A stretch of 64,000 nt of DNA, from assembly GCA_965206365.1 (NCBI GenBank), contig CBDBJL010000004.1:141144-205143 (forward strand). Reading direction: 5' to 3'. The stretch is from Alphaproteobacteria bacterium (GTDB taxonomy: Bacteria > Pseudomonadota > Alphaproteobacteria > JABAAW01 > JAHZMA01). Positions 1 through 64,000 of this stretch are shown here, piece by piece. Every line of letters begins with the position of its first letter. Positions within the stretch are counted from its first letter, which is position 1. The notes below the pieces were generated by a model that did no database searches, was not told where the DNA came from, and saw only the letters and a program-made list of their open reading frames with translations. The position numbers were made by a program, and so were the translations under genes.

Positions 1-19
1 AAATCCAGCTTTTAATAAT

Positions 20-697
20 GTGATCAAGGCTGTGCCATCATGTGGTTATCGAACAGATGGTGCTAGTCCTACGGGCCATGGATTAGTCCTGCTAGACGAT
101 GGATCGATCTGGACAGCAGGTTATAACGGCTATGGACAGCTAGGTCATGGTGATACGACCAACCGCACCAGTTTTACCCAAATCACGAGCTCAGAGAGCT
201 TCACCGATATTTTTGCAGGTGATGGGCGCTACCCATCCTCTGGTGGAATCACCGATCAGGGCGAAGTTTATCTTTGGGGCAATAATGGTTACGGCCAGCT
301 GGGTACTGGAAACACGACCAACCAGCTTTCCCCATTCAAACCAAATGGCAGTTTTCAAGGCAATGTATCCCGCGTCCGAATAGGCGGTGGGGCAAGCTAC
401 GAAGGCGTCATCGTTCAATCTGGTGATGAGCTCTGGGCCGCTGGTTATTCCGGTAATGCCAATATCGGCATTAATTCCACCGCAGGCACAAACAACACAT
501 TTCAGCGGGTTCTTGGGCAATCCGGGATTATCGAAGATTGGGATTGCTTTGGGCAAGGCACATCTGCATGGGGGCTTGGCGTTTTGTATGACGATGGTCG
601 TGTTGATGCCTGTGGGGAGAATAATTCCTACGGTGAGACCGGCACGCAAAGCAGCAACCTGCACGATGTCAAAACTCTCAAAAACGTAATTTTCTAG
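20..697 (+). CDS. RCC1-repeat protein (phage tail fibre-like), probably 5'-truncated by the window edge
   Basis: Repeated GYNGYGQLG(H/T)G motifs typical of RCC1 beta-propeller blades; the reading frame stays open back to base 2, so the gene likely starts upstream of the window. Confidence 0.6.
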   Translation: MIKAVPSCGYRTDGASPTGHGLVLLDDGSIWTAGYNGYGQLGHGDTTNRTSFTQITSSESFTDIFAGDGRYPSSGGITDQGEVYLWGNNGYGQLGTGNTTNQLSPFKPNGSFQGNVSRVRIGGGASYEGVIVQSGDELWAAGYSGNANIGINSTAGTNNTFQRVLGQSGIIEDWDCFGQGTSAWGLGVLYDDGRVDACGENNSYGETGTQSSNLHDVKTLKNVIF

Positions 698-706
698 GAG
701 GCTTTT

Positions 707-1159
707 ATGAAACTCAAATCCTATTTGCATGATCGTGCGCCACACTTTGATGAAAGTGAAATCGCGCCCATTCATCTGGCTGATCTGAACGGACGGCATT
801 ATTACGCTTTTGCCGAAGATATCACCCCGCCATCCGGTGGCAAGACTGTCAGCGATGAGGAACTGGATGATGTTCTTTCAAACAGTCAGCTTATTCGCCA
901 GATCAAAGAAGAAGCTGGACGCCGCATCACCCAGATTGCGCCTGTGTGGAAGCAGCAAAATGCATTGGCTGATTTATATCTGCTCGGCGGACGCTCTGAT
1001 CTCACGGACGATGAACAAGCAACGCTGACAAAAGCGCAAGCGTTATTGACAGAGATCTCACGGCTGCGCTCACGATCTGATGCCATCGAAGCTTCTTTCT
1101 TGGAAGGCATGGCCGTCGATTACATCACAGATAAAGCGTGGGAGGATGAAGATGCCTGA
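707..1159 (+). CDS. hypothetical protein in tail module
   Basis: AGGAGG ribosome-binding site 8 nt upstream of the ATG; coiled C-terminus; sits between the fibre-like gene and tail-tip genes. Confidence 0.45.
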   Translation: MKLKSYLHDRAPHFDESEIAPIHLADLNGRHYYAFAEDITPPSGGKTVSDEELDDVLSNSQLIRQIKEEAGRRITQIAPVWKQQNALADLYLLGGRSDLTDDEQATLTKAQALLTEISRLRSRSDAIEASFLEGMAVDYITDKAWEDEDA

Positions 1160-1695
1160 TCCTACCTTGAATGCGGCGATTGCCGAAGCCTATGCTTCTG
1201 CACCCAGTGACATCGTGATTTTAAACACGCTGGAGCTTCGCCATCCTGATTTCACGGATGATGAAGGCCAGCCCATTGCTGTGCGATTGGTGCGGGATCA
1301 TCAAGACTTATCAGCCAAGCTGGAGGATACCGCGCCCTTAAACCCTGACGAATATGTCACCTTTATTGCCATGGGCTTTGATCTGGAGCTGCCGCCTGTC
1401 GATACATCACCAGTGCCGGAAATCACCGTCACTATTGATAATGTCAGTCGTGAGCTGATCAAGCATCTGGATGCCGCTGTTGAGAGCGCAGAAAAAATTG
1501 AGATCACGTATCGCCCGTATTTAAGCAATGATCTGTCCGGACCACAAAATGGACCCGCCGATCACGCTAATCTTGAGCGAAGTCGAAGCCGATGTCAGCC
1601 GCGTTGTTGGCCGCGCCCGCATGCTGGATATTGGCAATAAGAGCTTTCCGTCAGAAACCTACACCGCCACGCGCTTTCCGGGGCTAACCCGCTAA
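1152..1695 (+). CDS. tail-module protein with apparent +1 frameshift near 1555-1562
   Basis: ORF 1080..1640 (best start ATG 1152 after GGAGG) ends in Arg/Cys/Trp-rich junk; the +1 frame (1528..1695) continues with protein-like sequence (...DVSRVVGRARMLDIGNKSFPSETYTATRFPGLTR). Confidence 0.4.
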
Positions 1696-1714
1696 ATAAA
1701 ACAAAGGAAATACT

Positions 1715-2158
1715 ATGAATGAATTGACCCAGCAGCCAGATGGGCTGCACTGGGCGTGTCGCTATATTGGCTTGCCATGGCAGGCTGGTGCGAAAGGCCC
1801 AGATGTTTTTGATTGCTGGAGCCTCGTGGTTTGGGTGCAAAAGCATCATTTTGGCCGAAACCTGCCCGACATTCCTGTCGCTGAGGGGAATTTAAAGCGG
1901 TTGGCTTTGACCTTTCGAGACCACCCTGAGCGCAAACGCTGGCAGCTCACTGATACGCCAGAACAAGGTGATGCGGTGTTGATGCGCCAATCCCGCCATC
2001 CCATCCATGTGGGCATATGGATCATCATCAACCCCAGCGAACAAGGCGTTCTGCACTGTGTGAAGGGCAATGGTGTGGTGTTTCAAAATATGGTCAGCCT
2101 CAAACTCGCAGGCTGGCAAATTGAAGGGTTCTATCGGTTTCAGGGGGATGCCCGCTAA
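1715..2158 (+). CDS. NlpC/P60-family phage cell-wall peptidase (lambda gpK / GTA g13-like)
   Basis: Catalytic Cys in FDCWSLVVW and His in HVGIWI; approx. 147 aa as in the phage NlpC/P60 family; sits immediately upstream of the I/J gene. Confidence 0.65.
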   Translation: MNELTQQPDGLHWACRYIGLPWQAGAKGPDVFDCWSLVVWVQKHHFGRNLPDIPVAEGNLKRLALTFRDHPERKRWQLTDTPEQGDAVLMRQSRHPIHVGIWIIINPSEQGVLHCVKGNGVVFQNMVSLKLAGWQIEGFYRFQGDAR

Positions 2159-2185
2159 ACCAGTTTAATAAATGACGAGGTTCTC

Positions 2186-4456
2186 ATGTTTGCTTGCGTC
2201 CACATGCTTCACAATCCATTTATGCCAGCACGCGGACGCGATATTTTTGCGGTCGATCATCCCATCACCATTCGTGAATGGCTGGATGAAGCGGGCATCA
2301 CAGAATTTGAACGTCCTACCATTTGCCTATTCAATGGCGAAGCGGTGCTTCGAGATCAATGGAACAAGATCACCATTGGTCTGTCTGACATCGTCACCTT
2401 TATCACGCTCCCCCAAGGTGGCGGCGGTGGGGGTGGCAAGATTTTACGATCCGTCCTGACCATTGCTGTCATGGTTGCGGCCCCTTATGCCGGAGCTGCG
2501 CTTGCGGGGGCGATTGGTGTCACCAGCACTGTTGGAGTGGCCTTGGTTACCGCTGGTGTAGCACTGGCCGGAAGTGCGCTGTTGAATGTCTTGGTACCGC
2601 CACCTGTGCCATCAACGAGTTTGAATAGTGGCTTTGGTAATACACCAGCAGCTAGTCCGACATATTCATTGCAGGCACAGGGAAATCAGGCACGCTTAAG
2701 TCAACCCATCCCAGTGGTTTACGGTCGGCACATTGTCTATCCCGACTTGGCCGCAACGCCATATTCGCTCTATCAGAATAACGAGCAATATTTGCATCAG
2801 CTGCACTGCATTGGTCAGGGCGAATACGATCTGGAGCAGATCCGCATTGAGGATACGCCGATCAGCTCCTTTGAAGAGATTGACTATGAAATCGTGCAAC
2901 CCGGAGATGCCGTCACGCTATTTGATACGGATGTCGTCACTGCACCCGAGGTGGCAGGACAGGAATTACTCAGCACAGGTGATGGCGGTGATTGGGTTGG
3001 GCCTTTTGTGGCCAATCCTGCACAAACCAACTGCCACCAGATCAGTGTCGATATTGTCATGCCGCGCGGGGTCTATTACGCCAATGACAGTGGCAGCCTG
3101 AACAACCGAACGATCACATGGAAATTTGAAGCGCGTCAGATCAATGATGACGGCACAGCCATTGGCGCATGGCAAACATTGGGAAGTGAAACCCTAACGG
3201 CAGCCACCAATACGCCACAACGCATGACGTTTGATTATGCGATGGCGACCGGACGCTATGAAGTGCGGGCTCTGAGAACCGATGCCAAAGACACATCTGC
3301 CAGAGCTGGGCATGAGCTTCGCTGGGGCGGCTTGAAAGCTGTCTTGGATCAAACACCCGATTTCGGGGATGTCACGCTCATCGCCATGAAAATGCGAGCA
3401 ACAGATAATTTGTCTCAACGCTCATCACGGATGGTGAACTGCCTTGTCACGCGCAAATTGCCTATATGGGATGAAGCCACCGGATGGTCAGCCCCACAAG
3501 TCACGCGATCTATCGCATGGGCTCTCGCTGATATTGCTCGCAGTCAATATGGCGGCAAACTGGATGATAGCCGGATTGATCTGATGCAGCTCAAGGCGCT
3601 GGATGCCAATTGGCAATCTCGCGGCGATTATTTCGATGCGGTGTTTGATCAAACAGTCACGGTCTGGGAAGCATTGAGCCGAACGGCACGTTGTGGCCGC
3701 GCCGTGAGCTTCATGCAAAGCGGCACTGTTCGCTTTGTCAGAGATGAGCAACGCTTCATCCCTGTGGCCTTGTTCAGTCCTCGTAATATCGTGAAGAACA
3801 GTCTCAAAATCCAGTATTTGCTGGCCAGTGATGACACAGCGGATAGCGTCACAGTGGAGTATTTCTCAAAAGAGACATGGCAAACGGCAGAAGAAACCGT
3901 CAGCCTGCCTGATAGCACCAGCGATCAACCTGCCCGGGTGCGATTGTTTGGCTGCACTGAAAAAGCCCAAGCCATCCGCGAAGGCAAATATATGGCCGCC
4001 GCCAATCGTTATCGCAGGCGCTTGGTGACCTTTCAAACAGAGCTGGAAGGTTTGATCCCTACTTACGGTGATCTGATCGCCATTGCCCATGATATGCCAA
4101 GCTGGGGCCAAGGTGCCGAGGTTATTGAGGTTGATGACAATGTTCTGAGCTTATCTGAGCCATTGGAATGGTCCGAGGAGCTTGGGGATCACTTTATCAG
4201 CCTGCGTAAAGCTGATGGCAGTGTTTCTGGTCCATGGTTTGTTCTACCCGGTGAGACGCCCAATCAGGTGGTTTTACAAGATGAGCTGGATTTTACGCCC
4301 TACACCGGAGAGCTGCAGGAGCGCACGCACATTGCCTTTGGCGCTGGTGAGAAATGGAGCACGCTGGCCCGCGTAACGGCTGTTAGGCCTCGGGGCGAGC
4401 TGGTTGAAATCAGCGCCGTTGCAGAAAACCCGGTTGTACATACCGCCGACCAATAA
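2186..4456 (+). CDS. fused tail assembly protein I (ubiquitin-like, Gly-rich tail) and host-specificity J-like protein
   Basis: N-terminal beta-grasp-like region ending in LPQGGGGGGGK, then a hydrophobic Ala/Gly segment as in lambda gpI; the rest is a long tail-tip J-like body. Confidence 0.55.
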   Translation: MFACVHMLHNPFMPARGRDIFAVDHPITIREWLDEAGITEFERPTICLFNGEAVLRDQWNKITIGLSDIVTFITLPQGGGGGGGKILRSVLTIAVMVAAPYAGAALAGAIGVTSTVGVALVTAGVALAGSALLNVLVPPPVPSTSLNSGFGNTPAASPTYSLQAQGNQARLSQPIPVVYGRHIVYPDLAATPYSLYQNNEQYLHQLHCIGQGEYDLEQIRIEDTPISSFEEIDYEIVQPGDAVTLFDTDVVTAPEVAGQELLSTGDGGDWVGPFVANPAQTNCHQISVDIVMPRGVYYANDSGSLNNRTITWKFEARQINDDGTAIGAWQTLGSETLTAATNTPQRMTFDYAMATGRYEVRALRTDAKDTSARAGHELRWGGLKAVLDQTPDFGDVTLIAMKMRATDNLSQRSSRMVNCLVTRKLPIWDEATGWSAPQVTRSIAWALADIARSQYGGKLDDSRIDLMQLKALDANWQSRGDYFDAVFDQTVTVWEALSRTARCGRAVSFMQSGTVRFVRDEQRFIPVALFSPRNIVKNSLKIQYLLASDDTADSVTVEYFSKETWQTAEETVSLPDSTSDQPARVRLFGCTEKAQAIREGKYMAAANRYRRRLVTFQTELEGLIPTYGDLIAIAHDMPSWGQGAEVIEVDDNVLSLSEPLEWSEELGDHFISLRKADGSVSGPWFVLPGETPNQVVLQDELDFTPYTGELQERTHIAFGAGEKWSTLARVTAVRPRGELVEISAVAENPVVHTADQ

Positions 4457-4480
4457 CCTTTAAAAACAGGAAGAATAATC

Positions 4481-4774
4481 ATGACCGCTGATAGCCATCA
4501 GCGGCAGGACGATATGGTGTGCCTGCCGCGTACAGAATTTGAGTCTCTGCTGGAGCAAGCTGCCTGCCGAGGGGCCAGAAAAGCCCTGAAGGAAGTTGGC
4601 TTGGCAGATGAAGAAGCCGCTCACGACATCCGTGATTTACGTGATCTGGCAGGCTCAATCAAAACCATGCAACGCACCTTTCTGCAAACCATCGTGCGCT
4701 GGATCACCATTGGTCTTCTGGCGCTCTTGGTCGCAGGTGTGGCTGCAAAAATTGGACCCTTCACCCCCAAATAA
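4481..4774 (+). CDS. small protein with C-terminal transmembrane helix
   Basis: GGA SD-like motif upstream; C-terminal hydrophobic helix (ITIGLLALLVAGVAA). Confidence 0.35.
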   Translation: MTADSHQRQDDMVCLPRTEFESLLEQAACRGARKALKEVGLADEEAAHDIRDLRDLAGSIKTMQRTFLQTIVRWITIGLLALLVAGVAAKIGPFTPK

Positions 4775-4788
4775 ATAGGAGAAAAACT

Positions 4789-5247
4789 ATGCTGACATTA
4801 CTTGGAAGCCTGCTGGGCTTTTTATCATCCGCATTCCCGGATTTTTTGAAACTCTGGCGCGATCATGCCGACCGCAAACATGAGCTGGCCATTCTGGATC
4901 GACAAATGGAGGCGCAACGCCAAGGCCACACACAACGCCTTGAAGAAATACATGTGCAGGCCGATGTGGCTGAAAGCAAGGCGCTCTATGCCCATGCCAG
5001 CCAGCCCAGCGGCGTAAAATGGGTGGAAGCGTTGCGGGCATCGGTACGTCCGATTATCACCTATGCATTCTTCATTCTGTTCGCCACCGTCAAAACCGCA
5101 GCGCTGTTCAAGCTACTGGATCAGGGTGTCGGTATTACCGACGGACTGATTGCCGTGTGGGATGGCGAAACGCAGGCATTATTTGCAGCGGTTATGTCCT
5201 TCTGGTTTGGGCAGCGCGCCTTAGCCAAATTCCGCTCAAACCCTTGA
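4789..5247 (+). CDS. membrane protein, holin-like candidate
   Basis: N-terminal transmembrane helix, coiled segment, then two C-terminal transmembrane helices; lies between the tail-tip genes and the endolysin. Confidence 0.35.
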   Translation: MLTLLGSLLGFLSSAFPDFLKLWRDHADRKHELAILDRQMEAQRQGHTQRLEEIHVQADVAESKALYAHASQPSGVKWVEALRASVRPIITYAFFILFATVKTAALFKLLDQGVGITDGLIAVWDGETQALFAAVMSFWFGQRALAKFRSNP

Positions 5248-5334
5248 AAAACATGATCTTATTCACTTGATAAGCGCTCGGAATGAAGCGTTACTGTAAG
5301 TGTAAAAAGCAATTGAAAACAAGGAGATAACACT

Positions 5335-5631
5335 ATGAGCAAACTATTTTACAAGGCCATGATTGAAGACATCCAAAACGAAAAATGCACCGACGCAGAG
5401 CTGGAAGCGCTGCTAAATGCCTTTGAGTACACAGTCAAGAAAATGGCCACCACGCTGGCCCGTAAAGCTTGGTACACGCTGGAAGATTACGCCACTGCCA
5501 AACAATACGGCATCGACCGCTTTACGCTGATGATTGAGCGCAAAGAAGTCCTTGGGCAAGAGCAATGGCATGGTGTTTTTGAATATGGCAGCAAGAACCT
5601 CAAAGTTATAGGAACACTGGAAAAGGATTAA
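5335..5631 (+). CDS. hypothetical protein
   Basis: AGGAGA RBS at 5321-5326; no recognised domain. Confidence 0.4.
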   Translation: MSKLFYKAMIEDIQNEKCTDAELEALLNAFEYTVKKMATTLARKAWYTLEDYATAKQYGIDRFTLMIERKEVLGQEQWHGVFEYGSKNLKVIGTLEKD

Positions 5632-6581
5632 TCCTGCTCTGTATTCATGTCCCAGTCAGACTGACGTATCTCGCCTGTTTGATAAAACTGACGGATTAAC
5701 TTGATATATTGCAAGAAGTCTTTGTTTTCTTCCGTCAACCTGTTCGCCGTATCCCAATCAATTTCGGTGCGTTCCTTGGCAGGAATCATGATTTGGCTTT
5801 CAGATGGGTTTTCAGCGTCCAGTCGAATAAAGCCAATGCCATGAAGGCTGGCAAGCATCCTAAGCTCTTTCAAGGTATCAGCACCTTCGATTTCGCTGGC
5901 AACTAAATAGCCGAAGTTTGCCCATGAAGAGTTGCTTACGGCTTGGAAAAAGACTTCGCGTACGTTTGAGCGATTGATTAATATCTTAACCTCAAACGAC
6001 CATAGTTTAGTTTTCTTATCAGCATATTGCTGCACGCAGTCTTTTATTTCACGGTGCCAATCGCAACTGAGGTCTTCCATGCCGACAAGATCAGGGTAAA
6101 GCCACTTATTACCACCTGCGCCTCTGGAATTGCGGGATCGCTTTTCATCAATTCTTTTGCTGTAAAGCTCAAGCTCTGACCAGAGAAACTCTGACAGGAT
6201 GGGGTAAAGGTCATGTTCTTTTACTACAGATCCGTTCGCTTTTGTGGCGGGTGAAGGCTCATGACTCTCAGCATGGTCAATCTCAGCACTGTCAGTTGAT
6301 TCAGTGAAATAGTACTTTCGAGGGCGGCCTTCTGTGGTTTTAACTTCGGGATGGCGCTTCTGCAGTCGTGGACGTTGTGAACCAATTTCAGCAACGATTT
6401 GCTGCAGCAATGCTGTTTCATTGTCGAGCGGATTAACGGTAGCTGTTGAGCGCTTTTGTTTTTGGCGGCATTCATCTGGATAGGTTTCAAATATCCAATT
6501 GGCAATTTCCCGAGCGGTAAATTTTTGCTCTGGGTTCTGCTGTAAAAATTCAGCGACAGTGTTCGCCAAGTTTAGCGCCAT
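5628..6581 (-). CDS. winged-HTH plus PD-(D/E)xK-like nuclease-fold protein (restriction-endonuclease-like cargo gene)
   Basis: N-terminal wHTH-like segment (FTAREIANWIFETYPDE); central YPDLVG...SFEVKI resembling a PD-(D/E)xK core; antisense to the flanking phage genes. Confidence 0.45.
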   Translation of the reverse strand: MALNLANTVAEFLQQNPEQKFTAREIANWIFETYPDECRQKQKRSTATVNPLDNETALLQQIVAEIGSQRPRLQKRHPEVKTTEGRPRKYYFTESTDSAEIDHAESHEPSPATKANGSVVKEHDLYPILSEFLWSELELYSKRIDEKRSRNSRGAGGNKWLYPDLVGMEDLSCDWHREIKDCVQQYADKKTKLWSFEVKILINRSNVREVFFQAVSNSSWANFGYLVASEIEGADTLKELRMLASLHGIGFIRLDAENPSESQIMIPAKERTEIDWDTANRLTEENKDFLQYIKLIRQFYQTGEIRQSDWDMNTEQD

Positions 6582-6655
6582 TATTCATTCTCTTTCATTT
6601 TCGTACTCACAGATATTACCAAGATTTACCAATTTCACAAGAAAAGAGGAGAAAA

Positions 6656-7102
6656 ATGAGACACATCACACAAAACGGATTGGACCTGATCAAACGGTTC
6701 GAGGGCTTCTCTCGGACCGTTTATTTTTGTCCGGCTGGTTATCCCACCATTGGCTATGGTCACGTTGTCAAAGATGATGAGGACTTTTCATCGGGTATTG
6801 ATGAAGCACAGGCTGAGGAGCTTTTGCGGCAAGATGCTCAGATTGCAGAGCGTGCCGTCCTGCGCCTGATTAACGTCCCGCTGACAGACGGTCAGTTCGA
6901 TGCACTGGTGTCTTTTACCTATAATCTGGGCGGTGGTGCGCTCCAGCGTTCCACACTGCGCCGTAAAATCAACCGCGAGGAACACGCCGAAGTGCCAGAA
7001 CAATTCATGCGCTGGGTCTGGGCTGGTGGCCGTAAGCTCAAAGGGCTGGTTCGACGACGGGCTGCTGAAAGCGATTTATATCAGTATTCCCAGTTTTCAT
7101 GA
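6656..7102 (+). CDS. GH24 lysozyme (phage endolysin)
   Basis: FEGF...TIGYGH signature of T4/P22-type lysozymes; AGGAG RBS. Confidence 0.8.
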   Translation: MRHITQNGLDLIKRFEGFSRTVYFCPAGYPTIGYGHVVKDDEDFSSGIDEAQAEELLRQDAQIAERAVLRLINVPLTDGQFDALVSFTYNLGGGALQRSTLRRKINREEHAEVPEQFMRWVWAGGRKLKGLVRRRAAESDLYQYSQFS

Positions 7103-7809
7103 GCTAAAGGAGATCTGTTCAAATCATCTCTGAAAGTTCTCCATTGGGGCATAATGCGATCCATATGAGCTATAAAGTTATCATTGTGTGTGCGCTCTAG
7201 AAAATGGACCATTTCATAAACGACAATATACTCAAGGCAGTTAATTGGTTTTTTGATAAGCTCCAAGTTAAGCCATATTCTTTTATGGCTGGGGTTACAG
7301 CTACCCCATTTTGTTTTCATCCTTTTAATGCCGAATGAATCCACCTGTAAACCAGACTTAATTTCCCATTTTCGAACAATGCCGGGGAGTATTCTTTTCA
7401 TTTCCTTACGGTACCAATCCGTAAGCAATTTTTCTCGATCCTCGAGTTCGGTGTCTCTATTGATATTTAACACCAGCGTTTTTTTATTTCGGATTTCAAT
7501 AAAGGGACGTTTTTCAGTCTCAGCAATATCTAATAAGTATCTACGGCCAAGATAGTAATGACTTTCCCCAGTAATGAGCTCTCTGGCACTCTGGCGGGGT
7601 TGATCTTCAAAAGATTTTATTTGGCGCTTAATCCACCCGAATTTCGATATGACGGCTAATCTAACAGCCTCATCGTCAACAATTTCTGGAACAGCAATTC
7701 TGACCCATCCATTAGGTGGGTAAACAGCCAAGTGAAGGTTTTTTATTTTCTTTCGGATAACCTTCACAGGCAGTTCATTTACAGTAATTGTGCTTTCATT
7801 AGTACTCAC
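7081..7809 (-). CDS. M48/DUF45-family zinc metallopeptidase (YgjP-like, type I R-M associated)
   Basis: HExxH motif in YEMVHFLERTHN; 242 aa; immediately downstream of hsdR. Confidence 0.75.
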   Translation of the reverse strand: MSTNESTITVNELPVKVIRKKIKNLHLAVYPPNGWVRIAVPEIVDDEAVRLAVISKFGWIKRQIKSFEDQPRQSARELITGESHYYLGRRYLLDIAETEKRPFIEIRNKKTLVLNINRDTELEDREKLLTDWYRKEMKRILPGIVRKWEIKSGLQVDSFGIKRMKTKWGSCNPSHKRIWLNLELIKKPINCLEYIVVYEMVHFLERTHNDNFIAHMDRIMPQWRTFRDDLNRSPLAHENWEY

Positions 7810-10800
7810 TTTGATTTTTCACCAGTTCAAGTATTTGTTTCGCGTCATAGTCAGTAACGCTCAGAACAGAACGAATAGCCAGTTCTATTTCGCGTTCTTT
7901 GAACCTATTTCCACGAAAGCCGTCCTTCTTGGTAGCTCTAACAATTTTATCCACTTCAATGGCAAGATTCTCATCCTTTCCTAAATTGTCGTAGAGTGCT
8001 CTTTTGGCCGCAGAGTTCAAGGATTTTGGATAAGAGCTGTTTGTTTCTGGTCTTGAAACCTTTCCAGACAAATCAATAATCTTTTTCAGATAATCCTTAT
8101 ATTTAAGTGCCTGATCTTTACGCTCTTGAATGAGTGCATCAAGAAGCTCGGACATCTTTTCGTAGTATTTTGGGTTAACAGGCTGTTCATCAATGATGAC
8201 TTTTCGAATGTTATTTTCGATGGTTTCGGCAATAGCTTCCTCGTTGTTACGAATTCCTTCGGGTAGTTCTTTGATTGCATCTTCTCCGCGCTCAACAATA
8301 AGCTGGATAAGGCTGAGATCATCGAAAGCTGATATCTTTTGGCTTTCTTCTGCTCGGATATATGAATCAATCAAATGACGCATTGAAGGCTCGTAGACCT
8401 TCATGTCGATATAATCACCACTGGCCATTTTGACTTCAGTTCGAACAGATTCATAATGCTGCACTTCCGCCTTAATCTCTTCAATTTCTTCAGGCGAGTA
8501 GCCAGCATCAGCCATTTCATTTGCCAGAGCGGCATATGCGCGAATGAATGAACCACTTTCCTTGTACAATGCTAATCTACGCGGTTCGTTGTCCTTCAAA
8601 GCATCTTTGTCAGATGTATCCAGTGCACAGAAATATTGAATATACGCAGCAGTGTCTTTTGGTGTGCCAACATTTTCACAAAGAGCTTTTACGGTTTCGC
8701 GTGTTTCATCCAAGCGTTCTCTGGCTTTGATAAGACGATCTTCAAGTAGGCCAGCAACGTCCTCTTTGTCGTATTTATCAAATGCACCGCAAGTATAGTC
8801 TTGAATAGAGCTTTCCAAGCTGTTGAACAAATCCTTGTAGTCAATAATGTATCCGTATTCTTTATCCTCACCATCCAAGCGGTTTACGCGACAAATAGCT
8901 TGGAAAAGGCCATGATCTTGCATCTTTTTATCGATATAGAGATAGGTGGCAGATGGCGCATCAAATCCCGTTAGCAATTTATCGACTACAATCAGCAGAC
9001 GCATTTGTCCGGGTTCATCTACGAATTTTTCTTTAACTTTCTTCTCGAACTCATCAGCACGATTTACGGCCTGATCAGCAGGCTCGTCAAAGAAGTTAGC
9101 CAGCATTTTACGGTAGATATCATACTGGTGCAGTCTTTCGGTATACCCTGCGCCACTTTCTTCATTTTTAATATCTTGTGGTGATGGTTTGTAGGAGGTC
9201 ACAATCGCGCATTTGCCAGAAAGGTCTGTCTTATCAAAAAGCTCAAAGAATTTGCATGCTTGATAAATACTGCCAGAAACCAGAATTGCGTTACCACGGC
9301 CATCTGCAAGCCGATCCCGCGTTTCCATATCCAGCAAAATATCCGCAACAATATTTTCCAGACGTGATTGAGAGCTGAGAACCTTTTGCATGGTTCCCCA
9401 TTTCTTTTTCAATTGTGCCCGGGCGAAATCATTGAGACCTTTTGTCTTTGCCTCAAACCACAGATCAATTTTGTCCTGAGAGGTAATGTTCTGGTCAATG
9501 TCACGCGCCTCATAGCGCAAGTCGAGTACAACGCCGTCCTTAACGGCCTCATCAAATTTGTATGTATGAATGTAAGGCCCGAAAACTTCGAGGCTGGTTT
9601 GCTTATCATCCTTGAGCAAAGGTGTACCTGTAAAACCGATAAATAAGGCATTCGGCAAGATCTTCTTCATGGCCGTATGTAGCTTGCCGGACTGCGTACG
9701 GTGACATTCATCTACAAACACATAGATGTCACCCTTTGCCTCAAAGTTGGACATCATATTCTTCTGAATTTCAGCCAAGAACTTGTCGACATCTTCATCA
9801 GACAATTCATCATTATCTGAGCCGCCAAATTTATGGACAAGCGAACACATCAGCCACTGATCGGTTCCATTCAGCGTATGAACAAGATCAGAGCCACTGG
9901 TGGTGCGATAAATATCCTCATCGACACCGCGATAAACTTTCTCTATTTGTTCGTCCAGTTCGGTACGATCGGTGATAATTAGAACGCGAGAGTCCTTCAC
10001 GTTCTCACGTATCCATTTTGTGAGCCACACCATGGTCAGGCTTTTGCCCGAACCTTGCGTATGCCAGATGATCCCGCCCTGGCGACGGCGAATATGATCC
10101 TGCGCTTCCTTGATCCCAAAATATTGGTTCTGGCGGCAAGTCTTTTTTACACCTGCATCAAAAACGATGAAGTCATGTATTAGCTCAAGTAAACGATGTT
10201 TCTCGCACATAATTGAGAGGTGCCGATCCAGTTTATAGTCACCAATGCCACCGTCTTCTTTCCATTCCAGATAATACTTCTCGCTGGTCTCAATGGTGCC
10301 GTACCGCAAGCCTTGCGTATCATTTCCAGCCATCACTAATTGCATGGTGGTGAAGAATGGACGGATGAAGTCTTTTCGCTGATTAAGCAGATTCTGGCGA
10401 ATGCCTTCAGTAAGGCCAATGATGGAGCGTTTTAGCTCAACCACACCAATGGCTATACCGTTAAGATACAGCACTACATCCGGACGTTTGGTGTTGTTAC
10501 CTTTGACGGTGACTTCCTCAGCAATTGCAAAATCATTCTTTTCTGGTTCAGTCCAGTTGATAAGCCAAACAGTTTGATTTTGCTCGCCAGCGCCTTCCTT
10601 AACCTTGATGCCATAACGCAGCAGACGGTAAACGTCTTTGTTGGCGTCATAGAGGCTACGCCCATCGCCCAGTGCTGCAGCCTGATCTAACTCATGTAAA
10701 GCACGTTCAATGAGTTTGTCGCTGTAGCCTTGCTTTTGCAGAAATGCCTTTAACAGGCTTGGCTCTATGTTCTTATTCTCGCGGTCCTTCCGATCCCCAA

Positions 10801-10885
10801 GATAATCATACCCAAGTTGATCTTTGAACAACTTAACGATGCGGTTTTGCGTAACGCGCTCTATGGCTCCAACTTTACTCATCAT
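7799..10885 (-). CDS. hsdR: type I restriction enzyme R subunit
   Basis: SF2 helicase motifs (GSGKSLTMVWL, DECHRTQSG) and HsdR N-terminal region; ORF is open to 11002 but the likely start is MMSKVG at about 10885, overlapping the dinD stop. Confidence 0.9.
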   Translation of the reverse strand: MMSKVGAIERVTQNRIVKLFKDQLGYDYLGDRKDRENKNIEPSLLKAFLQKQGYSDKLIERALHELDQAAALGDGRSLYDANKDVYRLLRYGIKVKEGAGEQNQTVWLINWTEPEKNDFAIAEEVTVKGNNTKRPDVVLYLNGIAIGVVELKRSIIGLTEGIRQNLLNQRKDFIRPFFTTMQLVMAGNDTQGLRYGTIETSEKYYLEWKEDGGIGDYKLDRHLSIMCEKHRLLELIHDFIVFDAGVKKTCRQNQYFGIKEAQDHIRRRQGGIIWHTQGSGKSLTMVWLTKWIRENVKDSRVLIITDRTELDEQIEKVYRGVDEDIYRTTSGSDLVHTLNGTDQWLMCSLVHKFGGSDNDELSDEDVDKFLAEIQKNMMSNFEAKGDIYVFVDECHRTQSGKLHTAMKKILPNALFIGFTGTPLLKDDKQTSLEVFGPYIHTYKFDEAVKDGVVLDLRYEARDIDQNITSQDKIDLWFEAKTKGLNDFARAQLKKKWGTMQKVLSSQSRLENIVADILLDMETRDRLADGRGNAILVSGSIYQACKFFELFDKTDLSGKCAIVTSYKPSPQDIKNEESGAGYTERLHQYDIYRKMLANFFDEPADQAVNRADEFEKKVKEKFVDEPGQMRLLIVVDKLLTGFDAPSATYLYIDKKMQDHGLFQAICRVNRLDGEDKEYGYIIDYKDLFNSLESSIQDYTCGAFDKYDKEDVAGLLEDRLIKARERLDETRETVKALCENVGTPKDTAAYIQYFCALDTSDKDALKDNEPRRLALYKESGSFIRAYAALANEMADAGYSPEEIEEIKAEVQHYESVRTEVKMASGDYIDMKVYEPSMRHLIDSYIRAEESQKISAFDDLSLIQLIVERGEDAIKELPEGIRNNEEAIAETIENNIRKVIIDEQPVNPKYYEKMSELLDALIQERKDQALKYKDYLKKIIDLSGKVSRPETNSSYPKSLNSAAKRALYDNLGKDENLAIEVDKIVRATKKDGFRGNRFKEREIELAIRSVLSVTDYDAKQILELVKNQSEY

Positions 10886-11726
10886 TACTGTCCAAACTGT
10901 CTGGTGATTTAAGTGCTTTCTTCTCCTGCGAGGCAATACGACGCTCAAGCTTCTTGATATCTTCTGCAGGTGGTAAGGATTCTGGCCGGATACCACGTTC
11001 AATCAAAGTCTTACGAACAGCCTGATTATTGGTGACATGCTCACCGGATATCTGTGCTTCGGTACTCATATTATTTTCACGGGCGTTATGGATGGTAATT
11101 TCCGTCGCAAAGTCTTTCGCTTTTAGGATAATGGTTGACGCAAAATCGGCCAGTGGGCGACTATTAGGCACTTTCCACTGCGCCTTCATCTGCTGGGTGC
11201 TTTTGCCACACAACGCTTGGTCCCCCTTGCTGCGAATAATACCGAAATTGCGATCTTGACCTGTTTGCTCGTATATCACCTCTGATAGCTCTTTTTCTGT
11301 TTGGGTCAGCTTTTTGCGCGCAGAAAGACGCTCTTGTTCCAGAATGCGCTGCTCAATCAGCTCAGCCCTGCGGGTTTGCATGGCAAAATAGGTCTGAGCA
11401 AAGGCTATCTGTTCTTTTCTTGGGTCGCCGTTCTGAGCAATGAGATAGCAAGCGTAACGGGTAAGCATAACATCATCTATCTCTCGCTTACCGCCGGAAC
11501 CAAGATCGACCATTTTGCCGACGTCAGCAAAATGGTCAGAGACCTCATGCCCGCTGACCTCACAGGCCACTTTGGCCTTCGAGATCACCTGAGCAAAGTT
11601 TCGCCACTGGTCATATCCCAGAAGATGCTGCAAATCACGGGCAAGCCAGTATTCCACTTCACCCTCAGTTTGCTGGGCATGAAGCTCAAAATTATCTGTT
11701 AGTGTGGTAATGAGCTCTTTTTTCAT
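10875..11726 (-). CDS. dinD: DNA-damage-inducible protein D-like (Bro-N domain)
   Basis: Matches DinD from recalled sequence (EYWLARDL..L.Y..WRNF..V..A...C..SGH..SDHF....KMV.LGSG..RE..DV.L.RYACYL..QNGDP); inserted between hsdS and hsdR. Confidence 0.7.
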   Translation of the reverse strand: MKKELITTLTDNFELHAQQTEGEVEYWLARDLQHLLGYDQWRNFAQVISKAKVACEVSGHEVSDHFADVGKMVDLGSGGKREIDDVMLTRYACYLIAQNGDPRKEQIAFAQTYFAMQTRRAELIEQRILEQERLSARKKLTQTEKELSEVIYEQTGQDRNFGIIRSKGDQALCGKSTQQMKAQWKVPNSRPLADFASTIILKAKDFATEITIHNARENNMSTEAQISGEHVTNNQAVRKTLIERGIRPESLPPAEDIKKLERRIASQEKKALKSPDSLDSNDE

Positions 11727-13034
11727 GCCGCCTCCTGCTTTTTGTCGGTTTTGGTTAATCGTGTTTTGCCTGTCAAAAGCTCCTGCATCATGCCTGTCTT
11801 GAGGCTGAGGGCCTTGGCAAGGCGCTGCTCAAGCGCGTCAATTTCAGCATCCATGTCAGACAAGATATTAGAAATCGCGGTTTGCTCATCTTTATCAGGA
11901 AACTTGAATTCCATTGATTCAACTGATTTTGGTGTCAAATTATTAATGCTGGAACCAGCTAAAAGGACATCAATTTGTTTTCTGCAATAATCTGAATTGA
12001 GAAGATAAAAAATAAATTTTGGAATGGATTTTTTAAGGTCGGTGCGAAAGCACCCCATAAAAGCGCCAAATGTAAATTTATTGCTCTTGTTGTCAGAAAA
12101 AATAGCGGATTTTCCAATTAATTTTTTACTTCCATTTGCCATACATATGACAATGTCATTTTCATTTAAATATTGCTCGGTTGATACACATCCCCTCTTT
12201 ACAAACTGAACATCTGAAAAGTTTACTCTTGCAAATTTAATATTGTTAGACCGCAATAAGTATGGCTGCGTCATTATTGTCAGATGCAAATAGATCTGTC
12301 GCTCCACTGTAACTCACACCGCGCAAACAACTGCCAAATTCACCTAATTGAAACTCTTTCCATTCTTCATCAAACCCCGGAAGGCGTTTTTTGCCTGTAA
12401 GGAGCTCTTGCATGGCGGCGGTTTTCATGTCGTGTTTTTTGACGATCAGCTTCTCAAGGCTTTTAATCAGTCCATCCACATCTGACAGTGCTGCCGCAAT
12501 CTGCTTTTGCTCTTCAGGCTTGGGAAGAGGCAATACTATGGATGAAAGCAGCCGTCCATTTGTTAACGCCCTAGTTGTATAGGTACTTTTGGAAGTTATC
12601 TGTTTTCTTACTTCATCAGAGGAAAAACAGTATTTGCAATAATCCTCTTCAATTGACTTGGATTTGGGGCGACCACGCAATACAAAGCCACTAAATACTG
12701 TTTCATTGCAATCGTCCAACATCACAGATGCAACACCAATATCTTCAACAGTTTCAGATGTCCGTGTAAAAAAAACATCTCCTTTTTTGACCGAAAAGTT
12801 TTGCTTTTCTTGAAACGTTACATCAACTTTTCCCTGAAGATTATTGAGCCTCAAGCCTGAAAAATTAAAAACGTCCATATAGTTAACAATAGGCGTTCCG
12901 TAACCAAAGAATTCTTTGGCTTTATTTAAACCATTCTTAAACTCAAAAAGATCACCAATTAGAGCTTCATCCCAATCCTCTGGGATAACGCCGATGTCTG
13001 TTTGTTTATATCCTGCCTTCATATCTGCCATCAC
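11723..13034 (-). pseudogene. hsdS: type I R-M specificity subunit, disrupted by a frameshift between 12246 and about 12330
   Basis: ORF 12246..13034 holds TRD1, the central conserved repeat and the start of TRD2; ORF 11723..12307 in another frame holds the rest of TRD2 and the C-terminal conserved region (LKTGMMQELLTGKTRL). Confidence 0.7.
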
Positions 13035-15514
13035 CAGCTTAACCCCATCTTTTTCAAATGCTCTTCCACGCGGTCGGAGTAATCTGAAACCTGCTTGGTC
13101 AGTTCCGGCATGGGGTGGGCATAGCGTTCTTCAAGCTCTTTCACGCGGTTCGCCAAAACTTGCGTTACACGTTCCACCTCTGCCGCTACATCTGCACTAA
13201 GGCGGTCAAACCATTTGTCGATGACAACCAATTCCTTAATCTCGTCAACATCAAGTTTGGCGTAATGCGATACGGTTTTCTTATCGAGTTCGAGCTGCTG
13301 CACCTTTATCTTCGAGGCCAGCGCACTTTCTTGATCCAGCAGTTTCTGCGCTTGTTTCAGGACGACCATTTCATCCTCAAGGTCTTCATCGCCTTTAATT
13401 TCTTTCATACGATCCTTGAGGCTGGTTTTCGTAAGCTTGCCTTTATCATTTTTCGCATCTTCCAGCAGACCTTCTTCGCCACTGTGCTCTTCGGTCAGCT
13501 CTTCAATTTCCCCTGCAACGGTCTCACGCTGTGCTTCAAGCCCATCAATGGCCTGCTTCTCATCCGCAAAATAGCGCTGCACAATTAAGGCAGGTGGGAT
13601 CAGCTCAGCTTTGAATTTTTGAGCCTTTTTGCCTGTGCCGACAACGATGTCTGGTGTTTCTTTGACTTTTTTGTCCTTGTCTTTTTCATCAATGATCAAG
13701 CGTATTTGCGCTGCGTCTTTCCAACCTTCACCGGAGATTTGATAAACATCATCCTGCATGACCTCAGACCAGTAATTCATTAAATGCTGGTACACATCGT
13801 ATTTATCGATCAGTGGAATATTTGAGAAAGTGGAAAGCAAGTCCTCTGAAATTTCCCAGATCACATCCTTTGGCTTGCAGTCTTGTTCGAGTGATTTTAG
13901 ATATGGCTCGTACTTATCTTTCCAACCTGTCAGGGTTTCTTCGGCCTTTTTGGCATATGCCTGATATTCAGCTGAATCCAGTATGGTGGATTTGACTTGA
14001 TCGCTTGGCACGCGGGCAATGAGATAATCTGGGCTGCCATTTTGTTTGAAGAGTGCTTCGCGGGTTGCTGTAAATACATTCCAGTAACGCTGGAGTTCAT
14101 CAACATCACGTTTTGGAATGCCACCCTTTAAATGCGCTGTTAGATCATGGATGTCCGCTTCATCACCGCTATCAATATAGCGCGGCAGATTAAGGTTATA
14201 GTCATTTTTCGGATCTGATATTTCGGAGACAGGTACCAAGCGGGAGAAGCCTTCGATTTCTAACCCCTTATTGAAAACATCAACAATTTTGTGAATGTCT
14301 TGGGAGCGAAGGCGGTTCTTATTACCATCTTTGATAAAGCCCTTACTCGCATCAATCATAAAGATGCCTTTGCGGGACGCGGCATGTTCTTTGTCTAGCA
14401 CAATAATACAGGCTGGAATGCCTGTGCCGTAAAACAAGTTTGCGGGCAGGCCTATCACACCTTTGATATAACCACGCTTCACCACTTCTTTACGGATGGT
14501 GGCTTCCGCGTTCCCACGGAACAATACGCCGTGTGGAAGAATGACAGCGCCTTTACCAGTGCTTTTCAACGAACGGACAATGTGCAGCAAAAAGGCATAA
14601 TCGCCATTCTTCGATGGGGGCACGCCATAATCAAAACGGCCATATAAGTCGGTGATGGTCTTTTTCTTCTCGTCCTTGGCAAAACCGTTTTGCCATGATT
14701 TGGTTGAGAATGGAGGGTTGGCGACCACAAAATCAAATGTTTTCAGCTCAGATGCAGATGGTGCAAATGCTGGGGCAGATAGAGTGCTGCTCCCACCCGC
14801 TTCAATTTCAGCGGTCGGGTTGTCATGCAAGATCATGTTCATTTTTGCCAGCGCGGTAGTGGCAACATCTTTTTCCTGACCGTAAATAGACATACCACTT
14901 GGCGATTCATCAGCTGCTTTCAACAACAATGAGCCAGAGCCACATGTGGGGTCGTAAACTGTTTGGTCTTGGCGCGTTTCTTTACCGATGCCGATGACTT
15001 TGGCCATGATACGGGAAACTTCGGCAGGCGTATAAAACTGCCCTTTGCTTTTACCGCTTTCCGTTGCGAAGTGGCGCATCAGATATTCATAGGCATCCCC
15101 GAGGAGGTCGTCGCCTTCTGCGCGATTGCTACGGAAATCCAGATCATTAAAAATCGATACCAGCTTTGACAGCCGGTCCTGCATTTCCTTACCTTTGCCA
15201 AGTTTGTCTTCGTCATTGAAATCGGCAACATCAATCACACCCTTGAGACCATTGGCTTCGGCAAGTTTGCCGATGGCTTTGTTAATTTTATCACCGATCT
15301 CTTTATCGCCTTTGAGGGCAACCAAATCAGCGAAGCCACCGCCTTCTGGAATTTCAATCAATGAGTTTGGCTTGCCTGCGTATTTGTCAGACACATATTT
15401 TACGAAGAGCAATGTCAGTACATAGTCTTTGTACTGTGAGGCATCCATCCCGCCACGCAGTTCGTCGCAACTTTTCCAGAGTGAGCTGTATAACGCTGAT
15501 TTTTTAATTGCCAT
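13031..15514 (-). CDS. hsdM: type I R-M N6-adenine methyltransferase subunit, long form with coiled-coil C-terminal extension
   Basis: HsdM N-terminal region, NPPF catalytic motif (VVANPPFS) and an approx. 300-aa charged coiled-coil C-terminus; probable start is the internal Met (ORF open to 15547); ATGA overlap with hsdS. Confidence 0.9.
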   Translation of the reverse strand: MAIKKSALYSSLWKSCDELRGGMDASQYKDYVLTLLFVKYVSDKYAGKPNSLIEIPEGGGFADLVALKGDKEIGDKINKAIGKLAEANGLKGVIDVADFNDEDKLGKGKEMQDRLSKLVSIFNDLDFRSNRAEGDDLLGDAYEYLMRHFATESGKSKGQFYTPAEVSRIMAKVIGIGKETRQDQTVYDPTCGSGSLLLKAADESPSGMSIYGQEKDVATTALAKMNMILHDNPTAEIEAGGSSTLSAPAFAPSASELKTFDFVVANPPFSTKSWQNGFAKDEKKKTITDLYGRFDYGVPPSKNGDYAFLLHIVRSLKSTGKGAVILPHGVLFRGNAEATIRKEVVKRGYIKGVIGLPANLFYGTGIPACIIVLDKEHAASRKGIFMIDASKGFIKDGNKNRLRSQDIHKIVDVFNKGLEIEGFSRLVPVSEISDPKNDYNLNLPRYIDSGDEADIHDLTAHLKGGIPKRDVDELQRYWNVFTATREALFKQNGSPDYLIARVPSDQVKSTILDSAEYQAYAKKAEETLTGWKDKYEPYLKSLEQDCKPKDVIWEISEDLLSTFSNIPLIDKYDVYQHLMNYWSEVMQDDVYQISGEGWKDAAQIRLIIDEKDKDKKVKETPDIVVGTGKKAQKFKAELIPPALIVQRYFADEKQAIDGLEAQRETVAGEIEELTEEHSGEEGLLEDAKNDKGKLTKTSLKDRMKEIKGDEDLEDEMVVLKQAQKLLDQESALASKIKVQQLELDKKTVSHYAKLDVDEIKELVVIDKWFDRLSADVAAEVERVTQVLANRVKELEERYAHPMPELTKQVSDYSDRVEEHLKKMGLSW

Positions 15515-15704
15515 CGTTTTTGTCCTCGCCTTTTTGTTCTTGCTCACTGATCCAGCGGTCTACCTCGCTTTTGCGAAACCGCCACGCGCTTCCCACTTTG
15601 AAGCCCGGAACCTTGCCCTCAGATGCAAATCGATAGGCCGTCTTCTCAGCAATCTTGAGGTAATCGGCGAGTTCCTTCACGGTCATAATGTCATCATTAG
15701 TCAT
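15504..15704 (-). CDS. AlpA/excisionase-family HTH DNA-binding protein
   Basis: 66 aa with MerR/AlpA-like HTH (TVKELADYLKIAEKTAYRFASEGKVPGFKVGSAWRF); heads the hsdM operon. Confidence 0.65.
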   Translation of the reverse strand: MTNDDIMTVKELADYLKIAEKTAYRFASEGKVPGFKVGSAWRFRKSEVDRWISEQEQKGEDKNDGN

Positions 15705-15802
15705 ATTTTTTTGTCCCTTGAGGTATCATAGGATTGAAAATAGTGGAAATTGAGTGAACAATCAAGTAAGTTATCGAGGAAATCAAATTATAAGACAGGG
15801 TT

Positions 15803-16834
15803 ATGCAGCAATACGGTAACGATAAGATTCTCTACTCACCATCGGACTTGGTCACCTTTTTAGGGTGTCACCATGCGAGCTTCCTTGATGTGAAGGCGCT
15901 GAGTGAGAGCATGGATAAGGCCGAGGCCAGCACCACAGGCCAACTATTGCAGCAAAAAGGCTTGGAGCATGAGGCGGCGTATCTCCAACAACTCAAAGAC
16001 GAAGGTAAGTCCGTCGTTGAAATCCCCAAAGACCGCAATTTGCAAGACCGCGCCCAGCTCACATTAGAGGCCATGCAGTCCGGTGCGGATGTCATTTATC
16101 AGGCCGTATTCTTTGCCCCGCCATGGCGAGGAGATGCCGATTTTCTGATTAAGTGCACTACGCCGTCCGACTTGGGTGATTTCAGCTATGAGGTGCTGGA
16201 TACCAAACTGGCACAAACAGCTGAGCCCAAGCATATCATGCAGCTTTGTGTCTATTCTGAGCTGCTGACTTACCTTCAGGGATTGCGCCCAGCTGATATG
16301 CATTTGTTTCTGGGCGATCATGAAAAACACAGCTTCCGCGTGGCAGACTTTTTCTATTACTACACCCGCGCTAAAGGCCGCTTTGAAACCTATCTGAAAA
16401 GCATGCCAGCAGACTCATATCCTGAGCCTTGCGGTCATTGTAATTTCTGTCCATGGCGCGAGGGCTGCAAAGCGCAGTGGGAACAAGATGATCATTTAAG
16501 CCTTGTGGCCAACATCCAACGCTCACAGATGGATAAGCTGCGGAAAGCTGGCATCTGCACCGTTGCGGAGCTTGCTGCCACAGCGCCTGACACCAAAATT
16601 CCTGATTTGAGCCGTGATGTGTTTTTACGCCTGCGTTCACAAGCCGTCCTGCAACATCACAAAGCCACCACGGGTGAAAATAAATGCGAGATCATTCCGT
16701 TCCCGCCGGGCAAAGGCTTTACCCGTATGCCAGTGCCTGATGATGGTGATCTGTTCTTTGATATGGAGGGCGATCCGCTTTACCCAAATGGTTTGGAATA
16801 TTTGTTTGGGGTCTATTATCGGAACGCGCCGTAA
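15803..16834 (+). pseudogene. N-terminal fragment of a RecB/Cas4-like (TM0106-family) nuclease-helicase gene, interrupted by an IS
   Basis: PD-(D/E)xK RecB-like region with Cys cluster (CGHCNFCPWREGC); reading frame terminated by IS605-family end sequence. Confidence 0.7.
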
Positions 16835-16874
16835 AACCTCGTCCTTCAGGGCGGGGATATAAGGCGCAACCGCG

Positions 16875-17297
16875 CTAGCGCGGTTTTTTGTTGGCTCGCT
16901 GCGTTTCGACATATTTGCGGATAATATCGAGCGGCGCACCACCACATGAAGCGGCAAAATAAGACGGCGACCAAAGGACACCTTTGCGATACCTACCCGT
17001 AATTTCAGGGCGAAAGCTTCGCAAACGGCGACTGGATACACCCTTGAGACTGTTGACCAGCTTAGAGAGGGATATTTTGGGCGGATAATTGATAAGCAGA
17101 TGCACATGGTCGTCTTCCCCGTCACACTCGACGAGTTGCGCCTCAAAGTCGTTGCAGACCTTGGCAAAGATGTGCCGCAAGTCCTGTATAGCCAGTTCTG
17201 ACAGCACATCTCTGCGGTATTTGGTAATAAATACCAAGTGTACGTGTAGCGCAAAAACACAATGTCTGCCTGTGCGATATTCATTTGAGTTGTCCAT
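16875..17297 (-). CDS. tnpA: IS200/IS605 Y1 (HuH) transposase
   Basis: HVHLLI (HuH) and catalytic Tyr region; track ORF extends to 17354 but the family-typical start is MDNSNEYRTGRH. Confidence 0.8.
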   Translation of the reverse strand: MDNSNEYRTGRHCVFALHVHLVFITKYRRDVLSELAIQDLRHIFAKVCNDFEAQLVECDGEDDHVHLLINYPPKISLSKLVNSLKGVSSRRLRSFRPEITGRYRKGVLWSPSYFAASCGGAPLDIIRKYVETQRANKKPR

Positions 17298-17319
17298 AGA
17301 CCAATGGTAGAGTCGAGAT

Positions 17320-18489
17320 ATGCTAAAGGCAACCAAAGTCCGATTGTATCCCACTGTTGACCAGAGGAAGGCGTTTGCCTTTCAATTTGGCGCGATGCGG
17401 TGGGCGTATAATTTTACTTTGGGCTGGCGTAGCTCCGCTTGGAAAGAGCGCGGCGAAAGCATCAGCAAGCGCCAGACCTTGGACAAGCTCGTTGAACTGA
17501 AAGCCACGGAAGAAACAGGCTGGCTAAAGGAAGCCGATAGCCAAGCCTTGCAACAATCGGTGATGCATTTGGATGATGCCTTTAAGCGATTTTTTAGAAA
17601 ACAGGGCCGCTATCCCCGCTTTAAGAGCAAACACGGCAAACAAGCCATGTCCTACCCGCAACGGGTCAAAATTGTAAATGGTGTCAGTCTGTACTTGCCC
17701 AAAGTCGGCACGGTCAAAGCAGTTCTGCACCGTGAGATTGTAGGTAAGATTAAGACCGTCACCATCTCGCGCACTCAAACAGGTAAGTACTATGCGTCAA
17801 TCTTGTGTGATGATGGGCTGGAGGTTCCAGCCCTCTTAAAAACGATTGAAGCGGACGCGGTGACGGGTATTGATTTGGGCATAACGCATTTAGCGATTGC
17901 CAGCACGGGTGAAAAACAAAAGAACCCCCGTATTTTGAAACGTGCGGCGGCCAATTTGCGCCGCAAGCAAAAAACACTGTCACGAAAGAAGAAAGGGTCG
18001 GCAAACCGCAACAAGGCGCGTGTACTTGTTGCCAAGGCTCACGAAAGAACTGCCAACACGCGCAATGACTTTCAACATAAATTGTCAAAACGACTGGTTG
18101 ACGAAAATCAAGCAATCTGCGTGGAGACGTTGAAAGTCAAAAACATGCTCAAGAATAGGAAGCTTGCCAAACATATCGCTGACGCGGCATGGGGCGAATT
18201 GCTCCGAAAGCTGACCTACAAAACAGCTTGGTCAGGTAAGCACCTCGTGCAAATTGACCAGTGGTTTGCATCCAGTAAGACCTGTTCTGATTGCGGCACT
18301 AAGGTTGATGCTATGCCGCTGTCGGTGCGGCAATGGACGTGCCAGACCTGCGACCAAGAGCATGACCGCGATATTAACGCTGCCATCAATATTCGGCAAC
18401 AAGGTATCCTGAAACTAAAGGCGGAAGGGCTATCCGTCTCTGCTTGTGGAGGCTCGCGTAATTCTGGCACACTGCCAGTTGCAGCCTGA
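17320..18489 (+). CDS. tnpB: IS605 OrfB/TnpB RuvC-like RNA-guided endonuclease
   Basis: RuvC-like motifs and C-terminal zinc finger CSDCG...CQTCD; 389 aa. Confidence 0.85.
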   Translation: MLKATKVRLYPTVDQRKAFAFQFGAMRWAYNFTLGWRSSAWKERGESISKRQTLDKLVELKATEETGWLKEADSQALQQSVMHLDDAFKRFFRKQGRYPRFKSKHGKQAMSYPQRVKIVNGVSLYLPKVGTVKAVLHREIVGKIKTVTISRTQTGKYYASILCDDGLEVPALLKTIEADAVTGIDLGITHLAIASTGEKQKNPRILKRAAANLRRKQKTLSRKKKGSANRNKARVLVAKAHERTANTRNDFQHKLSKRLVDENQAICVETLKVKNMLKNRKLAKHIADAAWGELLRKLTYKTAWSGKHLVQIDQWFASSKTCSDCGTKVDAMPLSVRQWTCQTCDQEHDRDINAAINIRQQGILKLKAEGLSVSACGGSRNSGTLPVAA

Positions 18490-20854
18490 GAAACAAGAAG
18501 CCTCGTCCTTTAGGGCGAGGAGTAGTCACTTCAAAGATGGTAAGGAGCTATTCCTTCCGTTCTGGGCGCATGATCATGAAGAAGAGAAAGAAACCTTTAA
18601 GCGCTTCATGGGTTTTTTAACCGATCATCTGGCTGAACACCCGCATGCCCATATCTATCATTACAACCATTATGAAACCACAGCCCTGAAACGCTTGGCC
18701 TGCCGTTATGCTGTGTGTGAGGAGCAGCTGGATAATCTGCTCCGCAATCAAAAATTCATTGATCTGTATCTGGTGGTACGTGAAAGCATCCGCACCTCTG
18801 AGCCCGGCTATTCCATCAAGAACATGGAAACATTCTATATGGATAAGCGAGCCAACGCTGTGGCGACTGCTGCTGATAGCATCATCGTCTATAACGAATG
18901 GCGCGAAACGGGCGCGGATGAATTGCTACAGGAAATTTCTGATTATAACGAGGTGGACTGCGTTTCCACGCATTTGCTGCGCGATTGGCTTCTCACGCTT
19001 AAGCCGGAAGATGCCCCTTGGTTTAAGGGCTTGCCTGAATATGCTGAGGAAGAAGAGCTACAACGCAAGGACTGGGAAATCGAATATGAGGATTACCAAA
19101 CCCGTCTTGGTGTGACCGAGGATAATCCACCGCCGATCAATGAGCGGCTATCCCATCTGCTGGAGTTTCATAACCGTGAAGCCAAACCACAATGGTGGAG
19201 CAGCTTTGAACGGCAGAACAAGTTTGAAGATGAACTAATTGACGATACGGAGTGCCTCGGAGGCTTGCAGCAGGTGGGCAGCCCAGAACCTGAAAAACGC
19301 TCCCTGATTTACAGCTACCGCTTCCCATCGCAGGAATACAAGCTGAAGGTTGGCGCACAGGCCGTTGATATTGCCGTCATGGAAAATGTAGGCACGATTG
19401 TCGAGATTGATGAAGATGCCTGCATCGTCAAAATCAAGCGCGGGGCCAACAAAGAGCCATTGCCGGAAAGCCTCTCCATTGGCCCACCGGGGCCGATTGA
19501 CAGCAAGATCATCCGCTCAGCCATTTACCGCTATGCCGATCATGTGTTGGAAGTGCCGGAAGGTACTCACGCCGCGACCGAATTGCTGGCACGCAATGTT
19601 CCGCGCATACAGGGCAAACAATCAGGTGAAGCGGTCATCACCTCTGATGATCTGCAAAGCGATGCGCTGGAAGCCATTGCTGCGTTAGATAACAGCTATC
19701 TCTTCATCCAAGGCCCGCCGGGCGCGGGTAAAACCTACACCAGCAGTCATATCATTGTGGACTTGATCAAGCGGGGCAAGAAAATCGGTGTAACCTCCAA
19801 CTCGCACAAAGCCATTCATAACTTGCTCGAAAAAGTGGAAAGCGTTGCCGCTGAAAAAGGCGTGAACTTCCATGGCATTAAAAAAGCCAGTGGCGGGAAT
19901 GATGAAACCATCTTCGATGGGCGATTCATCCGCTCAGAAACCAAGACCGACAATATGAGCCTTGGCGCTGATCTGTTTGCGGGTACCGCATGGACATTTG
20001 CCAGCCCACACTTTGATGGTCAGCTTGATTATCTGTTCATTGATGAGGCCGGACAAGTCGCCACGGCCAATGTGGTGGCGATGGCCACGGCAACCAAGAA
20101 CCTTATTCTGGTCGCTGACCAGATGCAATTGGGCCAGCCCATACAAGGCACTCACCCGGGTGAAGCCGGATTATCAGTGCTGGAATTCTTGCTGGGCGAT
20201 CATTCCACCATCCCGGCTGAGCGGGGTATTTTCCTTGGCCAGACACGCCGCATGCGCCCAACTATCTGCCAGTTTATCTCGGATGCCTTTTATGATGGCC
20301 GCCTGACAGCCCATGAGAGCACTGCTGAGCGCAGCTTGAACCTGCAAGGTGTTGATCTGCCCAATGAGGGGATTGTCATGATCCCGGCAGAGCATGAAGG
20401 CTGCTCACAAAAAAGCATCGAGGAAGGCGAAATCATCAAAGCTAAATATGATGCCTTGCTTGGCCAAGAATTTATCGACCGTGATGGAACCACACGCTCG
20501 ATCACCGAAGATGATATTCTGGTGGTCACCCCATACAATGTGCAGGTCAATTACCTACGTTCCATCCTGCCGGACAATGCTAAGGTCGGAACCGTTGATA
20601 AGTTTCAAGGCCAAGAAGCGCCCATTGTGCTGATTTCCATGGTGACATCCAGTGCCGAAGACCTGCCGCGCAATATTGAGTTCCTCTACAGCAAAAACCG
20701 TCTGAATGTTGCCGTTTCACGCGCACAATGTTTGGCCTTAGTGGTCGCCAATCCCAAACTGCTGGAAATCCCATGCGGCACTGTGGAGCAGATGAGATTG
20801 GTCAACACATTCTGCTGGCTGGATGAGTATGCTGAATCTGTTACAAGTAAATAA
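18446..20854 (+). pseudogene. C-terminal fragment of the same nuclease-helicase gene (RNase-H-like exonuclease domain plus SF1 Upf1-like helicase)
   Basis: First approx. 30 codons are IS right-end sequence; the genuine gene resumes near 18530 (DGKELFLPFWAHDHEEE); Walker A GPPGAGKTYT and AAA_11/AAA_12-type helicase motifs. Confidence 0.7.
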
Positions 20855-20859
20855 GAACT

Positions 20860-21350
20860 GAACAACTACCGACTTTCGTCGGTAGGTTCACGTTTTGAAT
20901 GTAATTCAAGATACTGACGAATAACGTCATCCGTCACATTTCCACTCGTCGTTGAAAAATAGCCTCTAGCCCAGAACCGTTGCCCCCAATAGCGTTTGCG
21001 TAATTCGGGGTACTCCCGCTGTATCTTGTATGAGGACCTCCCTTTTACGCGTTGCATCACCTTTGAAATTGGGACGTGCGGCGGGACTGACACAAACATA
21101 TGCACATGGTCGGTAGACAATACGCCTTTTTCAATGTGTACGCCCAATTCATTGCACGTTTGTCGTATCAATGTCCGAATACGCTCACGCATTTCACCAC
21201 GCAGCACCTTGTAACGATATTTTGTTACCCAAACGATATGGTATCTGTGATAATATCTGCTATGACTTCCAGTAGAATAGATCATAAGGTTTCCTTCCAT
21301 TTTAAGACCTTACCGCAACGCTGGGTCTTAAAATGGAAGGAAACCTTATG
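20860..21350 (-). mobile_element. solo IS200-like element
   Basis: tnpA flanked by a 26-bp perfect hairpin (21284-21309 / 21324-21349) on one side and a ctaccgac...gtcggtag hairpin (20868-20887) on the other. Confidence 0.7.
20866..21300 (-). CDS. tnpA: IS200 Y1 transposase
   Basis: HVHMFV HuH motif; typical IS200 TnpA length and sequence (YHIVWVTKYRYKVL). Confidence 0.85.
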   Translation of the reverse strand: MEGNLMIYSTGSHSRYYHRYHIVWVTKYRYKVLRGEMRERIRTLIRQTCNELGVHIEKGVLSTDHVHMFVSVPPHVPISKVMQRVKGRSSYKIQREYPELRKRYWGQRFWARGYFSTTSGNVTDDVIRQYLELHSKREPTDESR

Positions 21351-21400
21351 TAAATAACGCTAAAGCTGACCAGCTAAAAGCTGGTGGTTTTAACCAATTA

Positions 21401-23224
21401 TTGGAAAATAAATTTACGATAGATGAAGCATTCAGGGAGTGCTTTTATGTCGTGCCGGACTATCAACGCGAATATGTCTGGACAGAAAAGCAGATTACGC
21501 AGCTGCTTGAAGATATAAACGAGCAGATGGATAGCAGTTCGTCTGAATATTTTATCGGTACCATTCTCGTGTCCCCGCGAGATGGAGAAAAAGGCCATTA
21601 TGATGTTATAGACGGGCAGCAACGCCTAACTACAACCTTTTTGATTTTATGTGCCTTGAGAGTTCTTTTCAGTGGAATGCCGCAGGGGCAAATGATCAAT
21701 GGATTAACCGCCACCAGCTATACAGATGCACAAGGTGACATTAAAACCAATCTCAAACTTGAACCCAGATACGAAAATGCTGGGGAGGTTATAGAGAAGA
21801 TCGTTCAGGCCAACGGTGATCCGCAAGCCGTTCGTGCCAATATCCAAAGTTCCGGCATTCAGATTTATGGGTCTGTTGAGAATATATTGAACGCCTATGA
21901 TGTTATTTATCGCTTTTTGACCAATAACTATGACGACGAAGCCACGCTGAAAAAATATTGGGGCCATCTGGCCAATAACGTGGTTTTCATTCAAATCTCT
22001 ACGGACGTCAGCAGCGCATTAAAAATATTTGAAACAATTAATGAGCGCGGCGTTGGTCTGAATCCCATGGACCTTCTAAAGAATCTGTTGTTCACTCAGG
22101 TGTCACCAGAACGGTTCTCCCAGCTCAAAGATGAATGGAAAAAGATCACCAGCCCGCTCGAAAAAAACAAAGAAAAGCCACTTCGTTTCTTGCGTTACTT
22201 CCTCATGGCTAATTATGACATCAGGAACGAACGTAACGATGCGATTGTTCGCGAAGATGAGATTTATGATTGGTTCTCTAAGAAGGAAAATGCAGCCCTT
22301 ACAGGCTATCAGGAAAACCCCTTTGAATTTGTTCGGCAGATCACACGTAATGTAAATCGCTACATAGATTTCAGTAATGGGCTTGGCAATGACGGCAAAC
22401 CCAGTTTGGCGATGGACTCTCTTAAAAAACTAACAGGCGGCGCATTCAGTCTGCACTACGTCTTGCTGCTAGCGGCAGCGAATTTGCCAAAGCCACTATT
22501 TGATCAATTTGTGGCACAGCTCGAAAACTTCTTGTTCTTCTACATTTTCACCAAGACCCCAACCAAAGACCTTGAACGCAGCTTCTCGCTTTGGGCTGAT
22601 GAGGTCCGAGATATTGCTCAACTCGAAAATCCTGAAGAGCAGAGACAAAAACTCAATGATTTTGTGTCTGAACGTTTTGCTCAGAACATGGTCAAAAAGA
22701 CGCCAGAGCTTAAAGATGCATTGAAACGTTTGACGTTACACTCCATGCAGCAATACCGCACACGTTATTTGCTGGCACGCTTAACGCAGCATGTGGATAT
22801 GGCATTCAGTGGACAAAAGGTACGAGGAAGTCTTGACCCATATTTTAAATTAGAGATAGAGCACATCCTGCCTAACAACCCTGAAAATGATCTGCGAAAC
22901 ACATGGCAGGAAAAGCATCCAGAGCTGATTTATGATGAACACAAAAACCGCCTTGGCAATCTGACTCTGCTGGAGAAGCCCATCAATATTGTTGCTGGCA
23001 ATGACTTCTATGCAGGTAAAGTTTCTGAATATGCGAAGAGCGGCAATTACCTAACAAGAAGCCTTTCTGCTCTTGCTGAAGTTGGCCAAAACACATCTAT
23101 TTCCCGTATAAACGAAAAACTGTCCGTGTTTAAAAAATGGGATGCGGAGGACGTCGAAAGTCGGCAATTGCTACTGATCGCCTTAGCTCAAGAGATTTGG
23201 AAGACCACAGAAATTACAGCTTAA
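21401..23224 (+). CDS. GmrSD-like type IV restriction enzyme (DUF262 ParB-like N-domain plus DUF1524 His-Me C-domain)
   Basis: DGQQRLTT motif of DUF262; C-terminal EIEHILPNNP...HKNRLGNLTLLEK typical of DUF1524. Confidence 0.8.
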   Translation: MENKFTIDEAFRECFYVVPDYQREYVWTEKQITQLLEDINEQMDSSSSEYFIGTILVSPRDGEKGHYDVIDGQQRLTTTFLILCALRVLFSGMPQGQMINGLTATSYTDAQGDIKTNLKLEPRYENAGEVIEKIVQANGDPQAVRANIQSSGIQIYGSVENILNAYDVIYRFLTNNYDDEATLKKYWGHLANNVVFIQISTDVSSALKIFETINERGVGLNPMDLLKNLLFTQVSPERFSQLKDEWKKITSPLEKNKEKPLRFLRYFLMANYDIRNERNDAIVREDEIYDWFSKKENAALTGYQENPFEFVRQITRNVNRYIDFSNGLGNDGKPSLAMDSLKKLTGGAFSLHYVLLLAAANLPKPLFDQFVAQLENFLFFYIFTKTPTKDLERSFSLWADEVRDIAQLENPEEQRQKLNDFVSERFAQNMVKKTPELKDALKRLTLHSMQQYRTRYLLARLTQHVDMAFSGQKVRGSLDPYFKLEIEHILPNNPENDLRNTWQEKHPELIYDEHKNRLGNLTLLEKPINIVAGNDFYAGKVSEYAKSGNYLTRSLSALAEVGQNTSISRINEKLSVFKKWDAEDVESRQLLLIALAQEIWKTTEITA

Positions 23225-23430
23225 TGCGTTTCCTATGAATCCCAAACAGGGATTCGAACCCACGTTTGGTACGGTACTTTTGCCACGATGATTGAAGTCA
23301 TGCCAAGAGCAGAAATCAAAGCAGCATAAGGTGTTGCAACATAAAACTTGCTTTTCGTTGTTTTCAGGGCAATTATTTGTTGCAACACTATGGTAGGTGT
23401 AGAGGATTCGAACTCAAAGGGGTTCAATAC

Positions 23431-23480
23431 ACCGCCATTAGTTCTAATATATGCTCGCACTGAACCCAATGTGTATTTGA
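23431..23480. repeat. direct repeat copy 1 (approx. 46 bp, tRNA-like fragment context)
   Basis: ccgccattagttctaatatatgctcgcactgaacccaatgtgta is approx. 85% identical to 24187-24233; adjacent to T-arm-like ggattcgaac motifs at 23247-23260 and 23404-23415. Confidence 0.5.
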
Positions 23481-23545
23481 AATTTTTAACGGCTTATTTT
23501 AATTTTTCTTGCACACAATATTAAATTAGAAATAATTGCCCAAAA

Positions 23546-23800
23546 TTGCAAGGTGGCACGCGTGAATTACAAAAGATATTTTTTAAAAATATCCCTATTC
23601 CTAACATCACTGTAGATAATCAAAATATGGTTACCCAACTTGAAGATTTAACCAATCAAGCCTCAATCATCGACCCCGCAGATAAAATCCGCGATGACAC
23701 ACTTGGGCAAATTCAAATCCAAATCGACCAGCTGGTTTATCAGCTTTATGGGCTGAATGATGACGAAATTATCATCATCGAACAAAGCTTAAATATATAA
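23546..23800 (+). pseudogene. remnant resembling the C-terminus of a type IIG/BREX-type N6 methyltransferase or specificity protein
   Basis: C-terminal ...QIDQLVYQLYGLNDDEIIIIEQ matches the conserved LYGLT.EEI.IIE terminus of MmeI/PglX-like enzymes; no upstream catalytic domain present. Confidence 0.3.
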
Positions 23801-24186
23801 CCGTGCTGAATAAATCTATAAGCTTGTTATTAAAACCTTGTATGGCAAAGGAAATATAAAACATTGCTTATATTTCCCTGCATTAAATCTAAGCTATTCG
23901 CTTAAAACAATCCCTATTGGCCTTTTGGGGGATTATTGCCTCTACCACCACCAGAAGGTTTTCCAGTTGTAGAAGGACCATTAGGGGGAGGGGGGGTGCT
24001 CATAGTTTATATCCTTTTAAATGTTAAAATATATCGATAGCAATGCTATCAATGTTAGTATAACGCTAAATTTTATTTTTTTAAAATTATAAAAATCGTG
24101 GGTCCGATTCCCGTGCCAATCAACAAAGCTTGGGGGCTATTTGCTTATAATCGAATATCAACTATCAATGTGATAGTCGCTCTCTC

Positions 24187-24237
24187 CGCCATTAGCTCTT
24201 AATATCTGTTCGCACTGAACCCAGTATGTAGCATGCC
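24187..24237. repeat. direct repeat copy 2
   Basis: See copy 1. Confidence 0.5.
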
Positions 24238-24454
24238 ATACTTAAATTTTACAGATATTTATGAACTGGTCCGACAATTTTCTTGGCGCAATTTGTCTCA
24301 TCTCTCACAAATAATATTCTCGATCCTAGTACCCGACCTTGCAATATCGGAAACCTATCCACTGAAAGAGCAAAATCATACATAGCCTATCAGAAAATCT
24401 TTGCAAAACCGTAATTTTTTGATAAATTACCACTTATGCTTTAAGGCTTTGGAA

Positions 24455-24528
24455 GGTCTCGTAGCTCATCAGGATAGAGCGCCAGATTCCTAATCTGGAG
24501 GTAACAGGTTCGAGTCCTGTCGAGATCG
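24455..24528 (+). tRNA. tRNA-Arg (anticodon CCT)
   Basis: Hand-folded cloverleaf: acceptor ggtctcg/cgagatc, D-arm gctc/gagc, anticodon stem ccaga/tctgg with loop ttCCTaa, T-arm acagg-ttcgagt-cctgt, discriminator G; CCA not encoded. Confidence 0.85.
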
Positions 24529-24584
24529 CCCCTTTTATCTCATTCCCAAGAAAAACCCGCTTTTATGCCTAACGAATATTGCTC

Positions 24585-26990
24585 TTAAATATTTTCGCTA
24601 TAATTGCCACGTACCCTCTGTTTCGTCGGGTCAAAATGTGGAAATGGACAAATCGTTGCCGCAAGTTTTTTTTGCTTGCCATCTAACTGACCAACATCAA
24701 TTTCCGTACCGTGATTGGCATATGTAACATCCACCCGCGCCAAAGCAATGACCTTATCTAAGATTGGAGATCGGGTAGCTGACGTAATCTCTCCAACCTG
24801 AGCTTTCCCAACCCGTAAACAACTGCCTGCATCGGGTACCAAATTACCTGCAATATTCAACCCAACCAATTTTTTCTGCGGAGAAGCTTTACGCTTTGTT
24901 AACGCCTCACGGGAAATAAAATCACTCTTTTTAGATTTAAGTGGCACAGTAAAACCAATACCAGCTTCAAATGGATCCGTCTGATCACTAAATTCAGAGC
25001 CAGCAAAAATTAATCCCGCCTCAATTCGCAACATATCTAACGCTTCCAACCCTGCAGGCAACATCCCCAAAGGCTCGCCTTTAGCCCAAATCGCATCAAA
25101 AATTTGAACCGCATCACGCGGATGACAAAATACCTCATAGCCCAATTCGCCCGAATAACCCGTACGACTAACAATACATGCAACCCCTTGTTCATTACCC
25201 AATCGGGCAATAGAAAACCGAAACCAATCCAATTCACTCACATTCGATTGCGTAGATGCGCTCCAAAATAACTCTTGTAAAATATCCCGAGATCTCGGTC
25301 CTTGTACTGCAATATTACATAATTGTTCAGTAGAACATTTTACCCAAACATTCAAATTATGCTTGCTAGCTTGTTGTTGCAACCATAAACCACTATCATC
25401 TGTACCACCAACCCAACGAAAATTATTATCTCCCAACCGAAACACCGTACCATCATCAATCATACCACCATGTTCGTAACAGATCGCACTATAAACTACC
25501 TCGCCCACTGATATTTTCTGCACATCACGCGTGAGACAAAGTTGCATTAATTGCAATGCATCAGGACCTGTAATTTCATATTTACGCAAAGGTGATAAAT
25601 CCATCACGACAGCCTTTTCACGACAAGCCCAATATTCAGCAATTGCACCATGATTTGACATATTATTGGCAAGCCAATAACCATTATATTCACCAAAATT
25701 TTTCGTAAAGCGTGCAAAGCAACTATGAAAAGCACTTTCCTTAGTTTCAATCATTTCTTTCTCCACTGATTTCCGCCAACCAATAGACCGGCTAATCGGG
25801 TTATCTTTACGATAGGTTCGCACCTGAATATCGGTTGGATCCCAACCATTGGCTGGATCAATATCACACGGACAAGCAGTAGAAACACAAACCACATCAC
25901 TCATCGCTTGCAATAACACATAATCTCCGGCTCGTGACCAAGGATCATCCATACCAATCGCCTGACTACTATCCAATAAAGTATTAAAAAAAAAATTAAT
26001 ACTTACCCAGCCTTTGCGAGGTTTAATATCGTAGCGAGCCAATTTTAAATTTATATTATCGGTACAATTAACATGCCCCGGATAACCCATATCTTCATAA
26101 TAACGAGCAGTACAAGCCAAACCAAACGTATCATGTCGCCCACAAGTATCTTGAATAATCTCAATTAATGGTACCTGATGATACGAATAATATTTCGAAT
26201 AGATCCCAGGAGTTGGATACAAAGCTCCCATCAAGCTTCGCGTTGTGGTGGGATCAATTTCACAAACCTCTCCCCGATCCAAACCCGCTTTCGAAAAAGC
26301 CTGAAAATCAGAACATTCGCGCCCTTGCACATCCAAAATTTGAATATAATCACCTGCTGCAACTTCATAAGTCACGGCATTGCCAGGCTGAATATTAACA
26401 TCTATTATTGGATCATAAAGCGGTTCGGGTGGTAGTAACCGATCAGCCTTTTCGCCGGGAGCACTACGTGTAATATAAAGAATAATTTCACTGGCCACAT
26501 TCTGCTGATCAACCGCCATATCATAGGCTGGCACAACAACAATCAGCCAGCATGTCGCCTGAGCATAATATTCTTCCTGAGCTTCAGCGACACTCTGCAT
26601 ATCGAACGCAATCGAGGCACTTAATCCATTCACATCGATTCCGCATTGTTGCAAAACTGTTTTTAATCGCATCGATGCCATATCATTTTTTTGTGCCAAA
26701 ATTTGTTTCAAGCCAATGGCATCCCGACTGTTCTTAGCCCCGATCAACCCAGAATCAACGGTACCATCTTCACCAAAAGCAAGTAATTCGGCAATCTGCG
26801 CCCCATCAGAATTAATCAAAGTTACCTGATCTCCCGCTTCTAATTTTACAGTACGTGAGCAACCCGGCGCAACAACATAACGTTCTACCCCATGGGGTAA
26901 AATCGGCATAGCAGGTGTGAATATTCCATTTTTCACATTATTGTAATATCGAACATCAAACCCATTCATAGTCTCAATCCTTTCACTCAA
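24585..26990 (-). CDS. tdm: trimethylamine N-oxide demethylase-like (DUF1989 N-domain fused to GcvT aminomethyltransferase domain)
   Basis: 801 aa; C-terminal half has the glycine-cleavage T fold (SRTGYSGELGYEV); this domain pair matches Tdm. Confidence 0.75.
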   Translation of the reverse strand: MSERIETMNGFDVRYYNNVKNGIFTPAMPILPHGVERYVVAPGCSRTVKLEAGDQVTLINSDGAQIAELLAFGEDGTVDSGLIGAKNSRDAIGLKQILAQKNDMASMRLKTVLQQCGIDVNGLSASIAFDMQSVAEAQEEYYAQATCWLIVVVPAYDMAVDQQNVASEIILYITRSAPGEKADRLLPPEPLYDPIIDVNIQPGNAVTYEVAAGDYIQILDVQGRECSDFQAFSKAGLDRGEVCEIDPTTTRSLMGALYPTPGIYSKYYSYHQVPLIEIIQDTCGRHDTFGLACTARYYEDMGYPGHVNCTDNINLKLARYDIKPRKGWVSINFFFNTLLDSSQAIGMDDPWSRAGDYVLLQAMSDVVCVSTACPCDIDPANGWDPTDIQVRTYRKDNPISRSIGWRKSVEKEMIETKESAFHSCFARFTKNFGEYNGYWLANNMSNHGAIAEYWACREKAVVMDLSPLRKYEITGPDALQLMQLCLTRDVQKISVGEVVYSAICYEHGGMIDDGTVFRLGDNNFRWVGGTDDSGLWLQQQASKHNLNVWVKCSTEQLCNIAVQGPRSRDILQELFWSASTQSNVSELDWFRFSIARLGNEQGVACIVSRTGYSGELGYEVFCHPRDAVQIFDAIWAKGEPLGMLPAGLEALDMLRIEAGLIFAGSEFSDQTDPFEAGIGFTVPLKSKKSDFISREALTKRKASPQKKLVGLNIAGNLVPDAGSCLRVGKAQVGEITSATRSPILDKVIALARVDVTYANHGTEIDVGQLDGKQKKLAATICPFPHFDPTKQRVRGNYSENI

Positions 26991-28935
26991 TCCCCAATAA
27001 TCGTTTCCGTTTTTCCGACCAAAGCAAAATTAAATGATCCGCCATCAGCCCCATAAAGGCTACACATAATCCCAATACCATCCCTTTTCCGACATCGGTA
27101 GAGGATAGCGCACGTTGCATTTCTTGTCCTAAATCTTGCGTACCAATAAAAGCAGCAATAATCACCATAAAAAGCGAAAATAAAATACATTGATTCAACC
27201 CGACCATAATCGTGGGAATGGCAATTGGCATTTGTACCAATTTTAATTTCTGCCAACCGCTTGCCCCCGACATATCCGCCACTTCTACCATAGTGGTAGG
27301 AACAGTACGCAACCCTTCAATCGTATAGCGCGTCATTGGTGCCATGCCAAACGCCACCACTGCGCCAATGGCTGCAACATCATTAACACCAAATAGCATA
27401 ATAACAGGAATCAAATAAATAAAACTAGGGAAGGTTTGCGCAGTATCGCAAATCAATAAAACAATTTTTGCCCGTTTTTCTTTCCGCGCCGCCCATATTC
27501 CCAAAGGCAAACCCATAATCATCGCCAAAAACACTGCGATACTCACCATATAAGCCGTAATCATTGCCCGATCCCACCAACCAGAGGCGGCAATCGCTGC
27601 GAAAAATAAAAAACAAATAATGGCTGAACGCCTACCTCCAATTAACCAACCAATCCCGCCCAGAAAAAGCAATACTGTCGTGAAAGGTAACCAAAGATAG
27701 AAATTTCGATAAGGTATCAGGACAAATTTGATTAAAAATCCCCGAAGAGCATAAGTGAACGGACCCAGCTGAGTAACAATATAATCCACCACCAGGTCTA
27801 GATCTTTTGAAATCGTGAAACCACTAGTCCGTTTAATTTCATAAGCATAATCCCAAAATTGTGCCAGTATAAATAATATCGCAACACTCAAAACCCAAAT
27901 TACCCAATAAAAATTTCGTTGATGCCATGGCGTACCACGTGCAAAATGAATCGGTTGTTTGTAAGCCCAAGCCTTTGAGCACCGATCCAATACAATCGCA
28001 AGCAACACAATCGTGATCCCAATTTCAATCGAACGCCCAATTTTTAAACTTTGCAACAATTGTAACAATTTATATCCCAAACCTGGCATTCCAATGAAAC
28101 TTGCCAACACCACCATCGCCAAACATTGCATAATCACCTGATTAACACCAATAATCAGTTCAGTTCTTGCACTTGGGATCCAAACATGGCGTAACAACTG
28201 CCATTTATTGGTTCCACACATCCGACCATTTTCAACCAACTCTGCTGGAACTTTTTTCAAACCCAAAATAACCATTCGGATCATGGGTGGGGTGGCAAAA
28301 ATGATCGTAACAATTGCACCGGCTTTCGGCCCCACTCCAATAAATACTACTACCGGAATCATATAAGCAAAATGGGGTAGTGATTGCGCAATATTCAAAA
28401 TTGGATTGAGAATACGTTCAAATTTGTGATTTCTCCAAGCCAAAATACCAACAATCAACCCTAAAAATACACCAAATGGAACCACAACTACAAGCACCGA
28501 TAAGGTTTCCATTGCCAATTTCCATTGCCCTAAAAGAGCAATCCACACAAAAGTACCACCCGATAAAAGCGACAAACGCCAGCCCCTTAATGCGTGACCA
28601 AGGATAAAAAGCGAAGCAGCAACCACTGTCCAGGGAATCTGATCGAACCTTGGCCAGCGATTTTTACCATAAAGCAAATTCGAAACCACATCGATCAACC
28701 ATTCAATCACTGCAGCAAAGTCACGTGTGATATAGACAAGACCCAAATCATCCTTAATAAAGAAAAATAATCCGTTAATCCAATCGGCAAAAGGTAACAC
28801 CATCCAATCTAAAGGGCGTATTAAAAAGTCGGGGAGTATAATCTTAAATATAGCCAACACAACAGCCAAACCAATAACCCCATAAGCAACATTTTGCTGA
28901 TGAGTATTGGATTTTATATCAAATGGTACCTTCAT
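26983..28935 (-). CDS. tmoW: ABC transporter permease with duplicated permease domains (betaine/TMAO type)
   Basis: Two BPD-type permease modules each with an EAA-like loop; 650 aa; overlaps the tdm start. Confidence 0.75.
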   Translation of the reverse strand: MKVPFDIKSNTHQQNVAYGVIGLAVVLAIFKIILPDFLIRPLDWMVLPFADWINGLFFFIKDDLGLVYITRDFAAVIEWLIDVVSNLLYGKNRWPRFDQIPWTVVAASLFILGHALRGWRLSLLSGGTFVWIALLGQWKLAMETLSVLVVVVPFGVFLGLIVGILAWRNHKFERILNPILNIAQSLPHFAYMIPVVVFIGVGPKAGAIVTIIFATPPMIRMVILGLKKVPAELVENGRMCGTNKWQLLRHVWIPSARTELIIGVNQVIMQCLAMVVLASFIGMPGLGYKLLQLLQSLKIGRSIEIGITIVLLAIVLDRCSKAWAYKQPIHFARGTPWHQRNFYWVIWVLSVAILFILAQFWDYAYEIKRTSGFTISKDLDLVVDYIVTQLGPFTYALRGFLIKFVLIPYRNFYLWLPFTTVLLFLGGIGWLIGGRRSAIICFLFFAAIAASGWWDRAMITAYMVSIAVFLAMIMGLPLGIWAARKEKRAKIVLLICDTAQTFPSFIYLIPVIMLFGVNDVAAIGAVVAFGMAPMTRYTIEGLRTVPTTMVEVADMSGASGWQKLKLVQMPIAIPTIMVGLNQCILFSLFMVIIAAFIGTQDLGQEMQRALSSTDVGKGMVLGLCVAFMGLMADHLILLWSEKRKRLLGIE

Positions 28936-28940
28936 AATCT

Positions 28941-29987
28941 TTAACCTAATAAAATATCTAACATTTTTTCCCGCGAAACCGCACCAATAATTTTCTTCTT
29001 ATGATCACAAACTGGGATAATTTCACGGATATCATTCATAAGATCATGAGAAACATTATGAATAGGATCTGTCGCCTTAAATGGAGCTTCCTTATCCGTA
29101 CATTGTAATTTTTTATCTATAAGAGCACCAACAGTTACGATTCGTGCTTGATAAACTTCCTCAGTAAAACGCTTAACATAATCGTTGATCGGGTTCAGTA
29201 ATAGATTGGCTGGCAGGTCAATTTGTTGAATCGCACCATCTTTCATAATCGCAATCCGATCCGCTAGACGCAGTGCCTCATCAAAATCATGCGTAATAAA
29301 AACAATCGTTTTTTTAAGCATCTGTTGCAACCGGATAAATTCATCTTGCATATCACGCCGAATTAAAGGGTCTAAGGCGGAAAAAGGCTCATCTAAAAAC
29401 CAAATATCAGGTTCGATAGCCAATGAACGAGCAATCCCTACCCGCTGTTGTTGTCCACCCGACAACTCCCGCGGAAAATAATTTTCTCTACCCTCAAGCC
29501 CAACCAACTTAACCATCTCAATGGCACGGGCATAGCAATCATGTTTGTCTTGGCCACGCATCTCAAGTGGAAAGGAAACGTTTTCAAGCACATTACGATG
29601 CGGTAACAAAGCAAAATTCTGAAACACCATCCCCATTTTGCTACGCCGCAACTCAATCAGATCCTGTTCACTCAAAGCTCCTAAATCCTGCCCTTCTACC
29701 ATAATCGTACCTGAAGTAATATCAATCAATCGCGATAAACAACGCACCAAAGTTGATTTCCCTGAGCCCGACAAACCCATAATGACTAGAATTTCACCCT
29801 CAAAAATATCTAATGACACATCATGCACTGCAGCAATATAGCCATCATCTTGAATGCTCTGAAAATCAGTATTCGCATCGCATGACTGCATGTATCGGTC
29901 TGGATTTTCACCATAAAGCTTCCAGATACCCCGGCAGTTAATAACTGCTGTTGAGGATTCAGATGATGTTTTAACCATAGCGAGCAC
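28941..29987 (-). CDS. tmoV: ABC transporter ATP-binding protein with C-terminal CBS domains (ProV/OpuAA-like)
   Basis: Walker A GLSGSGKST, signature LSGGQQQRV, Walker B IWFLDEP; CBS pair at the C-terminus. Confidence 0.85.
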   Translation of the reverse strand: MLAMVKTSSESSTAVINCRGIWKLYGENPDRYMQSCDANTDFQSIQDDGYIAAVHDVSLDIFEGEILVIMGLSGSGKSTLVRCLSRLIDITSGTIMVEGQDLGALSEQDLIELRRSKMGMVFQNFALLPHRNVLENVSFPLEMRGQDKHDCYARAIEMVKLVGLEGRENYFPRELSGGQQQRVGIARSLAIEPDIWFLDEPFSALDPLIRRDMQDEFIRLQQMLKKTIVFITHDFDEALRLADRIAIMKDGAIQQIDLPANLLLNPINDYVKRFTEEVYQARIVTVGALIDKKLQCTDKEAPFKATDPIHNVSHDLMNDIREIIPVCDHKKKIIGAVSREKMLDILLG

Positions 29988-30047
29988 CCCTTCATTCTTA
30001 TTTTTCGATGATTAAGGTAATTTTTACTACCAAAATATTATTTTTAT

Positions 30048-30086
30048 ATTAATGCCACCCCACCTTAAAAATGAGGTGGCATTAAT
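30048..30086 (-). terminator. intercistronic stem-loop between tmoX and tmoV (attenuator or partial terminator)
   Basis: 12-bp stem attaatgccacc/ggtggcattaat with 15-nt loop, followed on the minus strand by an A/T-rich run. Confidence 0.35.
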
Positions 30087-30101
30087 GATTAGGTTAAGTT
30101 T

Positions 30102-31079
<978 letters not shown>

Positions 31080-31245
31080 TTAAGGAAACTATATATTTAA
31101 CACCTTAAGTTCCAATGATCCAGTGAATTCAAATTAAAACCACCATACAACAAAACCGTAATACTTAATATATATTCTCCAAGTTAATAATCAGGGTATA
31201 AAACCTTTGATGGTTTATTACCCCATTTCCACAAAACTTGCAATC

Positions 31246-31261
31246 GCAATATTTTGTAAAA
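31246..31261. promoter_or_regulatory. perfect CRP/FNR-type box TGTGA-N6-TCACA upstream of tmoX
   Basis: tgtgaccattgtcaca lies approx. 190 bp upstream of the tmoX start codon. Confidence 0.4.
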
Positions 31262-31286
31262 ATTCTTTAAAAATTTGTGACCATTG

Positions 31287-31886
31287 TCACACATTTTCCA
31301 GATCCTGCATAATTGGCTGATTCGTTGTTGAAGTAACCCAATCAGGACAAAAACTAATTATGACAACATCTTTGGATAAATTCGGATTAAACATATGATT
31401 ATGCCACCAGCTCGCCTGATAAAAAAAACTATCTGTCTGCAACTGCTTTGCCTGACAGCAAAGCGAATATTCCTGAGTATAGGCACTGAAATGAAGCCGA
31501 CAAGCTTGACTCGCCAAAATTTGCCTAGCCCCTACTGATTCAGGCGCGAAAACTGCCGTCAGCTGATCAGAAAATTCATCTATATGCTGATAATAATATT
31601 CACTAAAAAATTTCAAGGCCTTATCGCGTCGTTGCATCAAATCATGTGTATGCCTAACAATATGCCTGAGCTCAGGTAATTTGGAAAAATCATCTGTTTT
31701 ATTTAAAATCGTTATAATATGACCGAGCGATCTGCCTTGAGAAGCCTTATTAGGGTCTAAAGTCACAATTGGCATCATCCCATCGCTCGGTCGTCCATCT
31801 TTTTCACGCACAGATATTTGGCGCACTCGACATTGCCAACGTAAAAACGACTCTTTAAGCCTTTCACCATACACAACATCTTTCAT
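31287..31886 (-). CDS. hypothetical protein within the methylamine operon
   Basis: 199 aa; co-directional and tightly spaced with the mgs genes; no recognised domain. Confidence 0.4.
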   Translation of the reverse strand: MKDVVYGERLKESFLRWQCRVRQISVREKDGRPSDGMMPIVTLDPNKASQGRSLGHIITILNKTDDFSKLPELRHIVRHTHDLMQRRDKALKFFSEYYYQHIDEFSDQLTAVFAPESVGARQILASQACRLHFSAYTQEYSLCCQAKQLQTDSFFYQASWWHNHMFNPNLSKDVVIISFCPDWVTSTTNQPIMQDLENV

Positions 31887-31920
31887 ACATTAAACTCCGT
31901 AACCATGATATCGTAACTGC

Positions 31921-32334
31921 TCAACGCTTAATATAAGCATGACGCAATTTTACCAAAGGATGTTTCTTCGACATCTGAAATTTCACCAACAATTCCCGCG
32001 CAATCATATCACGATCTTGCTGATTATCCGGCAATGAAATTGTATCGGGCACACGCACCCAACCATTAATATTACGGTCAAAAACTGCGGCATTGCCATC
32101 CTCATACCCCATATGAATATCTTCTAGCCAATTTAGATCTACCCAACCCATCACTTCCAAATATTTTTTTAAGAAAGGGGTAAGACAATCATAATCTGGT
32201 ACCAAATTTACATCATAACGATAGCCAATATGTTGGCCAATTTCTTTTTCACGTTCGCTCTCCAAGCCTTCCTTATCTTCCAGGAATTGATCCACACCTT
32301 TCAACTCAGAGCCACGATATTCTTTTCCAGCCAT
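31921..32334 (-). CDS. hypothetical protein within the methylamine operon
   Basis: 137 aa; 16 bp downstream of mgsC. Confidence 0.4.
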   Translation of the reverse strand: MAGKEYRGSELKGVDQFLEDKEGLESEREKEIGQHIGYRYDVNLVPDYDCLTPFLKKYLEVMGWVDLNWLEDIHMGYEDGNAAVFDRNINGWVRVPDTISLPDNQQDRDMIARELLVKFQMSKKHPLVKLRHAYIKR

Positions 32335-32350
32335 TTGTTAATCTCCTCTT

Positions 32351-33718
32351 CTACAGATGATGATAATCTTCGATCCCGACCGTGTGATTTGTTCCTGCCA
32401 AAGGAACTCCTGCAATTGCCGAAGCTTCCATTGTCAGAGCTGCCAAATCTTCTGGTTCTAAGGAATGTAAATTAGTTTTTCCACAAGCACGGGCAAATAG
32501 TTGCGCCTCAATGGTAAGGGTATGCAAGAAATTATAAACCCGTTCGGCCGCTTCATCAGGATTAAGCCGTTTACGAAGTACTGGATCTTGCGTTGCCACA
32601 CCCACCGGACAACGTCCAGTATGGCAATGGTAACAATAGCCCGGTTCTACACCCATTTCTTCTTGAAAATTCGCTTCATCAATATCCTTATTGCAATTAA
32701 GTGCCATCATCATAGAATGCCCAAGTGCAATCGCATCGGCTCCCAACGCAATGGCCTTCGCCACATCGGCACCATTACGAATTCCACCAGCATAGACCAA
32801 ACTAACTTGGCCTCTTTTTCCAAGATCATCAATGGCTTTACGTGCCTGCCTAATTGCAGCCATCCCCGGAACACCCGTATCCTCTGTTGCCAAATGTGGC
32901 CCAGCACCAGTACTGCCTTCCATGCCATCAATATAGATACTATCTGGATCGCATTTCACTGCCATACGAACATCATCGTAAACGCGCGCCGCACCTAATT
33001 TAAGCTGAATAGGAATTTGCCAATCTGTAACTTCGCGAATTTCTTGAATTTTCAATGCTAGATCATCCGGACCCAACCAATCAGGATGCCGAGCCGGAGA
33101 ACGCTGATCGATACCAGCTGGCAAACTCCGCATCTCAGCTACCTGATCCGTAACCTTTTGCCCCATCAAATGGCCACCCAAACCTACTTTGCAACCTTGA
33201 CCGATGAAAAATTCACACCCATCTGCCAACATTAAATGATGTGGGTTAAAACCATACCGCGATTGAATACATTGGTAAAACCATTTTGAACTATACCGTC
33301 TCTCATCAGGAATCATCCCACCTTCACCCGAACAAGTAGCCGTACCAGCCATCGTGGCTCCACGCGCCAAAGCTGTTTTTGCCTCATAGGAAAGTGCCCC
33401 GAAACTCATTCCAGTTACATAAACTGGAATATCTAACTTCAAAGGGTGCTTGGCCCGAGGACCAATAACCGTTTTCGTTTCGCATTTTTCCCGATACCCC
33501 TCAATTACAAACCGAGTAAGTGTGCCGGGTAAAAAGGTTAAATCATCCCAATGCGGTATTTTCTTAAACAACGAAAAGCCCCGCATCCGATAGCGACCCA
33601 ATTCCGCTTTAATATGAATATCATCAATCACATGAGGTGGAAAAACAAAAGAATTTCCCAATCGATTGACATCTCTATTCAAGGTTTTTTTAACTTTGCT
33701 CATATCGTTTCCATCCAT
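32351..33718 (-). CDS. mgsC: N-methylglutamate synthase subunit C (glutamate-synthase FMN-binding domain)
   Basis: GltS FMN-binding TIM-barrel signature (GGTGA, Cys cluster CYHCHTGRCP). Confidence 0.7.
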   Translation of the reverse strand: MDGNDMSKVKKTLNRDVNRLGNSFVFPPHVIDDIHIKAELGRYRMRGFSLFKKIPHWDDLTFLPGTLTRFVIEGYREKCETKTVIGPRAKHPLKLDIPVYVTGMSFGALSYEAKTALARGATMAGTATCSGEGGMIPDERRYSSKWFYQCIQSRYGFNPHHLMLADGCEFFIGQGCKVGLGGHLMGQKVTDQVAEMRSLPAGIDQRSPARHPDWLGPDDLALKIQEIREVTDWQIPIQLKLGAARVYDDVRMAVKCDPDSIYIDGMEGSTGAGPHLATEDTGVPGMAAIRQARKAIDDLGKRGQVSLVYAGGIRNGADVAKAIALGADAIALGHSMMMALNCNKDIDEANFQEEMGVEPGYCYHCHTGRCPVGVATQDPVLRKRLNPDEAAERVYNFLHTLTIEAQLFARACGKTNLHSLEPEDLAALTMEASAIAGVPLAGTNHTVGIEDYHHL

Positions 33719-33719
33719 T

Positions 33720-34589
33720 CTACAAAATTATTTTCTTTTCACTAGGCTCAAGATTATCGTAATTCCACAATTGCCTACCGGCAACAATTTTTGTGAAATG
33801 CTTAACACCCTTACTCGGCAACAAATCATATTGCGTTAATTTACGCTCCAGCCACGCTTGATCCGAACTAGTCAATTCTTCTGGCACTGCATCAACCCCA
33901 CAAGATTTAATTTCACCGCCAACATAAATTGTTCCATCATACATGGAATCACCAAGATTCTTACCCGCATTCCCACATACAACCATTCTACCACGTTGCA
34001 TCATAAAACCCGAAAGTGCCCCAGTATCACCGCCAACGATAATCGTACCACCCTTCATGTCAATACCGGTACGCGAACCAACCGAACCTCTACACACCAG
34101 ATCACCACCACGAATGGCTGCACCAAAAGTAGAACCAGCATTTTTTTCGACCAAAATCGTACCAGACATCATATTTTCACCGCACGACCAACCAACACGA
34201 CCCTTAATGCGCACATTAGGACCATCAATAAGTCCAACACCAAAATAACCTAGCGAACCTTCAAAAGTAAGGTTAAGTCGACTAAGAATCCCCACACCCA
34301 AAGAATGCTTACCACGTGGATTTTTAATGACAATACTTCCATAACCTTGCGACATTAATTCGCGAATTTTGCCATTAACCTTTATGGTTGATAGATCCGT
34401 TGTATCCAATTCAGTGCGTTTATTGTAATCAACATCTGCCGCCCAAGGATAAAGATAATTCTCTTCCTCATCTGGATTAAATTCAATAAACAGCGAGCGA
34501 CCCGTTAATTGTTCGCTCATCATTCCCAACGCTTGAACCCGTTCTTCCTGGCTCATTGCATCAAGTTTAGCATCATTTACGCTTGCCAT
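33720..34589 (-). CDS. mgsB: N-methylglutamate synthase subunit B (GXGXG-motif domain of glutamate synthase)
   Basis: Repeated GxGxG beta-helix motifs (VCRGSVGSRTGIDMKGGTIIVGGDTGA). Confidence 0.7.
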   Translation of the reverse strand: MASVNDAKLDAMSQEERVQALGMMSEQLTGRSLFIEFNPDEEENYLYPWAADVDYNKRTELDTTDLSTIKVNGKIRELMSQGYGSIVIKNPRGKHSLGVGILSRLNLTFEGSLGYFGVGLIDGPNVRIKGRVGWSCGENMMSGTILVEKNAGSTFGAAIRGGDLVCRGSVGSRTGIDMKGGTIIVGGDTGALSGFMMQRGRMVVCGNAGKNLGDSMYDGTIYVGGEIKSCGVDAVPEELTSSDQAWLERKLTQYDLLPSKGVKHFTKIVAGRQLWNYDNLEPSEKKIIL

Positions 34590-35515
34590 ACACGTATCTC
34601 CTCATCATAAGGGTCACAAGTATCAATTTCTTCTGGTAAAATAGCACGAATTGCAACTTCTTCTGATGCCATCGCAACCAAATCGTCACTCTCATATAAC
34701 ACCAAAGGTTTCGCTGCCATACTATCTTTTGCCATGCCTAGCTGATTATGAGTTGCCACCAAATAAGTAAACACCCCATCAATTTCTTCTATCGAGCGAC
34801 GCAAACTATCTTCCAAAGTTTCACCCTGAGACAAGTTGCGGGCCGTATAAACCGCCAATAATTCAGAATCACAATTCGACATAAAACGATGTCCCTCGCG
34901 CTCTAATTCACGACGCTTCAACCAATAATTGGTGACTTGTCCATTGTGAACAATCGCAATATCATTATAAGGAAATGCCCAATAAGGATGCGCCGAACGA
35001 ATATCTACATCCGACTCTGTCGCCATTCTGGTATGACCAATCGCATGAGTCCCTTGGAAATCTTCCAAGCCATAAAGCCCACTTACCACAGCTGCATCAC
35101 CCAAATCTTTAATTAATTCAAGTGCGTTACCAAAAGAAAGAATTTCCACCCCTTCAATTTCCTCAACATGTTTTGCCATCGCATAATTATCACCCTTAAA
35201 GGTTAATAAATAGCGAAGCGCGCAAGAGGTGACGCGTTGCTTAGACTTTACAACCACCTTATGAGTTTTTAGCCGCTCTTCAATTTCTATAATGCGGGCA
35301 TCAATAATATCTTCGATCCCACGCCCTTTCGCAATATCTTCATTTTCTGCAACCTTAATTCGCATGATATATTGGTCGTTAGAACCATCACTACCATAAA
35401 CCGCAAAACCAGTAGAATCTGGCCCGCGATGCTTAAGAGATTGCAACATCGAAGTCATCTGATTCCCAACACCAGAAGCCTTACCGCGATGAATCAACCC
35501 AGCAATTCCACACAT
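34577..35515 (-). CDS. mgsA: N-methylglutamate synthase subunit A (class II glutamine amidotransferase)
   Basis: N-terminal MCGIAG with catalytic Cys at position 2. Confidence 0.7.
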   Translation of the reverse strand: MCGIAGLIHRGKASGVGNQMTSMLQSLKHRGPDSTGFAVYGSDGSNDQYIMRIKVAENEDIAKGRGIEDIIDARIIEIEERLKTHKVVVKSKQRVTSCALRYLLTFKGDNYAMAKHVEEIEGVEILSFGNALELIKDLGDAAVVSGLYGLEDFQGTHAIGHTRMATESDVDIRSAHPYWAFPYNDIAIVHNGQVTNYWLKRRELEREGHRFMSNCDSELLAVYTARNLSQGETLEDSLRRSIEEIDGVFTYLVATHNQLGMAKDSMAAKPLVLYESDDLVAMASEEVAIRAILPEEIDTCDPYDEEIRVWQA

Positions 35516-35567
35516 CCCCCATTACTCCTTTTCCAATTCATTGTTCAAAATTAATTACTCTAAAATC

Positions 35568-37040
35568 TTACGGAAGGCAATTAAGATAAGTATCCACATC
35601 CCATTCAGTAACGGTATGGTTAAATCTTTCCCACTCGTCTGTTTTATATTCATGGAATAAACGATACATATCTCCAGGCATACCCGATTGCACCACCTTA
35701 TCTTTCGCAAGGGCTTCTAATGCTGCCCCTAAAGTCATAGGTAATTTTTGAACTTCCTTACCGGATTCCATCGCCGCATAAATATTACGCTCTTCTGGTT
35801 TACCGCAATCAATCTTATTATCCAATCCATCATCCACCGCCACAAGTATGGTTGTGCCCATCAAATAAGGATTTACCATTGAATCCACCGAACGAAACTC
35901 AAAACGACCCGGTGCAGAAATACGCAGACCTGTCGTTCTATTTTGAAAACCCCAATCTTTAAAGATTGGTGCCCAAAATCCAGTATCCCACAACCGACGA
36001 TAACTATTGACCGTAGAACAACCAATCGCAGTTAAAGCGTCCAAATGCTTTACAATGCCACCAATAGCGTGCTGACCAATAATTCCCGGCATTTGCGGAT
36101 CATCACCCGATGGCATGAAAGTATTTTCACCACCAGAAGAATAAGTGAAAACAGCTTCGTTAGCTGGAAGACCCCCTGATTTATGACCGAGCATTTTAAT
36201 TTTATCTTCACCACCCTTCCATAAGGAAATATTATGGTGACAACCATTAGCGGAAACACCCATAAAGGGTTTCGTCATAAAGCAAGCAATTAAACCAAAT
36301 TCACGCGCAACCTGTGCACAAATTTGCCGATAAGTCGATAATCTATCCGCATTACGCAAACAATCATCATAAGTCCAATTTAATTCTAATTGACCCGGTG
36401 CATCCTCATGATCTCCTTGAATAATATCCAAGCCCATCGCACGAGAATATTTAATTACCTGCATATAAACTTCACGCAAACTTTCAAATTGATCAATATG
36501 GTAGCAATATGGTCGCGAAAATCCACCATTGGGATTGCCATTTTCATCTTGTTTCAGCCACATCATTTCTGGTTCAGTGCCACAGCGTAGATGCATGCCA
36601 TGCTTATCTTGAAACTGCTGATGCAACCGTCGCAAATTACCACGTCCGTCTGATGTTAAAAAAGCGCCAGGATCCTGGCGCTCTTCGCGATTTCTAAATA
36701 AAGTACACCATACACGTGCAACTCGCTTATCCCATGGTAGTTGGCAAAAACTATCTGCCTCTGGAATTCCAACCAGCTCAGCTGCCTCAGGGCCATAACC
36801 AATATATTCATCATGGCGATTTTGAAACAAATTCACCGTAGCCCCATACACTAGTTGAAAACCTTTTTGTGCAATCGATTCCCAATGATCAGCGGGAATA
36901 CCCTTCCCACAAATCCGACCCGTTATCGAAACAAACTGTAAATATAAATATTCAACACCAAGAGAATCAATCTGTTTTCGCACCTGCTTAATCATATCGG
37001 CACGCCCGGGTGCCTCCACAAAACTTTCAATATCCGTCAT
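35568..37040 (-). CDS. gmaS: gamma-glutamylmethylamide synthetase (glutamine-synthetase type III-like)
   Basis: Glutamine-synthetase catalytic-domain signatures; heads the gmaS-mgsABC arrangement. Confidence 0.65.
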   Translation of the reverse strand: MTDIESFVEAPGRADMIKQVRKQIDSLGVEYLYLQFVSITGRICGKGIPADHWESIAQKGFQLVYGATVNLFQNRHDEYIGYGPEAAELVGIPEADSFCQLPWDKRVARVWCTLFRNREERQDPGAFLTSDGRGNLRRLHQQFQDKHGMHLRCGTEPEMMWLKQDENGNPNGGFSRPYCYHIDQFESLREVYMQVIKYSRAMGLDIIQGDHEDAPGQLELNWTYDDCLRNADRLSTYRQICAQVAREFGLIACFMTKPFMGVSANGCHHNISLWKGGEDKIKMLGHKSGGLPANEAVFTYSSGGENTFMPSGDDPQMPGIIGQHAIGGIVKHLDALTAIGCSTVNSYRRLWDTGFWAPIFKDWGFQNRTTGLRISAPGRFEFRSVDSMVNPYLMGTTILVAVDDGLDNKIDCGKPEERNIYAAMESGKEVQKLPMTLGAALEALAKDKVVQSGMPGDMYRLFHEYKTDEWERFNHTVTEWDVDTYLNCLP

Positions 37041-37896
37041 ATTTACTCCTAATTTCCAAATAAAACAGCGATAAATAAGATACTACTGTAACCAAAATGC
37101 CCACCGCCAATCACAATCAGTACTAAGGCGAATCACACTTTAAAGGACACCCTAATGAAGAAAGTAGGATATGTCAATTAACTTATGAGAAAAATGTTTG
37201 GATCAATAAAATTTATAACCCAAAATTATATCCATCACCCCATGTGAGTCGCATGATAACTACGCTAATCTCCAACTGAAAAACGATACCCAGCTGGGTA
37301 AAATTTATAATCACTACAAAATAAACTCTATCATTTCCCCTACACATAACAGAATCTCCCTGCTAAAACCCCTCAGTTTATTTTCAAATAACCGTTTTTC
37401 AAAAAAATCAAACGCACTAAATTTTTTAATCGCTTCTGTGATTTCAAATAAAATCTCGCAAACATGATATCTTGCGAAAAAAATTTTATACAGCTTCTAT
37501 ATTTCACTTTTTTTAAAAATCTATCCAATTTTTACACTTACTAGTTGTAATTATAGTCCTAATATTGTTAATTTCTTGTCAAATCAAAATCTTACTATTT
37601 ATGCAGTATTTTGGTGTTTCATCTCCCAAAAAACCTATACATACCGCTTAATGTAACTTTCATATCAAATGAAATACCAACATGCTCGTATATTCTGGAT
37701 ATCACCCAATAATAACGAGCCAACTGTTCATTTTGATACCTTCCGTAGCAATGCTTGAAAAAAATCAAACTACTTAAGCAAACCATATTACTTTTGGGAA
37801 AATGATCAACAACAGCTTGTGGTAGCGGAGCGGTTTTGATTTGTGGTATTCTACAAAATGATGTTGCTCTTAGTTTTGAATCTGTTGAGATTACCA

Positions 37897-37963
37897 TCCC
37901 CCCCTTGAATAATAATATGCGGGGGGATTTTAAGGGGGGTGGCCATCGGCTGGGCCACCCTTG
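37897..37963. repeat. G6/C6-armed nested palindromic element (family copy outside the prophage)
   Basis: tcccccccttgaataataatatgcgggggga followed by aaggggggtggccatcggctgggccaccctt. Confidence 0.6.
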
Positions 37964-38064
37964 ATTATAAAAAAATAGCGTTTAACGAGCGGGATTTACC
38001 CCTTGATCATAGAGATATTGAGCGATTTCTTTGCAGAAATCAAAATTCTGCTTTTCGGTATTTT

Positions 38065-39400
38065 CTAGCTATTAAAGTAAAGAGCAAGAAAATCAGAACT
38101 ATTGCGCTCTAACCCATCTTTGGCATGATCATAATCGCGTGTAATTTTTTCGGGTAAATTATAAACATCCGCGCCATATTGCACCATAAGCTTAAAAGAA
38201 TTCAAAATATCACCGCTAGAATCCTCTTTATACTGGTAATGCCAAGCCAACAGTGAGGCAGAAGTATATTAATAAAAATCGTAATAATTGGCAGATAATC
38301 TGGTAGGGTAAAGATTAGGATCTGCACCATATTCCAGCAATATTTTGGTAGTGGCTAAATTTTCTGGAGTTGGCTCTTCGATCATCCGATGCAGTAAACT
38401 ATAGTTATCATAATCATCATTATTAATATCTTGCCCACGGTTAATAAAAATTCTATTACCGGAAAATTATGGGCTTGAAGAGCACGACGAAACGAAGCAG
38501 CTGCAGAATATTTCGTATGTTTTACTAGGAAATCAAAAATTTCCGGATTAGAATTATGGGCGGCAAAATATAACGGGGTATCGGGTGTCATTAAGCTCTA
38601 ACCCTTCTGCAACTGCCTGTTTCACTTGTGCTAAAGTTACGGTTGCCAAAAATTGATAATCACTCTCTTTTGTAAGAATGCCAATATTATACAGATATTT
38701 CGCAATTTTCTTACAAGCATCATAATGATAACCATTTTCGTTATTAGGATACAATTCAGCATTAATAAAATATCTTTTCAATAAAGAAGACCGCATCATT
38801 TTTATAATTTCTTTCACCATAAATTTGGCTTCCACCGCCACCATAACCTCCATAAAGATATTCATTAAATAACATTATCCAACCTGCCCCCATAGGCTAA
38901 TAATAATTCAAATAGGGCTAATAATCTTATTCGTTGCTACAATATGTTCATCTGGAGCATCATAACGGGTAGCAATGATTTGTGAGTAAAGTGGTAGGTG
39001 TTGCAACAATGTCAAAATTCTCGCCATAAGAGAATAAATACGTATAGAAATTAGGATCTGCACCATATTCCAGCAATAATTTAACTTTGTCTAAATCACG
39101 ATTCTCTACGGCTCGATGCAAAGTGGTGTAGTCTTCATCATCAATAATATTAATATCTGCGCCAGCTTCCAGCAATAATTCAATTACCGGGATATTTTTT
39201 CCATTGATGGCGATGGCCAAAAGATCGGGAGTGAGGTATCGTTTTGCATAAACATCATAATAGCTATTTGTACTGGGAGTTTGTTAGAGTAAAAATTTGG
39301 CAATTTCAGGGTTAGGATTTTCAGCAGCATAATGTAGCGGTAAGAAATGCCCCTTCATAAGATCTGTTCTTATATTCATACCCTTAGGCAAGGGCATCCT
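38065..39400 (-). pseudogene. decayed ankyrin-repeat gene(s)
   Basis: At least four short minus-strand ORFs in different frames each encode ankyrin-repeat fragments (e.g. LLLEAGADINIID...TLHRAV). Confidence 0.5.
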
Positions 39401-39825
39401 TGACCTGTTTTAGCGTGGCAGTTTTCAGAAAATGATAATCTGATTGCTGTTGATTGGCATGGGCAACTACCATGATAAGGGCAGAGATACCGAATATAAT
39501 TTTCAACCATCTATATTCCATCTTTGCCCTGTATCTTCATAAAAATTGTAATCCCTATTTAAAATTACCAACAATCTTAATCAAAATTAATGTTTGACCC
39601 TTTATGTTGTGCATTTAAGTCTTTTTTAATTTTTTTAAGTGTTTCTTCGGTATGATTAAGGACATTATTTAAAAGTCTGATGCTACTTTCTTCTTTAAGT
39701 TTTATCGAGATTTCTTTGCCAAAAATTAAAATCCCTTTAATTACCTTTAACTTTGCCATAAAGCATGGTCCTTTCTAAAAAAAATGCTAGCTTTGTATGA
39801 GGGAAAATTCGCATCATCAAGAACT

Positions 39826-40611
39826 TTAGTAGTTAGAGAGAACGCCGATTTTGATCAGATAATTATCAAAGAAATCAAAATTGGCAAAATTGCCTTTCTT
39901 ATTTTTTGCTTTCACATCAGCGCCGTATTCGATTAAAATATCAATCATAGCAATCGTTTCTTCATAAGTGACATTACTAGTGGGCTCATATTGTTCATCT
40001 TCACTACATCCGCCACCTTCACTACACTCAATATAATGTTTTTCCCTATCGTATATTTGGTGTACGTATTTTCCATGAACAGCCTTAAAAAATGGGGTTT
40101 CACCATCATCATCACGGGCATTTACATCCGCCCCGGCATCTAGCAAAAGCTTGGTGATTTCAGCATTTTCAGTGTTATGCAAAGGCGTTTCTCCGTTAAT
40201 ACGATTACGGGCATTCGCATCTGCCCCTGCACTTAGTAACAGCTTAACAATTTCAGCATCGCGAGCCCAATGCAAAGGCGTATATTCCCAATAACTTTTG
40301 ATATTCACATCTGCCCCCTCTTCAATTAAGAAAATCGCAATCTCACTCCTTCCAGCAAGAAGAGCCCCAGGTAATAAAGTTTCACCATTTTCATCTCTGC
40401 TATTAATATCAATGCCCATTGCCAGTAATTCTTGAATATCAGCAAGGGTAGCGGTTTTCACATCAAAATAATATCTTATAGGATCTTCAATATCTACAAT
40501 TTCTTCCGCTTGCGCTATAACAAAAAAAAAGATTCCACCCATAAGAACACCCGTTATGAGTATGTTTATTAGCAAATTTGCGTGTTTGCTTTTTACCTTT
40601 AATTTTGCCAT
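39826..40611 (-). CDS. ankyrin-repeat protein with N-terminal signal/anchor helix
   Basis: Hydrophobic N-terminal helix followed by at least four ankyrin repeats (TPLHWA..., ETPLHNT..., ETPFFKA...). Confidence 0.8.
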   Translation of the reverse strand: MAKLKVKSKHANLLINILITGVLMGGIFFFVIAQAEEIVDIEDPIRYYFDVKTATLADIQELLAMGIDINSRDENGETLLPGALLAGRSEIAIFLIEEGADVNIKSYWEYTPLHWARDAEIVKLLLSAGADANARNRINGETPLHNTENAEITKLLLDAGADVNARDDDGETPFFKAVHGKYVHQIYDREKHYIECSEGGGCSEDEQYEPTSNVTYEETIAMIDILIEYGADVKAKNKKGNFANFDFFDNYLIKIGVLSNY

Positions 40612-40633
40612 AAATTATTCTCGTTTTCTAAAA

Positions 40634-40668
40634 AGATGCTAGCTTTGTTCATACAAAACTAGCATAAG
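40634..40668. promoter_or_regulatory. near-perfect inverted repeat upstream of the ankyrin gene; part of a 5' region duplicated at 39760-39795
   Basis: atgctagctttgt-N-acaaaactagcat; a similar ctaaaaa..atgctagctttgt leader also precedes the MAKLKV start of ORF 39577..39759. Confidence 0.35.
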
Positions 40669-40702
40669 TTTGCTTACATAACAAATAATATTTATGAAAT
40701 AT

Positions 40703-40930
40703 TTACTTACTTAAAATGCTGTTAGTTGTTTCTAAGATTTTTTTATATTCTGCTTTATCTTTTTCTGCTATTTCTGCTTTTTCACTCGCAGTTTTATAAA
40801 ATGTAGAAATTGAACTTATTGCCTCGTTAATTTTTATCATTGCCTTATTCACATCAGCAATGTTTTTTACGCATGGATTATCATTATTCCGATTTTTTGC
40901 TTCTAAAATTGCCGAGCGCATCGCCACCAA
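40703..40930 (-). CDS. hypothetical small coiled-coil protein
   Basis: 75-aa ORF, Lys/Glu-rich. Confidence 0.3.
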   Translation of the reverse strand: MVAMRSAILEAKNRNNDNPCVKNIADVNKAMIKINEAISSISTFYKTASEKAEIAEKDKAEYKKILETTNSILSK

Positions 40931-41028
40931 GGCGGCAATATCGCGTACCTTATCAATATTATAAATATTAGGATATTTAGAATCTTCAGATTTCTTTTTT
41001 ACTGCATTGTTAAATGAAAGATGGTATG

Positions 41029-41340
41029 CTTTAAGGTGGCAGTGATGTGCGACTATCTGCGAAGTGCTACGATATGGTGCGATGAGGTTGATTCCTGAAT
41101 AGATATTAAACTGCTATAATTACCTATAAATGCTTATAAACAAGGCTTCTAAGCTGTAAGGCTTGGTTTAAGATTATTCATAAACTGCCATAAAACGTGC
41201 TTCAAGTGGCTTATTTTTTTGCTTTTGCAACATGGCAGTCTCGAAATTTAGAAAACTAAAAAAAAACTTTTAAACCCTATATTTTAGGGTTTTGATTTCT
41301 AACATGGCAGTCGAAATCATCTTAAGGTGGCAGTTTAATT
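41029..41340. repeat. cluster of short direct repeats with a CGAAA core (candidate Mu-type transposase-binding sites at the prophage terminus)
   Basis: Exact 13-mer ttaaggtggcagt at 41029 and 41321; exact 12-mer aacatggcagtc at 41229 and 41301, both followed by (t)cgaaat; inverted copy aactgccat at 41183. Confidence 0.4.
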
Positions 41341-41350
41341 CTGATTAATC

Positions 41351-42100
41351 CTAAACATTTTCGGGATATTCATCCCAAGTTTTTCCGCGCCATTTACGAC
41401 CTGTTTTTTTCTTATTAACACCGCCCCATTGCTTAAAGAAGAAGGCTGTGCCAGTTTTTCGGCATAATGCTTCAATTTCAGCTATCCATTCATCATCCAT
41501 ATTTCGTGCCGAAGGGCCGCTCTCGCCACCTATAATTGCCCAATCAATCGCCGTTAAATTAGCCTTAGATACCGAAGCTAATAAGGGCTCAAACGATACA
41601 AAGCGGATGGTTGCCGGCATAAGTCGTAATTCATCAAGCCTGTCAATATAAGCGTTGCTCTCAACACTTACGCCGATCCAGATATGCGCAGGCAATTGAT
41701 AATTATATTTCATCAAAAATTCTCTAGCGCGTTCCGGGCGTTTAGTTAAAATTTGAAATTCATGCCAATCGGCTTTCAGCATCGTATTAAATGCTTGTTT
41801 AATAAATTTATCGGGGACGGCTTCATAAAATAAATCCGACATAGAATTAACAAATATTTTCGCGGGTTTACGCCATTTTAGGGGTTGTGATAACAAATTT
41901 TCATCAAAACTGGCTTTTCCGGTCCAATTGGCTTTACCTTCACGTTTAACAGTGCCAATATAAAGTGGGTGTTGCATGGCTTGCAGGCGTTCTGCCATTC
42001 GAATTGCATAGCAATTTTTGCAACCTGGCGAAACCTTAAAGCAACCTTTCACTGGGTTCCATGTGCGGTCAGTCCATTCAATTTTGCTAATTTCACCCAT
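41351..42100 (-). CDS. phage Gp37/Gp68-family protein (DUF5131)
   Basis: N-terminal IEWTDRTWNPVKGC..SPGCKNCYA signature. Confidence 0.65.
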   Translation of the reverse strand: MGEISKIEWTDRTWNPVKGCFKVSPGCKNCYAIRMAERLQAMQHPLYIGTVKREGKANWTGKASFDENLLSQPLKWRKPAKIFVNSMSDLFYEAVPDKFIKQAFNTMLKADWHEFQILTKRPERAREFLMKYNYQLPAHIWIGVSVESNAYIDRLDELRLMPATIRFVSFEPLLASVSKANLTAIDWAIIGGESGPSARNMDDEWIAEIEALCRKTGTAFFFKQWGGVNKKKTGRKWRGKTWDEYPENV

Positions 42101-42103
42101 TTA

Positions 42104-42466
42104 TTACCTCTTATAATTATTTTTTAATTGATTAATTAACACTTTAATCGTTTGTTGATCATTATCAGAAAGTTTTTTTAAATCACGATACATTGCAACT
42201 AATCCAGAATCCTCATCAGAAGCATCAGGATTTTCACCAACCAAATCAGCTATTCCTACTTGAAAAAAGTCTGCCAATCTTTTGAGAAGGTCAAGTGACG
42301 GATTTTTTGCTTTGCCAGTCTCTAAATCCCAAATATGAGTTTTGGATGCACCTACCCTAGTCGCAACATCTTGAAGAGAAATAGATTTTTTAAGTCTTAA
42401 TTGTTTTAATCGCAATGCTAATGACACTTCTTTTAATTCGTAATCGGTATATTGTTCTCTATTCAT
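42104..42466 (-). CDS. XRE-family HTH transcriptional regulator
   Basis: LSLQDVATRVGASKTHIWDLETGK...PSLDLLKRLADFF, a classic HTH_3 pattern. Confidence 0.7.
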   Translation of the reverse strand: MNREQYTDYELKEVSLALRLKQLRLKKSISLQDVATRVGASKTHIWDLETGKAKNPSLDLLKRLADFFQVGIADLVGENPDASDEDSGLVAMYRDLKKLSDNDQQTIKVLINQLKNNYKR

Positions 42467-43076
42467 AATCGCTATCCTTTTCTAGCAATTTTCTACAAGG
42501 GGGAATCCATACAAGACTGGTATTTTTTTGTGGATTTTTCTCCCAAACAAACCACGCATAAGCTGTTGCGCTTTTAATTTTGCTATCAAGTCGCCCTTTT
42601 ACTAAAGGTACGCGTTCGGCAAATGGGGCAAAGATTGTGGGGGGTGTTTGAGAAAATAAACGGTTATATCGCCCTATAGATTCTGTAAAATTACCGCGAC
42701 AAAACATGGCAACGCCATCGGTGGCAAGCCCTAACGATTTTGAAATAAAACCCTCAGCTTTGTTAAAAGGGGGATTTGTAATTACCCATTGGGGCGGATG
42801 GCAATAAAAATCATCGCTTAAAAAATCTTTTACATTAGCTTTTTCATAGCCGTAATCGTGAATGTCGGCGGCATAGACATTTTCAAAATAATCCGCTAAG
42901 GTCTCCGCCATATACCCCCTGCCGCCAAGCACGCTTTTATTTGATAAAGTGCTATTTAATACATATTTAATCAGGGCGCGCGTTGCCCAGGGCGGGGTAG
43001 GAAAATCATCTAAGCCATCGCCAATTTCATGCCGTTGCGCCATTATTGCGTAGGATCCTTTGGGTATCATTTTCAA
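42459..43076 (-). CDS. phage Dam-type DNA N6-adenine methyltransferase (putative)
   Basis: NPPF motif (WVITNPPFNK) and N-terminal FPTPPWATRAL, resembling the phage Dam MTase family; adjacent to the C5 MTase gene. Confidence 0.5.
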   Translation of the reverse strand: MKMIPKGSYAIMAQRHEIGDGLDDFPTPPWATRALIKYVLNSTLSNKSVLGGRGYMAETLADYFENVYAADIHDYGYEKANVKDFLSDDFYCHPPQWVITNPPFNKAEGFISKSLGLATDGVAMFCRGNFTESIGRYNRLFSQTPPTIFAPFAERVPLVKGRLDSKIKSATAYAWFVWEKNPQKNTSLVWIPPCRKLLEKDSDYE

Positions 43077-43080
43077 ATCC

Positions 43081-43935
43081 TTAAATTAAAATTAATTGGT
43101 TGTTATTTTCGGTTTCATACTCAAGATTCTTGCAATGAATTTTCAAGAGTAAGCCACGCATATGCGCTTGCCAATGGCATAACGGAATTTCCGCAACTTC
43201 TAATTCTGTCCACCCTGTTGGCAAACCCATCATCCATTCGGTGAATTGAGGGTTTAAAATCATCTCTAACTTTTTGCCATTTTGGGGAGTCGAGTCTTGG
43301 CGCGAAAGGGGGCATCCATTCCACATGTGTGCGACTTGATCCCGCAAGGAGGCAGGCATTTTTCTTTCTAATCTCTTCTTGAAAGTTTCCTCGCTTAGCA
43401 CCCCCCCATCGCCTCTGTAGCTTTTATGGTGCGCCATAATAAATAATCGCTCTCTTTTGTGAGGCGCACCAAGCTCCTCCGCGCTGAACAAGCCAGCCGC
43501 AACTTTGTAACCCAAACATTGAAGATCTTTTGCGACATCGTAAAATCCATTAGATAAATGTTGGCGGACATTTTCAAAGAAGCAGATTTTTGGCTGAATT
43601 TCCCTGATAATTCTTGCGATTGCGTTCCACAAATAGGCGGGGTCGTTTTTGCCAAGTCGTCTACCTGCTGCGCTGAATGGCTGGCAGGGGTATCCGCCAG
43701 CAATGCAATCCACGATTCCACGCCATGGCTGGCAATCAAAGGTGGCAATATCCGCTCAAATAGGCGCGCAATCCAAGTTTCCTGCTTGCATTTGTTTTGC
43801 CAAAATTTCGCAGGCATATGTTTCCCTCTCCACGTAACATATAACGCGGCTGTTTGGCTTTGCCAATTTAATTCCGAGTTCGAGTCCGCCGATCCCGGAA
43901 CATATTGATAAAATTTTTGGGGAACAAAAATCCAC
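43081..43935 (-). pseudogene. DNA cytosine-5 methyltransferase with an in-frame TGA (complement 43756-43758) and a C7 tract (43391-43397)
   Basis: One frame carries motif I ICSGIGGLELG, motif III/IV DIATFDCQPW...GGYPCQPFSAAG, motif VI FFENV, motif VIII HKRERLF and a motif-IX-like EWMMGLPTGWT; the only interruption is a single TGA between motifs II and III; probable GTG start near 43935. Confidence 0.7.
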
Positions 43936-43938
43936 AAT

Positions 43939-44580
43939 TTAAATATCCTTTCGCAACCACTTTCCAAACCTGACGATTAATTTATCGAGGGTTTCATTAT
44001 CTAAATATCTATGGTTCATGCCGTAACCATTGCGGTCACACCAATTATCGAGTGCAAACCGGCTGGCATTGCTCTTCACTTTATCTTGCCAAAACAATTT
44101 TTCCCATTGCGCCCGCACGATGTAAATTCGTGGATTTTCATCGTCAATGAATTGCACTTTACCCTCGCGCGCCAGCATTGCTTTTAAGGCCTCAATGGCT
44201 TTATACGCCACTTGTGGGGTCATCCAATTTTCATGGTCAACCTTAATTTGCCTCTTTACAAAGGCGCGAATGGCATGATCGCTACGGTTTTCAACCACCC
44301 CTAACCAATATGCAGAAATCCAAAGCGCGCGCAATTTTTTCACAACCTCATTGTTTGGTAGGGTCGAGGTTGTTCCCCCCTTGCCAATAATCTCATCGAT
44401 AACCTTGTAAATTTGCCCTATTTGCATTTTGCCGGCAGAACTTGTATTTGTAATTCGTTTGTACAGTGCGCGCTTGCTGGCATCATCAATGCCATTATTG
44501 TTAATTTCGATGTGCAATTTAGCCAGGGCTTTGCGCTTTTCTGGGGAAGCTGGAGATTTTGCGGGTGTTTTAGCCATCAT
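43939..44580 (-). CDS. gemA: Mu gp16/GemA-like protein (DUF1018)
   Basis: LWISAYWLGVVENRSDHAIRAFVKRQ...IEALKAM aligns with the recalled Mu GemA pattern. Confidence 0.55.
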   Translation of the reverse strand: MMAKTPAKSPASPEKRKALAKLHIEINNNGIDDASKRALYKRITNTSSAGKMQIGQIYKVIDEIIGKGGTTSTLPNNEVVKKLRALWISAYWLGVVENRSDHAIRAFVKRQIKVDHENWMTPQVAYKAIEALKAMLAREGKVQFIDDENPRIYIVRAQWEKLFWQDKVKSNASRFALDNWCDRNGYGMNHRYLDNETLDKLIVRFGKWLRKDI

Positions 44581-45034
44581 TATTTCCTTTCAATATTGCG
44601 CCGATAGCAGAATAGCCGGCTTTATCGAGCCAGCTATCGCTGTGCGCGGGGTTGTTCATTAAACGCGCTGTTTTTAGCGCATCCAAACATAAAGCCACTT
44701 GTTGTGGCTTAATTTTTGCGCGTAAAATCACGCTCCACAGCTTGGCAATTTCGGCAAAATGCTGGTTAGGGTCGCCATAAATCGCCCGCGATTTCAGAGT
44801 TTCTGCTAAATCTTGGCAAAAATCCTTATCTAAGGGTTGCTTGGCGGGGGGCACAGAATGCTCCCTGCCTGTATTTAGTTGCTGGATTCTGGCTTTCGCC
44901 CATTTCGGGCAATCAATATTAACACCCGTATCATCAAGGGCATGTTGCCATTTATCATCTTCTTCCCGCTCATTAATAATTCGCGAGATTGCACGCGCCA
45001 AAAGATATTTTTTCAAATGAAATTCAGCTATCAT
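44570..45034 (-). CDS. hypothetical protein (possible helicase-associated)
   Basis: 154 aa, immediately downstream of dnaB in the same operon. Confidence 0.35.
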   Translation of the reverse strand: MIAEFHLKKYLLARAISRIINEREEDDKWQHALDDTGVNIDCPKWAKARIQQLNTGREHSVPPAKQPLDKDFCQDLAETLKSRAIYGDPNQHFAEIAKLWSVILRAKIKPQQVALCLDALKTARLMNNPAHSDSWLDKAGYSAIGAILKGNNDG

Positions 45035-46479
45035 TTTTTCTCTAAATTTTCAAAAAGGGTGTATTTTGGCTCAAAATATAACGCCACTTCGCCAATTGCG
45101 CCGTGGCGTTGTTTTTGCACCGATAGAACGGCTTTATTTTTTGAATTTATTAATAATTCATTATGTTTTTCCTGCCTAAGCGCAAATTTTGCATCACTTT
45201 CAACATCGCGTTGTTCGGGTGTTTTGCGTTCAAGATAATATTCAGCACGATACAAAAACATCACCACATCGGCATCTTGTTCAATTGCGCCAGAATCTCG
45301 CAAATCAGAAAGTTGGGGGATCGGCGGGTCGCGTTGCTCTACCGCGCGCGATAATTGCGATAATACCAAAACCGGAATATCTAATTCTTTAGCAAGGGCT
45401 TTTAAGCCTTGCGATATCGATGTAATTTCATTTACTCGTCCATCATATTTGCCGCCCGCTTTCATTAATTGCAAATAATCGATAACGATTAAATCTAAAC
45501 TTTGGCGGCGCATTAATCGCCTAGCCCGCTGCCTAATAATCGCCACATTTATGGCGGGTGTTTGGTCAATAAAAATGGGCATTTGGTCGATAATGGCGGC
45601 GGTTCTGGCCAGGGTAGAAAATCCACGCGCAGAGATATTGCCGCGGCGCATATCATCGCTGGCAATTTTACACGCGCCAGATAAAATTCGTGCCGTTAAT
45701 TGTTCGGCACTCATTTCCAGTGAAAACACGGCTACGCGTCCGCCTTCGATTTCTTCATTATCAATATTTTTAAATTTGCTAGCAACATTATAGGCAATAT
45801 TTAACGCTAGTGCGGTTTTGCCCATGCTGGGGCGGGCAGCTAAAATAATCAAATCGCTTTTATGCAGCCCGCCCAAAATTTTATCAATATCATAAAATCC
45901 GGTGCTAATGCCGCTAATACCACCTCCGCGTTTAATTGCTGCGCTAATATTTTGAATTGCTGAATGTAAATGGGTTTTAATATTAATTAATTTCGCGCCA
46001 TCTTCGCCTTTTTCCGCCAATTCGAACAGAGCAGTTTCTTGTTCCTCAAGAATTTCATTGCCGGTTTTAGTAACATCGCCAGATTGTGCAATTTCAACAT
46101 ATTGTTGATTTATTAAAATTAATTCGCGTTTTAAGGCAAGGCTGGCAAGCGTTTTGGCATATTGTCCAACAGAGATCATTGAAAATACATTATTCGCCAA
46201 AGTCTGCAAATAATTATCCCAATCAGCATCAAGATGTGGAATTTCTTTTAGCAAATAAGCCAATGTATCTTCGTTTGCAGTTAGCCCTTCAGTCACTAAT
46301 TTGGATATTTCCGTGAAAATAATACGATGAACGTCATGATAAAAATGGCTTGGCTGACTGATATCAACAATTTTTTCAAAAACCTTATTATTGCGCAAAA
46401 GCGCGCCTAGCAAAGCGGCTTCAATTTCGATGGAATAAGGCATGGCAGCAGGCGCAGGTTTTTTAAGATAATCAGCCAT
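45031..46479 (-). CDS. dnaB: DnaB-family replicative DNA helicase
   Basis: N-terminal DnaB domain and RecA-like core with Walker A ARPSMGKTALAL; 482 aa. Confidence 0.9.
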   Translation of the reverse strand: MADYLKKPAPAAMPYSIEIEAALLGALLRNNKVFEKIVDISQPSHFYHDVHRIIFTEISKLVTEGLTANEDTLAYLLKEIPHLDADWDNYLQTLANNVFSMISVGQYAKTLASLALKRELILINQQYVEIAQSGDVTKTGNEILEEQETALFELAEKGEDGAKLINIKTHLHSAIQNISAAIKRGGGISGISTGFYDIDKILGGLHKSDLIILAARPSMGKTALALNIAYNVASKFKNIDNEEIEGGRVAVFSLEMSAEQLTARILSGACKIASDDMRRGNISARGFSTLARTAAIIDQMPIFIDQTPAINVAIIRQRARRLMRRQSLDLIVIDYLQLMKAGGKYDGRVNEITSISQGLKALAKELDIPVLVLSQLSRAVEQRDPPIPQLSDLRDSGAIEQDADVVMFLYRAEYYLERKTPEQRDVESDAKFALRQEKHNELLINSKNKAVLSVQKQRHGAIGEVALYFEPKYTLFENLEKK

Positions 46480-46993
46480 TAATCAACGCATCTTCTTTTA
46501 CTTCGATGGCGAAAGTCTCACCAACTGATTTAATCGTAACCCCTGTAATTTCGCGGGCGCGTTCAGGGTTCGCCAGCATGGCATCTTTATCTATTTCTTG
46601 CTTGCTACGGATAAAATCTATATAGCCTGCACCCCTTAAAGCGGCGATAACTTTGGCAGCATTAGTTACCCTAACGCTTGGCGGTGCGGTCCGCCAGTAA
46701 ACCATGCCGGCAATCAAATCGGCATGTTTAACTTTGCCGCCACCGGTTAAATCATGGCGGTTGGTTTCGCACCAAGCCTGAATGGCTGACTCTAATTGCG
46801 CCATGCGTTCGCGGGCGTGGGTAGTTTTCTCGGCACTCTCTTCGCGCGCAGCGGCGATTAAATCATTCATGTGAGTTTCTTCACGTGTAACTTCGCGTTG
46901 GCAATTGCCAAGTTCAGTGATCATCGCAATGCACTCATCTTTTGATTGCGGCGCGGGAATCGCCAATGCTTTGGTTTTTTTAGGTTTAGCCAT
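46472..46993 (-). CDS. gam: Mu Gam-like DNA-end-binding protein
   Basis: Strong match to recalled Mu Gam (MAKP.K..., EMND, WCE.NR..LT.GGKVK, PPSV, FIR.KQEI.K.A.L, GVTIKSG.E.F.I). Confidence 0.85.
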   Translation of the reverse strand: MAKPKKTKALAIPAPQSKDECIAMITELGNCQREVTREETHMNDLIAAAREESAEKTTHARERMAQLESAIQAWCETNRHDLTGGGKVKHADLIAGMVYWRTAPPSVRVTNAAKVIAALRGAGYIDFIRSKQEIDKDAMLANPERAREITGVTIKSVGETFAIEVKEDALING

Positions 46994-47028
46994 TATTTTT
47001 CACTTTCTAAATAGTAGGTTATTTGGGG

Positions 47029-47232
47029 TTATTTTGCAGTATCCTGCATTTTGTTTAAAATTTGCATGAAGGTTTCTTCCTGCACCTTGGCAACCAAGGC
47101 TAAATTTCGTAAATCCATGGCAATATCTAAAGTTTCTTGTTTTGAAACAAAGCCATTTTCATGTGCAAGCTGGTCCATCAAATCGGCATATTTTGTTAAG
47201 GTTTTAAATAAAAGTTGCGGATCAGCCATCAC
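47029..47232 (-). CDS. small hypothetical protein
   Basis: 67-aa ORF in the early operon. Confidence 0.3.
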   Translation of the reverse strand: MMADPQLLFKTLTKYADLMDQLAHENGFVSKQETLDIAMDLRNLALVAKVQEETFMQILNKMQDTAK

Positions 47233-47537
47233 GCGTCCTCCCTATTTGGGCAGATTTTGCAAGCATTAAAAAGCTGAACGCGTTGCGGCGAGGCAACGCT
47301 AAAACGTAGCTTTTGATTTTTGTTACAAGCCTCTATGCCGATTTTTCCCAAAACGGGGCAATAATTTTCACCATCCATTAAAATTTCTTGAACGCGATTT
47401 TTAACAGCATTTAGGTCGCCCTTATAATGACCCCCAAGCACCAGTGATATAGTTGCGCTAGAATAGCCAAGTTTTTTTGCCACTTTATTTTGGCTACTCC
47501 CCTTACACGCAGAGCGCAATATTTCAAGCCAATTCAT
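47229..47537 (-). CDS. HTH DNA-binding protein with C-terminal Cys-rich segment
   Basis: HTH (QNKVAKKLGYSSATISLVL) plus CPVLG...CNKNQ...CKICP. Confidence 0.45.
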   Translation of the reverse strand: MNWLEILRSACKGSSQNKVAKKLGYSSATISLVLGGHYKGDLNAVKNRVQEILMDGENYCPVLGKIGIEACNKNQKLRFSVASPQRVQLFNACKICPNREDA

Positions 47538-48099
47538 TAGCTTTGCCTTTCGTTCGCACCGCGATCATGTCGTTATTGTTGGGGTCAAATAACATGCCAT
47601 CGCTTCTAATCTCGGGGGGGTCGCCCCCCGTATTTTTAATTAATTGAATATTTTTATCAGGGCAATTTAAATATTCGCCCGTTTTTAGATCACGCAAATA
47701 ACGCATCATTGTGGTGCGGGGAATCTTCTTTTTTCGCCCAATATTAATAAGGCTAAAAAGCTTATCAACAGTGCAATTATTTAACATGCGCAAGCTCCGC
47801 CAAATTACCGCTTGCGCGCTCTCTTCAATGGGCGTGCCGTTTTGATCAAGATGCGGTGCTTTCGCACTGGGCGCAGTTAATTTCCAAATCACCATCCCTT
47901 TATGGGGGTGGTTCGGTAATTTGCCCAAGCGTTTAACTTTGCGATTTTTAGCAAATATTTGCAAATGTTCGTCAATGCTACGCTTGCGAATGGGGGTGAT
48001 GGCACTGAGATCGGGGATGGTAAATAATAATTTACCACCCTGCGTTACCTCTTGTATTGCTTGCCAGATAGCTTGATAGCCTTTTTCGGTGATAGCCAT
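47524..48099 (-). CDS. hypothetical early-region protein
   Basis: 191 aa; contains an in-frame cgggggggtcgccccccg palindrome (47608-47627). Confidence 0.4.
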   Translation of the reverse strand: MAITEKGYQAIWQAIQEVTQGGKLLFTIPDLSAITPIRKRSIDEHLQIFAKNRKVKRLGKLPNHPHKGMVIWKLTAPSAKAPHLDQNGTPIEESAQAVIWRSLRMLNNCTVDKLFSLINIGRKKKIPRTTMMRYLRDLKTGEYLNCPDKNIQLIKNTGGDPPEIRSDGMLFDPNNNDMIAVRTKGKANELA

Positions 48100-48104
48100 T
48101 TTAA

Positions 48105-48947
48105 TTACCCTTTTAAACGCGCTTTTTCAAGCGCAACAGTGGTGGCAGATGGTTTTTTTACATTGCCATTTATATCAAGTTCTATTTTTTTACGCGCTAA
48201 GGGGGTGGTTACTTGTAAATCGATGGGTGATTTGCCATCAGCTGTTAAAGTAACTTTATTTAAGCCATTATTTTTGGCATGATTCCGCAAAAGTTCAATC
48301 GATGTTACTACGCGGCGTACTTGCCCGGTGGATTTTTCGTGGACGCGTTTCATTAATTCTGGGCAAATTGCAATATCTTTCGAGTATAATTTGGCTAATT
48401 CCTGGCAATCTTTTACAGTTACCCCTTGGGCAGGTTGAAATTTTAAAATCCTATTATGGAAACGCTCGCTTTCTTTTAGATTTTTTGGCAGATTTTCTTC
48501 ACCAATCAAAATAATCGGTGTTTTTGCGCCATCATGGATCTCACGAATGAGATCGCACATCTTTCTATTCACCAAATAATCAGCTTCATCAATTATTAAA
48601 ATTCGCTTTTCATAGCTTAAAGCCTTGATAATTTTTTTCACCAATTCGTGCAAAGTATCATTTTTTGGAAAATCGATATTTATGGCATCTAAAATTTGCT
48701 TGCACAAAACTTTAGGCGTCCAGCTCCAACCCACATGGATGTTGGCGGCACCATATTGATTTGCCCCGCAAGTTGCACTAAAGGTTTTGCCATAACCGCT
48801 AAAGCCGTGGAAAGTGGCAATTCCTGGCAGATGCGATGGGCGCGTTTTCAGCGTTTCAATCAATTGATTAAAGATTGTAATATTCCCCAAGGGTGCCATT
48901 CGCACCTCCTCGGGTGTTGTTAAAAATGTGGGGTTAATTTCAGTCAT
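48105..48947 (-). CDS. MuB-like AAA+ transposition ATPase
   Basis: Walker A GFSGYGKTFS, Walker B LIIDEAD; directly downstream of the MuA-like gene. Confidence 0.7.
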   Translation of the reverse strand: MTEINPTFLTTPEEVRMAPLGNITIFNQLIETLKTRPSHLPGIATFHGFSGYGKTFSATCGANQYGAANIHVGWSWTPKVLCKQILDAINIDFPKNDTLHELVKKIIKALSYEKRILIIDEADYLVNRKMCDLIREIHDGAKTPIILIGEENLPKNLKESERFHNRILKFQPAQGVTVKDCQELAKLYSKDIAICPELMKRVHEKSTGQVRRVVTSIELLRNHAKNNGLNKVTLTADGKSPIDLQVTTPLARKKIELDINGNVKKPSATTVALEKARLKG

Positions 48948-49026
48948 AATACGCCTTCTAATAATTTGGGTACTAGGTGCAAGCTTGGTACCCTGTTTTT
49001 TTTAAGTATATTTCTTGCCAAATATT

Positions 49027-51210
49027 TTATCCATGAGTCTCCAACAAATACTCCTGACCAAAAGTCTCTTCCATCATTTTGAAAGATCTATAGTTTGGCG
49101 ATTGCTGATAAATTTTTAACCATTGCGCATCCTCAATATTGATAAGCTCGCCATTTGCGATGGTTTTTTCCAAAGCTTTAGATCGTTGAAACAAAGTGGC
49201 AGGGGTTGGCGCAATTTGCACCACATTAGCGGTTGAATTTTCAGCTGATTTTTGTTCAGATGCTAGTTCTGGCGCAATTGTCCGGTTGCTGATTTTTTGT
49301 GATTTTCTAGGCAAAACATGCAAATTATTCGGCGGAATTTCGCCTTCAATAAAGCCATGCTTAATCGCATGTTCACGCCGTTGGGCATGTTTAAAATTTT
49401 CTAAAATTTTGTAAAAATCGTCATTATCAATCTGTTTTGCGGCATGGGCGATTTCGCGCTTGATCTCTTTGTTATGCGCGCGCTTGGTGGCTTTGGCAAT
49501 ATGTGCCACCGCCATGCGGTTAATACCTTCAAGCTCGGCATTATAAGCGGTGAATAAATATTCGCCATTTTCAACCCCAGATACGTAGATTTGCCCCATA
49601 TCTTCTAAATCCATCGCCACTTGTACAGTGTGTCCCATATAAAGATCTATCTCATGGGCTATAAAATAATGCCGATCCGCGCGAATACCTTTTTTGCCAA
49701 TAACGCGGGTGCCATCACCACCGGCTAATTTTGCAAACAAATAATGCATAATCGTGGGATCTTCCAAAGTTTTAATCTCACCGGTATAATTGGCTAATCT
49801 TTCAGCGGGCGAGCAACCAATCCCTTTGTGGAATCCCTGATAATAATCCTCTGCCACCCAATTGCTGGCGCGCCGCGCCAATTCATCGCGGGTTAATTTT
49901 ACTTTGCTAAACCGATCAATTTTTTCACCATTCGCCCGGGCGTTGCGATAGGCAAAGCTCTGCCTGTTTTCAATTTCAGTTTTTTCGGTAACATTATGCC
50001 CGGCATAACCGGGGTTCAGGCGCATAAAAGTGTCGTTAATAGTGCCGATAGCGCGTTCGATTCCGCCCTTTTCATGGGGTGAATAGGGGTTGGTTAAATC
50101 AATATTAATCCCGGTTTTAAACATAGCGTGCTTAAACCATTTGCTGGTGAAATCGCTACCATTATCGGTGCGCAAGCGTTCGGGCATGCCCCATTCGTTA
50201 ATTGCCCGCCGAATTAACCGTAAGGATCCGTGGGTGCTGGGTGAATCTGTAATTTCTACCAATAATCGCCGTGCATACATATCGGCGATCACATAAATAT
50301 TATATCTGCCATCATCGCAGATCACATCGGCGGGGCTAGCATCGATTTCCCATAATTCATTCGGGCGGGTAAGGTGGGCATACATTTCGCCCAAAGACAG
50401 CGCATATTTGCTGCGGGCTTTATCGGGGTTGCGTAATTTTAGCGCATCTGCGGGGTTTTTACGTGCCCAAGCATTAAACCAGTTGGCAATTTGGCGCGTT
50501 GAGGGAATTTCTTGAAACCCCTTTGCCAATAATAATTGATGGATTGTTTTGCCTGCCAAGCGAGTGCGCGTAAAATGCGCGATAATCTGGGTTTGTAGGT
50601 CGCGATTTGCATCAATAATGCTAGTGCCTTTGCGGTTGCCAAACTTGCCGGCAAGGCTTTTGAAATCGCCAATATTAACGGCTTTGCGCCACCGTAAAAC
50701 ACTGGCACGCGAAATATTAGTAAAGGCAAAATCGCCTGTAATTTTTCCCGAATTAAAATCATCTACAAAAGCGTCAATTCCTGCCATAACACCAATTTTA
50801 TGCGCTAATAAATAAGCGTTAAAAGCGTTGGCAATATCGGCGCGCGCGATACCGCGATCAATAGATTTAGGCAAGGTAGCAATGGTGGGCGAGGGGTTGC
50901 CCATATTGCTACCTCTATCAGCTGGTGGTAAGGCTTTGCCGGAACCACCCTCCTGATTCTGCACTCTTCCCTTTAGATGATAATTGGCGGGGGGGTTAAG
51001 GGGGGTGTCGCTCGGCGCGACATCGCACCCCCCTTTATAAATTGCAGGGATTTTATATTCGGCACCCCCGCCCTGATCGCGGCGAATTTGGCTTTGCCAG
51101 CCATCACGCTTGGCTTTATCGACAATAGCCCGCCGGGTTTTGGGCAGAGTGGCGATTTGCAATTTTGCAATTTCACCGGCAGATAGCCATATTTTGGCAC
51201 TATCTGGCAT
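49027..51210 (-). CDS. MuA-like DDE transposase
   Basis: N-terminal HTH and rve-type DDE core (WEIDASPADV, YVIADMYARRLL); carries an in-frame palindromic element at 50985-51034. Confidence 0.8.
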   Translation of the reverse strand: MPDSAKIWLSAGEIAKLQIATLPKTRRAIVDKAKRDGWQSQIRRDQGGGAEYKIPAIYKGGCDVAPSDTPLNPPANYHLKGRVQNQEGGSGKALPPADRGSNMGNPSPTIATLPKSIDRGIARADIANAFNAYLLAHKIGVMAGIDAFVDDFNSGKITGDFAFTNISRASVLRWRKAVNIGDFKSLAGKFGNRKGTSIIDANRDLQTQIIAHFTRTRLAGKTIHQLLLAKGFQEIPSTRQIANWFNAWARKNPADALKLRNPDKARSKYALSLGEMYAHLTRPNELWEIDASPADVICDDGRYNIYVIADMYARRLLVEITDSPSTHGSLRLIRRAINEWGMPERLRTDNGSDFTSKWFKHAMFKTGINIDLTNPYSPHEKGGIERAIGTINDTFMRLNPGYAGHNVTEKTEIENRQSFAYRNARANGEKIDRFSKVKLTRDELARRASNWVAEDYYQGFHKGIGCSPAERLANYTGEIKTLEDPTIMHYLFAKLAGGDGTRVIGKKGIRADRHYFIAHEIDLYMGHTVQVAMDLEDMGQIYVSGVENGEYLFTAYNAELEGINRMAVAHIAKATKRAHNKEIKREIAHAAKQIDNDDFYKILENFKHAQRREHAIKHGFIEGEIPPNNLHVLPRKSQKISNRTIAPELASEQKSAENSTANVVQIAPTPATLFQRSKALEKTIANGELINIEDAQWLKIYQQSPNYRSFKMMEETFGQEYLLETHG
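50985..51034. repeat. G6/C6 palindromic element inserted in frame in the transposase gene
   Basis: gggggggttaaggggggtgtcgctcggcgcgacatcgcaccccccttt encodes KGGCDVAPSDTPLNPP within MuA. Confidence 0.6.
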
Positions 51211-51505
51211 TTAACTTTGCCTGTAATTTAGCTTGTTTTTTAGCTTGCATTTCAAAATTATGTAATTGAGCTTTTACATATTGATCTAAAATTTTGCGAA
51301 TATCTCGGGCTTTAACCTCGGCAGAGGGTGAATTTTTAAGGGCATAAATCTCAAATAAAGGTATACGATTGCCAAATTTGTAGACACGCCCAAGCCAATA
51401 ATTGCCCTTATCTTCTATTTTTTGGCAGAAATTCATGAGGTTATGGCTTCCACAAAAATTAAAAGTCCCCAGAAAATACCCCACACTACGATGCTGAATA
51501 AGCAA
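51200..51505 (-). CDS. hypothetical protein
   Basis: 101-aa ORF; 5' end overlaps the next ORF in another frame. Confidence 0.3.
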   Translation of the reverse strand: MLIQHRSVGYFLGTFNFCGSHNLMNFCQKIEDKGNYWLGRVYKFGNRIPLFEIYALKNSPSAEVKARDIRKILDQYVKAQLHNFEMQAKKQAKLQAKLNAR

Positions 51506-51696
51506 TATATGAGAAGAAATGTAGCGATAATATCGCGTAGGCAGATCTCGCCAGCAACAATTTTTAGTCTGAAATATTTCTCTAAAAATTTTAAGGGTAT
51601 TTTTTGTGGTGTAAGGATATGAAACAAAAGCAATATGCCAAGATTAATCACGATAGTTGGTAGCATCACCGATATAAATGTATGGATTAGGTTCAT
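51433..51696 (-). CDS. small membrane protein (kil-like candidate)
   Basis: 87 aa with three predicted transmembrane helices. Confidence 0.4.
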   Translation of the reverse strand: MNLIHTFISVMLPTIVINLGILLLFHILTPQKIPLKFLEKYFRLKIVAGEICLRDIIATFLLIYCLFSIVVWGIFWGLLIFVEAITS

Positions 51697-51697
51697 T

Positions 51698-51916
51698 TCA
51701 ACCCCCTGCCAAGATGGTTAGCCACAGGGCTGAATTAAGTAACAAGGTGGCGGTGATGTAAAAAAATATAATAAGGTCAGCTAAATGATCTCGGCTGGTG
51801 GGCATAAAAAAAGCACAAATAATATTTGTTAAAATGCCAGAATGCAGCAGATAATAAAAAATGCAGGCAAACGCACCATTTAACGCAAGGGTGGCGATGA
51901 TGGTAATCGGCATCAT
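51698..51916 (-). CDS. small membrane protein
   Basis: 72 aa with two transmembrane helices. Confidence 0.4.
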   Translation of the reverse strand: MMPITIIATLALNGAFACIFYYLLHSGILTNIICAFFMPTSRDHLADLIIFFYITATLLLNSALWLTILAGG

Positions 51917-52863
51917 CTTTCACCCAACTCGATGCGCAAGCCAGCCCATTGCATAAATTCATTTCGTGATTTTTGGTTGGCGGGACTCCACGCTTTTCGT
52001 AAAGCTGTTAATTGCACTTCTACCGTTTTCTGCTGATGCCCCAATTGGGCGTTTCGTAGCCGATTTGCTTCAAACCCTTCCGGGTCGGCAACACACATCT
52101 CGGCAATGTAGGGTTGCGAAAATTCTTTCGGGTCATCAACCATCAGCCGCACAATCTCGGCTTGTTTGGTATAATCGCCACAATAATTAGCAATTTTGCG
52201 CAACGCGCCATTGCTAAAGGGTGTTTTGGCTTTTTGCAAAGCTGCTTTAGTTTCCGCACCCAAATTATTATACATCGCGATGTCGCGGTTGATTGTAGAG
52301 GGGGAAAGCCCAGTTAATTGTTGAGTGGTTTTGCTAAATTCGGCAAACATATCTAGCGTTTCGGAGCGTTTACCCCCCGTATGTTGATTACCTCTATCTC
52401 CGCCATGTGGCTTTCCGTTAATTTCAACCCAAATTTCTTTGCGCTCAGTTAAAAACGTTGCCCGATCAAGCGCATTTAATTCATGCCGAATTAAATTGGC
52501 GTCGATCTCGGCAAGTTTGGCTTGTTCAGGGGTAAATTCAACAATCTCGGCTTTAATTTCGGTAAAATCCAATAATTTGCAGGCTGCTAGCCGATGCGCC
52601 CCATCAATTAAAATATATTCAGGATTATGATGCGGGGGGTTAAGGGGGGTTATCGCAAGGTGCTCTATACCCTCTTCGAGGGGCGGGGCTCCGTCTTCAG
52701 CACCGAGAAGCGATACCGCACCCCCCTTATTATAATGCACCAAAACAGGCTGTAACACGCCGTTTAGCTTAATATTTTCAGCCAAAATTTCCACATACGG
52801 TTGGCTAGTTTCGCGCAACCGCGGCGGAATTTCAATATTGACAATTTTTATGGAATCAGACAT
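51913..52863 (-). CDS. ParB-like nuclease-domain protein
   Basis: ParB/Srx motif ILIDGAHRLAAC; carries an in-frame palindromic element at 52648-52750. Confidence 0.65.
   Translation of the reverse strand: MSDSIKIVNIEIPPRLRETSQPYVEILAENIKLNGVLQPVLVHYNKGGAVSLLGAEDGAPPLEEGIEHLAITPLNPPHHNPEYILIDGAHRLAACKLLDFTEIKAEIVEFTPEQAKLAEIDANLIRHELNALDRATFLTERKEIWVEINGKPHGGDRGNQHTGGKRSETLDMFAEFSKTTQQLTGLSPSTINRDIAMYNNLGAETKAALQKAKTPFSNGALRKIANYCGDYTKQAEIVRLMVDDPKEFSQPYIAEMCVADPEGFEANRLRNAQLGHQQKTVEVQLTALRKAWSPANQKSRNEFMQWAGLRIELGER
52648..52750. repeat. G6/C6 palindromic element inserted in frame in the ParB-like gene
   Basis: atgatgcggggggttaaggggggttatcgcaagg...gagaagcgataccgcacccccctt; same family as 62606-62715 and 62945-63165. 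Confidence 0.65.
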
Positions 52864-52871
52864 ATTTATTC

Positions 52872-53297
52872 CTATGGACGATGAATCATTTCAACTTTTA
52901 GAACGCGTGGAGATGTTGCGCGATCTTGAGGATAAAGAGAAAAACAGATAGGGTTTTTAGTCGGCTCTTTTTTAATTTTTAATCTCTCTTGCCGTTCCTC
53001 AAAGCTTACCTCGTAAGGGGCATAAGGTTTATTTCCCATCACATTTCGCCTTTTTTCATTACGAATTTTGATTTTCAAGAAGGGGTAGCTACGGTAAAAG
53101 TAACAGTGAAATTGAAACTTTAAGCCAGATTGTTTTTTTAGTTTTTTCTGGGCTTGCCGCTCAGCCTCCAAATCCTCTAGGCTTGATTTGCAAGGGTTAC
53201 GCAGCATGGTTTCAGATATTTTTTTTCGCTCTTGCCGTTCTTCGAAGCTTACCTCATGTGGGGCGTAGGGTTTATTTTTCATTAGATTTCCTTTCAA
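52872..53297 (-). CDS. hypothetical protein with internal tandem duplication
   Basis: MKNKPYAPHEVSFEERQERKKI and MGNKPYAPYEVSFEERQERLKI repeated about 250 bp apart (DNA repeats at 52975-53040 and 53222-53285). Confidence 0.3.
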   Translation of the reverse strand: MKGNLMKNKPYAPHEVSFEERQERKKISETMLRNPCKSSLEDLEAERQAQKKLKKQSGLKFQFHCYFYRSYPFLKIKIRNEKRRNVMGNKPYAPYEVSFEERQERLKIKKEPTKNPICFSLYPQDRATSPRVLKVEMIHRP

Positions 53298-53487
53298 AAT
53301 ATTCGTTTAAAGCCTCAACCACCAAATCACCAAATGCGTCTTGCAAGGTTTTGCTATTTTCTAAATATTGAATTCGTCCCCAGCCGCGAATATTTAAAGC
53401 CAAATTACCATCAGCATCATAAATATAATTGCCAATTGCGCGATAAAATGGCGGTTTATATAGCGATAATGCGGGGTTTTTCATCAC
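53272..53487 (-). CDS. hypothetical protein
   Basis: 71-aa ORF in the early operon. Confidence 0.3.
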   Translation of the reverse strand: MMKNPALSLYKPPFYRAIGNYIYDADGNLALNIRGWGRIQYLENSKTLQDAFGDLVVEALNEYFERKSNEK

Positions 53488-53864
53488 ACATTCTCTTTTT
53501 TATTACGGGGGAGTGCGCTGGCACCCCCCACAAGTTTTTGGGTGTTACCTGCCAGCGCAGGTTTTCGGGGAAGAAAATTATCAGAATTTTGTATGGTGGC
53601 AGGGCTAGAGGGTACGGAAAAACCAACCCCGCCAGAAACTTTTGGACGCTCAATATCTTTTGGCCATGCTAAATTTTCGGGCCAATTATCCGAAAACCAT
53701 TGAATGATTTTGTTGTAAGAATTTAACGTGATTCCTCGACCTGCTTTTAACCGAATAAAAAAACTTCTATCATTCATGACAATCGCGGCAACACTAGTTT
53801 TACCTATATTGCGGTGCAAACAAAAGAGATTTGCTAAAGTTGTAATATTTTTTGAAGTAATCAT
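53484..53864 (-). CDS. first gene of the leftward early operon (hypothetical)
   Basis: 126 aa; divergent from the repressor gene across a 130-bp control region. Confidence 0.4.
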   Translation of the reverse strand: MITSKNITTLANLFCLHRNIGKTSVAAIVMNDRSFFIRLKAGRGITLNSYNKIIQWFSDNWPENLAWPKDIERPKVSGGVGFSVPSSPATIQNSDNFLPRKPALAGNTQKLVGGASALPRNKKENV

Positions 53865-53952
53865 TCTCTTAATTTATAGGAAAAATCATACGCAGTCAAT
53901 ATGAAATATCCTATATTTTAATTTTTACTTTGTCTTTTTGTAGGATTTACCC

Positions 53953-53985
53953 TATAATGCCAAAAACGCACAATGCGTTTTTGGC
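53953..53985 (+). promoter_or_regulatory. TATAAT -10 element followed directly by a 12-bp-arm perfect palindrome (candidate autoregulatory operator)
   Basis: tataat 53953-53958; gccaaaaacgca-caa-tgcgtttttggc 53959-53985; the ATG of the S24 repressor is at 53995. Confidence 0.5.
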
Positions 53986-53994
53986 AAGAATAAG

Positions 53995-54663
53995 ATGCTA
54001 AAGAATATTTCAGAATTTATTGAAAATAGAATTAAAATTAATGGAACTAATCCGAGAGCACTTTCGCTTGCGGCAGGATTAACGCATTGCGCGGTTCATG
54101 AATTGATAAGTGGCAAAACTAAATCTCCATCATTTAAAAATATGAATTTAATACTAGAAGCTCTTAATTGCCGGTTAGAAATTATCACCCCCGAAAATGA
54201 TAGCATTGCACTTTCTGCGCCGAAAAAACAGATAACACCTTCACGCAATGTTGAATTACGGGGTTTAACCCCCTGCGGCGGTGGCGAATGGTTTGAATTT
54301 GATCATGGTAGAATTCAAGCCAAATGCCCACCAGATTTAGAAGATCCAGATGCTTTTGCCGTTATCACCAAAGGCGAATCATTGCAACCTTTTGGCATTT
54401 GGCCAGGGTTTCTATGTTTTTGTTCGCCAAACACAAAGCCAAATCCTGGCGATATTTGCATGATTGAACGAATCGATGGCTTAACTACGTTAAAAAAATT
54501 TGCTTCCGATGATGGGCTGGTTCAAATTTTTGTGGAATATTCGAATTCAACAGAAAATTACGCAGGTATCACCCAAAAGCTTTTTGAACTAAAAATGGAT
54601 AAAAACATGATTCACCGCCTATCAGTAGTAATGCACATTATTACCCGCCCCGTTTTCAGATAA
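53995..54663 (+). CDS. CI/LexA-like repressor (HTH plus S24 peptidase)
   Basis: N-terminal HTH; S24 catalytic Ser in GESLQP and Lys in TLKKF. Confidence 0.8.
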   Translation: MLKNISEFIENRIKINGTNPRALSLAAGLTHCAVHELISGKTKSPSFKNMNLILEALNCRLEIITPENDSIALSAPKKQITPSRNVELRGLTPCGGGEWFEFDHGRIQAKCPPDLEDPDAFAVITKGESLQPFGIWPGFLCFCSPNTKPNPGDICMIERIDGLTTLKKFASDDGLVQIFVEYSNSTENYAGITQKLFELKMDKNMIHRLSVVMHIITRPVFR

Positions 54664-54756
54664 TGCACTATTTTTTAGGAATCATCTTTCTTGCTTTTAG
54701 GGCTAAAAACCACTATTATTTCAAAAAATTAATTACAATTATAAAGGGAAAAAACT

Positions 54757-54987
54757 ATGCGTATCTTACTAATCATCATATCATTTTTAACGTTAGCAAA
54801 TTTTGCTAATGCGGTAATGTCGTTACCGTTTTCTAATCCATCCAAATTTCTACCAAAAGATGCTTTTGTGTGTTATACACTGGAAAATGCAAAAATTATT
54901 TATGCTGCATCTTCTGGGGGAAAAGAAGATTTAGAAAAATTTGCCGCGCTGTATGTGTCCCCAGAAGATTTTGATTTTTTTGATTAA
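54757..54987 (+). CDS. small secreted protein (moron candidate)
   Basis: Signal peptide MRILLIIISFLTLANFANA. Confidence 0.4.
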   Translation: MRILLIIISFLTLANFANAVMSLPFSNPSKFLPKDAFVCYTLENAKIIYAASSGGKEDLEKFAALYVSPEDFDFFD

Positions 54988-55047
54988 GATGCACCTGCGG
55001 AGATCATTTCCGCAGGAAGGTGAGCATGGAACTTATAGAGATTCAAA

Positions 55048-55575
55048 TTAATCATCTATATCTATATCTTTAAGTTCGCGGGCAAAAATGGCAGCATCTA
55101 TGTCATCAATATAAATTTGGCAAGCGATTGCCATTTTATCAAAAGCTATTTTTTGGGCAACATCACTGGCGATATCAAAACAATTAATAAATATTAAATA
55201 AATATCATCATTTATAAATTGCAAATTTTTCATATTCAAATGCAATTTTTCTAGCATTCCATCCGCCGCCACCAAATCGCTATCCACCATAATTGCCACG
55301 CAATGTGGGTAATAATTATGATACACACAGCTTATCATCATGGCAACATTTGGGTCATCGCCCATATTATACGGTTCGCTAATGGCTACTTCGGATAATA
55401 TAGGAAAAAGCGAGTTATTTTTGCCCTGCACGTTTATCTTTTTTAGCTTTTCTAACCCCAGCAAGCTGTTTTCAATTTTTTGATAAATCAACCTAACAGG
55501 GCCAGATGGTGCGACTTCGCCCCCCTCCCACCGCCGCACGATGCGATCATCTTTTAAACCTAAAAAATCAGCCAT
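55048..55575 (-). CDS. hypothetical protein with N-terminal partial HTH-like segment
   Basis: ADFLGLKDDRIVRRWEGGEVAPSGPVRLIY resembles the recognition-helix half of an XRE HTH; acidic C-terminus. Confidence 0.45.
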   Translation of the reverse strand: MADFLGLKDDRIVRRWEGGEVAPSGPVRLIYQKIENSLLGLEKLKKINVQGKNNSLFPILSEVAISEPYNMGDDPNVAMMISCVYHNYYPHCVAIMVDSDLVAADGMLEKLHLNMKNLQFINDDIYLIFINCFDIASDVAQKIAFDKMAIACQIYIDDIDAAIFARELKDIDIDD

Positions 55576-55654
55576 TTCACGTTGGCTAAACCCTAATGTT
55601 TTGCGTATTTTTTGATAATTTATTTTATTTTTCCTATGGTATCGTTAAAAATAA

Positions 55655-55690
55655 TATCCACTAAAAATAAAGGGGGATGCTACTACCCCC
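55655..55690. terminator. GC hairpin flanked by T/A runs (bidirectional terminator-like)
   Basis: aaagggggatgctactacccccctttttt between the two minus-strand hub genes. Confidence 0.4.
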
Positions 55691-55710
55691 CTTTTTTCGG
55701 ATGATGTAAA

Positions 55711-56640
55711 TTATTCGCGCGCTTCTTCAATAGCTTCTTGCAATTCGGCGTGAATAACGCGCAAAACATGGTTATTTGCCATTAGCGTGTGGATTTCGTC
55801 AAAATCAACGTTTTCGTTGCCAACCTCGCTTTCTTGCACCTCAATCGTAAAAGCATCGGTAATTATTCCGCGTTCAGATAAATCAAAACTTTGATATTTG
55901 CGATGGCTGTTTTCAAGCACAAAATCAATCGGATCAATAATTTGATCTTCTTCTTCTAAATCTTCTTCAATATCTAAATAACCATTTTCTTTATCAATTT
56001 CTACGATAGAATCAAACATCTCACCTACTTTTTGATTAATGAAAAAAACATGATTTTCTTGCAAAAACTTTAATGTTGAACGGGTGATTGATTCGCAATC
56101 AGCTGTAATCAACAGGCGATGCACCCACATGGCATTACCATTGGGAAAGCTGTATATTTTACCATGTTCAAAATTACTTTTGCCAAAGCTATCTTCCGCC
56201 GCTTCGGCTGTGGGGCATTTTTCCCAATCATTGTGCAAAATAACGCTAGATATTTCTATATTTAACTTTTCTGCAATTTCAAGTTTTAAAGCCGAAGCAT
56301 CTTTTTTGGCGAAATCATTGCGCGAACCGTTATAAATTTTACCATCTAAAATGCCTTGTAAAATTTCATTAGCGTCAGCTTTTGATAGTTGCACGCCCAT
56401 TTCAATGGGGAAATCATCATTTTCTTGAAATAGCGAAACCACCTCATCCACAGCGATTGCTTTTTCAGCCAATAATTTGGCTATAAACCAAATTTGTTTA
56501 CCGGTTGCTGGGCAACCCTCGGCAATATCGGAATAATTATTCAAGATATCTTGAATTTGTTTTTGCTCGGTGATGATAATATTTTTTAGAATTTTCATTT
56601 TAAATTTCCTTTTTATGTTAAAAGTGGGCAATTTGCCCAT
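55711..56640 (-). CDS. hypothetical 309-aa protein (hub accessory gene)
   Basis: No recognised domain; acidic; second in-frame Met at 56598; palindrome tgggcaatttgccca (56625-56639) overlaps the 5' end. Confidence 0.45.
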   Translation of the reverse strand: MGKLPTFNIKRKFKMKILKNIIITEQKQIQDILNNYSDIAEGCPATGKQIWFIAKLLAEKAIAVDEVVSLFQENDDFPIEMGVQLSKADANEILQGILDGKIYNGSRNDFAKKDASALKLEIAEKLNIEISSVILHNDWEKCPTAEAAEDSFGKSNFEHGKIYSFPNGNAMWVHRLLITADCESITRSTLKFLQENHVFFINQKVGEMFDSIVEIDKENGYLDIEEDLEEEDQIIDPIDFVLENSHRKYQSFDLSERGIITDAFTIEVQESEVGNENVDFDEIHTLMANNHVLRVIHAELQEAIEEARE

Positions 56641-56673
56641 CAGGTTCAGCTAGATGCCTTGCTGATGATTTTA

Positions 56674-56696
56674 ATATAGGGCATTATGCCCTATAT
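56674..56696. promoter_or_regulatory. 11-bp-arm perfect palindrome containing the ATATAGGG motif (candidate operator)
   Basis: atatagggcat-t-atgccctatat; related TATAGG motifs at 53875-53881, 53908-53916 and 41272-41291. Confidence 0.45.
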
Positions 56697-56755
56697 TGTC
56701 AACAGTAAAATTCAATAAAAATATCTTTTTTCAAAAAAAAGTGCTTTTAGATGAT

Positions 56756-56784
56756 TTGACAAGCCCGCAAGCCATTGCTAGAAT
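56756..56784 (+). promoter_or_regulatory. sigma-70-type promoter TTGACA-17-TAGAAT for the Mor/C-like gene
   Basis: ttgaca 56756-56761, 17-nt spacer, tagaat 56779-56784; predicted start site at or near the ATG (short or no leader). Confidence 0.5.
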
Positions 56785-56790
56785 CAAAAG

Positions 56791-57156
56791 ATGATTCCCC
56801 TATACACAGAAATGGCTAATTTGCTTGGCGAAAATGATGCGCGCCAGATTATTCAACGGTTGGGCGGGAATCGCTTTTATGTGCCGTTTCCAAAAAATCT
56901 AACGCGCAATCATAAATTATCGCAAAAGCTAGGGTTTCACCGTGCCAAGCGATTTTGCAAAGCCTTTGCTGGCGATATTTTAGATATTCCCAAAGCCCCC
57001 GGCATTAGAGCATCGCAATTAGTGGCGGTGTTGGATCGTGCAGGTTACGATTCTGCTGAAATCGCGTGGTTGGCAGGCATGGATCGCAAACATATCTGCC
57101 AAATCTTAGCGATGCCTCAGCGCAAATTTTCAAGTGATTTTTCCCCTAAAATTTGA
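56791..57156 (+). CDS. Mor/C-family late transcription activator
   Basis: IIQRLGGNRFYVPFP matches the Mor-family GG..YIP core. Confidence 0.6.
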   Translation: MIPLYTEMANLLGENDARQIIQRLGGNRFYVPFPKNLTRNHKLSQKLGFHRAKRFCKAFAGDILDIPKAPGIRASQLVAVLDRAGYDSAEIAWLAGMDRKHICQILAMPQRKFSSDFSPKI

Positions 57157-57207
57157 TTCAGATTTTTACCCATAAAATAGCCTAAGACACCCTGTATAAT
57201 TTAAGGC

Positions 57208-57729
57208 ATGATTCCACATGCTGACATCCTTAAAAAGAACCTGCCGGATGGGCAGATTTGGCAGGTCGAAACCGACCCTCTGCTAAGCCATATTATTGCC
57301 AATTTAGGTAGTACATTAGATGCTGCACAAACGCGAATTAATCAGCTAAAATTTGAAATGTCGCCCCTTACAGCGAACGATCTTTTAGCTGATTGGGAAG
57401 CCGATGCTGGCATACCCGATTATTGCTTTCCGCTAGCAAAAACAGATGATGAGCGCGGGTTTGTTTTACGGCGCAAAATTTTAGAACGGCAACCCACCAC
57501 CAAGGCTGGCATTGGGGCTGAACTTGCTAAAATCGATATTGCGCTAAGTGATGCGCGTGGGCAATGCACGGTTACTTTGCCTGCCACAAATAAAATCTAT
57601 GCGCGTTGCGCACGATCGCGTTGCGGCAATGATCGGTTGTTACAATATTCGTCAGGTGAGCATGTAAAATGTTGGTTAAAGCGCATATTACCAGCGCATA
57701 TTTTCATAAAATTTAAGGCAAAAATCTAA
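57208..57729 (+). CDS. hypothetical late protein
   Basis: 173 aa; first gene after the activator. Confidence 0.4.
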   Translation: MIPHADILKKNLPDGQIWQVETDPLLSHIIANLGSTLDAAQTRINQLKFEMSPLTANDLLADWEADAGIPDYCFPLAKTDDERGFVLRRKILERQPTTKAGIGAELAKIDIALSDARGQCTVTLPATNKIYARCARSRCGNDRLLQYSSGEHVKCWLKRILPAHIFIKFKAKI

Positions 57730-58181
57730 TGTATTTATCTGACCATTTTAATGTGTCTGAAGCTGAAAAAAGCCAAACAGCCATTCGCCAGGGCATCGAT
57801 AATTCTGTGCCTAAAGCATTGTATGAAAATTTGAAATTGGTGGCGAATAATATTTTAGAACCCATTCGCGATGAATATGGCGAGCCATTCTCACCACAAA
57901 GCTGGCATCGCTGCCTTGAATTAAATAATTTTATTGGCGGAGCAGAAAATAGTTTCCACCTGTTAGGGCTTGCCGTGGATATTGAGCTGTTAGGCTGGGA
58001 TAATGCTGATTTTGCCAAATGGGCAAGCGAAAATCTGTATTACGATAAAATAATTTTAGAATATTACCAAAAAAACCAACCAAAATCTGGCTGGGTGCAT
58101 ATTCAATTAATGCCCAATCTTGATGATAATCGGATGAAATTTTTAACCTTTAACGGAATAAATTACGAGAGGATAATGTGA
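57729..58181 (+). CDS. peptidase M15-family endolysin
   Basis: SFHLLGLAVDIE metal-binding His/Asp pattern. Confidence 0.65.
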   Translation: MYLSDHFNVSEAEKSQTAIRQGIDNSVPKALYENLKLVANNILEPIRDEYGEPFSPQSWHRCLELNNFIGGAENSFHLLGLAVDIELLGWDNADFAKWASENLYYDKIILEYYQKNQPKSGWVHIQLMPNLDDNRMKFLTFNGINYERIM

Positions 58182-58300
58182 TGATGCATAATTTAATATG
58201 TAAAGGGGGGCATTATAAACAAGGGGGCGCGGAATGCCTAATCGGCATAGCCCCCTTGACCCCCGCTCCTGTCTCTTACAACAAGGCGGCGCACCCCCCT
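58180..58300. repeat. G/C-armed palindromic element (intergenic copy)
   Basis: gtgatgatgcat...aaaggggggcattataaacaagggggcgcggaatgcctaatcggcatagccccctt...ggcggcgcaccccccttat. Confidence 0.5.
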
Positions 58301-58330
58301 TATAAATATAATCATGAAAGGATTATTTAA

Positions 58331-58702
58331 ATGTTTGCAAAAACCATTGCCAAAACTGCAGGTGAAATTGCAGGCAAATATTTTGATAGCAAAAGCAAGG
58401 GGGCTCAGCTTGCTAGCGAGATTGAAAACGCTTTAATTACGGCGCAAAGCCAGGTGATTATTGCCGAGGCTAAGGGGGGTTGGTTGCAACGCAGCTGGCG
58501 ACCATTATTAATGCTAACGGCAATAATCATCATCTTTAATAATTACGTTATCTTGCCTTATGCGCGCGCATTTGGGCTAGATTTACCGTTGCTAGAATTA
58601 CCGGCTGGGCTGTGGGCTTTGCTGACCACAGGGGTTGGTGGTTACGTAGTGGGGCGCAGTGCCGAGAAAATGCTGCCAAATATTCGTGGTGGTAATGAAT
58701 AA
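58331..58702 (+). CDS. membrane protein, holin-like
   Basis: Two hydrophobic helices after an amphipathic N-terminus; follows the endolysin. Confidence 0.4.
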   Translation: MFAKTIAKTAGEIAGKYFDSKSKGAQLASEIENALITAQSQVIIAEAKGGWLQRSWRPLLMLTAIIIIFNNYVILPYARAFGLDLPLLELPAGLWALLTTGVGGYVVGRSAEKMLPNIRGGNE

Positions 58703-59025
58703 TGGATAATTTTTTAGATTTGCTTCGCTATTTGTGGGCACCCTTGATGGCGTTTTTTGGGTGGGCTTTTTGGTCGTTCAAAAAAGCCACAATTTCGCGC
58801 GATGAGGTAAATGAAATGATGCGCGGCATGACAGAGCGCGATCGCCGCATCGCAAAGCTTGAAGCACAAGTTGCCACAAAAGAAGATGTTGCCGAACTTC
58901 GCAACGAAATTCATCAAAATCAATTAAAAATCACCGCATCCGATGTGCGCCAAGATACGCAATTAACAAGTATCGTTCACGCGCTTGCGCGTGTAGAAAA
59001 TTATCTATTGGAAAAAACAAAATGA
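58702..59025 (+). CDS. N-terminal transmembrane plus coiled-coil protein (spanin/DUF2730-like)
   Basis: TM helix LWAPLMAFFGWAFWSF then coiled-coil; ATGA overlap with the upstream gene. Confidence 0.4.
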   Translation: MDNFLDLLRYLWAPLMAFFGWAFWSFKKATISRDEVNEMMRGMTERDRRIAKLEAQVATKEDVAELRNEIHQNQLKITASDVRQDTQLTSIVHALARVENYLLEKTK

Positions 59026-59315
59026 ATTATCATGATTTTATCACCGAAGATTTGCGATTATGTTTTTTAAAAATGTTACAGCTCGCCCCCACCCAAACGC
59101 TAAATAATCAGGTGATGGCAACGGCTTTATTCAGGATGGGCTTTAATTTGCCCACGCCCAAAATCCATTCGGTGGCAAGCTGGCTTGCCGATGCCGATTG
59201 CATTCGCATCGAAACTTTATCGCCCTTATTTATCTATCACCTTACCGCGCAAGGGGGTGATATTGCCGATGGCAAAAGCCATATGCCCGGCATTGCCAAA
59301 ATCGTAAATTTTTAA
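59022..59315 (+). CDS. hypothetical protein (Mu gp26-like position)
   Basis: 97 aa, translationally coupled to neighbours. Confidence 0.35.
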   Translation: MNYHDFITEDLRLCFLKMLQLAPTQTLNNQVMATALFRMGFNLPTPKIHSVASWLADADCIRIETLSPLFIYHLTAQGGDIADGKSHMPGIAKIVNF

Positions 59316-59324
59316 AGTAAAATA

Positions 59325-59849
59325 ATGCCGAAATCTAGCATCGAAAAATTACCTGAAGAGATCCGCCAAGCCGGATTTGCGCTGTTAAGCCAAGGCAAAT
59401 CAATTAATGAGATAACCGCGCATCTTAACAAATTAGGCAGTGAAATCGGCACTGAAATTAGCAGATCTGCGGTTGGGCGGTGGACAAAATCTGCCCGCAA
59501 ATTAACTGAGGATTTGCGCAGATCGCGCGATATGGCGATTGGCATTGCCAATCAATTAGGCGAACAATCGGCAAATGATGCCACAACGCGCTTAATTAGT
59601 GAACAATTGCAAGATATAATGATGTGCATTTTATCTGATGCCGATGGCAATATGCCAACCAAAGATATCGAACGAATTGCCAAAGCCCAGCACAATATTA
59701 ATCTTGCGCTACGCGGTTCGCAGCAATTAATTACCGAAATCGAGGCACGATTAAAGAAAAAACAAGCTGATGCTTTAACCAAAGCCGAGAAATCTGGCGA
59801 TATGCAAGCCGATGCCACTATAATGGCAATGCAGATATTGGGAATTTAA
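59325..59849 (+). CDS. Mu gp27-like small terminase subunit (DUF3486)
   Basis: LPEEIRQAGFALLSQGKSINEI...SRSAVGRW pattern. Confidence 0.55.
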   Translation: MPKSSIEKLPEEIRQAGFALLSQGKSINEITAHLNKLGSEIGTEISRSAVGRWTKSARKLTEDLRRSRDMAIGIANQLGEQSANDATTRLISEQLQDIMMCILSDADGNMPTKDIERIAKAQHNINLALRGSQQLITEIEARLKKKQADALTKAEKSGDMQADATIMAMQILGI

Positions 59850-59850
59850 A

Positions 59851-61206
59851 ATGCCATCACCATTAATAAAATTTTTACCCTATCAACAAAAATGGCTAGA
59901 TGATGATTCTCGCTTCAAGATTGGTATGTTTGCCCGGCAAACCGGCAAAACATTCACAAATTCAGCGGCAATTGTTAAGGATTGTTTGCAACAGGAAACT
60001 GATGGTAAAACCGCGCGATGGGTGATTTTATCACGCGGTGAACGCCAAGCAAAAGAGATGATGGATACCGGAATTAAACCGATGGTGAAGGCGTTTTACG
60101 AACTTAAAAATGCCCAAATGCCTAAAATTTTGGAAAATAATTATAAAACTGAAAATGCCAATTATCGGGCTTTAGAAGTCGAGTTGCCCGGTGGCAGTAA
60201 AATCACCGCCTTGCCAGCAAATCCTGATACCGCCCGCGGTTTTTCGGCAAATGTATTTTTAGATGAATTTGCATTTCATCAAAATTCGCTGGCAATTTGG
60301 CAAGCGTTGTTTCCGGTAATTCCAAAGCCGGGGTTAAAAATTCGTATTGCTTCCACACCAAATGGCAAGGCAAATAAATTTTATGAATTAATGACTTCTA
60401 AAGATGATGAATGGTCGCGGCATATTGTTGATATTTATCAGGCGGTAAATATGGGATTAGATCGTGATTTAACCACGCTTAAAAAAGCTATTGGCGATGA
60501 AGATGCATGGGCGCAAGAATTTGAACTTGAATGGATGGATGAGGCGCATAGCTGGATTTCATTCGATTTAATCATGAGTTGCGAAACCAACACAATGCCT
60601 GCCATTACGCAAAAGCCATCGATATTTATGGGCATAGATGTTGCCATTCGTAAAGATTTATGGGTATTGGTTATTTTAGAAAAGCAAGGCGATGTTTTAT
60701 ATATGCGCGATATTATTGCAAAAAAAGGCATTAAATTTGCCCAGCAAGAACATATTTTAGCAACTGCCGTACAACAATATAAACCCACACACATTGCTAT
60801 TGATCAAACCGGCATGGGCGAACAAATCACCGAGCGCGCCAAGCAAGCTTACGGCGAAACCCGCGTTGAGGGCGTTTTATTTTCGGCACCCAAAAAATTA
60901 GATATGGCAAGCCTGATGAAGCAAAAATTTCAGGATCGGCGCATTCGCATTCCGGCGGGTGATCAAAAATTACGCGCAGATTTACATGCAATTAAAATGC
61001 AGCCTTCAATATCTGGCGCGCCGCGATTAGTGGCAGATGGCAAAACCGATGGGCATGCTGATCGGTTTTGGGCTATAGCCTTGGCAATCTCGGCAGCCGA
61101 AACCGCGCCATTTAACCCATATGGCTATCAAGGGGTGCGTGGAGCGGCATCTGATATTACCGGCAATACAGAATCCGTATGGCAACAAATGCAAGGATTT
61201 TGGTGA
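59851..61206 (+). CDS. Mu-type terminase large subunit
   Basis: N-terminal ATPase ARQTGKTF, 451 aa; position in the Mu-like head-gene order. Confidence 0.75.
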   Translation: MPSPLIKFLPYQQKWLDDDSRFKIGMFARQTGKTFTNSAAIVKDCLQQETDGKTARWVILSRGERQAKEMMDTGIKPMVKAFYELKNAQMPKILENNYKTENANYRALEVELPGGSKITALPANPDTARGFSANVFLDEFAFHQNSLAIWQALFPVIPKPGLKIRIASTPNGKANKFYELMTSKDDEWSRHIVDIYQAVNMGLDRDLTTLKKAIGDEDAWAQEFELEWMDEAHSWISFDLIMSCETNTMPAITQKPSIFMGIDVAIRKDLWVLVILEKQGDVLYMRDIIAKKGIKFAQQEHILATAVQQYKPTHIAIDQTGMGEQITERAKQAYGETRVEGVLFSAPKKLDMASLMKQKFQDRRIRIPAGDQKLRADLHAIKMQPSISGAPRLVADGKTDGHADRFWAIALAISAAETAPFNPYGYQGVRGAASDITGNTESVWQQMQGFW

Positions 61207-61348
61207 TGATGGCATCATTATTAGCATATTTTGCAAAACGCATTTTAAGCGGTTCTGGTAGCGATGGGCTATTTCTAGTTAAAATGCCAGCTTGCTTAAA
61301 AATACCCCGTTTAATTTTTTGCCTTTACCCGTTTAATGAAGGGCATGT

Positions 61349-62959
61349 TTGATGAAGAAACAAATCCAAAAACCCGAAATGCAAGAAATCGCCACCGCTG
61401 GCGGTTTAGACGATATTAGCCGGTATTATAGCGGTGCCCCGCACGATGCTGATTATCGGCAATCTGCGCTTGCCAACCAAGTTGGCAACGATGAGGCTTG
61501 GCACAAGGCTGCAGAATTTGCCCGTGCCGATGGGCAAGTAGCCGCCTGTATGGGGCAACGGCATCTTGCAGTTACCTCGTTCGCTTGGGAGGTGATACCG
61601 GGCGATGATAGTAAAATAGCGCAAGATGTGGCTGATTTTATTACCCAGCAATTTGAACGGATTCGCTTCAATGATATTTCAGAAAAATTATTATGGGCGC
61701 GTTTTTACGGGGCTTCAGTTGCCGAGGCATTATGGGGCATGGAAGGTAATAAAATAATTTTGCAAGATTTGCGGGTACGGAATCTAAAAAGATTTCATTT
61801 TACCCCCGGTGGCGATGCGCTTTTGCGCACCCATACAAACCCTAATGGGCAAATTGTGCCAGAAAATAAATTTATAATTTTGCGATCAGGCTCGCCTCAT
61901 TCTGATAATCCATTTGGCGAGGGGTTAGCAGATCACCTTTATTGGCCCGTGCGGTTGAAAAAGCTAGGGGTGGCAGAATGGACTTTGTTTTTAGAAAAAT
62001 TTGCCAGCCCCACCATCACCGGCAAATATCCGGCGAATGCCAGCCAAGATGAACGCGATATCTTGTTAAATATTGCCAAATCGGTACGCCGCGATACCGC
62101 TGCGGTGATGCCAGATTCTATGATGCTAGAGATTTTAGAAATCAGCAGGCGTGGCGATGGCGGCTATGTAACGTTTGCAGATTATATGGATAAAACTATC
62201 AGCAAAATTATTATTGGGCAAACAATGACCACCGACGATGGCGCATCGTTAAGCCAAGCCCAAGTGCATAAAGTGGTTGCGGATCGGATTATAAAAGCTG
62301 ATGCCGAATTAATTTGCGAAGGCTTAAATGATACCATTGTTAAATGGTTATGCGGGTGGAATTTTGCAAACGCGCCCCAGCCCACTTTGCGCCGCATTAT
62401 GCCCGAGCCATTTGATGAAAAGGCGCGCGCTGAAACTTTGGCAACGCTTTATAATATCGGCTTTAAGCCCGATTTAAACCGCATTCAAGAAGATTTTGGC
62501 GAAGGCTTTGCAGAGAGAGATTTAAGTGCAGGAGATTTTGGTAATAAAAACCCCCCGCCCACGCAATCTACAAAAAATAATTTTGCTGAAGCTAAAGAAA
62601 ATCCTGACCCCCCCTTAAAAGATAATGAGCGGGGGGATCTTAAGGGGGGGCATCGCAAGGGGTTGAGCTCGTCTTCAATCCCGAGAAGCGATGTCGCACC
62701 CCCCTTAATAAATAAGGATAATATCGATAATATTGTGGATTTGCTAGAAGAGGGGGATCGGCTAGCTTTTGCCGAAATGCTGAATCCCATGCGCAAAGCC
62801 TTAGCAAAAGCCAAAAGCTTTGATGATTTAAACCGGCGTTTAACGCGCCTTGAAGGCAAGGGCAAAATCAACAAATTAGGCAAATTGTTGCAAGCCGCCA
62901 CTGGCTTTGCCCATATTAAAGCCAGTGATGACATAAAGGATGATCCCCTTGAAAAGTAA
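61349..62959 (+). CDS. Mu gp29-like portal protein (DUF935), with an in-frame palindromic insertion near the C-terminus
   Basis: DUF935-like N-terminus; element 62606-62715 translates in frame (DPPLKDNERGDLKGGHRKGLSSSSIPRSDVAPPL). Confidence 0.75.
   Translation: MMKKQIQKPEMQEIATAGGLDDISRYYSGAPHDADYRQSALANQVGNDEAWHKAAEFARADGQVAACMGQRHLAVTSFAWEVIPGDDSKIAQDVADFITQQFERIRFNDISEKLLWARFYGASVAEALWGMEGNKIILQDLRVRNLKRFHFTPGGDALLRTHTNPNGQIVPENKFIILRSGSPHSDNPFGEGLADHLYWPVRLKKLGVAEWTLFLEKFASPTITGKYPANASQDERDILLNIAKSVRRDTAAVMPDSMMLEILEISRRGDGGYVTFADYMDKTISKIIIGQTMTTDDGASLSQAQVHKVVADRIIKADAELICEGLNDTIVKWLCGWNFANAPQPTLRRIMPEPFDEKARAETLATLYNIGFKPDLNRIQEDFGEGFAERDLSAGDFGNKNPPPTQSTKNNFAEAKENPDPPLKDNERGDLKGGHRKGLSSSSIPRSDVAPPLINKDNIDNIVDLLEEGDRLAFAEMLNPMRKALAKAKSFDDLNRRLTRLEGKGKINKLGKLLQAATGFAHIKASDDIKDDPLEK
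62606..62715. repeat. G6/C6 palindromic element inserted in frame in the portal gene
   Basis: ccccccccttaaaagataatgagcggggggatcttaagggggggcatcgcaagg...gagaagcgatgtcgcaccccccttaat. Confidence 0.65.
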
Positions 62960-63195
62960 TGATGCGGGGGGATCACAAGGGGGGATATCGCAAAGCATTG
63001 GGCGTACCGCCTCAATGTTGAGAAGCGATACCGCTCCCCCCTTGAAAAGTAATGATGCGGGGGGATCACAAGGGGGGATATCGCAAAGCATTGGGCGTAC
63101 CGCCTCAATGTTGAGAAGCGATACCGCTCCCCCCTTGAAAAGTAATGATGCGGGGGTCAAGGGGGTTATGCCGATTAGGCATTCCGCACCCCCTT
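62945..63195. repeat. tandem array (2 exact 93-bp units plus partial) of the same palindromic element between portal and F genes
   Basis: Unit gaaaagtaatgatgcggggggatcacaaggggggatatcgcaaagcattgggcgtaccgcctcaatgttgagaagcgataccgctccccccttg at 62951, 63044 and partially at 63137. Confidence 0.8.
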
Positions 63196-63202
63196 GTTAG
63201 AT

Positions 63203-64000
63203 ATGATGCGCACTTTCACCGATGCGGCTAACTTTCTAGCCCAAAAGCATAATATACCCTCGGGCGAATGGAGTGAAATTTGGCAACAACAGCACGATAC
63301 CGCCTTCACCGTTGCCGGGGTGATGAATGATGATCTGCTGGGTGATTTAAAAAATGCGGTAATTAAAGCCCAAGCAGCTGGCAAAACCTTAGAAGATTTC
63401 CGCGGCGAATTTGATGATATTATCGCCAAGCGGGGTTGGTTCACCGATAAATTAAAATCAGCGGGCTATAAAAGATGGCGGACTCGGGTTATCTACGATA
63501 CTAATTTGCGCCAAAGCTATAGCGCAGGCAAGCTTGCCCAAGCCAAAAGGCTAGATCGCAAATATGCGCGCTATGTGGCTATTCAAGATGATCGGGGGCG
63601 CAAAACCCACCAAGCTTGGCACGGCACAATTCTACCCATCGATGATCCGTGGTGGGATACCCACACCCCTATGAATGGTTGGGGGTGCCGCTGCTATGTA
63701 TCGTACCTTACCAAAGCGCAAGCGCAATTCTATTTGGGCGATCAGGATCCTGATGCCCAAATTGCCCCGCCGATCCAAATGCACAGCCAAAGCATCCGCC
63801 TGAAATCTGGCGAAGTAAAAATTGTTACAACCCCCAAAGGCATCTCGCCCGGTTTTAATTACAACCCCGGCGCATCCATTTATAATGCCAAAACTGGTGC
63901 GGTAACCAAGCTTGCCCCAAAAGTTGCCCCTGTAAAATCTACAGCCAATGTTGCGCAAAAAATTAAGCCGAAACCTAGTACAGCCTTACCGGCAGATAAG
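63203..64000 (+). CDS. Mu F-like head morphogenesis protein (3'-truncated by the window end)
   Basis: ORF open from ATG 63203 to the window end; sequence typical of the Phage_Mu_F family (NGWGCRCY); not in the ORF track because it has no stop codon in the window. Confidence 0.7.
   Translation, partial: MMRTFTDAANFLAQKHNIPSGEWSEIWQQQHDTAFTVAGVMNDDLLGDLKNAVIKAQAAGKTLEDFRGEFDDIIAKRGWFTDKLKSAGYKRWRTRVIYDTNLRQSYSAGKLAQAKRLDRKYARYVAIQDDRGRKTHQAWHGTILPIDDPWWDTHTPMNGWGCRCYVSYLTKAQAQFYLGDQDPDAQIAPPIQMHSQSIRLKSGEVKIVTTPKGISPGFNYNPGASIYNAKTGAVTKLAPKVAPVKSTANVAQKIKPKPSTALPADK

Follow-up and report, generated by a model that had tools for sequence, protein, structure and literature searches.

Two C5-cytosine methyltransferases made of two polypeptides are the closest described systems. 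According to the passages on M.EcoHK31I (E. coli HK31, YGGCCR) in PMC2836561 and PMC3404938, this enzyme is a heterodimer in which alpha carries motifs I-VIII and X, while a different frame of the alpha gene encodes beta, the chain with motif IX; the same passages, citing Lee, Kam and Shaw 1995, state that both chains are needed for activity. M.AquI of Synechococcus PCC 7002 is split into an alpha (motifs I-VIII) and a beta (motifs IX-X) polypeptide (PMC3404938). A literature search for an overlapping-ORF layout in phage methylases returned only these two enzymes, and M.EcoHK31I is the only precedent found for a two-frame layout.

Here we analyse a methylase locus within a 64,000-nucleotide stretch of DNA (the window). 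The locus lies in the early region of a Mu-like (transposable) prophage, and the host is an uncultured-type alphaproteobacterium. Genes for MuA, MuB, Gam, GemA, a late activator, terminase and portal are all present at full length, the Mu-like functions being recognised by phrog_310 (MuA-type transposase), phrog_296 (MuB), phrog_491 (Gam), PF06252 (GemA) and phrog_836 (Mor/C-type late activator). The minus-strand gene that opens at GTG 43935 matches PF00145 (E 2e-34, profile positions 2-180), with the C5-methyltransferase motifs I (SGIGG), IV (GGYPCQPFS), VI (FFENV) and VIII (HKRERLFIMA) in this N-terminal frame, and its best solved-structure match is M.HhaI (E 6e-13). The prophage C5-cytosine methyltransferase gene named in the first-pass annotation is therefore confirmed. 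Its start site is abutted by the stop codon of the GemA-like gene (TAA 43941-43939). Features of the locus are collected in Table 1, where alpha denotes the ORF with the catalytic motifs and B a second ORF in its +1 frame.

Table 1. Coordinates of the methylase gene, its lesions and its neighbours in the window.
Feature	Coordinates	Strand	Remarks
GemA-like gene, directly upstream	43939..44580	-	Pfam PF06252, E 2e-24
B ORF, N-terminal part (+1 frame of alpha)	43395..43937	-	start TTG 43937-43935; now ends at TAA 43397-43395
alpha ORF, N-terminal part	43399..43935	-	frame of GTG 43935-43933; PF00145, tblastn, alignment
Premature in-frame TGA in alpha	43756..43758	-	at an invariant Trp codon (APIW)
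G7 run on the coding strand (C7 on the + strand)	43401..43407	-	Gly-Gly in both frames
Likeliest site of the 1-nt deletion	43396..43400	-	one C lost between TGC (Cys) and CTA (Leu), B frame
Stranded alpha C-terminal part (third frame)	43121..43397	-	WMPPFAPRLDSPKW...KPSIHRMDDGFANRVDRIRSCGNSVMPLASAYAW (motif X); stop TGA 43123-43121
B ORF, C-terminal part, now fused to the alpha N-terminus	43081..43398	-	...LSEETFKKRLERKMPASLRDQVAHMW...LNPQFTEWMMGLPTGWTELEVAEIPLCHWQAHMRGLLLKI...; stop TAA 43083-43081
Predicted NPPF (gamma-class-like) DNA methyltransferase	42459..43076	-	phrog_799, E 2e-45; ORF open
HTH regulator, downstream	42104-42466	-	full length
DUF5131/Gp37-Gp68 gene, downstream	41351-42100	-	full length

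Taken globally, we give a probability of about 0.8 to the locus being a dead copy, with two lesions, of a phage orphan C5-cytosine methyltransferase gene from a two-ORF family. Our verdict is an ordinary pseudogene within an unusual, poorly annotated gene architecture.

The first lesion is the TGA in alpha, a TGG to TGA change at position Trp60. The TGA reported by the first-pass annotation on the complement is real, and its view that the gene is interrupted and probably inactivated holds. All 120 homologs have Trp at this position and none has a stop. The substitution also affects the B frame, where Glu replaces a conserved Gly (RL[F/S]G). It had also been suggested that the stop might be bypassed. 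Of the stop codons, UGA is the one that tRNA-Trp misreads most readily, and here, as in stop-codon-recoded phages (TGA to Trp, genetic code 4) or selenoprotein genes, it stands exactly at a Trp position, with both frames open downstream; a programmed recoding could in principle read it as Trp (or Sec) and, with a ribosomal frameshift joining the frames, yield a functional product. We hold such a recoding to be extremely unlikely. Unlike the recoded phages and selenoprotein genes, the prophage uses TGA as a normal stop, terminating 11 of its 29 ORFs (including the stranded alpha C-terminal ORF with motif X), and these 29 ORFs contain roughly 100 TGG codons. A tRNA scan found tRNA-Arg(CCT) only and no suppressor. 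The RNA 3' of the TGA and that 3' of the G7 run fold no better than their shuffles (z = +0.67 and +1.38), no SECIS-like hairpin follows the TGA, and no Rfam match was obtained at E <= 1. Furthermore, the run is out of register for an X_XXY_YYZ slippery site. Neither code 4 nor selenocysteine recoding is thus indicated at the locus.

The TGA is not the only interruption of the gene, as had been claimed, because a 1-nt deletion between motifs VIII and X also puts motif X out of frame. In tblastn, the N-terminal two thirds align in the frame of GTG 43935 for all 120 homologs; for 114 of the 120, the C-terminal part with motif X (GNSVMP) aligns in that of the ORF 43121..43324. Since motifs I-VIII and motif X are matched in different frames, the gene must contain a frameshift besides the TGA. 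The earlier placement of all motifs in one frame therefore fails for motif X, the stop of alpha being 43121-43123 and not 43081, and the IX-like motif assigned to the methylase frame, FTEWMMGLPTGW, belongs instead to the second, overlapping ORF of the gene family. At this locus motif X (GNxV) does not share a polypeptide with motifs I-VIII, and the gene is not an uninterrupted C5-methyltransferase ORF, given the TGA and the 1-nt deletion. A reconstruction in which the first frame runs to GWT and then to motif X was dropped, as the 114 homologs align to the other frame from about 43309 upward.

The missing base can be placed by comparison with the two nearest relatives (L093 and L094). In a MAFFT alignment with both, the single gap falls at ATGGGGGGGTG-CTAAGC. 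At the position of the G7 run these relatives have ATGGGTGGATGT and ATGGGTGGCTGT, with GGTGGA or GGTGGC, and their B frame at the deletion site reads MGGCLS. Because they keep Cys-Leu and the gap follows the run, loss of a C is favoured over loss of a G. As judged from the aligned sequences, the base would have been lost at or just 3' of the run, within 43396-43407, most likely at the site given in Table 1, although it could also have come from inside the adjacent G run; the run itself is probably ancestral and not the lesion. A previous idea of ours, that a G8 would restore the gene, was refined in the same way, the DNA alignment with L093 and L094 having put the gap just 3' of the run.

The C7 tract of the first-pass annotation does exist, but at 43401-43407 (G7 on the minus strand) rather than at 43391-43397. 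It had been proposed as a slipped-strand phase switch, and a contingency methylase of this kind, in which tract slippage toggles expression of alpha and B and the present state is OFF, has some features in its favour: the run lies no more than 3 nt from the frameshift, one extra base would restore both ORFs, and 5 of the 120 best database homolog clusters are similar frameshift variants (N-terminus::B). A homopolymeric G/C run inside a methylase ORF, by a frameshift, also recalls the phasevarions of Haemophilus, Neisseria, Helicobacter and Campylobacter. Unlike in phasevarions, though, the run is a short one of 7 that the family does not conserve, it is probably not the mutated site, and the TGA, which slippage cannot reverse, blocks alpha at every tract length. 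Runs of at least 6 G/C or at least 7 A/T are absent from 68 of 78 related genes and occur at the window's position in none; as the G7 run is not a family feature, phase variation is unsupported. G/C runs of at least 6 are enriched throughout the prophage (30 observed against 7-12 expected) and look like a general compositional trait, while those of at least 7 are not exceptional (5 against 1.9-3.6). The alignment with the nearest relatives, which keep Cys-Leu and put the gap 3' of the run, points the same way, as does a frameshift in another family member (L008), which differs from the intact L012-L014 by one missing base at a different, non-repetitive site inside the codons of motif VIII. We therefore regard phase variation as very unlikely.

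The frame exchange is best understood in the context of the family, in which two ORFs share a single ribosome-binding site, start within a few nucleotides of each other and overlap along their entire length. The layout was mapped in about 70 IMG/VR loci in which motifs IV, VI and VIII could be located. Alpha consists of the catalytic motifs I-VIII, a poorly conserved linker and a C-terminal FPPxPxxxxxW...RMADGLAxRVDRIRACGNGVVP segment with motif X. This motif was seen in about 67 of the about 70 loci, in the alpha frame in all but three. In the mapped loci, alpha proceeds from RERLFILAY through the linker to FPPxP..W.. with no E..[LM]MG.P segment in its own frame. The B ORF, in the +1 frame, has an N-terminal part that is only an off-frame shadow of alpha, a middle with 1-6 W/L-PTPxAxD repeats, and an end formed by the motif-IX-like LNPxFxEWLMGxPxGWT and a conserved tail. 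Almost all PTP repeats lie in the +1 frame, which yields matches in 68 of 70 loci; about 30 loci also have stray tetrapeptide matches in a different frame. A narrow motif-IX pattern matches 12 of the about 70 loci and falls in the +1 frame in 11 of these; in the remaining, mostly high-GC loci, those +1-frame translations that were read show a variant, FVEALMGWP. The open stretch of the +1 frame begins near the alpha start and ends no more than about 15 nt from the alpha stop, while the third frame is full of stops. The family search matched more than 595 IMG/VR stretches, and the B domain occurs in 230 representative clusters, with PCQ..ENV in only 3 of 148 B-domain proteins.

The start region follows more than one pattern. 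In the window the TTG of B overlaps the GTG of alpha (TTGTGG), homologous to AAGGAG-N6-ATGTGG in L093; the start [ATG]TGTGG is common to 13 of 78 loci only, and a high-GC clade has ATGCATGACCTGG, with the ATG codons of alpha and B 4 nt apart. Three loci (L003, L015 and L018) carry stops inside the alpha linker, so an alpha read straight through does not fit all members.

Conservation is distributed between the two frames in a complementary manner. Between the window and L093, identity in the N-terminal, middle and C-terminal parts is 57, 23 and 50% for alpha and 39, 57 and 40% for B. The C-terminal B frame of the window matches P0043, P0052, P0076, P0077 and P0116 (E about 1e-11 to 1e-14) as well as phrog_1008 and phrog_27243, and retains a motif-IX-like segment, LNPQFTEWMMGLPTGWT. 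With hhalign, the motif-IX-like segment of B gave a single, weak match, M.HhaI 272-294 (RKLHPRECARVMGYPDSYKV, E 0.065). A PDB profile search with the B C-terminus returned no match, nor did Pfam and NCBIfam searches with B-frame proteins.

Both frames contain far fewer stops than predicted by synonymous-codon shuffles. A first version of the test pooled the codons of both gene halves, a possible bias, and it was then run segment by segment. In phage C75C1, the +1 frame has 2 stops where 13.4 are expected (reached in 0 of 2000 shuffles), and the alpha frame has none where shuffling of the B codons predicts 17. The alpha linker is likewise free of stops in C75C1 (7.1 expected, P 0.0005) and in L009 (5.0 expected, P 0.001), and the N-terminal +1 frame has none in six low- or mid-GC loci (2.5-5.5 expected). 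High-GC members are statistically uninformative as to whether the frames are open. The stop counts, together with the M.EcoHK31I precedent, suggest that both ORFs are expressed.

The comparison with M.EcoHK31I was made by description. As in the passages on that enzyme, alpha combines motifs I-VIII with X and lacks IX, and a different frame of the same DNA holds an ORF for a putative second polypeptide with a motif-IX-like segment (LNPxFxE[WA]LMGxPxGWT). Unlike in M.EcoHK31I, the second ORF spans the whole alpha gene; it shares the SD of alpha, its start lies 2-7 nt from that of alpha, and its end often falls past the alpha stop. B also has a repeat-rich, TRD-like region, whereas those passages assign the TRD of M.EcoHK31I to alpha. 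The phage genes are orphans and not part of an R-M pair, and the window copy is inactivated. M.AquI, like the arrangement proposed for the family, is a C5-methylase assembled from two polypeptides, and it shows that the fold tolerates a split between motifs VIII and IX; in M.AquI, motif X accompanies IX on the small subunit, whereas in the phage family it accompanies I-VIII on alpha. The two ORFs of M.AquI overlap only briefly, whereas those of the phage family overlap over the whole gene.

The same two-ORF layout is found in annotated phages, namely Burkholderia phage phi1026b (gp68), Phage C75C1 (CDS0012), Synechococcus phage Yong-M2-251 and Acidovorax phage Alfacinha1 (gp46). These orphan C5-methylase genes lie in the early or replication region beside other methylases, ParB-like or PAPS-reductase-like genes. 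Their records show one ORF and never both, alpha in three cases and the B frame in Alfacinha1. B is unrecognised by public annotation, Pfam and NCBIfam, and the records pick one frame or the other at random. Both frames are intact in these phage copies, unlike in the window, where a nonsense codon and a frameshift interrupt the gene.

By analogy with M.EcoHK31I, we infer that the active enzyme of intact members is an alpha-B complex, in which B would be translated and needed. More broadly, we lean towards a large family of phage orphan C5-methyltransferases, including that of the cultured phi1026b, in which two ORFs in +1 register overlap fully over about 0.8-1.5 kb, are both fully translated and assemble into the enzyme. 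Alpha would contribute the catalytic core and motif X, and B the PTP-repeat target-recognition region and motif IX, each being filler where the other is 'real'; the window would hold a decayed member.

Given this layout, one may ask whether the shifted arrangement itself functions, as a fusion of the alpha N-terminus to the B C-terminus (I-VIII, TRD and IX) complemented by a separate motif X ORF, in the manner of the split M.AquI. Fusion-type ORFs do recur (P0043, P0052, P0076, P0077 and P0116, and the 3 of 148 B-domain proteins with PCQ..ENV), and the stranded motif X piece holds a GTG-initiated ORF of 67 aa (43121..43324). In the window, however, the TGA takes motifs I and II off any such fusion, and neither a start signal nor conservation of a separate motif X ORF was seen. 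The fusions are also a small minority of the family, and at least one of them, in L008, is a single missing base away from intact genes. A functional fusion is, in our view, scarcely credible, and the decayed two-ORF gene remains the preferred reading.

A different possibility is that the organism carries an intact gene and that errors of sequencing or assembly, in a contig that is a draft or derives from a metagenome, produced the TGA, the missing base or both. All that is known of the genome is one contig of 220,017 bp, and all of its proteins that were looked up are singleton clusters. Exact-protein look-ups (GemA, the NPPF methylase, TipJ, DnaB and P0121) found no second copy or close relative of the genome or prophage, and no second copy of the gene appeared in genome contigs (protein; 30-mer with TGR) or in viral and metagenome contigs (30-mer). 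A 1-nt indel adjoining a G7 run is a typical error site, and no further stops occur in either frame. Errors would nevertheless have to account for two independent defects within 360 nt, one of them a G to A substitution, which is not a typical homopolymer error. The other in-gene G7/C7 runs of the prophage (47614-47620 and 50989-50995) are in frame, and every other prophage ORF examined is full length against its profile. Alpha also departs from the family at the invariant Arg100, and at His101 and Pro104. In total it shows 12 departures from columns conserved at 90% or more, which could reflect lineage divergence and not decay, since the nearest homologs are only 46-63% identical. Finally, the in-frame 9-nt deletion of the neighbouring methylase cannot be an error of the frameshift type. 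On this evidence we find an artefact unlikely, and favour a genuine pseudogene.

This neighbour had been described as an apparently intact Dam-type N6A methylase, a description that does not stand. The ORF has an NPPF motif and matches phrog_799, with no Pfam or NCBIfam match, and lacks the features of the Dam type (alpha-class, DPPY, MethyltransfD12). Moreover, the core of its SAM-binding motif I is gone: where 118-119 of 119 homologs keep LEPAC(G/N)RGYM, the window has L-G---GRGYM, without P-A-C and with E replaced by G, and is unique in this among 120 sequences. The change includes the in-frame 9-nt deletion (junction about 42921-42929). The protein deviates at 15 columns conserved at 90% or more, against a maximum of 10 in any homolog. 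Because this adjacent methylase has also lost its SAM-binding motif core, the methylation module of the prophage looks inactivated as a whole. A Gp37/Gp68 protein had likewise been placed immediately downstream; the DUF5131/Gp37-Gp68 gene is indeed present, but an HTH gene separates it from the methylase.

Mechanistically, the TGG to TGA change at Trp60 by itself kills alpha. The 1-nt deletion swaps the frames, so that the alpha N-terminus runs into the B C-terminus; it also truncates B at 43395-43397 and strands motif X in an unread frame. With production of both alpha and B abolished, the gene is expected to give no m5C methylation. It nevertheless looks almost intact, only because the family has a second, fully overlapping reading frame. 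The loss of the methylase was presumably either neutral or selected. The window also contains a host GmrSD (21401-23224). BrxU, a GmrSD relative, cuts 5mC DNA, and the GmrSD of EcoCT596, a relative of Eco94GmrSD, acts poorly on it; that the host GmrSD selected for loss of an m5C methylase is speculation.

As the gene is a pseudogene, the consequences for the host are small: the gene should add no m5C mark, and the prophage appears to have lost its methylation module. The useful result is methodological and architectural, namely the two-frame layout rather than the dead gene. Pseudogene calls can mislead in such a family, where a frameshift gives another long, motif-bearing ORF and leaves no obvious wreck, because two complete frames are kept open over one stretch of DNA. 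Should both ORFs be expressed, their overlap would rank with the longest that bacterial viruses conserve between genes on the same strand. The architecture, if true, would explain thousands of 'hypothetical proteins' starting MxWLYxP..., and specificity prediction for phage C5-methylases would change, because the recognition region would lie in the unannotated frame.

The alpha frame of the window gene opens on the minus strand at GTG 43935 and carries C5-cytosine methyltransferase motifs (I LSICSGIGGLELG, IV GGYPCQPFS, VI FFENV and VIII HKRERLFIMA), matching Pfam PF00145 with an E value of 2e-34. An in-frame TGA is present at 43758-43756, as the first-pass annotation had reported. When aligned, each of the 120 top-ranking homologs from the database has tryptophan at this codon, so a single G to A change explains the stop. 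However, that annotation took the TGA as the sole interruption of a gene with all its motifs in one frame, and neither statement holds. Motif X (RIRSCGNSVMPLASAYAW) lies outside the frame of GTG 43935, in an ORF at 43121..43324 that terminates at TGA 43123-43121. With the 120 homologs as tblastn queries against the region, all 120 matched the first frame over the N-terminal two thirds (median match end, 43405), while 114 matched the other frame over the C-terminal 55-80 residues, which indicates a frameshift between motifs VIII and X.

DNA alignment with the two nearest relatives with fetchable DNA, L093 (a TARA T7-like contig, 59% nucleotide identity) and L094 (a short metagenome contig), revealed one single-base gap in the window, at ATGGGGGGGTG-CTAAGC versus ATGGGTGGATGTTTGAGC and ATGGGTGGCTGTCTCAGC in the relatives. 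Both relatives encode Cys-Leu at this site (MGGCLS). Since it keeps Cys-Leu, deletion of a single C immediately after the G7 run is favoured over deletion of a G within it. At 12 columns with at least 90% conservation, alpha further differs from the family (homolog median, 1); these columns include Arg100 (invariant in the 120 homologs), His101 and Pro104, and the differences may reflect relaxed constraint or plain lineage divergence.

In the DNA of related genes, two long same-strand open frames extend 3' of motif VIII in every gene read. We mapped frames in about 70 of 85 IMG/VR loci, those with locatable motifs IV, VI and VIII. In these, the alpha frame holds motifs I-VIII and the strand LFILA, and motif X (GNGVVP), wherever it could be located, lies in alpha with three exceptions. 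Frame B, shifted by +1 nt from alpha, accounts for nearly every W/L-PTP repeat (1-6 in each locus); in about 30 loci the loose PTP pattern also gives stray four-residue matches in a different frame. Of the mapped loci, only 12 matched a narrow motif-IX-like pattern, F.EWLMG.P, which fell in frame B in 11 cases; the other loci are mostly high-GC, with the variant FVEALMGWP in those B-frame translations that were read. B is open from approximately the alpha start to at most about 15 nt from the alpha stop, and the third frame is filled with stops. B starts at a separate codon close to the alpha start (ORF starts 2-7 nt apart), in the form ATGTGG, GTGTGG or TTGTGG with the GTG of alpha embedded within; in the high-GC clade (ATGCATGACCTGG) the two ATG codons are 4 nt apart. 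A strong AAGGAG precedes the start in L093.

The two-ORF layout also occurs in four annotated phages, and public records annotate only one of the overlapping ORFs: alpha in Phage C75C1, Burkholderia phage phi1026b (gp68) and Synechococcus phage Yong-M2-251, and B, as 'cytosine-specific methyltransferase', in Acidovorax phage Alfacinha1 (gp46), where alpha carries no annotation. On L093, B is the one of the two ORFs that was called, and it has no Pfam match. Three IMG/VR loci (L003, L015 and L018) have alpha-frame stops directly after motif VIII, yet B is intact and motif X is again found in the alpha frame 700-1000 nt further 3'; they are either pseudogenes or a variant with alpha itself split.

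Observed stops were compared with synonymous-codon shuffles. High-GC members are uninformative here, since chance alone would leave their +1 frame open, which it would not do at low or mid GC. The 1440-nt alpha CDS of C75C1 (GC 0.48) has 2 stops in the +1 frame versus 13.4 expected (0 of 2000 shuffles as low), namely the first codon and B's own terminator, in contrast to 35 stops in the +2 frame. With B codons shuffled, the C75C1 alpha frame has 0 stops versus 17 expected (0 of 2000 shuffles as low), and the alpha linker given B codons has 0 versus 7.1 in C75C1 (P 0.0005) and 0 versus 5.0 in the related locus L009 (P 0.001). Over the N-terminal 480 nt, the +1 frame of six loci shows 0 stops versus 2.5-5.5 expected (P 0.001-0.025 each). 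With stops thus depleted in both frames, both ORFs seem to be maintained open from end to end. Judged by identity between the window and L093, conservation is complementary: 57/23/50% for alpha and 39/57/40% for B (N-terminus/middle/C-terminus). At the sequence level, a family-wide, fully overlapping alpha/B architecture is statistically well supported and directly testable.

A phmmer search with the C-terminus of window B (43084-43401) against 1.84 billion representatives (E <= 1e-3) returned 230 clusters. Among the 148 read, only 3 combine this region with PCQ..ENV in one chain, about 32 begin with an off-frame 'shadow' of alpha, and the remainder have PTP repeats and an LNP..EWLMG end. B has no model in Pfam or NCBIfam, and its PHROGs model, phrog_1008, is labelled 'DNA methyltransferase'. 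The sole hhalign match of its end was a weak one to M.HhaI 272-294 (E 0.065); homology to canonical motif IX is no more than suggestive.

M.EcoHK31I is described as a heterodimer whose alpha chain comprises motifs I-VIII, X and the TRD, whose beta chain, with motif IX, is read from a different frame within the alpha gene, and whose activity requires both chains (PMC2836561, PMC3404938), and M.AquI as a second split C5-methylase (alpha I-VIII, beta IX-X; PMC3404938). Compared by description, the M.EcoHK31I layout resembles that of the phage family, which differs in its complete overlap, a start site common to both ORFs and a repeat-rich, recognition-like region in B. By analogy, M.EcoHK31I is the closest known system for these phage methylases.

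In the window, the alpha frame 5' of the deletion is that of GTG 43935 and the B frame that of TTG 43937 (TTGTGG). Owing to the lost base, B runs into a TAA at 43397-43395, the alpha N-terminus is fused to the C-terminal part of B (stop 43083-43081), and the alpha C-terminus with motif X is left stranded. The open B frame is the reason that the gene gives a nearly intact impression. Five homologs (P0043, P0052, P0076, P0077 and P0116) match the first frame through to 43081, for example LNPQFTEWLMGWPTGWTELEPAATAWCLWW versus window LNPQFTEWMMGLPTGWTELEVAEIPLCHW (E ~1e-14). The TGA cuts alpha short after 59 residues, and in frame B the substitution replaces a conserved Gly with Glu. We consider it probable (about 0.8) that a two-frame, EcoHK31I-like phage C5-methylase gene has decayed here to a pseudogene.

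Other explanations fare less well. Recoding, with the TGA bypassed, is not supported: TGA terminates 11 of 29 prophage ORFs, which contain about 100 TGG codons, and we found no suppressor tRNA, no structure 3' of the TGA or the run, and no Rfam match. As for phase variation, the homopolymer is real, although at 43401-43407, ten bases from the 43391-43397 first given; however, a run is lacking in 68 of 78 relatives and present at the corresponding site in none, the mutation probably lies outside it according to the DNA alignment, G/C hexamer runs are enriched throughout the prophage, and the TGA is independent of the run, so this reading is not supported either. Sequencing error must be weighed, with a single copy of this sequence in the collections searched, but we judge it unlikely to explain both lesions, given that other G7 runs inside prophage genes are in frame. 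The first-pass observation is partly confirmed; its reading as a single, possibly bypassed TGA with a phase-variable tract is mostly not supported.

The second, neighbouring methylase had been described as apparently intact. Its ORF is indeed open, with an NPPF motif and assignment to phrog_799, but its SAM-binding motif I is defective, having lost P-A-C through an in-frame 3-codon deletion and changed E to G (LEPACGRGYM to L-G---GRGYM; family LEPAC(G/N)RGYM; junction ~42921-42929). Only this one of 120 family members shows the defect; the enzyme is therefore probably inactive in spite of its open ORF. Its 15 departures at conserved columns exceed those of each of 119 homologs. Given the lesions in the two genes, both DNA-modification genes seem disabled in an otherwise intact-looking prophage.

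The C5-methylase sits in the early region of this Mu-like prophage, whose layout is presumably BcepMu-like. The minus-strand order is ParB-like gene, MuA, MuB, Gam, DnaB, DUF6378, GemA, the methylase pair, HTH regulator, DUF5131 and an ankyrin-repeat gene; all listed prophage genes, from the early region to the portal, are full length. The ankyrin-repeat protein, at the distal end of the early operon, has a predicted N-terminal hydrophobic segment; its gene lies in the window's lowest-GC stretch (34-37%) and may be a moron. G or C runs of at least six are ~3-4-fold over-represented in the prophage (39000-64000; 30 observed versus 7-12 expected under Markov models) and not in the host part (4 versus 5-9). 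The portal gene ends inside a perfect tandem repeat of 93 bp (2.3 copies, 100% identity) that is rich in G6/C6 runs; a similar G/C-run pattern occurs at 62551-62704.

Positions of the features discussed (window coordinates unless a locus is named)
Feature	Position	Strand
Phage-tail or GTA-like genes	1-5631	
TipJ-family host-specificity protein	2186-4456	
Defence island	7799-23224	
hsdR (type I R-M)	7799-11002	
BRO-N domain ORF	10875-11726	
hsdS ORFs	11723-13034 (12246-13034; 11723-12307)	
hsdM (type I R-M)	13031-15547	
IS200/IS605 tnpA and TnpB	16875-18489	
RecB-like nuclease/SF1 helicase	18446-20854	
GmrSD type IV restriction enzyme	21401-23224	
tRNA-Arg(CCT)	24455-24530	
Methylated-amine gene cluster	24585-37040	
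Trimethylamine N-oxide demethylase	24585-26990	
Glutamine-synthetase-family gene	35568-37040	
Ankyrin-repeat gene	39826-40611	minus
Second methylase	42459-43076	minus
Two-ORF C5-methylase, window	43081-43937	minus
MuB	48105-48947	minus
MuA transposase	49027-51210	minus
Repressor	53995-54663	plus
Late activator, lysis genes, terminase, portal	56791 onward	
Portal gene	61349-62959	
93-bp tandem repeat	62945-63156	
Two-ORF locus L089	680-2122	
Two-ORF locus L090	964-2097	
Two-ORF locus L091	771-2072	
Two-ORF locus L093	3001-3900	

The host is an alphaproteobacterium whose glutamine-synthetase-family protein is 82-86% identical to its best homologs (those with a named source, from Kiloniellaceae, Methyloligella and Aurantimonas, at ~82%), with type III glutamate-ammonia ligase as best NCBIfam match, below cut-off. 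Every protein looked up was a singleton at the 90% identity level, which shows sparse sampling of the host lineage. Within the methylated-amine gene cluster, the trimethylamine N-oxide demethylase matches NCBIfam NF053776 above cut-off. The defence island adjoins tRNA-Arg(CCT). Its hsdS is divided between two ORFs that overlap in different frames, with a single Methylase_S domain in each, and may be frameshifted or a half-HsdS arrangement; the BRO-N ORF lies between hsdS and hsdR. The phage-tail or GTA-like region (GC ~51% versus 40-44% for the rest of the window) is an element separate from the Mu-like prophage.

GmrSD relatives such as BrxU cut 5mC DNA, and one may speculate that GmrSD disfavoured an active prophage m5C methylase. 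As a finding on this genome, the C5-methylase pseudogene is ordinary; the overlapping alpha/B architecture is a noteworthy by-product, barely represented in curated resources.

Follow-up and report, generated by a model that had tools for sequence, protein, structure and literature searches.

In the 64,000-nucleotide stretch of alphaproteobacterial DNA we analysed (hereafter the window), a transposable, Mu-like prophage has its control region at 53.4 to 57.2 kb. The early genes of the prophage run leftward and its late genes rightward. We give a probability of about 0.6 to the reading that this control region is made of three independent regulatory units, rather than one regulon with shared operators. 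Overall, it is an ordinary prophage control region with one notable conserved module. The switch of this Mu-like phage, which is very isolated, can now be drawn as a map open to testing: three putative operators, an orphan palindrome, a repressor predicted to be SOS-cleavable and a late-activator gene whose mRNA is probably leaderless. The initial annotation had drawn a simpler picture, in which two long palindromes (P1 and P2 below) and a set of TATAGG half-sites were all operators of the S24 repressor, forming one lysogeny switch that took in the promoter of the Mor-like gene as well.

A Mu-like prophage

The prophage encodes a DDE transposase with a Mu C-terminal domain (Pfam rve, E 1.2e-13; Mu-transpos_C, E 1.2e-7), and its transposase region has tblastn matches to transposable phages. 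GGCAGT-containing repeats are found at 41031-41334, and the right end of the prophage falls beyond the 64-kb window. We agree with the initial annotation that this is a prophage control region with an S24 repressor and a strong promoter before a Mor-like gene; the prophage is Mu-like, and the repressor diverges from an early transposition operon. Repressor and early operon diverge in the same way in phage Mu and in two alphaproteobacterial Mu-like phages, the Rhodobacter phage RC1 and the Thiobacimonas phage vB_ThpS-P1 (ThpS-P1). Here, as in those phages, the early operon begins with the gene for a small basic protein and also encodes a ParB-like protein and a Mu-type DDE transposase; a predicted Mor/C-family late activator is a further point in common. 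Set against Mu itself, several things differ: in place of a c-type repressor there is an S24 protein (LexA/CI type) with a putative HTH; the protein encoded first in the early operon belongs to PHROG 7669 and has no Ner-family match; from the control region the early genes run one way and the late genes the other, whereas those of Mu are co-linear; and mor has a near-consensus promoter of its own.

Palindromes, half-sites and the -10 box

Three elements have to be introduced at this point:

53958 to 53986, no strand: P1, TGCCAAAAACGCA-caa-TGCGTTTTTGGCA, a 29-bp perfect palindrome with 13-bp arms
56673 to 56697, no strand: P2, AATATAGGGCAT-t-ATGCCCTATATT, perfect 12-bp arms, conserved core at 56675-56695
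41272 to 41292, both strands: bidirectional terminator-like hairpin, AAACCCTA / TAGGGTTT, a GC-containing stem-loop with a T-run, called on both strands by the scan

Perfect palindromes of this size are rare. If arms of 10 bp or longer and a spacer of up to 6 are allowed, the whole 64 kb holds three. For arms of 12 bp or longer there are two, P1 and P2, against 0.08 expected from dinucleotide shuffles of the 64 kb, and in the 3.9-kb region a pair with arms of 11 bp or longer came up in none of 1000 shuffles. Both had been spotted before, at 53959-53985 and 56674-56696, and both are genuine: P1 has 13-bp arms, one base pair longer than claimed (span 53958-53986), and P2 has 12-bp arms (span 56673-56697). 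P1 does adjoin a TATAAT box, its first base being the last T of TATAAT 53953-53958.

The hexamer fares less well. The TATAGG/CCTATA sites are all there (53875-80, 53910-15 and 41276-81), and two of them lie inside a significant 16-bp triple repeat to which we shall return; the stretch at 41272-41292, put forward as a further place where half-sites recur, is the terminator-like hairpin listed above. We rejected it as an operator, the terminator-like call being made on both strands. It stands at the end of the early operon and the left end of the prophage, among the GGCAGT repeats. In 13% of windows some hexamer is present three times in 130 bp, so this short motif on its own has no significance. 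Nor is CCTATAT enriched across the 64-kb window (7 observed, 6.7 expected). TATAGG had also been described as common to both palindromes, which it is not, for the arms of P1 lack it, and a search of the whole window found that the half-sites of P1 and P2 recur no more often than by chance. Some points do speak for a single switch: CCTATA is locally dense (8 of the 20 copies in the window fall within 53803-56804), P2 and the -10 region of the repressor promoter have CCCTATA in common, and a prophage must silence mor, for whose promoter we found no other control. The shared CCCTATA, however, largely coincides with the -10 hexamers TATAAT and TATATT, and outside it P2 and the 16-bp repeats are dissimilar. 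There is a general caution here: a short motif common to regulatory palindromes can be just the -10 box.

The probable lysogeny switch

The repressor and the first early gene diverge from a short intergenic region, laid out as follows:

53484 to 53864, minus strand: 126-aa basic protein, first gene of the leftward early operon (PHROG 7669, E 3.5e-24)
53871 to 53899, minus strand: candidate early promoter, TTGACT-17-TAAATT (promoter scan 9/12)
53875 to 53890, minus strand: operator-like repeat A, TATGATTTTTCCTATA, overlapping the early-promoter spacer and -10
53900 to 53915, plus strand: operator-like repeat B, TATGAAATATCCTATA, between the two -35 boxes
53930 to 53958, plus strand: repressor promoter, TTGTCT-17-TATAAT (promoter scan 10/12)
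53941 to 53956, plus strand: operator-like repeat C, TAGGATTTACCCTATA, overlapping the repressor-promoter spacer and -10
53995 to 54663, plus strand: 222-aa S24 (LexA/CI-like) repressor with a putative HTH (Peptidase_S24, PHROG 4)

The S24 assignment of the repressor was well made: Peptidase_S24 (PF00717) scores 25 bits against a Pfam cut-off of 23.3 (E 1.7e-5), and PHROG 4, 'transcriptional repressor', matches at E 5e-12. For its putative N-terminal HTH, the HTH_26 match (E 0.0017) is 19 bits, under the 22-bit cut-off. In a MAFFT alignment, Ser129 (in GESL) falls on S119 of LexA and S149 of CI, and Lys167 (in TLKKF), its putative catalytic partner, on LexA K156 and CI K192, and Cys93-Gly94 sits where LexA and lambda CI have their A-G cleavage site. 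The repressor is like those of lambda-type CI/LexA systems in its S24 domain, Ser/Lys dyad and Cys-Gly cleavage site, and also in that an operator-like repeat, C, overlaps its own promoter. It differs from them in serving a transposable rather than a lambdoid phage and in its extreme isolation in sequence: it has no relative in the PDB and one partial relative among 5.8 billion proteins.

Neither the repressor nor the 126-aa protein has a close relative that we could find. The 126-aa protein (pI 10.4) has no match in Pfam, even at E up to 10, and none to the Ner family (HTH_35). It is a positional analogue of Ner/Cro, and its homologues in ThpS-P1 and RC1 are likewise encoded divergently from the repressor. 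The -10 of the candidate early promoter ends 6 nt ahead of the ATG at 53864, a spacing that points to a leaderless early transcript.

Repeats A, B and C are 16 bp each, with the consensus TAkGAwwTwyCCTATA, an imperfect dyad of ideal form TAGGA-N4-TCCTA. Their triple identity of 38/48 was equalled by 0 of 500 shuffles and 0 of 979 real windows. With a motif defined from A, B and C themselves, the ideal dyad at no more than one mismatch returns these three and nothing else in the window. Given where they lie and what they accompany, we take A, B and C to be operators of the HTH/S24 repressor. Repressor on A would turn the early operon off, repressor on C would give negative autoregulation, and RecA-stimulated self-cleavage of the repressor would lift repression. 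Since both site C and P1 overlap the repressor promoter, we infer that the repressor gene is autoregulated. The arrangement recalls the immunity region of phage Mu (c repressor, O1-O3, Pe/Pc, Ner), where three operator copies extend across both promoters, as A, B and C do here with repressor occupancy predicted; RC1 and ThpS-P1 each have three copies of a palindromic operator of their own at the same position between the repressor and PHROG 7669 genes.

Could A, B and C belong instead to the 126-aa Ner-like protein, or form a Mu-type transposition enhancer, leaving the S24 repressor to bind P1? The Mu operators are part of a region that also acts as transpositional enhancer, and the binding site of Ner in Mu is between the divergent promoters. 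A dimer that regulates its own gene would also be well served by one high-affinity palindrome at +1 of its promoter. We nevertheless find this unlikely. P1 lies off the early promoter, so that a repressor bound there alone could not silence the early operon, and the repressor/early intergenic regions of ThpS-P1 and RC1 show only the three repeated palindromes conspicuously.

If A, B and C are the repressor's operators, P1 calls for another explanation. It extends from the last base of the repressor -10 to about +22, has no second copy in the window, is absent from IMG/VR and, sitting on the repressor start site, has no counterpart in RC1 or ThpS-P1. We suggest that P1 is the site at which a second factor would silence repressor synthesis during lytic growth, the likeliest candidate being the basic first early protein, the Ner/Cro analogue. 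A different and possible, if rather doubtful, role for P1 is as RNA, either as a 5' stem-loop of the repressor mRNA affecting stability or translation, or as a block that keeps leftward transcripts of the P2 operon from running on into the early operon. Arms that match perfectly over 13 bp are what one expects of selected base pairing more than of a site for a protein; the RNA fold of P1 comes to -19 kcal/mol (z -5.65); the hairpin stops 9 nt short of the repressor ATG; and on the minus strand it is directly upstream of the early promoter. Against this, the TATAAT at 53953-58 implies a start near 53964-66, within the left arm, so that a stem of only about 6-7 bp would be transcribed. A U-tract follows the hairpin on neither strand, and the scan makes no terminator call. 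The symmetry of P1 also reaches into the -10 box, which fits an operator that occludes the start site.

P2, the Mor promoter and a family of HTH regulators

Rightward of the repressor, P2 stands between two divergent transcription units:

55048 to 55644, minus strand: XRE-type HTH regulator whose C-terminal extension is acidic (family HMM)
55669 to 55694, minus strand: intrinsic-terminator-like hairpin between the cargo and HTH genes (10-bp stem, 5 GC pairs, then a T-run)
55711 to 56598, minus strand: cargo gene of the P2 operon, for a very acidic 295-aa product (pI 4.45)
56625 to 56639, no strand: IR2, TGGGCAATTTGCCCA, second palindrome, akin to the P2 core and placed in the 5' leader of the cargo gene
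56673 to 56702, minus strand: leftward promoter, TTGACA-18-TATATT (promoter scan 11/12), with P2 as spacer and -10
56756 to 56784, plus strand: promoter of the Mor-like gene, TTGACA-17-TAGAAT with a TGn extension (11/12)
56791 to 57156, plus strand: 121-aa putative Mor/C-family late activator (PHROG 836, 'late transcriptional activator', E 6.6e-14)

The promoter directly ahead of the Mor-like gene holds up, at 11/12 in the scan. Its boxes are TTGACA at 56756-61 and TAGAAT at 56779-84, the latter ending 6 nt before the ATG, and the mRNA is probably leaderless. Sites scoring at least 11/12 number three in the whole window (about two expected), and two of them are back to back in the P2/Mor intergenic region. 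The Mor/C call comes from the PHROG 836 match; the Pfam Mor score, at 21.7 bits, is below the 24.9-bit cut-off. The Mor promoter is a separate, near-consensus promoter 58 bp from P2, and a search with the 16-bp dyad recognized no S24-repressor operator there. P2 had been placed upstream of that promoter. It supplies the spacer and -10 of the near-consensus promoter facing the other way, which drives the 295-aa gene and the small XRE HTH gene, and it recurs with an HTH family elsewhere; on these grounds we rejected P2 both as a Mor element and as an operator of the S24 repressor.

The sequence GGGCA-N3-TGCCC occurs in the window only in P2 and IR2, against 0.09 expected. An AGGA lies 8-9 nt ahead of the ATG (56598) of the 295-aa gene, whose product has no match in Pfam, PHROG or NCBIfam and an AF2 model that is unusable. 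The HTH gene in the window matches the family HMM (built without the window sequence) at E 1.2e-7, aligned from residue 9 of the stop-to-stop frame; upstream of its first ATG (55575) the same frame goes on encoding HTH sequence as far as 55644, and an ATA at 55623 is a possible start. With a strong terminator between the cargo and HTH genes and no canonical start codon before the first HTH helices, the P2 module may be decaying here.

It is outside the window that P2 becomes most informative. Its 19-21-bp core occupies the same promoter position in some 20 unrelated phage and mobile-element loci of 51-67% GC. The exact 20-base core is found in 3 IMG/VR contigs, 2 genomes and 7 metagenome contigs (one duplicating an IMG/VR contig), and an 18-base core in 5 more contigs. 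At nearly all of these loci, with flanks of 51-67% GC, a TTGnnn -35 box is found 0-2 nt from the palindrome, whose terminal TAT(A) opens the -10. The match at L006 appears to be due to chance. An all-against-all protein comparison of the window with the first five loci yielded a single family common to the window and most of them, a small HTH protein; HMMs place it downstream on the promoter strand in the window, L001-5, L010, L011, L025 and L026, and most palindrome loci have a member downstream. Between promoter and HTH gene lies varied cargo: RadC, Amidoligase_2 with GGACT, DUF2958, DUF3085 and unknowns, the acidic 295-aa protein included. Palindrome promoters come in pairs at L001, at L013 and at L025/L030. 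Several other loci have GGGC-N5/6-GCCC palindromes downstream of the main one; most of them read GGGCGAT-N3-GCCC, whose centre is longer than that of IR2.

We also ran the test in reverse, picking eight HTH homologues by protein similarity alone and inspecting the DNA upstream. All eight have a palindrome in the promoter region upstream of the operon, seven of them in a recognizable -35/-10 frame. Three are the exact 19-bp core, one has two differences from the 20-base core, and the remaining four are GGGC-N5-GCCC-type variants whose changes are mostly symmetric. Variants with changes falling mostly on both arms are seen at L017 (A:T to G:C) and L023 (GGGGAT/ATCCCC).

These results weigh heavily on the single-switch idea, which we now regard as highly improbable. 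P2 is unchanged in unrelated high-GC phages; none of the five P2 loci compared protein by protein encodes a relative of the repressor (itself nearly without relatives), while most have the small HTH family. It is also improbable that the HTH co-occurrence is incidental, with P2 bound by a host-encoded or other mobile-element factor, or being just a favoured strong-promoter sequence. L007 (with hicAB) and L031 do have the exact palindrome in promoter position with no family member detected by HMM, and small XRE genes are common in phages. Yet the reverse test was positive in 8 of 8 cases, the two-arm variants at L017 and L023 fit a dimer co-evolving with its site, a 17-bp promoter spacer is normally free of sequence constraint, and the hosts of palindrome and HTH range over alphaproteobacteria, a MAG labelled Spirochaetes and a gammaproteobacterial MAG, which argues against a single host factor.

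By position and co-occurrence, the likeliest role for P2 is that of operator in an accessory operon that regulates itself as Aca operons do. An HTH dimer bound to P2 would occlude RNA polymerase and so autoregulate a strong promoter for accessory genes that vary and are possibly anti-defence, as with Aca proteins. In all Aca families the regulator represses a core promoter in which a conserved inverted repeat is embedded (PMC9410906). Aca operons and the P2 module share a strong promoter with such a repeat in its core, often a second repeat, variable small cargo placed first, an HTH gene at or near the operon end, and a regulator that can serve neighbouring operons, for which compare L001, L013 and L025/L030 (PMC9410906, PMC13551039). 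The two differ in that none of the P2-type cargo genes encodes a recognized Acr or anti-defence product, in the cargo/HTH terminator and HTH gene without a canonical start codon found in the window, and in the family's matches to Pfam Aca2_YdiL, the one Aca model compared, which at E 0.04-0.17 are below the cut-off.

Whatever the family is called, a conserved-core promoter that goes with a single HTH family allows guilt by association: genes lying between the two are candidates for accessory or anti-defence functions expressed early, and the DNA motif alone can locate such cargo in metagenomes. More tentatively, TATAGGGCAT-N-ATGCCCTATA and its XRE HTH could constitute an undescribed, Aca-like regulator family found in phages and other mobile elements from several phyla, with the leader palindrome an RNA mimic of the operator. 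If so, P2-type promoters would mark cassettes of unknown early or anti-defence genes, among them that of the acidic 295-aa protein, and IR2 or GGGCGAT-N3-GCCC would bring dual control at DNA and RNA, as in Aca2. The putative P2 operator is not known to be related to the MqsA palindrome. The family is weakly similar to the C-terminal HTH of MqsA (TIGR03830) and to MqsA/YiaG (COG2944)-type XRE proteins, but all matches are far under the curated cut-offs and the zinc-ribbon domain of MqsA is absent; YiaG is the JGI name for several members.

An isolated prophage and its control region

The control region lies at 53.4-57.2 kb of the window. It belongs to a transposable prophage, with the early arm leading away from it on one side and the late arm on the other. 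Its genes are arranged as follows.

Minus strand, leftward early arm: 126-aa basic protein (PHROG 7669)
Minus strand, leftward early arm: ParB-like protein
Minus strand, leftward early arm: 727-aa DDE/Mu transposase
Minus strand, leftward early arm: further early genes, down to ~41351
Plus strand: 222-aa protein whose Peptidase_S24 domain exceeds the Pfam cut-off
Plus strand, right of the 222-aa gene: Mor-family activator, gp48-like protein, M15 endolysin and terminase

In an alignment of the 222-aa repressor with LexA and lambda CI, Cys-Gly falls on the cleavage site, and the catalytic positions are taken by Ser129 and the lysine of TLKKF. Gene content, and the bacteria infected by phages with homologous genes, suggest an alphaproteobacterial host. 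Judged by its sequence relatives, the phage is very isolated. Megablast of the prophage against 50,697 phage records gave no DNA match, a database of 5.8 billion proteins contains essentially no relatives of the repressor or the 126-aa protein, and matches to the transposase are just 21-31% identical. Single-protein locus searches of genomes and IMG/VR found no relatives of the prophage, PDB sequence searches with the repressor and with the 126-aa protein gave no match, and neither did Rfam over 53300-57400. Single-sequence AF2 models reached a pLDDT of 46 for the 126-aa protein and 35 for a 295-aa protein encoded further right. The one partial relative of the repressor (P0002, from another genome) is a 123-aa fragment, 85% identical to the linker and S24 part with an unrelated N terminus; it may be a remnant, or it may reflect an immunity-domain swap in a related prophage. 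Directly 3' of the repressor gene is a 76-aa ORF (54757-54987, plus strand) with an N-terminal signal-peptide-like segment and no family match, which may be a lysogeny-expressed moron.

The initial annotation had flagged two perfect palindromes sharing a TATAGG motif and had read them, together with recurring half-sites, as apparent operators of the lysogeny switch. Both are present, each slightly longer than first described.

53958-53986: P1, TGCCAAAAACGCA-caa-TGCGTTTTTGGCA; its first base is the last T of a TATAAT box (53953-58)
56673-56697: P2, AATATAGGGCAT-t-ATGCCCTATATT

The 64 kb contain only three perfect palindromes whose arms reach 10 bp or more, P1 and P2 among them, and two whose arms reach 12 bp or more, against 0.08 expected from dinucleotide shuffles. 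Elsewhere in the window, half-sites of P1 and P2 occur at chance level. As a regulon motif, TATAGG/CCTATAT was rejected: the window shows no excess of CCTATAT, and some hexamer occurs three times in 13% of windows sized like the 130-bp divergent region. The TATAGG common to the palindromes is mostly -10-box sequence. The palindromes stand as observed, and the first interpretation of them is partly supported; the control region is of an ordinary, though very divergent, Mu-like prophage type, built of separate units.

The lysogeny switch

The 130-bp divergent region holds TTGACT-17-TAAATT facing left and TTGTCT-17-TATAAT facing right. CCTATA occurs there three times, which alone is weak evidence, and is contained in a longer 16-bp repeat, TAkGAwwTwyCCTATA.

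53875-90, minus strand: copy A, over the spacer and -10 of the early promoter
53900-15: copy B, between the two -35 boxes
53941-56: copy C, over the spacer and -10 of the repressor promoter

These copies score 38/48 in an unbiased 'best triple of 16-mers' statistic, a value reached by none of 500 dinucleotide shuffles (mean 31.1, maximum 36) and none of 979 other real windows (maximum 37). Each is an imperfect dyad, and the ideal TAGGA-N4-TCCTA occurs in the window with at most one mismatch only there. The phages vB_ThpS-P1 and RC1 have the same divergent repressor/PHROG-7669 gene arrangement, and in that interval each carries three copies of a palindromic operator of its own (L019 2416-2491; L020 1387-1495), which is GGTAnnnnTACC, of the GGTA-N4-TACC type, in one phage and TGTAAATTTGCA in the second. 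Only the architecture is parallel, since the repressors are not detectably similar (BLASTP of ours against both was not significant). From the repeat statistics, the overlap with the promoters and this parallel, we infer that A, B and C are sites of the S24 repressor.

P1 is unique in the window, its pattern is absent from IMG/VR and it has no counterpart in ThpS-P1 or RC1. On the repressor promoter it begins with the final base of the -10 and reaches about +22, a position that suits a factor shutting off repressor synthesis. The obvious candidate is the first early protein, which is basic and 126 aa long; it could also be the ParB-like protein or the repressor. As RNA, P1 has a predicted fold of -19 kcal/mol. 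A role at that level is possible but less well supported, since the predicted transcription start falls within the left arm and no U-tract follows P1 on either strand.

P2 and its probable helix-turn-helix partner

P2 is most likely a promoter-embedded operator of a circuit other than the lysogeny switch. In a promoter scan it makes up the -10 and the entire 18-nt spacer of a leftward promoter matching consensus at 11/12 positions (TTGACA 56702-56697, TATATT 56678-56673). Between P2 and the -35 of the Mor promoter there are 58 bp. Scanning public collections for 20 specified bases, TATAGGGCAT-N-ATGCCCTATA, we recovered three IMG/VR contigs, two genomes (MAGs, one of Pseudolabrys and one labelled Spirochaetes) and seven metagenome contigs, one of which duplicates an IMG/VR contig; by rough estimate, chance would give ~0.05, 0.5 and 2, respectively. 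An 18-base core added five viral contigs. The flanks of the loci are unrelated (41-67% GC), and nearly every locus keeps the same frame: a TTGnnn hexamer lies 0-2 nt off one side of the palindrome, and its terminal TAT(A) starts a -10-like hexamer, usually TATAnT. So strongly conserved a promoter spacer implies a bound protein. Literature searches found no paper with the P2 sequence, only irrelevant primer matches. One locus (L009, 773-817) has the palindrome twice in tandem, over the -35 and again in the spacer.

The likely partner came from an all-against-all ORF comparison of the first loci, in which one family was common to the window and most loci. It comprises small XRE-type HTH proteins with the pattern ...LGxSQxxAAxxLGVxxRTxRRWxxG..P.P..., which match no curated model above its cut-off, with the hits to HTH_3, HTH_31, Aca2_YdiL and the MqsA HTH all falling short. 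By HMM, the window, L001-L005, L010, L011, L025 and L026 each have a member downstream, on the strand of the promoter, and in L028 one immediately adjoins the palindrome. No member was detected by HMM in L031. The L007 palindrome promoter (7607-8116) instead drives hicA and hicB, a toxin-antitoxin pair, and no family HTH is nearby. L006, where the palindrome precedes an aquaporin gene at low GC and without a -35, is probably a chance match.

We then ran the search in reverse. From the hits of a profile search we chose eight HTH homologues on protein similarity alone and fetched their contigs; all eight have a palindrome upstream of the operon.

Palindromes in the reverse test
L013 (twice), L014/15, L016: exact 19-bp core
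L024: two positions off the 20-base core
L017/18, L021, L022: GGGC-N5-GCCC-type variants
L023: GGGGAT-A-ATCCCC

A -35/-10 frame is recognisable in all of these loci except L023. Several variants change both arms together, which fits a dimer with a co-evolving site. The cargo between promoter and HTH varies from locus to locus: RadC, Amidoligase_2 with GGACT, ASCH, DUF2958, DUF3085 and unknowns.

The window's own copy of the module reads leftward from P2.

56625-56639: IR2, TGGGCAATTTGCCCA, a second palindrome, in the leader of the cargo gene
55711-56598, minus strand: cargo gene, 295-aa protein, pI 4.45, no family match
55669-55694: strong terminator-like hairpin between the cargo and HTH genes
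55048-55644, minus strand: HTH gene

GGGCA-N3-TGCCC occurs in the 64 kb only at P2 and IR2, against 0.09 expected. Six loci (L009, L010, L013, L017, L021, L022) likewise have GGGC-N5/6-GCCC palindromes 25-50 nt downstream of the main one, mostly GGGCGAT-N3-GCCC with a centre longer than that of IR2. In the leader such a palindrome may act as a second operator, or its RNA may mimic the operator. In the HTH gene the first canonical start, ATG 55575, falls inside the HTH domain. The 23 in-frame codons 5' of it (55575-55644, minus strand) encode helices 1-2, INYQKIRKTLGFSQRE, and include no ATG, GTG or TTG; an ATA at 55623 sits 8 nt behind AGGA. An HMM made from the family with the window sequence left out matches this extended frame from residue 9 onward (E 1.2e-7). 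Either translation begins at a non-canonical codon or the gene is decaying.

Anti-CRISPR-associated (Aca) regulators offer an analogy. They act at a conserved inverted repeat in the core promoter, with repression by an HTH protein encoded at the end of the operon (PMC9410906), and some serve neighbouring operons too (PMC13551039). The P2/HTH module shares this architecture of an inverted repeat inside the core promoter and an operon-encoded HTH; service to neighbouring operons appears here too, in L001, L013 and L025/L030, each with two palindrome promoters. By this analogy the module behaves like an undescribed Aca-type autoregulator, and it is the part of the control region worth following up.

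The Mor promoter, the left end and the rest of the window

Judged by consensus, the promoter proposed for the Mor gene is real: TTGACA-17-TAGAAT with a TGn extension lies at 56756-56784, just before ATG 56791. This promoter has no copy of the A/B/C motif. The mor mRNA is probably leaderless, since 6 nt separate the end of the -10 from the ATG and the PHROG alignment begins at residue 5. The 126-aa gene, mor and the gp48-like gene all have a -10-like hexamer that stops 6-7 nt short of the ATG (-10/ATG spans 53864-53876, 56779-56793 and 57193-57210), and none has a usable Shine-Dalgarno, which suggests that all three mRNAs are leaderless. The gp48-like gene at 57208 has an extended -10 (TGTATAAT) and no -35, as expected of an activator-dependent late promoter. 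GATGATT occurs three times on one strand (56664-56670, 56750-56756, 56790-56796), bracketing P2 and the Mor promoter; two of the copies are AGATGATT and flank the -35 and start site of that promoter.

At the end of the early operon, 41272-41292 had been counted among the TATAGG-type half-sites. We rejected it as an operator: it is a terminator-like hairpin, a stem-loop with T-runs after it on either strand. Around it, within 41031-41334, are GGCAGT-containing repeats in both orientations (TTAAGGTGGCAGT and AACATGGCAGTC, two copies each, and TAAACTGCCATAA), to which the transposase probably binds at this left end of the prophage.

Elsewhere, the left end of the window (1-4456 and 7799-15547) has genes of phage-tail or GTA-like type, one of them for a TipJ-family host-specificity protein, and then an HsdR/HsdM type I restriction-modification system. 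In the region 15803-20854, an IS200/IS605-type TnpB gene (17320-18489) sits between two ORFs that match successive stretches of one RecB-like nuclease model, TIGR03491 (15803-16834, positions 4-314; 18446-20854, positions 320-462), and the nuclease/helicase gene appears to have been split by its insertion. The host block at 24000-37000 encodes a TMAO demethylase, a choline/betaine ABC permease and a glutamine-synthetase-like gene, and its plus-strand GC skew is strongly negative (-0.22 to -0.31).

Follow-up and report, generated by a model that had tools for sequence, protein, structure and literature searches.

KorC-controlled modules and acr-aca operons

The klcA-korC regulatory module, whose cargo is usually the anti-restriction protein KlcA/ArdB, is known from conjugative plasmids of the IncP-1 and IncU groups. 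Through the KorC operator, broad-host-range plasmids switch on anti-restriction genes when they arrive in a new cell. In RP4, KorC represses the klcA promoter (klcAp), and klcA, which encodes an antirestriction protein, is the most strongly zygotically induced gene, at 224-fold (PMC7314908). In RA3 klcAp is also strongly repressed by KorC, a terminator/modulator follows klcA, and korC is expressed from a weak promoter and by read-through (PMC7414963, PMC7783346). KlcA/ArdB proteins counteract type I R-M systems (PMC2836571). The acr-aca operons have rules of their own, with a strong promoter that carries an inverted repeat in its core, a similar second repeat, a leader hairpin and a downstream gene for an HTH protein (PMC9410906, PMC13551039).

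The subject of this work is a cassette of two genes at the hub of a Mu-like prophage with BcepMu-style diverging arms, lying within a 64-kb stretch of DNA that was analysed as a whole (the window). A preliminary description had presented it as a candidate moron or as a defence or anti-defence cassette to which no homologous function could be assigned. On balance we take it to be a KorC-type module of the klcA-korC kind. It shares with the plasmid modules the identity of the operator and its register in the promoter, a leader element, the order of the genes, the topology of the terminator and a KorC-like recognition helix in the regulator. For the two proteins the lack of homologous function holds; the regulatory DNA is different, in that the promoter bears an exact KorC operator.

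These features suggest the following course of events. A near-consensus sigma-70 promoter would drive the 295-aa acidic cargo protein (orf295), with the KorC operator placed over the promoter's spacer and -10 and a related second site lying in the leader. Transcription would next meet an attenuating terminator, and read-through past it would express the KorC-like HTH protein orf175, which would bind the operator or operators and shut the promoter. Phage DNA entering a repressor-free cell would then give a burst of cargo, followed by silence in the established lysogen, which is the same logic as the zygotic induction of klcA.

Genes and accessory status of the cassette

The two minus-strand reading frames claimed in the preliminary description are both present (Table 1) and their lengths are far beyond chance. 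In DNA of 36% GC the probability of 295 open codons is about 4e-11 and that of 191 open codons about 2e-7. Both frames are real. Codon positions in both follow GC1>GC3>GC2, the same pattern as in the neighbouring genes.

Table 1. Features of the cassette and its borders, in coordinates of the window.
Feature	Position	Strand	Description	Basis
-35 hexamer	56697..56702	-	TTGACA, cargo-gene promoter	consensus scan
O_C palindrome	56673..56697		perfect 12-1-12 palindrome; holds the 17-bp KorC operator O_C TAGGGCATAATGCCCTA at 56677-56693	
-10 hexamer	56678-56673	-	TATATT, overlapped by the O_C palindrome	
O2	56625..56639		second operator-like element, within the 5' leader; 7-1-7 palindrome TGGGCAAATTGCCCA with core GGGCAWNWTGCCC	
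ORF, 309 aa	55711-56640	-	as read from the first ATG, 56640	
orf295, cargo gene	55711..56598	-	acidic orphan	ORF, SD, composition
Terminator/attenuator	55669..55694	-	intrinsic hairpin between cargo and regulator genes	terminator scan
orf175, extended	55048..55623	-	regulator gene, 191 codons from ATA 55623; KorC-like XRE HTH plus C-terminal domain	
HTH of orf175	about 55623-55489	-	KorC-like XRE HTH, N-terminal	
ORF, 175 aa	55048-55575	-	as annotated, start ATG 55575	open reading frame
G/C hairpin	54994..55016		8-bp stem (CCTGCGGA, 7 nt, TCCGCAGG), no T-run	read from sequence
ORF, 76 aa	54757-54987	+	signal-peptide-like N-terminus, orphan	

Both genes are accessory and lie outside the Mu-like core, since neither was found in any of 80 Mu-like loci with related transposases. 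These loci are only distantly related to the prophage (the TnpA relatives, from an alignment-based scan, reach 27-37% identity only); TnpB was present in all 80, p102 in 73, ParB in 28, Gam in 23 and Mor in 20. This comparison across related prophages had been proposed as a check on the accessory position in the hub, which is further borne out by a GC content of 0.36, below that of both prophage arms (0.42 and 0.45), and by the possession of a promoter and a terminator of its own. Such a cassette would be spoken against if either protein were homologous to structural or replication proteins, or if the genes were conserved throughout the Mu-like phages; neither was found. Mor had no relatives in a search of 5.8e9 proteins, and viral and genome contigs scanned with Mor or TnpA singly returned nothing. 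Every protein of the hub is a singleton, Mor and the repressor among them; orphan status here therefore reflects an unsampled lineage and is not special in itself. The host contributes a complete type I R-M operon to the same window (7799-15547), and no CRISPR-Cas genes or array were found in the parts of the window examined.

The cargo promoter and its operators

A consensus scan gave the cargo promoter as TTGACA, 18 nt, TATATT, which agrees with the consensus at 11 of 12 positions. Its spacer is filled by the O_C palindrome, one of two perfect palindromes with arms of at least 12 nt in the 64 kb, and TATATT overlaps the last 2 nt of O_C, so that the register reads TTGACA, 3 nt, O_C, overlapping -10. 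The operator is an exact match to the pattern TAGGGCAT(A/T)ATGCCCTA and is the only full O_C site in the window. It was identified as that of KorC from the RP4 sequence itself together with the papers documenting KorC control of klcA; a text search of the literature for the operator string gave no match. The KorA operator (GTTTAGCTAAA) was not found in the window.

The second element, O2, overlaps the first ATG of the larger frame and appears as an RNA hairpin when the leader is folded. Perfect matches to the core GGGCAWNWTGCCC occur twice in the window, 53 bp apart, where about 0.008 would be expected. O2 also fits the second leader element of the family, GGGCA-N3-4-(T)GCCC (GGGCAAATTGCCC at 56626-56638), which is found downstream of O_C in RP4 klcAp and kleAp, in Aeromonas and Methylomonas plasmids and in two contigs of the survey described below (L093 and L096). 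The plasmid and contig equivalents lie at about +33 and O2 at +55, a shift of about 20 nt or about two helical turns. The possibility that the operator is shared with the c-repressor and early promoters was rejected, as the CCTATAWT half-sites there are mere -10-like boxes without GGGCAWNWTGCCC; a different palindrome, of 12-3-12 form, belongs to that region. The G/C hairpin terminator reported between the two genes is real, with a 10-bp stem followed by a T-run (-18.1 kcal/mol, z = -2.8).

The cargo protein orf295

For the larger gene the most likely start codon is the second ATG (56598), giving 295 aa, since this codon has an SD AGGA at 56610-56607, 8 nt before it, whereas the first ATG has no SD and sits within the palindromic operator/hairpin. 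The 295-aa form is also the one recorded in the public database. The protein had been described as acidic and without recognisable domain, and this view has stood up. Its pI is 4.6, or 4.45 with a net charge of -33 for the 295-aa form, and the profile-HMM searches suggested at that stage, run against Pfam, PHROGs, PADLOC and NCBIfam with the whole protein and with domain pieces (E<=10), gave no family and nothing meaningful. Only self-matches were returned from 5.8e9 clustered proteins by a word-indexed search and from 1.8e9 representatives by exhaustive HMMER. There was no tblastn match in phages (the target proteins are without matches in 50,697 phage records), a PDB sequence search matched no solved structure, and no internal repeats, enzymatic, NTPase or transmembrane features, or toxin-like domain were found. 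Structure prediction, also suggested earlier, gave no usable model for either protein with single-sequence AlphaFold2 (pLDDT 34.6 for orf295 and 41.4 for extended orf175).

Orf295 is larger than typical cargo. It was considered as a cryptic KlcA and rejected, hhalign of a KlcA profile against it giving a probability of 0.1%, and identity with KlcA, KlcB or a Kle protein was likewise dismissed as phmmer gave no match to KlcA, KlcB or KleA-F. No relatives were found at any of the KorC-module loci examined and there is no similarity to any known anti-defence protein.

The putative regulator orf175

The smaller protein had been credited with a partial HTH. The HTH is indeed present, but it is completed by 16 in-frame upstream codons (INYQKIRKTLGFSQRE-MADFLGL...), the frame being open to an ATA at 55623. 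This ATA is preceded by an SD AGGA at 55635-55632 with the same 8-nt spacing as at orf295, and no canonical start lies between it and the annotated ATG. Against Aca and KorC profiles the extended form scores 16-26 bits and the form from the annotated ATG about 3 bits. The HTH is thus complete only if translation begins at the ATA, and there is no canonical start for the full domain. We infer that translation of orf175 begins at the ATA, or that its start codon has mutated recently. For want of a canonical start, orf175 may have poor expression or have been inactivated; the cargo promoter would then be constitutive.

Several comparisons connect this HTH with KorC. The recognition helix reads DRIVRRW in orf175 and DRTVRRW in KorC. 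By blastp orf175 is 46% identical to RP4 KorC over 35 aa of the HTH core, with a Smith-Waterman score of 53 (22.5 +/- 4.2 for shuffles), and it is 52% identical over 23 aa to a KorC homologue of a Yersinia phage. With KorC profiles it ranked first of 15,790 ORFs (E 0.006 and 5e-6), Mor-like HTHs being nearly equal on the broad profile, and its top matches among 1,776 ORFs of module loci are KorC genes. A tblastn search of plasmids with the HTH placed generic MqsA, NadS and XRE matches ahead of korC, and one of phages with orf175 gave weak generic HTH matches only. The likeness is confined to the HTH core, as orf175 is without the conserved N-terminal (ECL.PAE.W) and C-terminal (IPYAAWA.LC) motifs of KorC. 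Neither Pfam nor NCBIfam has a model for KorC, and searches of these libraries, PHROGs and PADLOC (whole protein and domain pieces, E<=10) gave no meaningful family; among 5.8e9 clustered proteins a word-indexed search returned self-matches only. The C-terminal domain of about 130 aa is acidic and an orphan, without matches among proteins, family libraries or KorC-module loci. Orf175 is probably the cognate repressor of the O_C promoter.

O_C promoters on other elements

RP4 (CP152305.1) has three identical or near-identical O_C sites, at 3711, 4366 and 11693, which stand upstream of the antirestriction gene klcA, of kleA and of kleC, with korC annotated nearby. Their promoters read TTGAC(A/T), 3 nt, O_C, overlapping -10, in the register of the prophage, and the likeness to the RK2/RP4 regulon of IncP-1 extends from the identical 17-bp operator to the GGGCA..GCCC leader element and the DRTVRRW-type helix. 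However, the RP4 promoters also bear the KorA operator next to the -35, which the prophage does not; the RP4 module is on a plasmid and that described here on a Mu-like prophage, with a cargo unrelated to KlcA and the Kle proteins; and RP4 KorC has 85 aa against the 191 aa of orf175, which carries an extra C-terminal domain. The KorA operator was also seen in a Xanthomonas IncP plasmid but not in any non-IncP O_C promoter.

A blastn search with the operator returned 27 plasmid records at E<=10, most of them conjugative, although the shortest (e.g. Macrococcoides, Nostoc) may be chance matches; the IncP-1 group has three sites per record. When public contigs were scanned by the operator pattern alone, 18 viral or metagenomic contigs with GC contents of 34-69% were obtained, many with the same promoter geometry. 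The register of -35 and O_C seen in the cargo promoter (2-3 nt) is common to the O_C promoters of RP4 and of the Aeromonas, Xanthomonas and Methylomonas plasmids and to metagenomic examples. ORFs for KorC-like HTH proteins adjoin O_C in L088 (E 3e-25) and, more weakly, in L095, L086, L096 and L099. KlcA (PF03230) is the first gene after a well-formed O_C promoter in RP4, in the Xanthomonas and Aeromonas plasmids and in two contigs (L097 and L090). Elsewhere the cargo is RadC-JAB followed by KorC (L088), DUF2958 (L087) or a small acidic orphan, and one O_C promoter on a metagenomic contig precedes a weakly HicA-toxin-like ORF.

The closest layout is that of the Aeromonas hydrophila plasmid NZ_CP083945, in which a KorC-only O_C promoter (11 of 12 consensus positions) is followed by one cargo gene, for antirestriction, a terminator hairpin, a KorC-like gene about 100 bp downstream on the same strand, and kleE. 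This plasmid differs in its cargo, a PF03230-type antirestriction protein of 143 aa, and in having a canonical 86-aa KorC (E 2e-35 to RP4 KorC). RA3 has the order klcAp-klcA-terminator-orf04-korCp-korC and likewise shows a KorC-repressed cargo unit followed by a terminator/modulator (PMC7414963, PMC7783346), but there KorC acts globally, regulating several modules of the plasmid, whereas the prophage has one operator-bearing promoter in the 64 kb examined. The predicted viral contig L088 (IMGVR_UViG_3300017702_000602) combines an O_C promoter with a non-KlcA cargo and a KorC, which shows that predicted viral contigs also carry the module, and this KorC is the best match to the HTH of orf175; it is, however, a canonical short KorC (85 bits to RP4 KorC) and the cargo has a recognisable domain.

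For the cargo of the prophage a role in establishment, anti-restriction or anti-defence is a tentative proposal. It draws on the KlcA/ArdB slot behind five independent O_C promoters, the acidic orphan nature of orf295 and the type I R-M operon in the window. Anti-defence, one of the options named in the preliminary description, would be the best-supported reading of the function of the cassette, with a cargo role that we infer by position only. Somewhat more speculatively, orf295 might represent a new anti-restriction or anti-defence family, possibly a DNA mimic given its charge, that was recruited by a Mu-like phage to the KlcA slot, and orf175 a new class of KorC-like repressor with a sensory or partner-binding C-terminal domain.

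Alternative explanations

The kilC and kilE loci of the kil-kor regulon of RK2 (the klc and kle operons) were originally recognised because they kill the host when kor genes are absent. By analogy orf295 might be a host-toxic or host-takeover product, overridden by a Kor-like repressor and serving maintenance or host control rather than anti-restriction. We consider this unlikely, even though kleA and kleC of RP4 are under the same operator, the tight control of the near-consensus promoter from two sites is of the kind that a toxic product would require, and a weak toxin-like ORF does stand behind one metagenomic O_C promoter. Of the well-formed O_C promoters examined, five drive antirestriction genes for KlcA and not toxins, and orf295 is a large, very acidic and soluble protein. 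Expression in the lysogen to the host's benefit, as in superinfection exclusion or abortive infection, was the role expected of a classical moron or defence cassette and seems decidedly unlikely. Promoters of this class are repressor-controlled and almost silent at steady state in plasmids (PMC7314908, PMC7414963), the perfect state in which both palindromes are conserved speaks for continuing selection on the regulation, and the operator architecture predicts repression in the prophage, provided that orf175 is functional. A defence role is further disfavoured as PADLOC gave no match and no enzymatic or membrane domains were found. In favour of a moron are the cassette's own promoter and terminator, its GC content relative to the arms and its position beside the repressor and the secreted-protein moron; moreover, should orf175 fail to function because of the ATA start, constitutive activity of the near-consensus promoter would follow.

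The same start codon could point to a decaying remnant of a plasmid-derived module, with ORFs no longer usefully expressed, and both proteins are singletons. Such decay is very unlikely, as there are two long intact ORFs in AT-rich DNA, with a codon-position GC pattern resembling that of neighbouring genes; the operators are perfect, the promoter is near consensus, the SDs are well spaced and the terminator is intact. The least probable alternative is an anti-CRISPR operon with orf295 as Acr and orf175 as an Aca-family repressor. The anatomy fits the acr-aca rules, with a repeat in the core promoter, a second repeat, a leader hairpin and a downstream HTH gene, and the likeness in logic to the operons of Aca1-Aca14 includes the strong early promoter and the order in which an anti-defence cargo, putative here, comes first and an HTH autorepressor last. 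Aca3 is the best match of the HTH in a PDB sequence search (E 0.04), the Aca9, Aca3 and Aca2 profiles score 19.7, 16.4 and 14.7 bits, and aca genes do occur in Mu-like prophages (an Aca10 homologue in L049, 85 bits). Yet ordinary Mu-like repressors, including BcepMu gp17, equal orf175 on these profiles, which do not distinguish it from generic phage repressors. The site TAGGGCATAATGCCCTA resembles neither the operator consensus published for Aca3 (TGCTTCTGATAAATCATATTTTGAA) nor any other Aca motif tabulated, and is exactly the operator of KorC, a better match than Aca. Orf295, at 295 aa against typically fewer than 200, also exceeds the usual Acr size and matches no known Acr, and no CRISPR-Cas locus accompanies it in the parts of the window examined.

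Uses of the O_C promoter

Regulatory DNA here gave a functional context to two genes without protein homologues, the register-conserved operator serving as a handle for guilt by association. The KorC/O_C switch has been studied as a device of IncP and IncU plasmids and is now seen on a transposable prophage and on many uncultured contigs across a wide range of GC contents, with a cargo that varies between KlcA, RadC-JAB, DUF2958 and orphans. Scans for O_C promoters could therefore cheaply harvest candidate anti-defence or establishment genes, in a manner analogous to the use of aca genes for finding anti-CRISPRs. Orf295 itself is nominated as a specific candidate for anti-restriction; the window also contains the complete type I R-M operon of its host.

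Neighbouring features of the hub

The adjoining signal-peptide ORF of the preliminary description is present and, like the cassette proteins, an orphan. The 8-bp G/C hairpin, which the terminator scan did not call as a terminator, lies between orf175 and this secreted-protein ORF, whose 3' ends converge there. An arrangement of two abutting prophages was considered and rejected, as the block at 24.5-37 kb is host DNA (ABC transporter and similar) and BcepMu has the same diverging arms. The accessory genes gp18-gp20 of BcepMu also occupy a hub position after the repressor, but they are co-oriented with the repressor and the late arm and include no KorC-type module. BcepMu has Mor at the distal end of its early arm, whereas in the prophage described here it stands at the head of the late arm.

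Operator and promoter of the larger gene

The promoter of orf295, the larger of the two minus-strand hub genes, is near-consensus (TTGACA, 18 nt, TATATT). A perfect 12-1-12 palindrome overlaps it, and the 64 kb contain just two such palindromes. In the leader, 53 bp further downstream, is a second palindrome (O2) with the same core, GGGCAWNWTGCCC, and these two are the sole perfect matches to the core in the window (~0.008 expected). A scan of public contigs with the palindrome pattern alone recovered 18 contigs (GC 34-69%), most with the same geometry of -35, 2-3 nt, palindrome and -10. The palindrome is the KorC operator (O_C) of IncP-1 plasmids, as verified on the sequence of RP4 (CP152305.1), where three sites each consist of TTGAC(A/T), 3 nt, TAGGGCAT(A/T)ATGCCCTA and an overlapping -10. 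The antirestriction gene klcA, kleA and the gene at the kleC position each directly follow one of these sites, with korC annotated nearby, and the 17-mer of the window is identical to the sites. A leader element, GGGCA-N3-4-(T)GCCC, is common to these promoters before the SD and ATG; O2 corresponds to it, shifted by ~20 nt.

Elsewhere O_C occurs in tandem, 24 bp apart (locus L093, 799-837), and before successive operons (locus L097, 536 and 1088; Aeromonas plasmid L107, 3480 and 4443, as degenerate copies), which would fit control of several neighbouring cargo units by a single KorC. Three IMG/VR contigs carry the operator, and an O_C promoter was found in no phage record among 50,697 phage genomes.

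The two genes and the KorC-like regulator

Both ORFs of the preliminary description are present and, their lengths being improbable at 36% GC (P ~4e-11 and ~2e-7), they are not chance ORFs; their codon-position GC pattern is like that of neighbouring genes. The larger protein is indeed acidic (pI 4.45, net charge -33 in the 295-aa form) and the genes have a good intrinsic terminator between them. To judge from the start signals, the orf295 product is most likely 295 aa long, since AGGA precedes only the second ATG (56598, 8 nt upstream) and the first (56640) lies within the palindrome. The reading frame of the smaller gene, orf175, is open for 16 codons further upstream, to an ATA (55623) with AGGA at the same 8-nt spacing. 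The partial HTH first ascribed to orf175 holds for the annotated start (~3 bits against HTH profiles) but not for the extended frame, which gives 16-26 bits.

This HTH shares 46% identity over 35 residues with RP4 KorC (85 aa), the recognition helices being nearly identical (GDRTVRRWVG in KorC, DDRIVRRWEG in orf175) and the Smith-Waterman score 53 against 22.5 +/- 4.2 for shuffles. An RT(V/S)RRW motif is common to the HTH proteins beside the operator in contigs retrieved by DNA pattern only. The HTH protein of viral contig IMGVR_UViG_3300017702_000602 (L088) is unambiguously homologous to KorC (E 3e-25). It is also the protein that orf175 matches best, and among the 1,776 ORFs from all the module loci the top matches of orf175 are the KorC genes. 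Pfam and NCBIfam contain no KorC model; with KorC profiles orf175 ranked first among 15,790 background ORFs (E 0.006 and 5e-6), with Mor-like HTHs close behind. The likeness is limited to the HTH core, and in tblastn of the orf175 HTH against plasmids generic MqsA, NadS and XRE matches come first. Together these comparisons suggest that orf175 is probably the cognate repressor of O_C.

Among the 50,697 phage genomes, KorC homologues were found in only three Yersinia phages, with no O_C nearby. That of vB_YpM_39 (3962-4249, annotated hypothetical) has 47% identity to RP4 KorC, adjoins a DNA invertase and a HigB2-like toxin, has no O_C-type operator within the 8 kb examined and differs in its recognition helix (SRNVRNW).

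Module layout and accessory nature

The layout matches that of klcA-korC modules, the order being O_C promoter, antirestriction gene, intrinsic terminator hairpin and 86-aa KorC in the Aeromonas plasmid and klcA-klcB-korC in a Xanthomonas IncP plasmid. In RA3 the klcA unit is strongly KorC-repressed and followed by a terminator/modulator, and korC is expressed both by read-through and from a weak constitutive promoter (PMC7414963, PMC7783346). The terminator before orf175 and its weak expression signals are therefore family traits. In five independent cases the gene that comes first after a well-formed O_C promoter is KlcA (PF03230); in the others it is RadC-JAB (L088), DUF2958 (locus L087), KleA or KleC (RP4) or a small acidic orphan. 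This cargo slot is the one occupied by orf295. As a KlcA relative orf295 was rejected (hhalign probability 0.1%).

Both proteins gave self-hits only among 5.8 billion clustered proteins, as did orf295 when 1.8 billion representatives were searched exhaustively with HMMER. Neither matched a family in Pfam, PHROG, PADLOC or NCBIfam, even as domain pieces at permissive thresholds, the acidic C-terminal domain of orf175 (~130 aa) matched nothing in these searches, and single-sequence AlphaFold models were unusable (pLDDT 35 and 41). Orphan status is partly due to an unsampled lineage, since Mor, the repressor and the small secreted protein encoded by this prophage also form singleton clusters (Mor has no detectable relatives in the 5.8-billion-protein search) and the nearest transposases among 185,000 species genomes show just 27-37% identity. 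Homologue detection was calibrated across 80 related Mu-like loci, in which TnpB was found in 80, p102 in 73, ParB in 28, Gam in 23 and Mor in 20, and orf295, orf175 and the 76-aa ORF in none. The cassette is accessory, as had been proposed, and its GC content (0.36) is below that of the arms (0.42 and 0.45).

Proposed switch and possible function

In plasmids the KorC switch leaves klcA near-silent at steady state, with a 224-fold burst in new transconjugants, and KlcA has antirestriction activity (PMC7314908); KlcA/ArdB is active in vivo against type I systems (PMC2836571). The phage unit would by analogy act in the same way: on entry of the phage DNA into a repressor-free cell orf295 would be strongly expressed from its near-consensus promoter, the KorC-like protein would build up through terminator read-through and shut O_C, possibly also O2, and the unit would be off in the established lysogen. 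The preliminary description had proposed a candidate moron or defence/anti-defence cassette, at a position where temperate phages often have genes expressed in the lysogen. Such expression could arise chiefly if the ATA start cripples orf175, in which case the orf295 promoter would be constitutive; given the near-silence of this class of switch at steady state, it is probably not what occurs, and the accessory, plausibly anti-defence part of the proposal is retained. The complete type I restriction-modification operon in the window makes an anti-restriction role of orf295 plausible, though it is no proof; only position, charge and orphan nature point to the function of the cargo. The KorC-type module as a whole is favoured by a narrow margin, the operator-promoter assignment more firmly and the cargo function less so.

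The logic is that of the acr-aca paradigm (PMC9410906, PMC13551039). Membership of that class fails on operator motif and on cargo; for the regulator, Aca profiles do not tell orf175 apart from ordinary phage repressors. What is new here is that a KorC switch of the plasmid type sits on a transposable prophage, along with an orphan cargo and a KorC-like regulator that is enlarged and has no canonical start codon. The hypothesis for orf295, a protein of unproven function, is now specific and cheap to test, and O_C provides a general handle for finding similar cargo.

Prophage and surroundings

The 24.5-37 kb block is host DNA, and the window thus holds one Mu-like prophage with diverging arms. 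BcepMu has the same architecture, likewise with accessory genes after its repressor.

Features of the window
Feature	Position	Strand	Remarks
GpJ-like phage tail protein	2186-4456		far left
Type I R-M operon	7081-15547	-	HsdM 838 aa; hsdS split (262-aa and 194-aa ORFs); HsdR 1067 aa; Bro-N gene (283 aa) overlaps hsdR start; YgjP-like metallopeptidase gene follows
TnpB / IS605 OrfB and helicase genes	17320-20854		Cas12f-like TNB domain; then 802-aa RNase H-like + SF1 helicase protein
AT-rich outer end of early arm	37000-41300		34-35% GC
Ankyrin-repeat protein	39826-40611		261 aa, pI 4.6
Early arm	~53.9 to ~41.3 kb	-	leftward; phrog_7669 protein, ParB-like protein, transposase A (rve, Mu-transpos_C, HTH_Tnp_Mu_1), AAA+ B protein, Gam, DnaB, methyltransferases, DUF5131
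Helicase/DUF5131/methyltransferase region	41351-46479		DnaB-type helicase full; methyltransferase ORFs (42459-43713) apparently fragmented
Hub palindrome	53959-53985		GCCAAAAACGCA-caa-TGCGTTTTTGGC
S24/HTH repressor	53995-54663	+	between the arms
76-aa orphan ORF	54757-54987	+	Sec-type signal peptide (AXA motif)
G/C hairpin	54994-55016		8 bp, no T-run
orf175	55048-55575	-	KorC-like
orf295	55711-56598	-	cargo
O2	56625-56639
O_C	56677-56693
Mor promoter	56756-56791		TTGACA, 17 nt, TG-TAGAAT
Late arm	from 56.8 kb		rightward; Mor, Gp48-like protein, M15 endolysin, large terminase
Tandem repeat, late region	62945-63156		93 bp, 2.3 copies, 100% identical

The hub palindrome, the window's only other perfect one with arms of at least 12 nt, is unrelated in sequence to O_C. 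It follows the -10 of the repressor promoter, precedes the start codon of the repressor and lies ~60 bp upstream of the -35 of the early promoter; it may be an operator for the repressor or for Ner, or a leader hairpin. The 76-aa ORF directly follows the repressor and resembles in this BcepMu gp18, a membrane protein; the hairpin separates it from the convergent orf175. The sigma-70 promoter of Mor is near-consensus, and its extended -10 ends just 6 nt ahead of the ATG, which implies that the mRNA is leaderless. Here Mor is at the head of the late arm; in the inspected examples of the related loci with a homologue, by contrast, it follows the early operon and is on the strand of that operon.

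The DnaB-type helicase, methyltransferase ORFs and DUF5131 gene are unusual cargo for a Mu-like early region, and the ankyrin-repeat gene, located at the end of the prophage, may likewise have an accessory or effector role. The GpJ-like protein indicates part of a second phage element. In a Methylothermaceae Mu-like prophage (L049), a clear Aca10 homologue (11715-11978, 85 bits) ~5.5 kb downstream of the transposase suggests that the semi-essential early region has an acr-aca locus.
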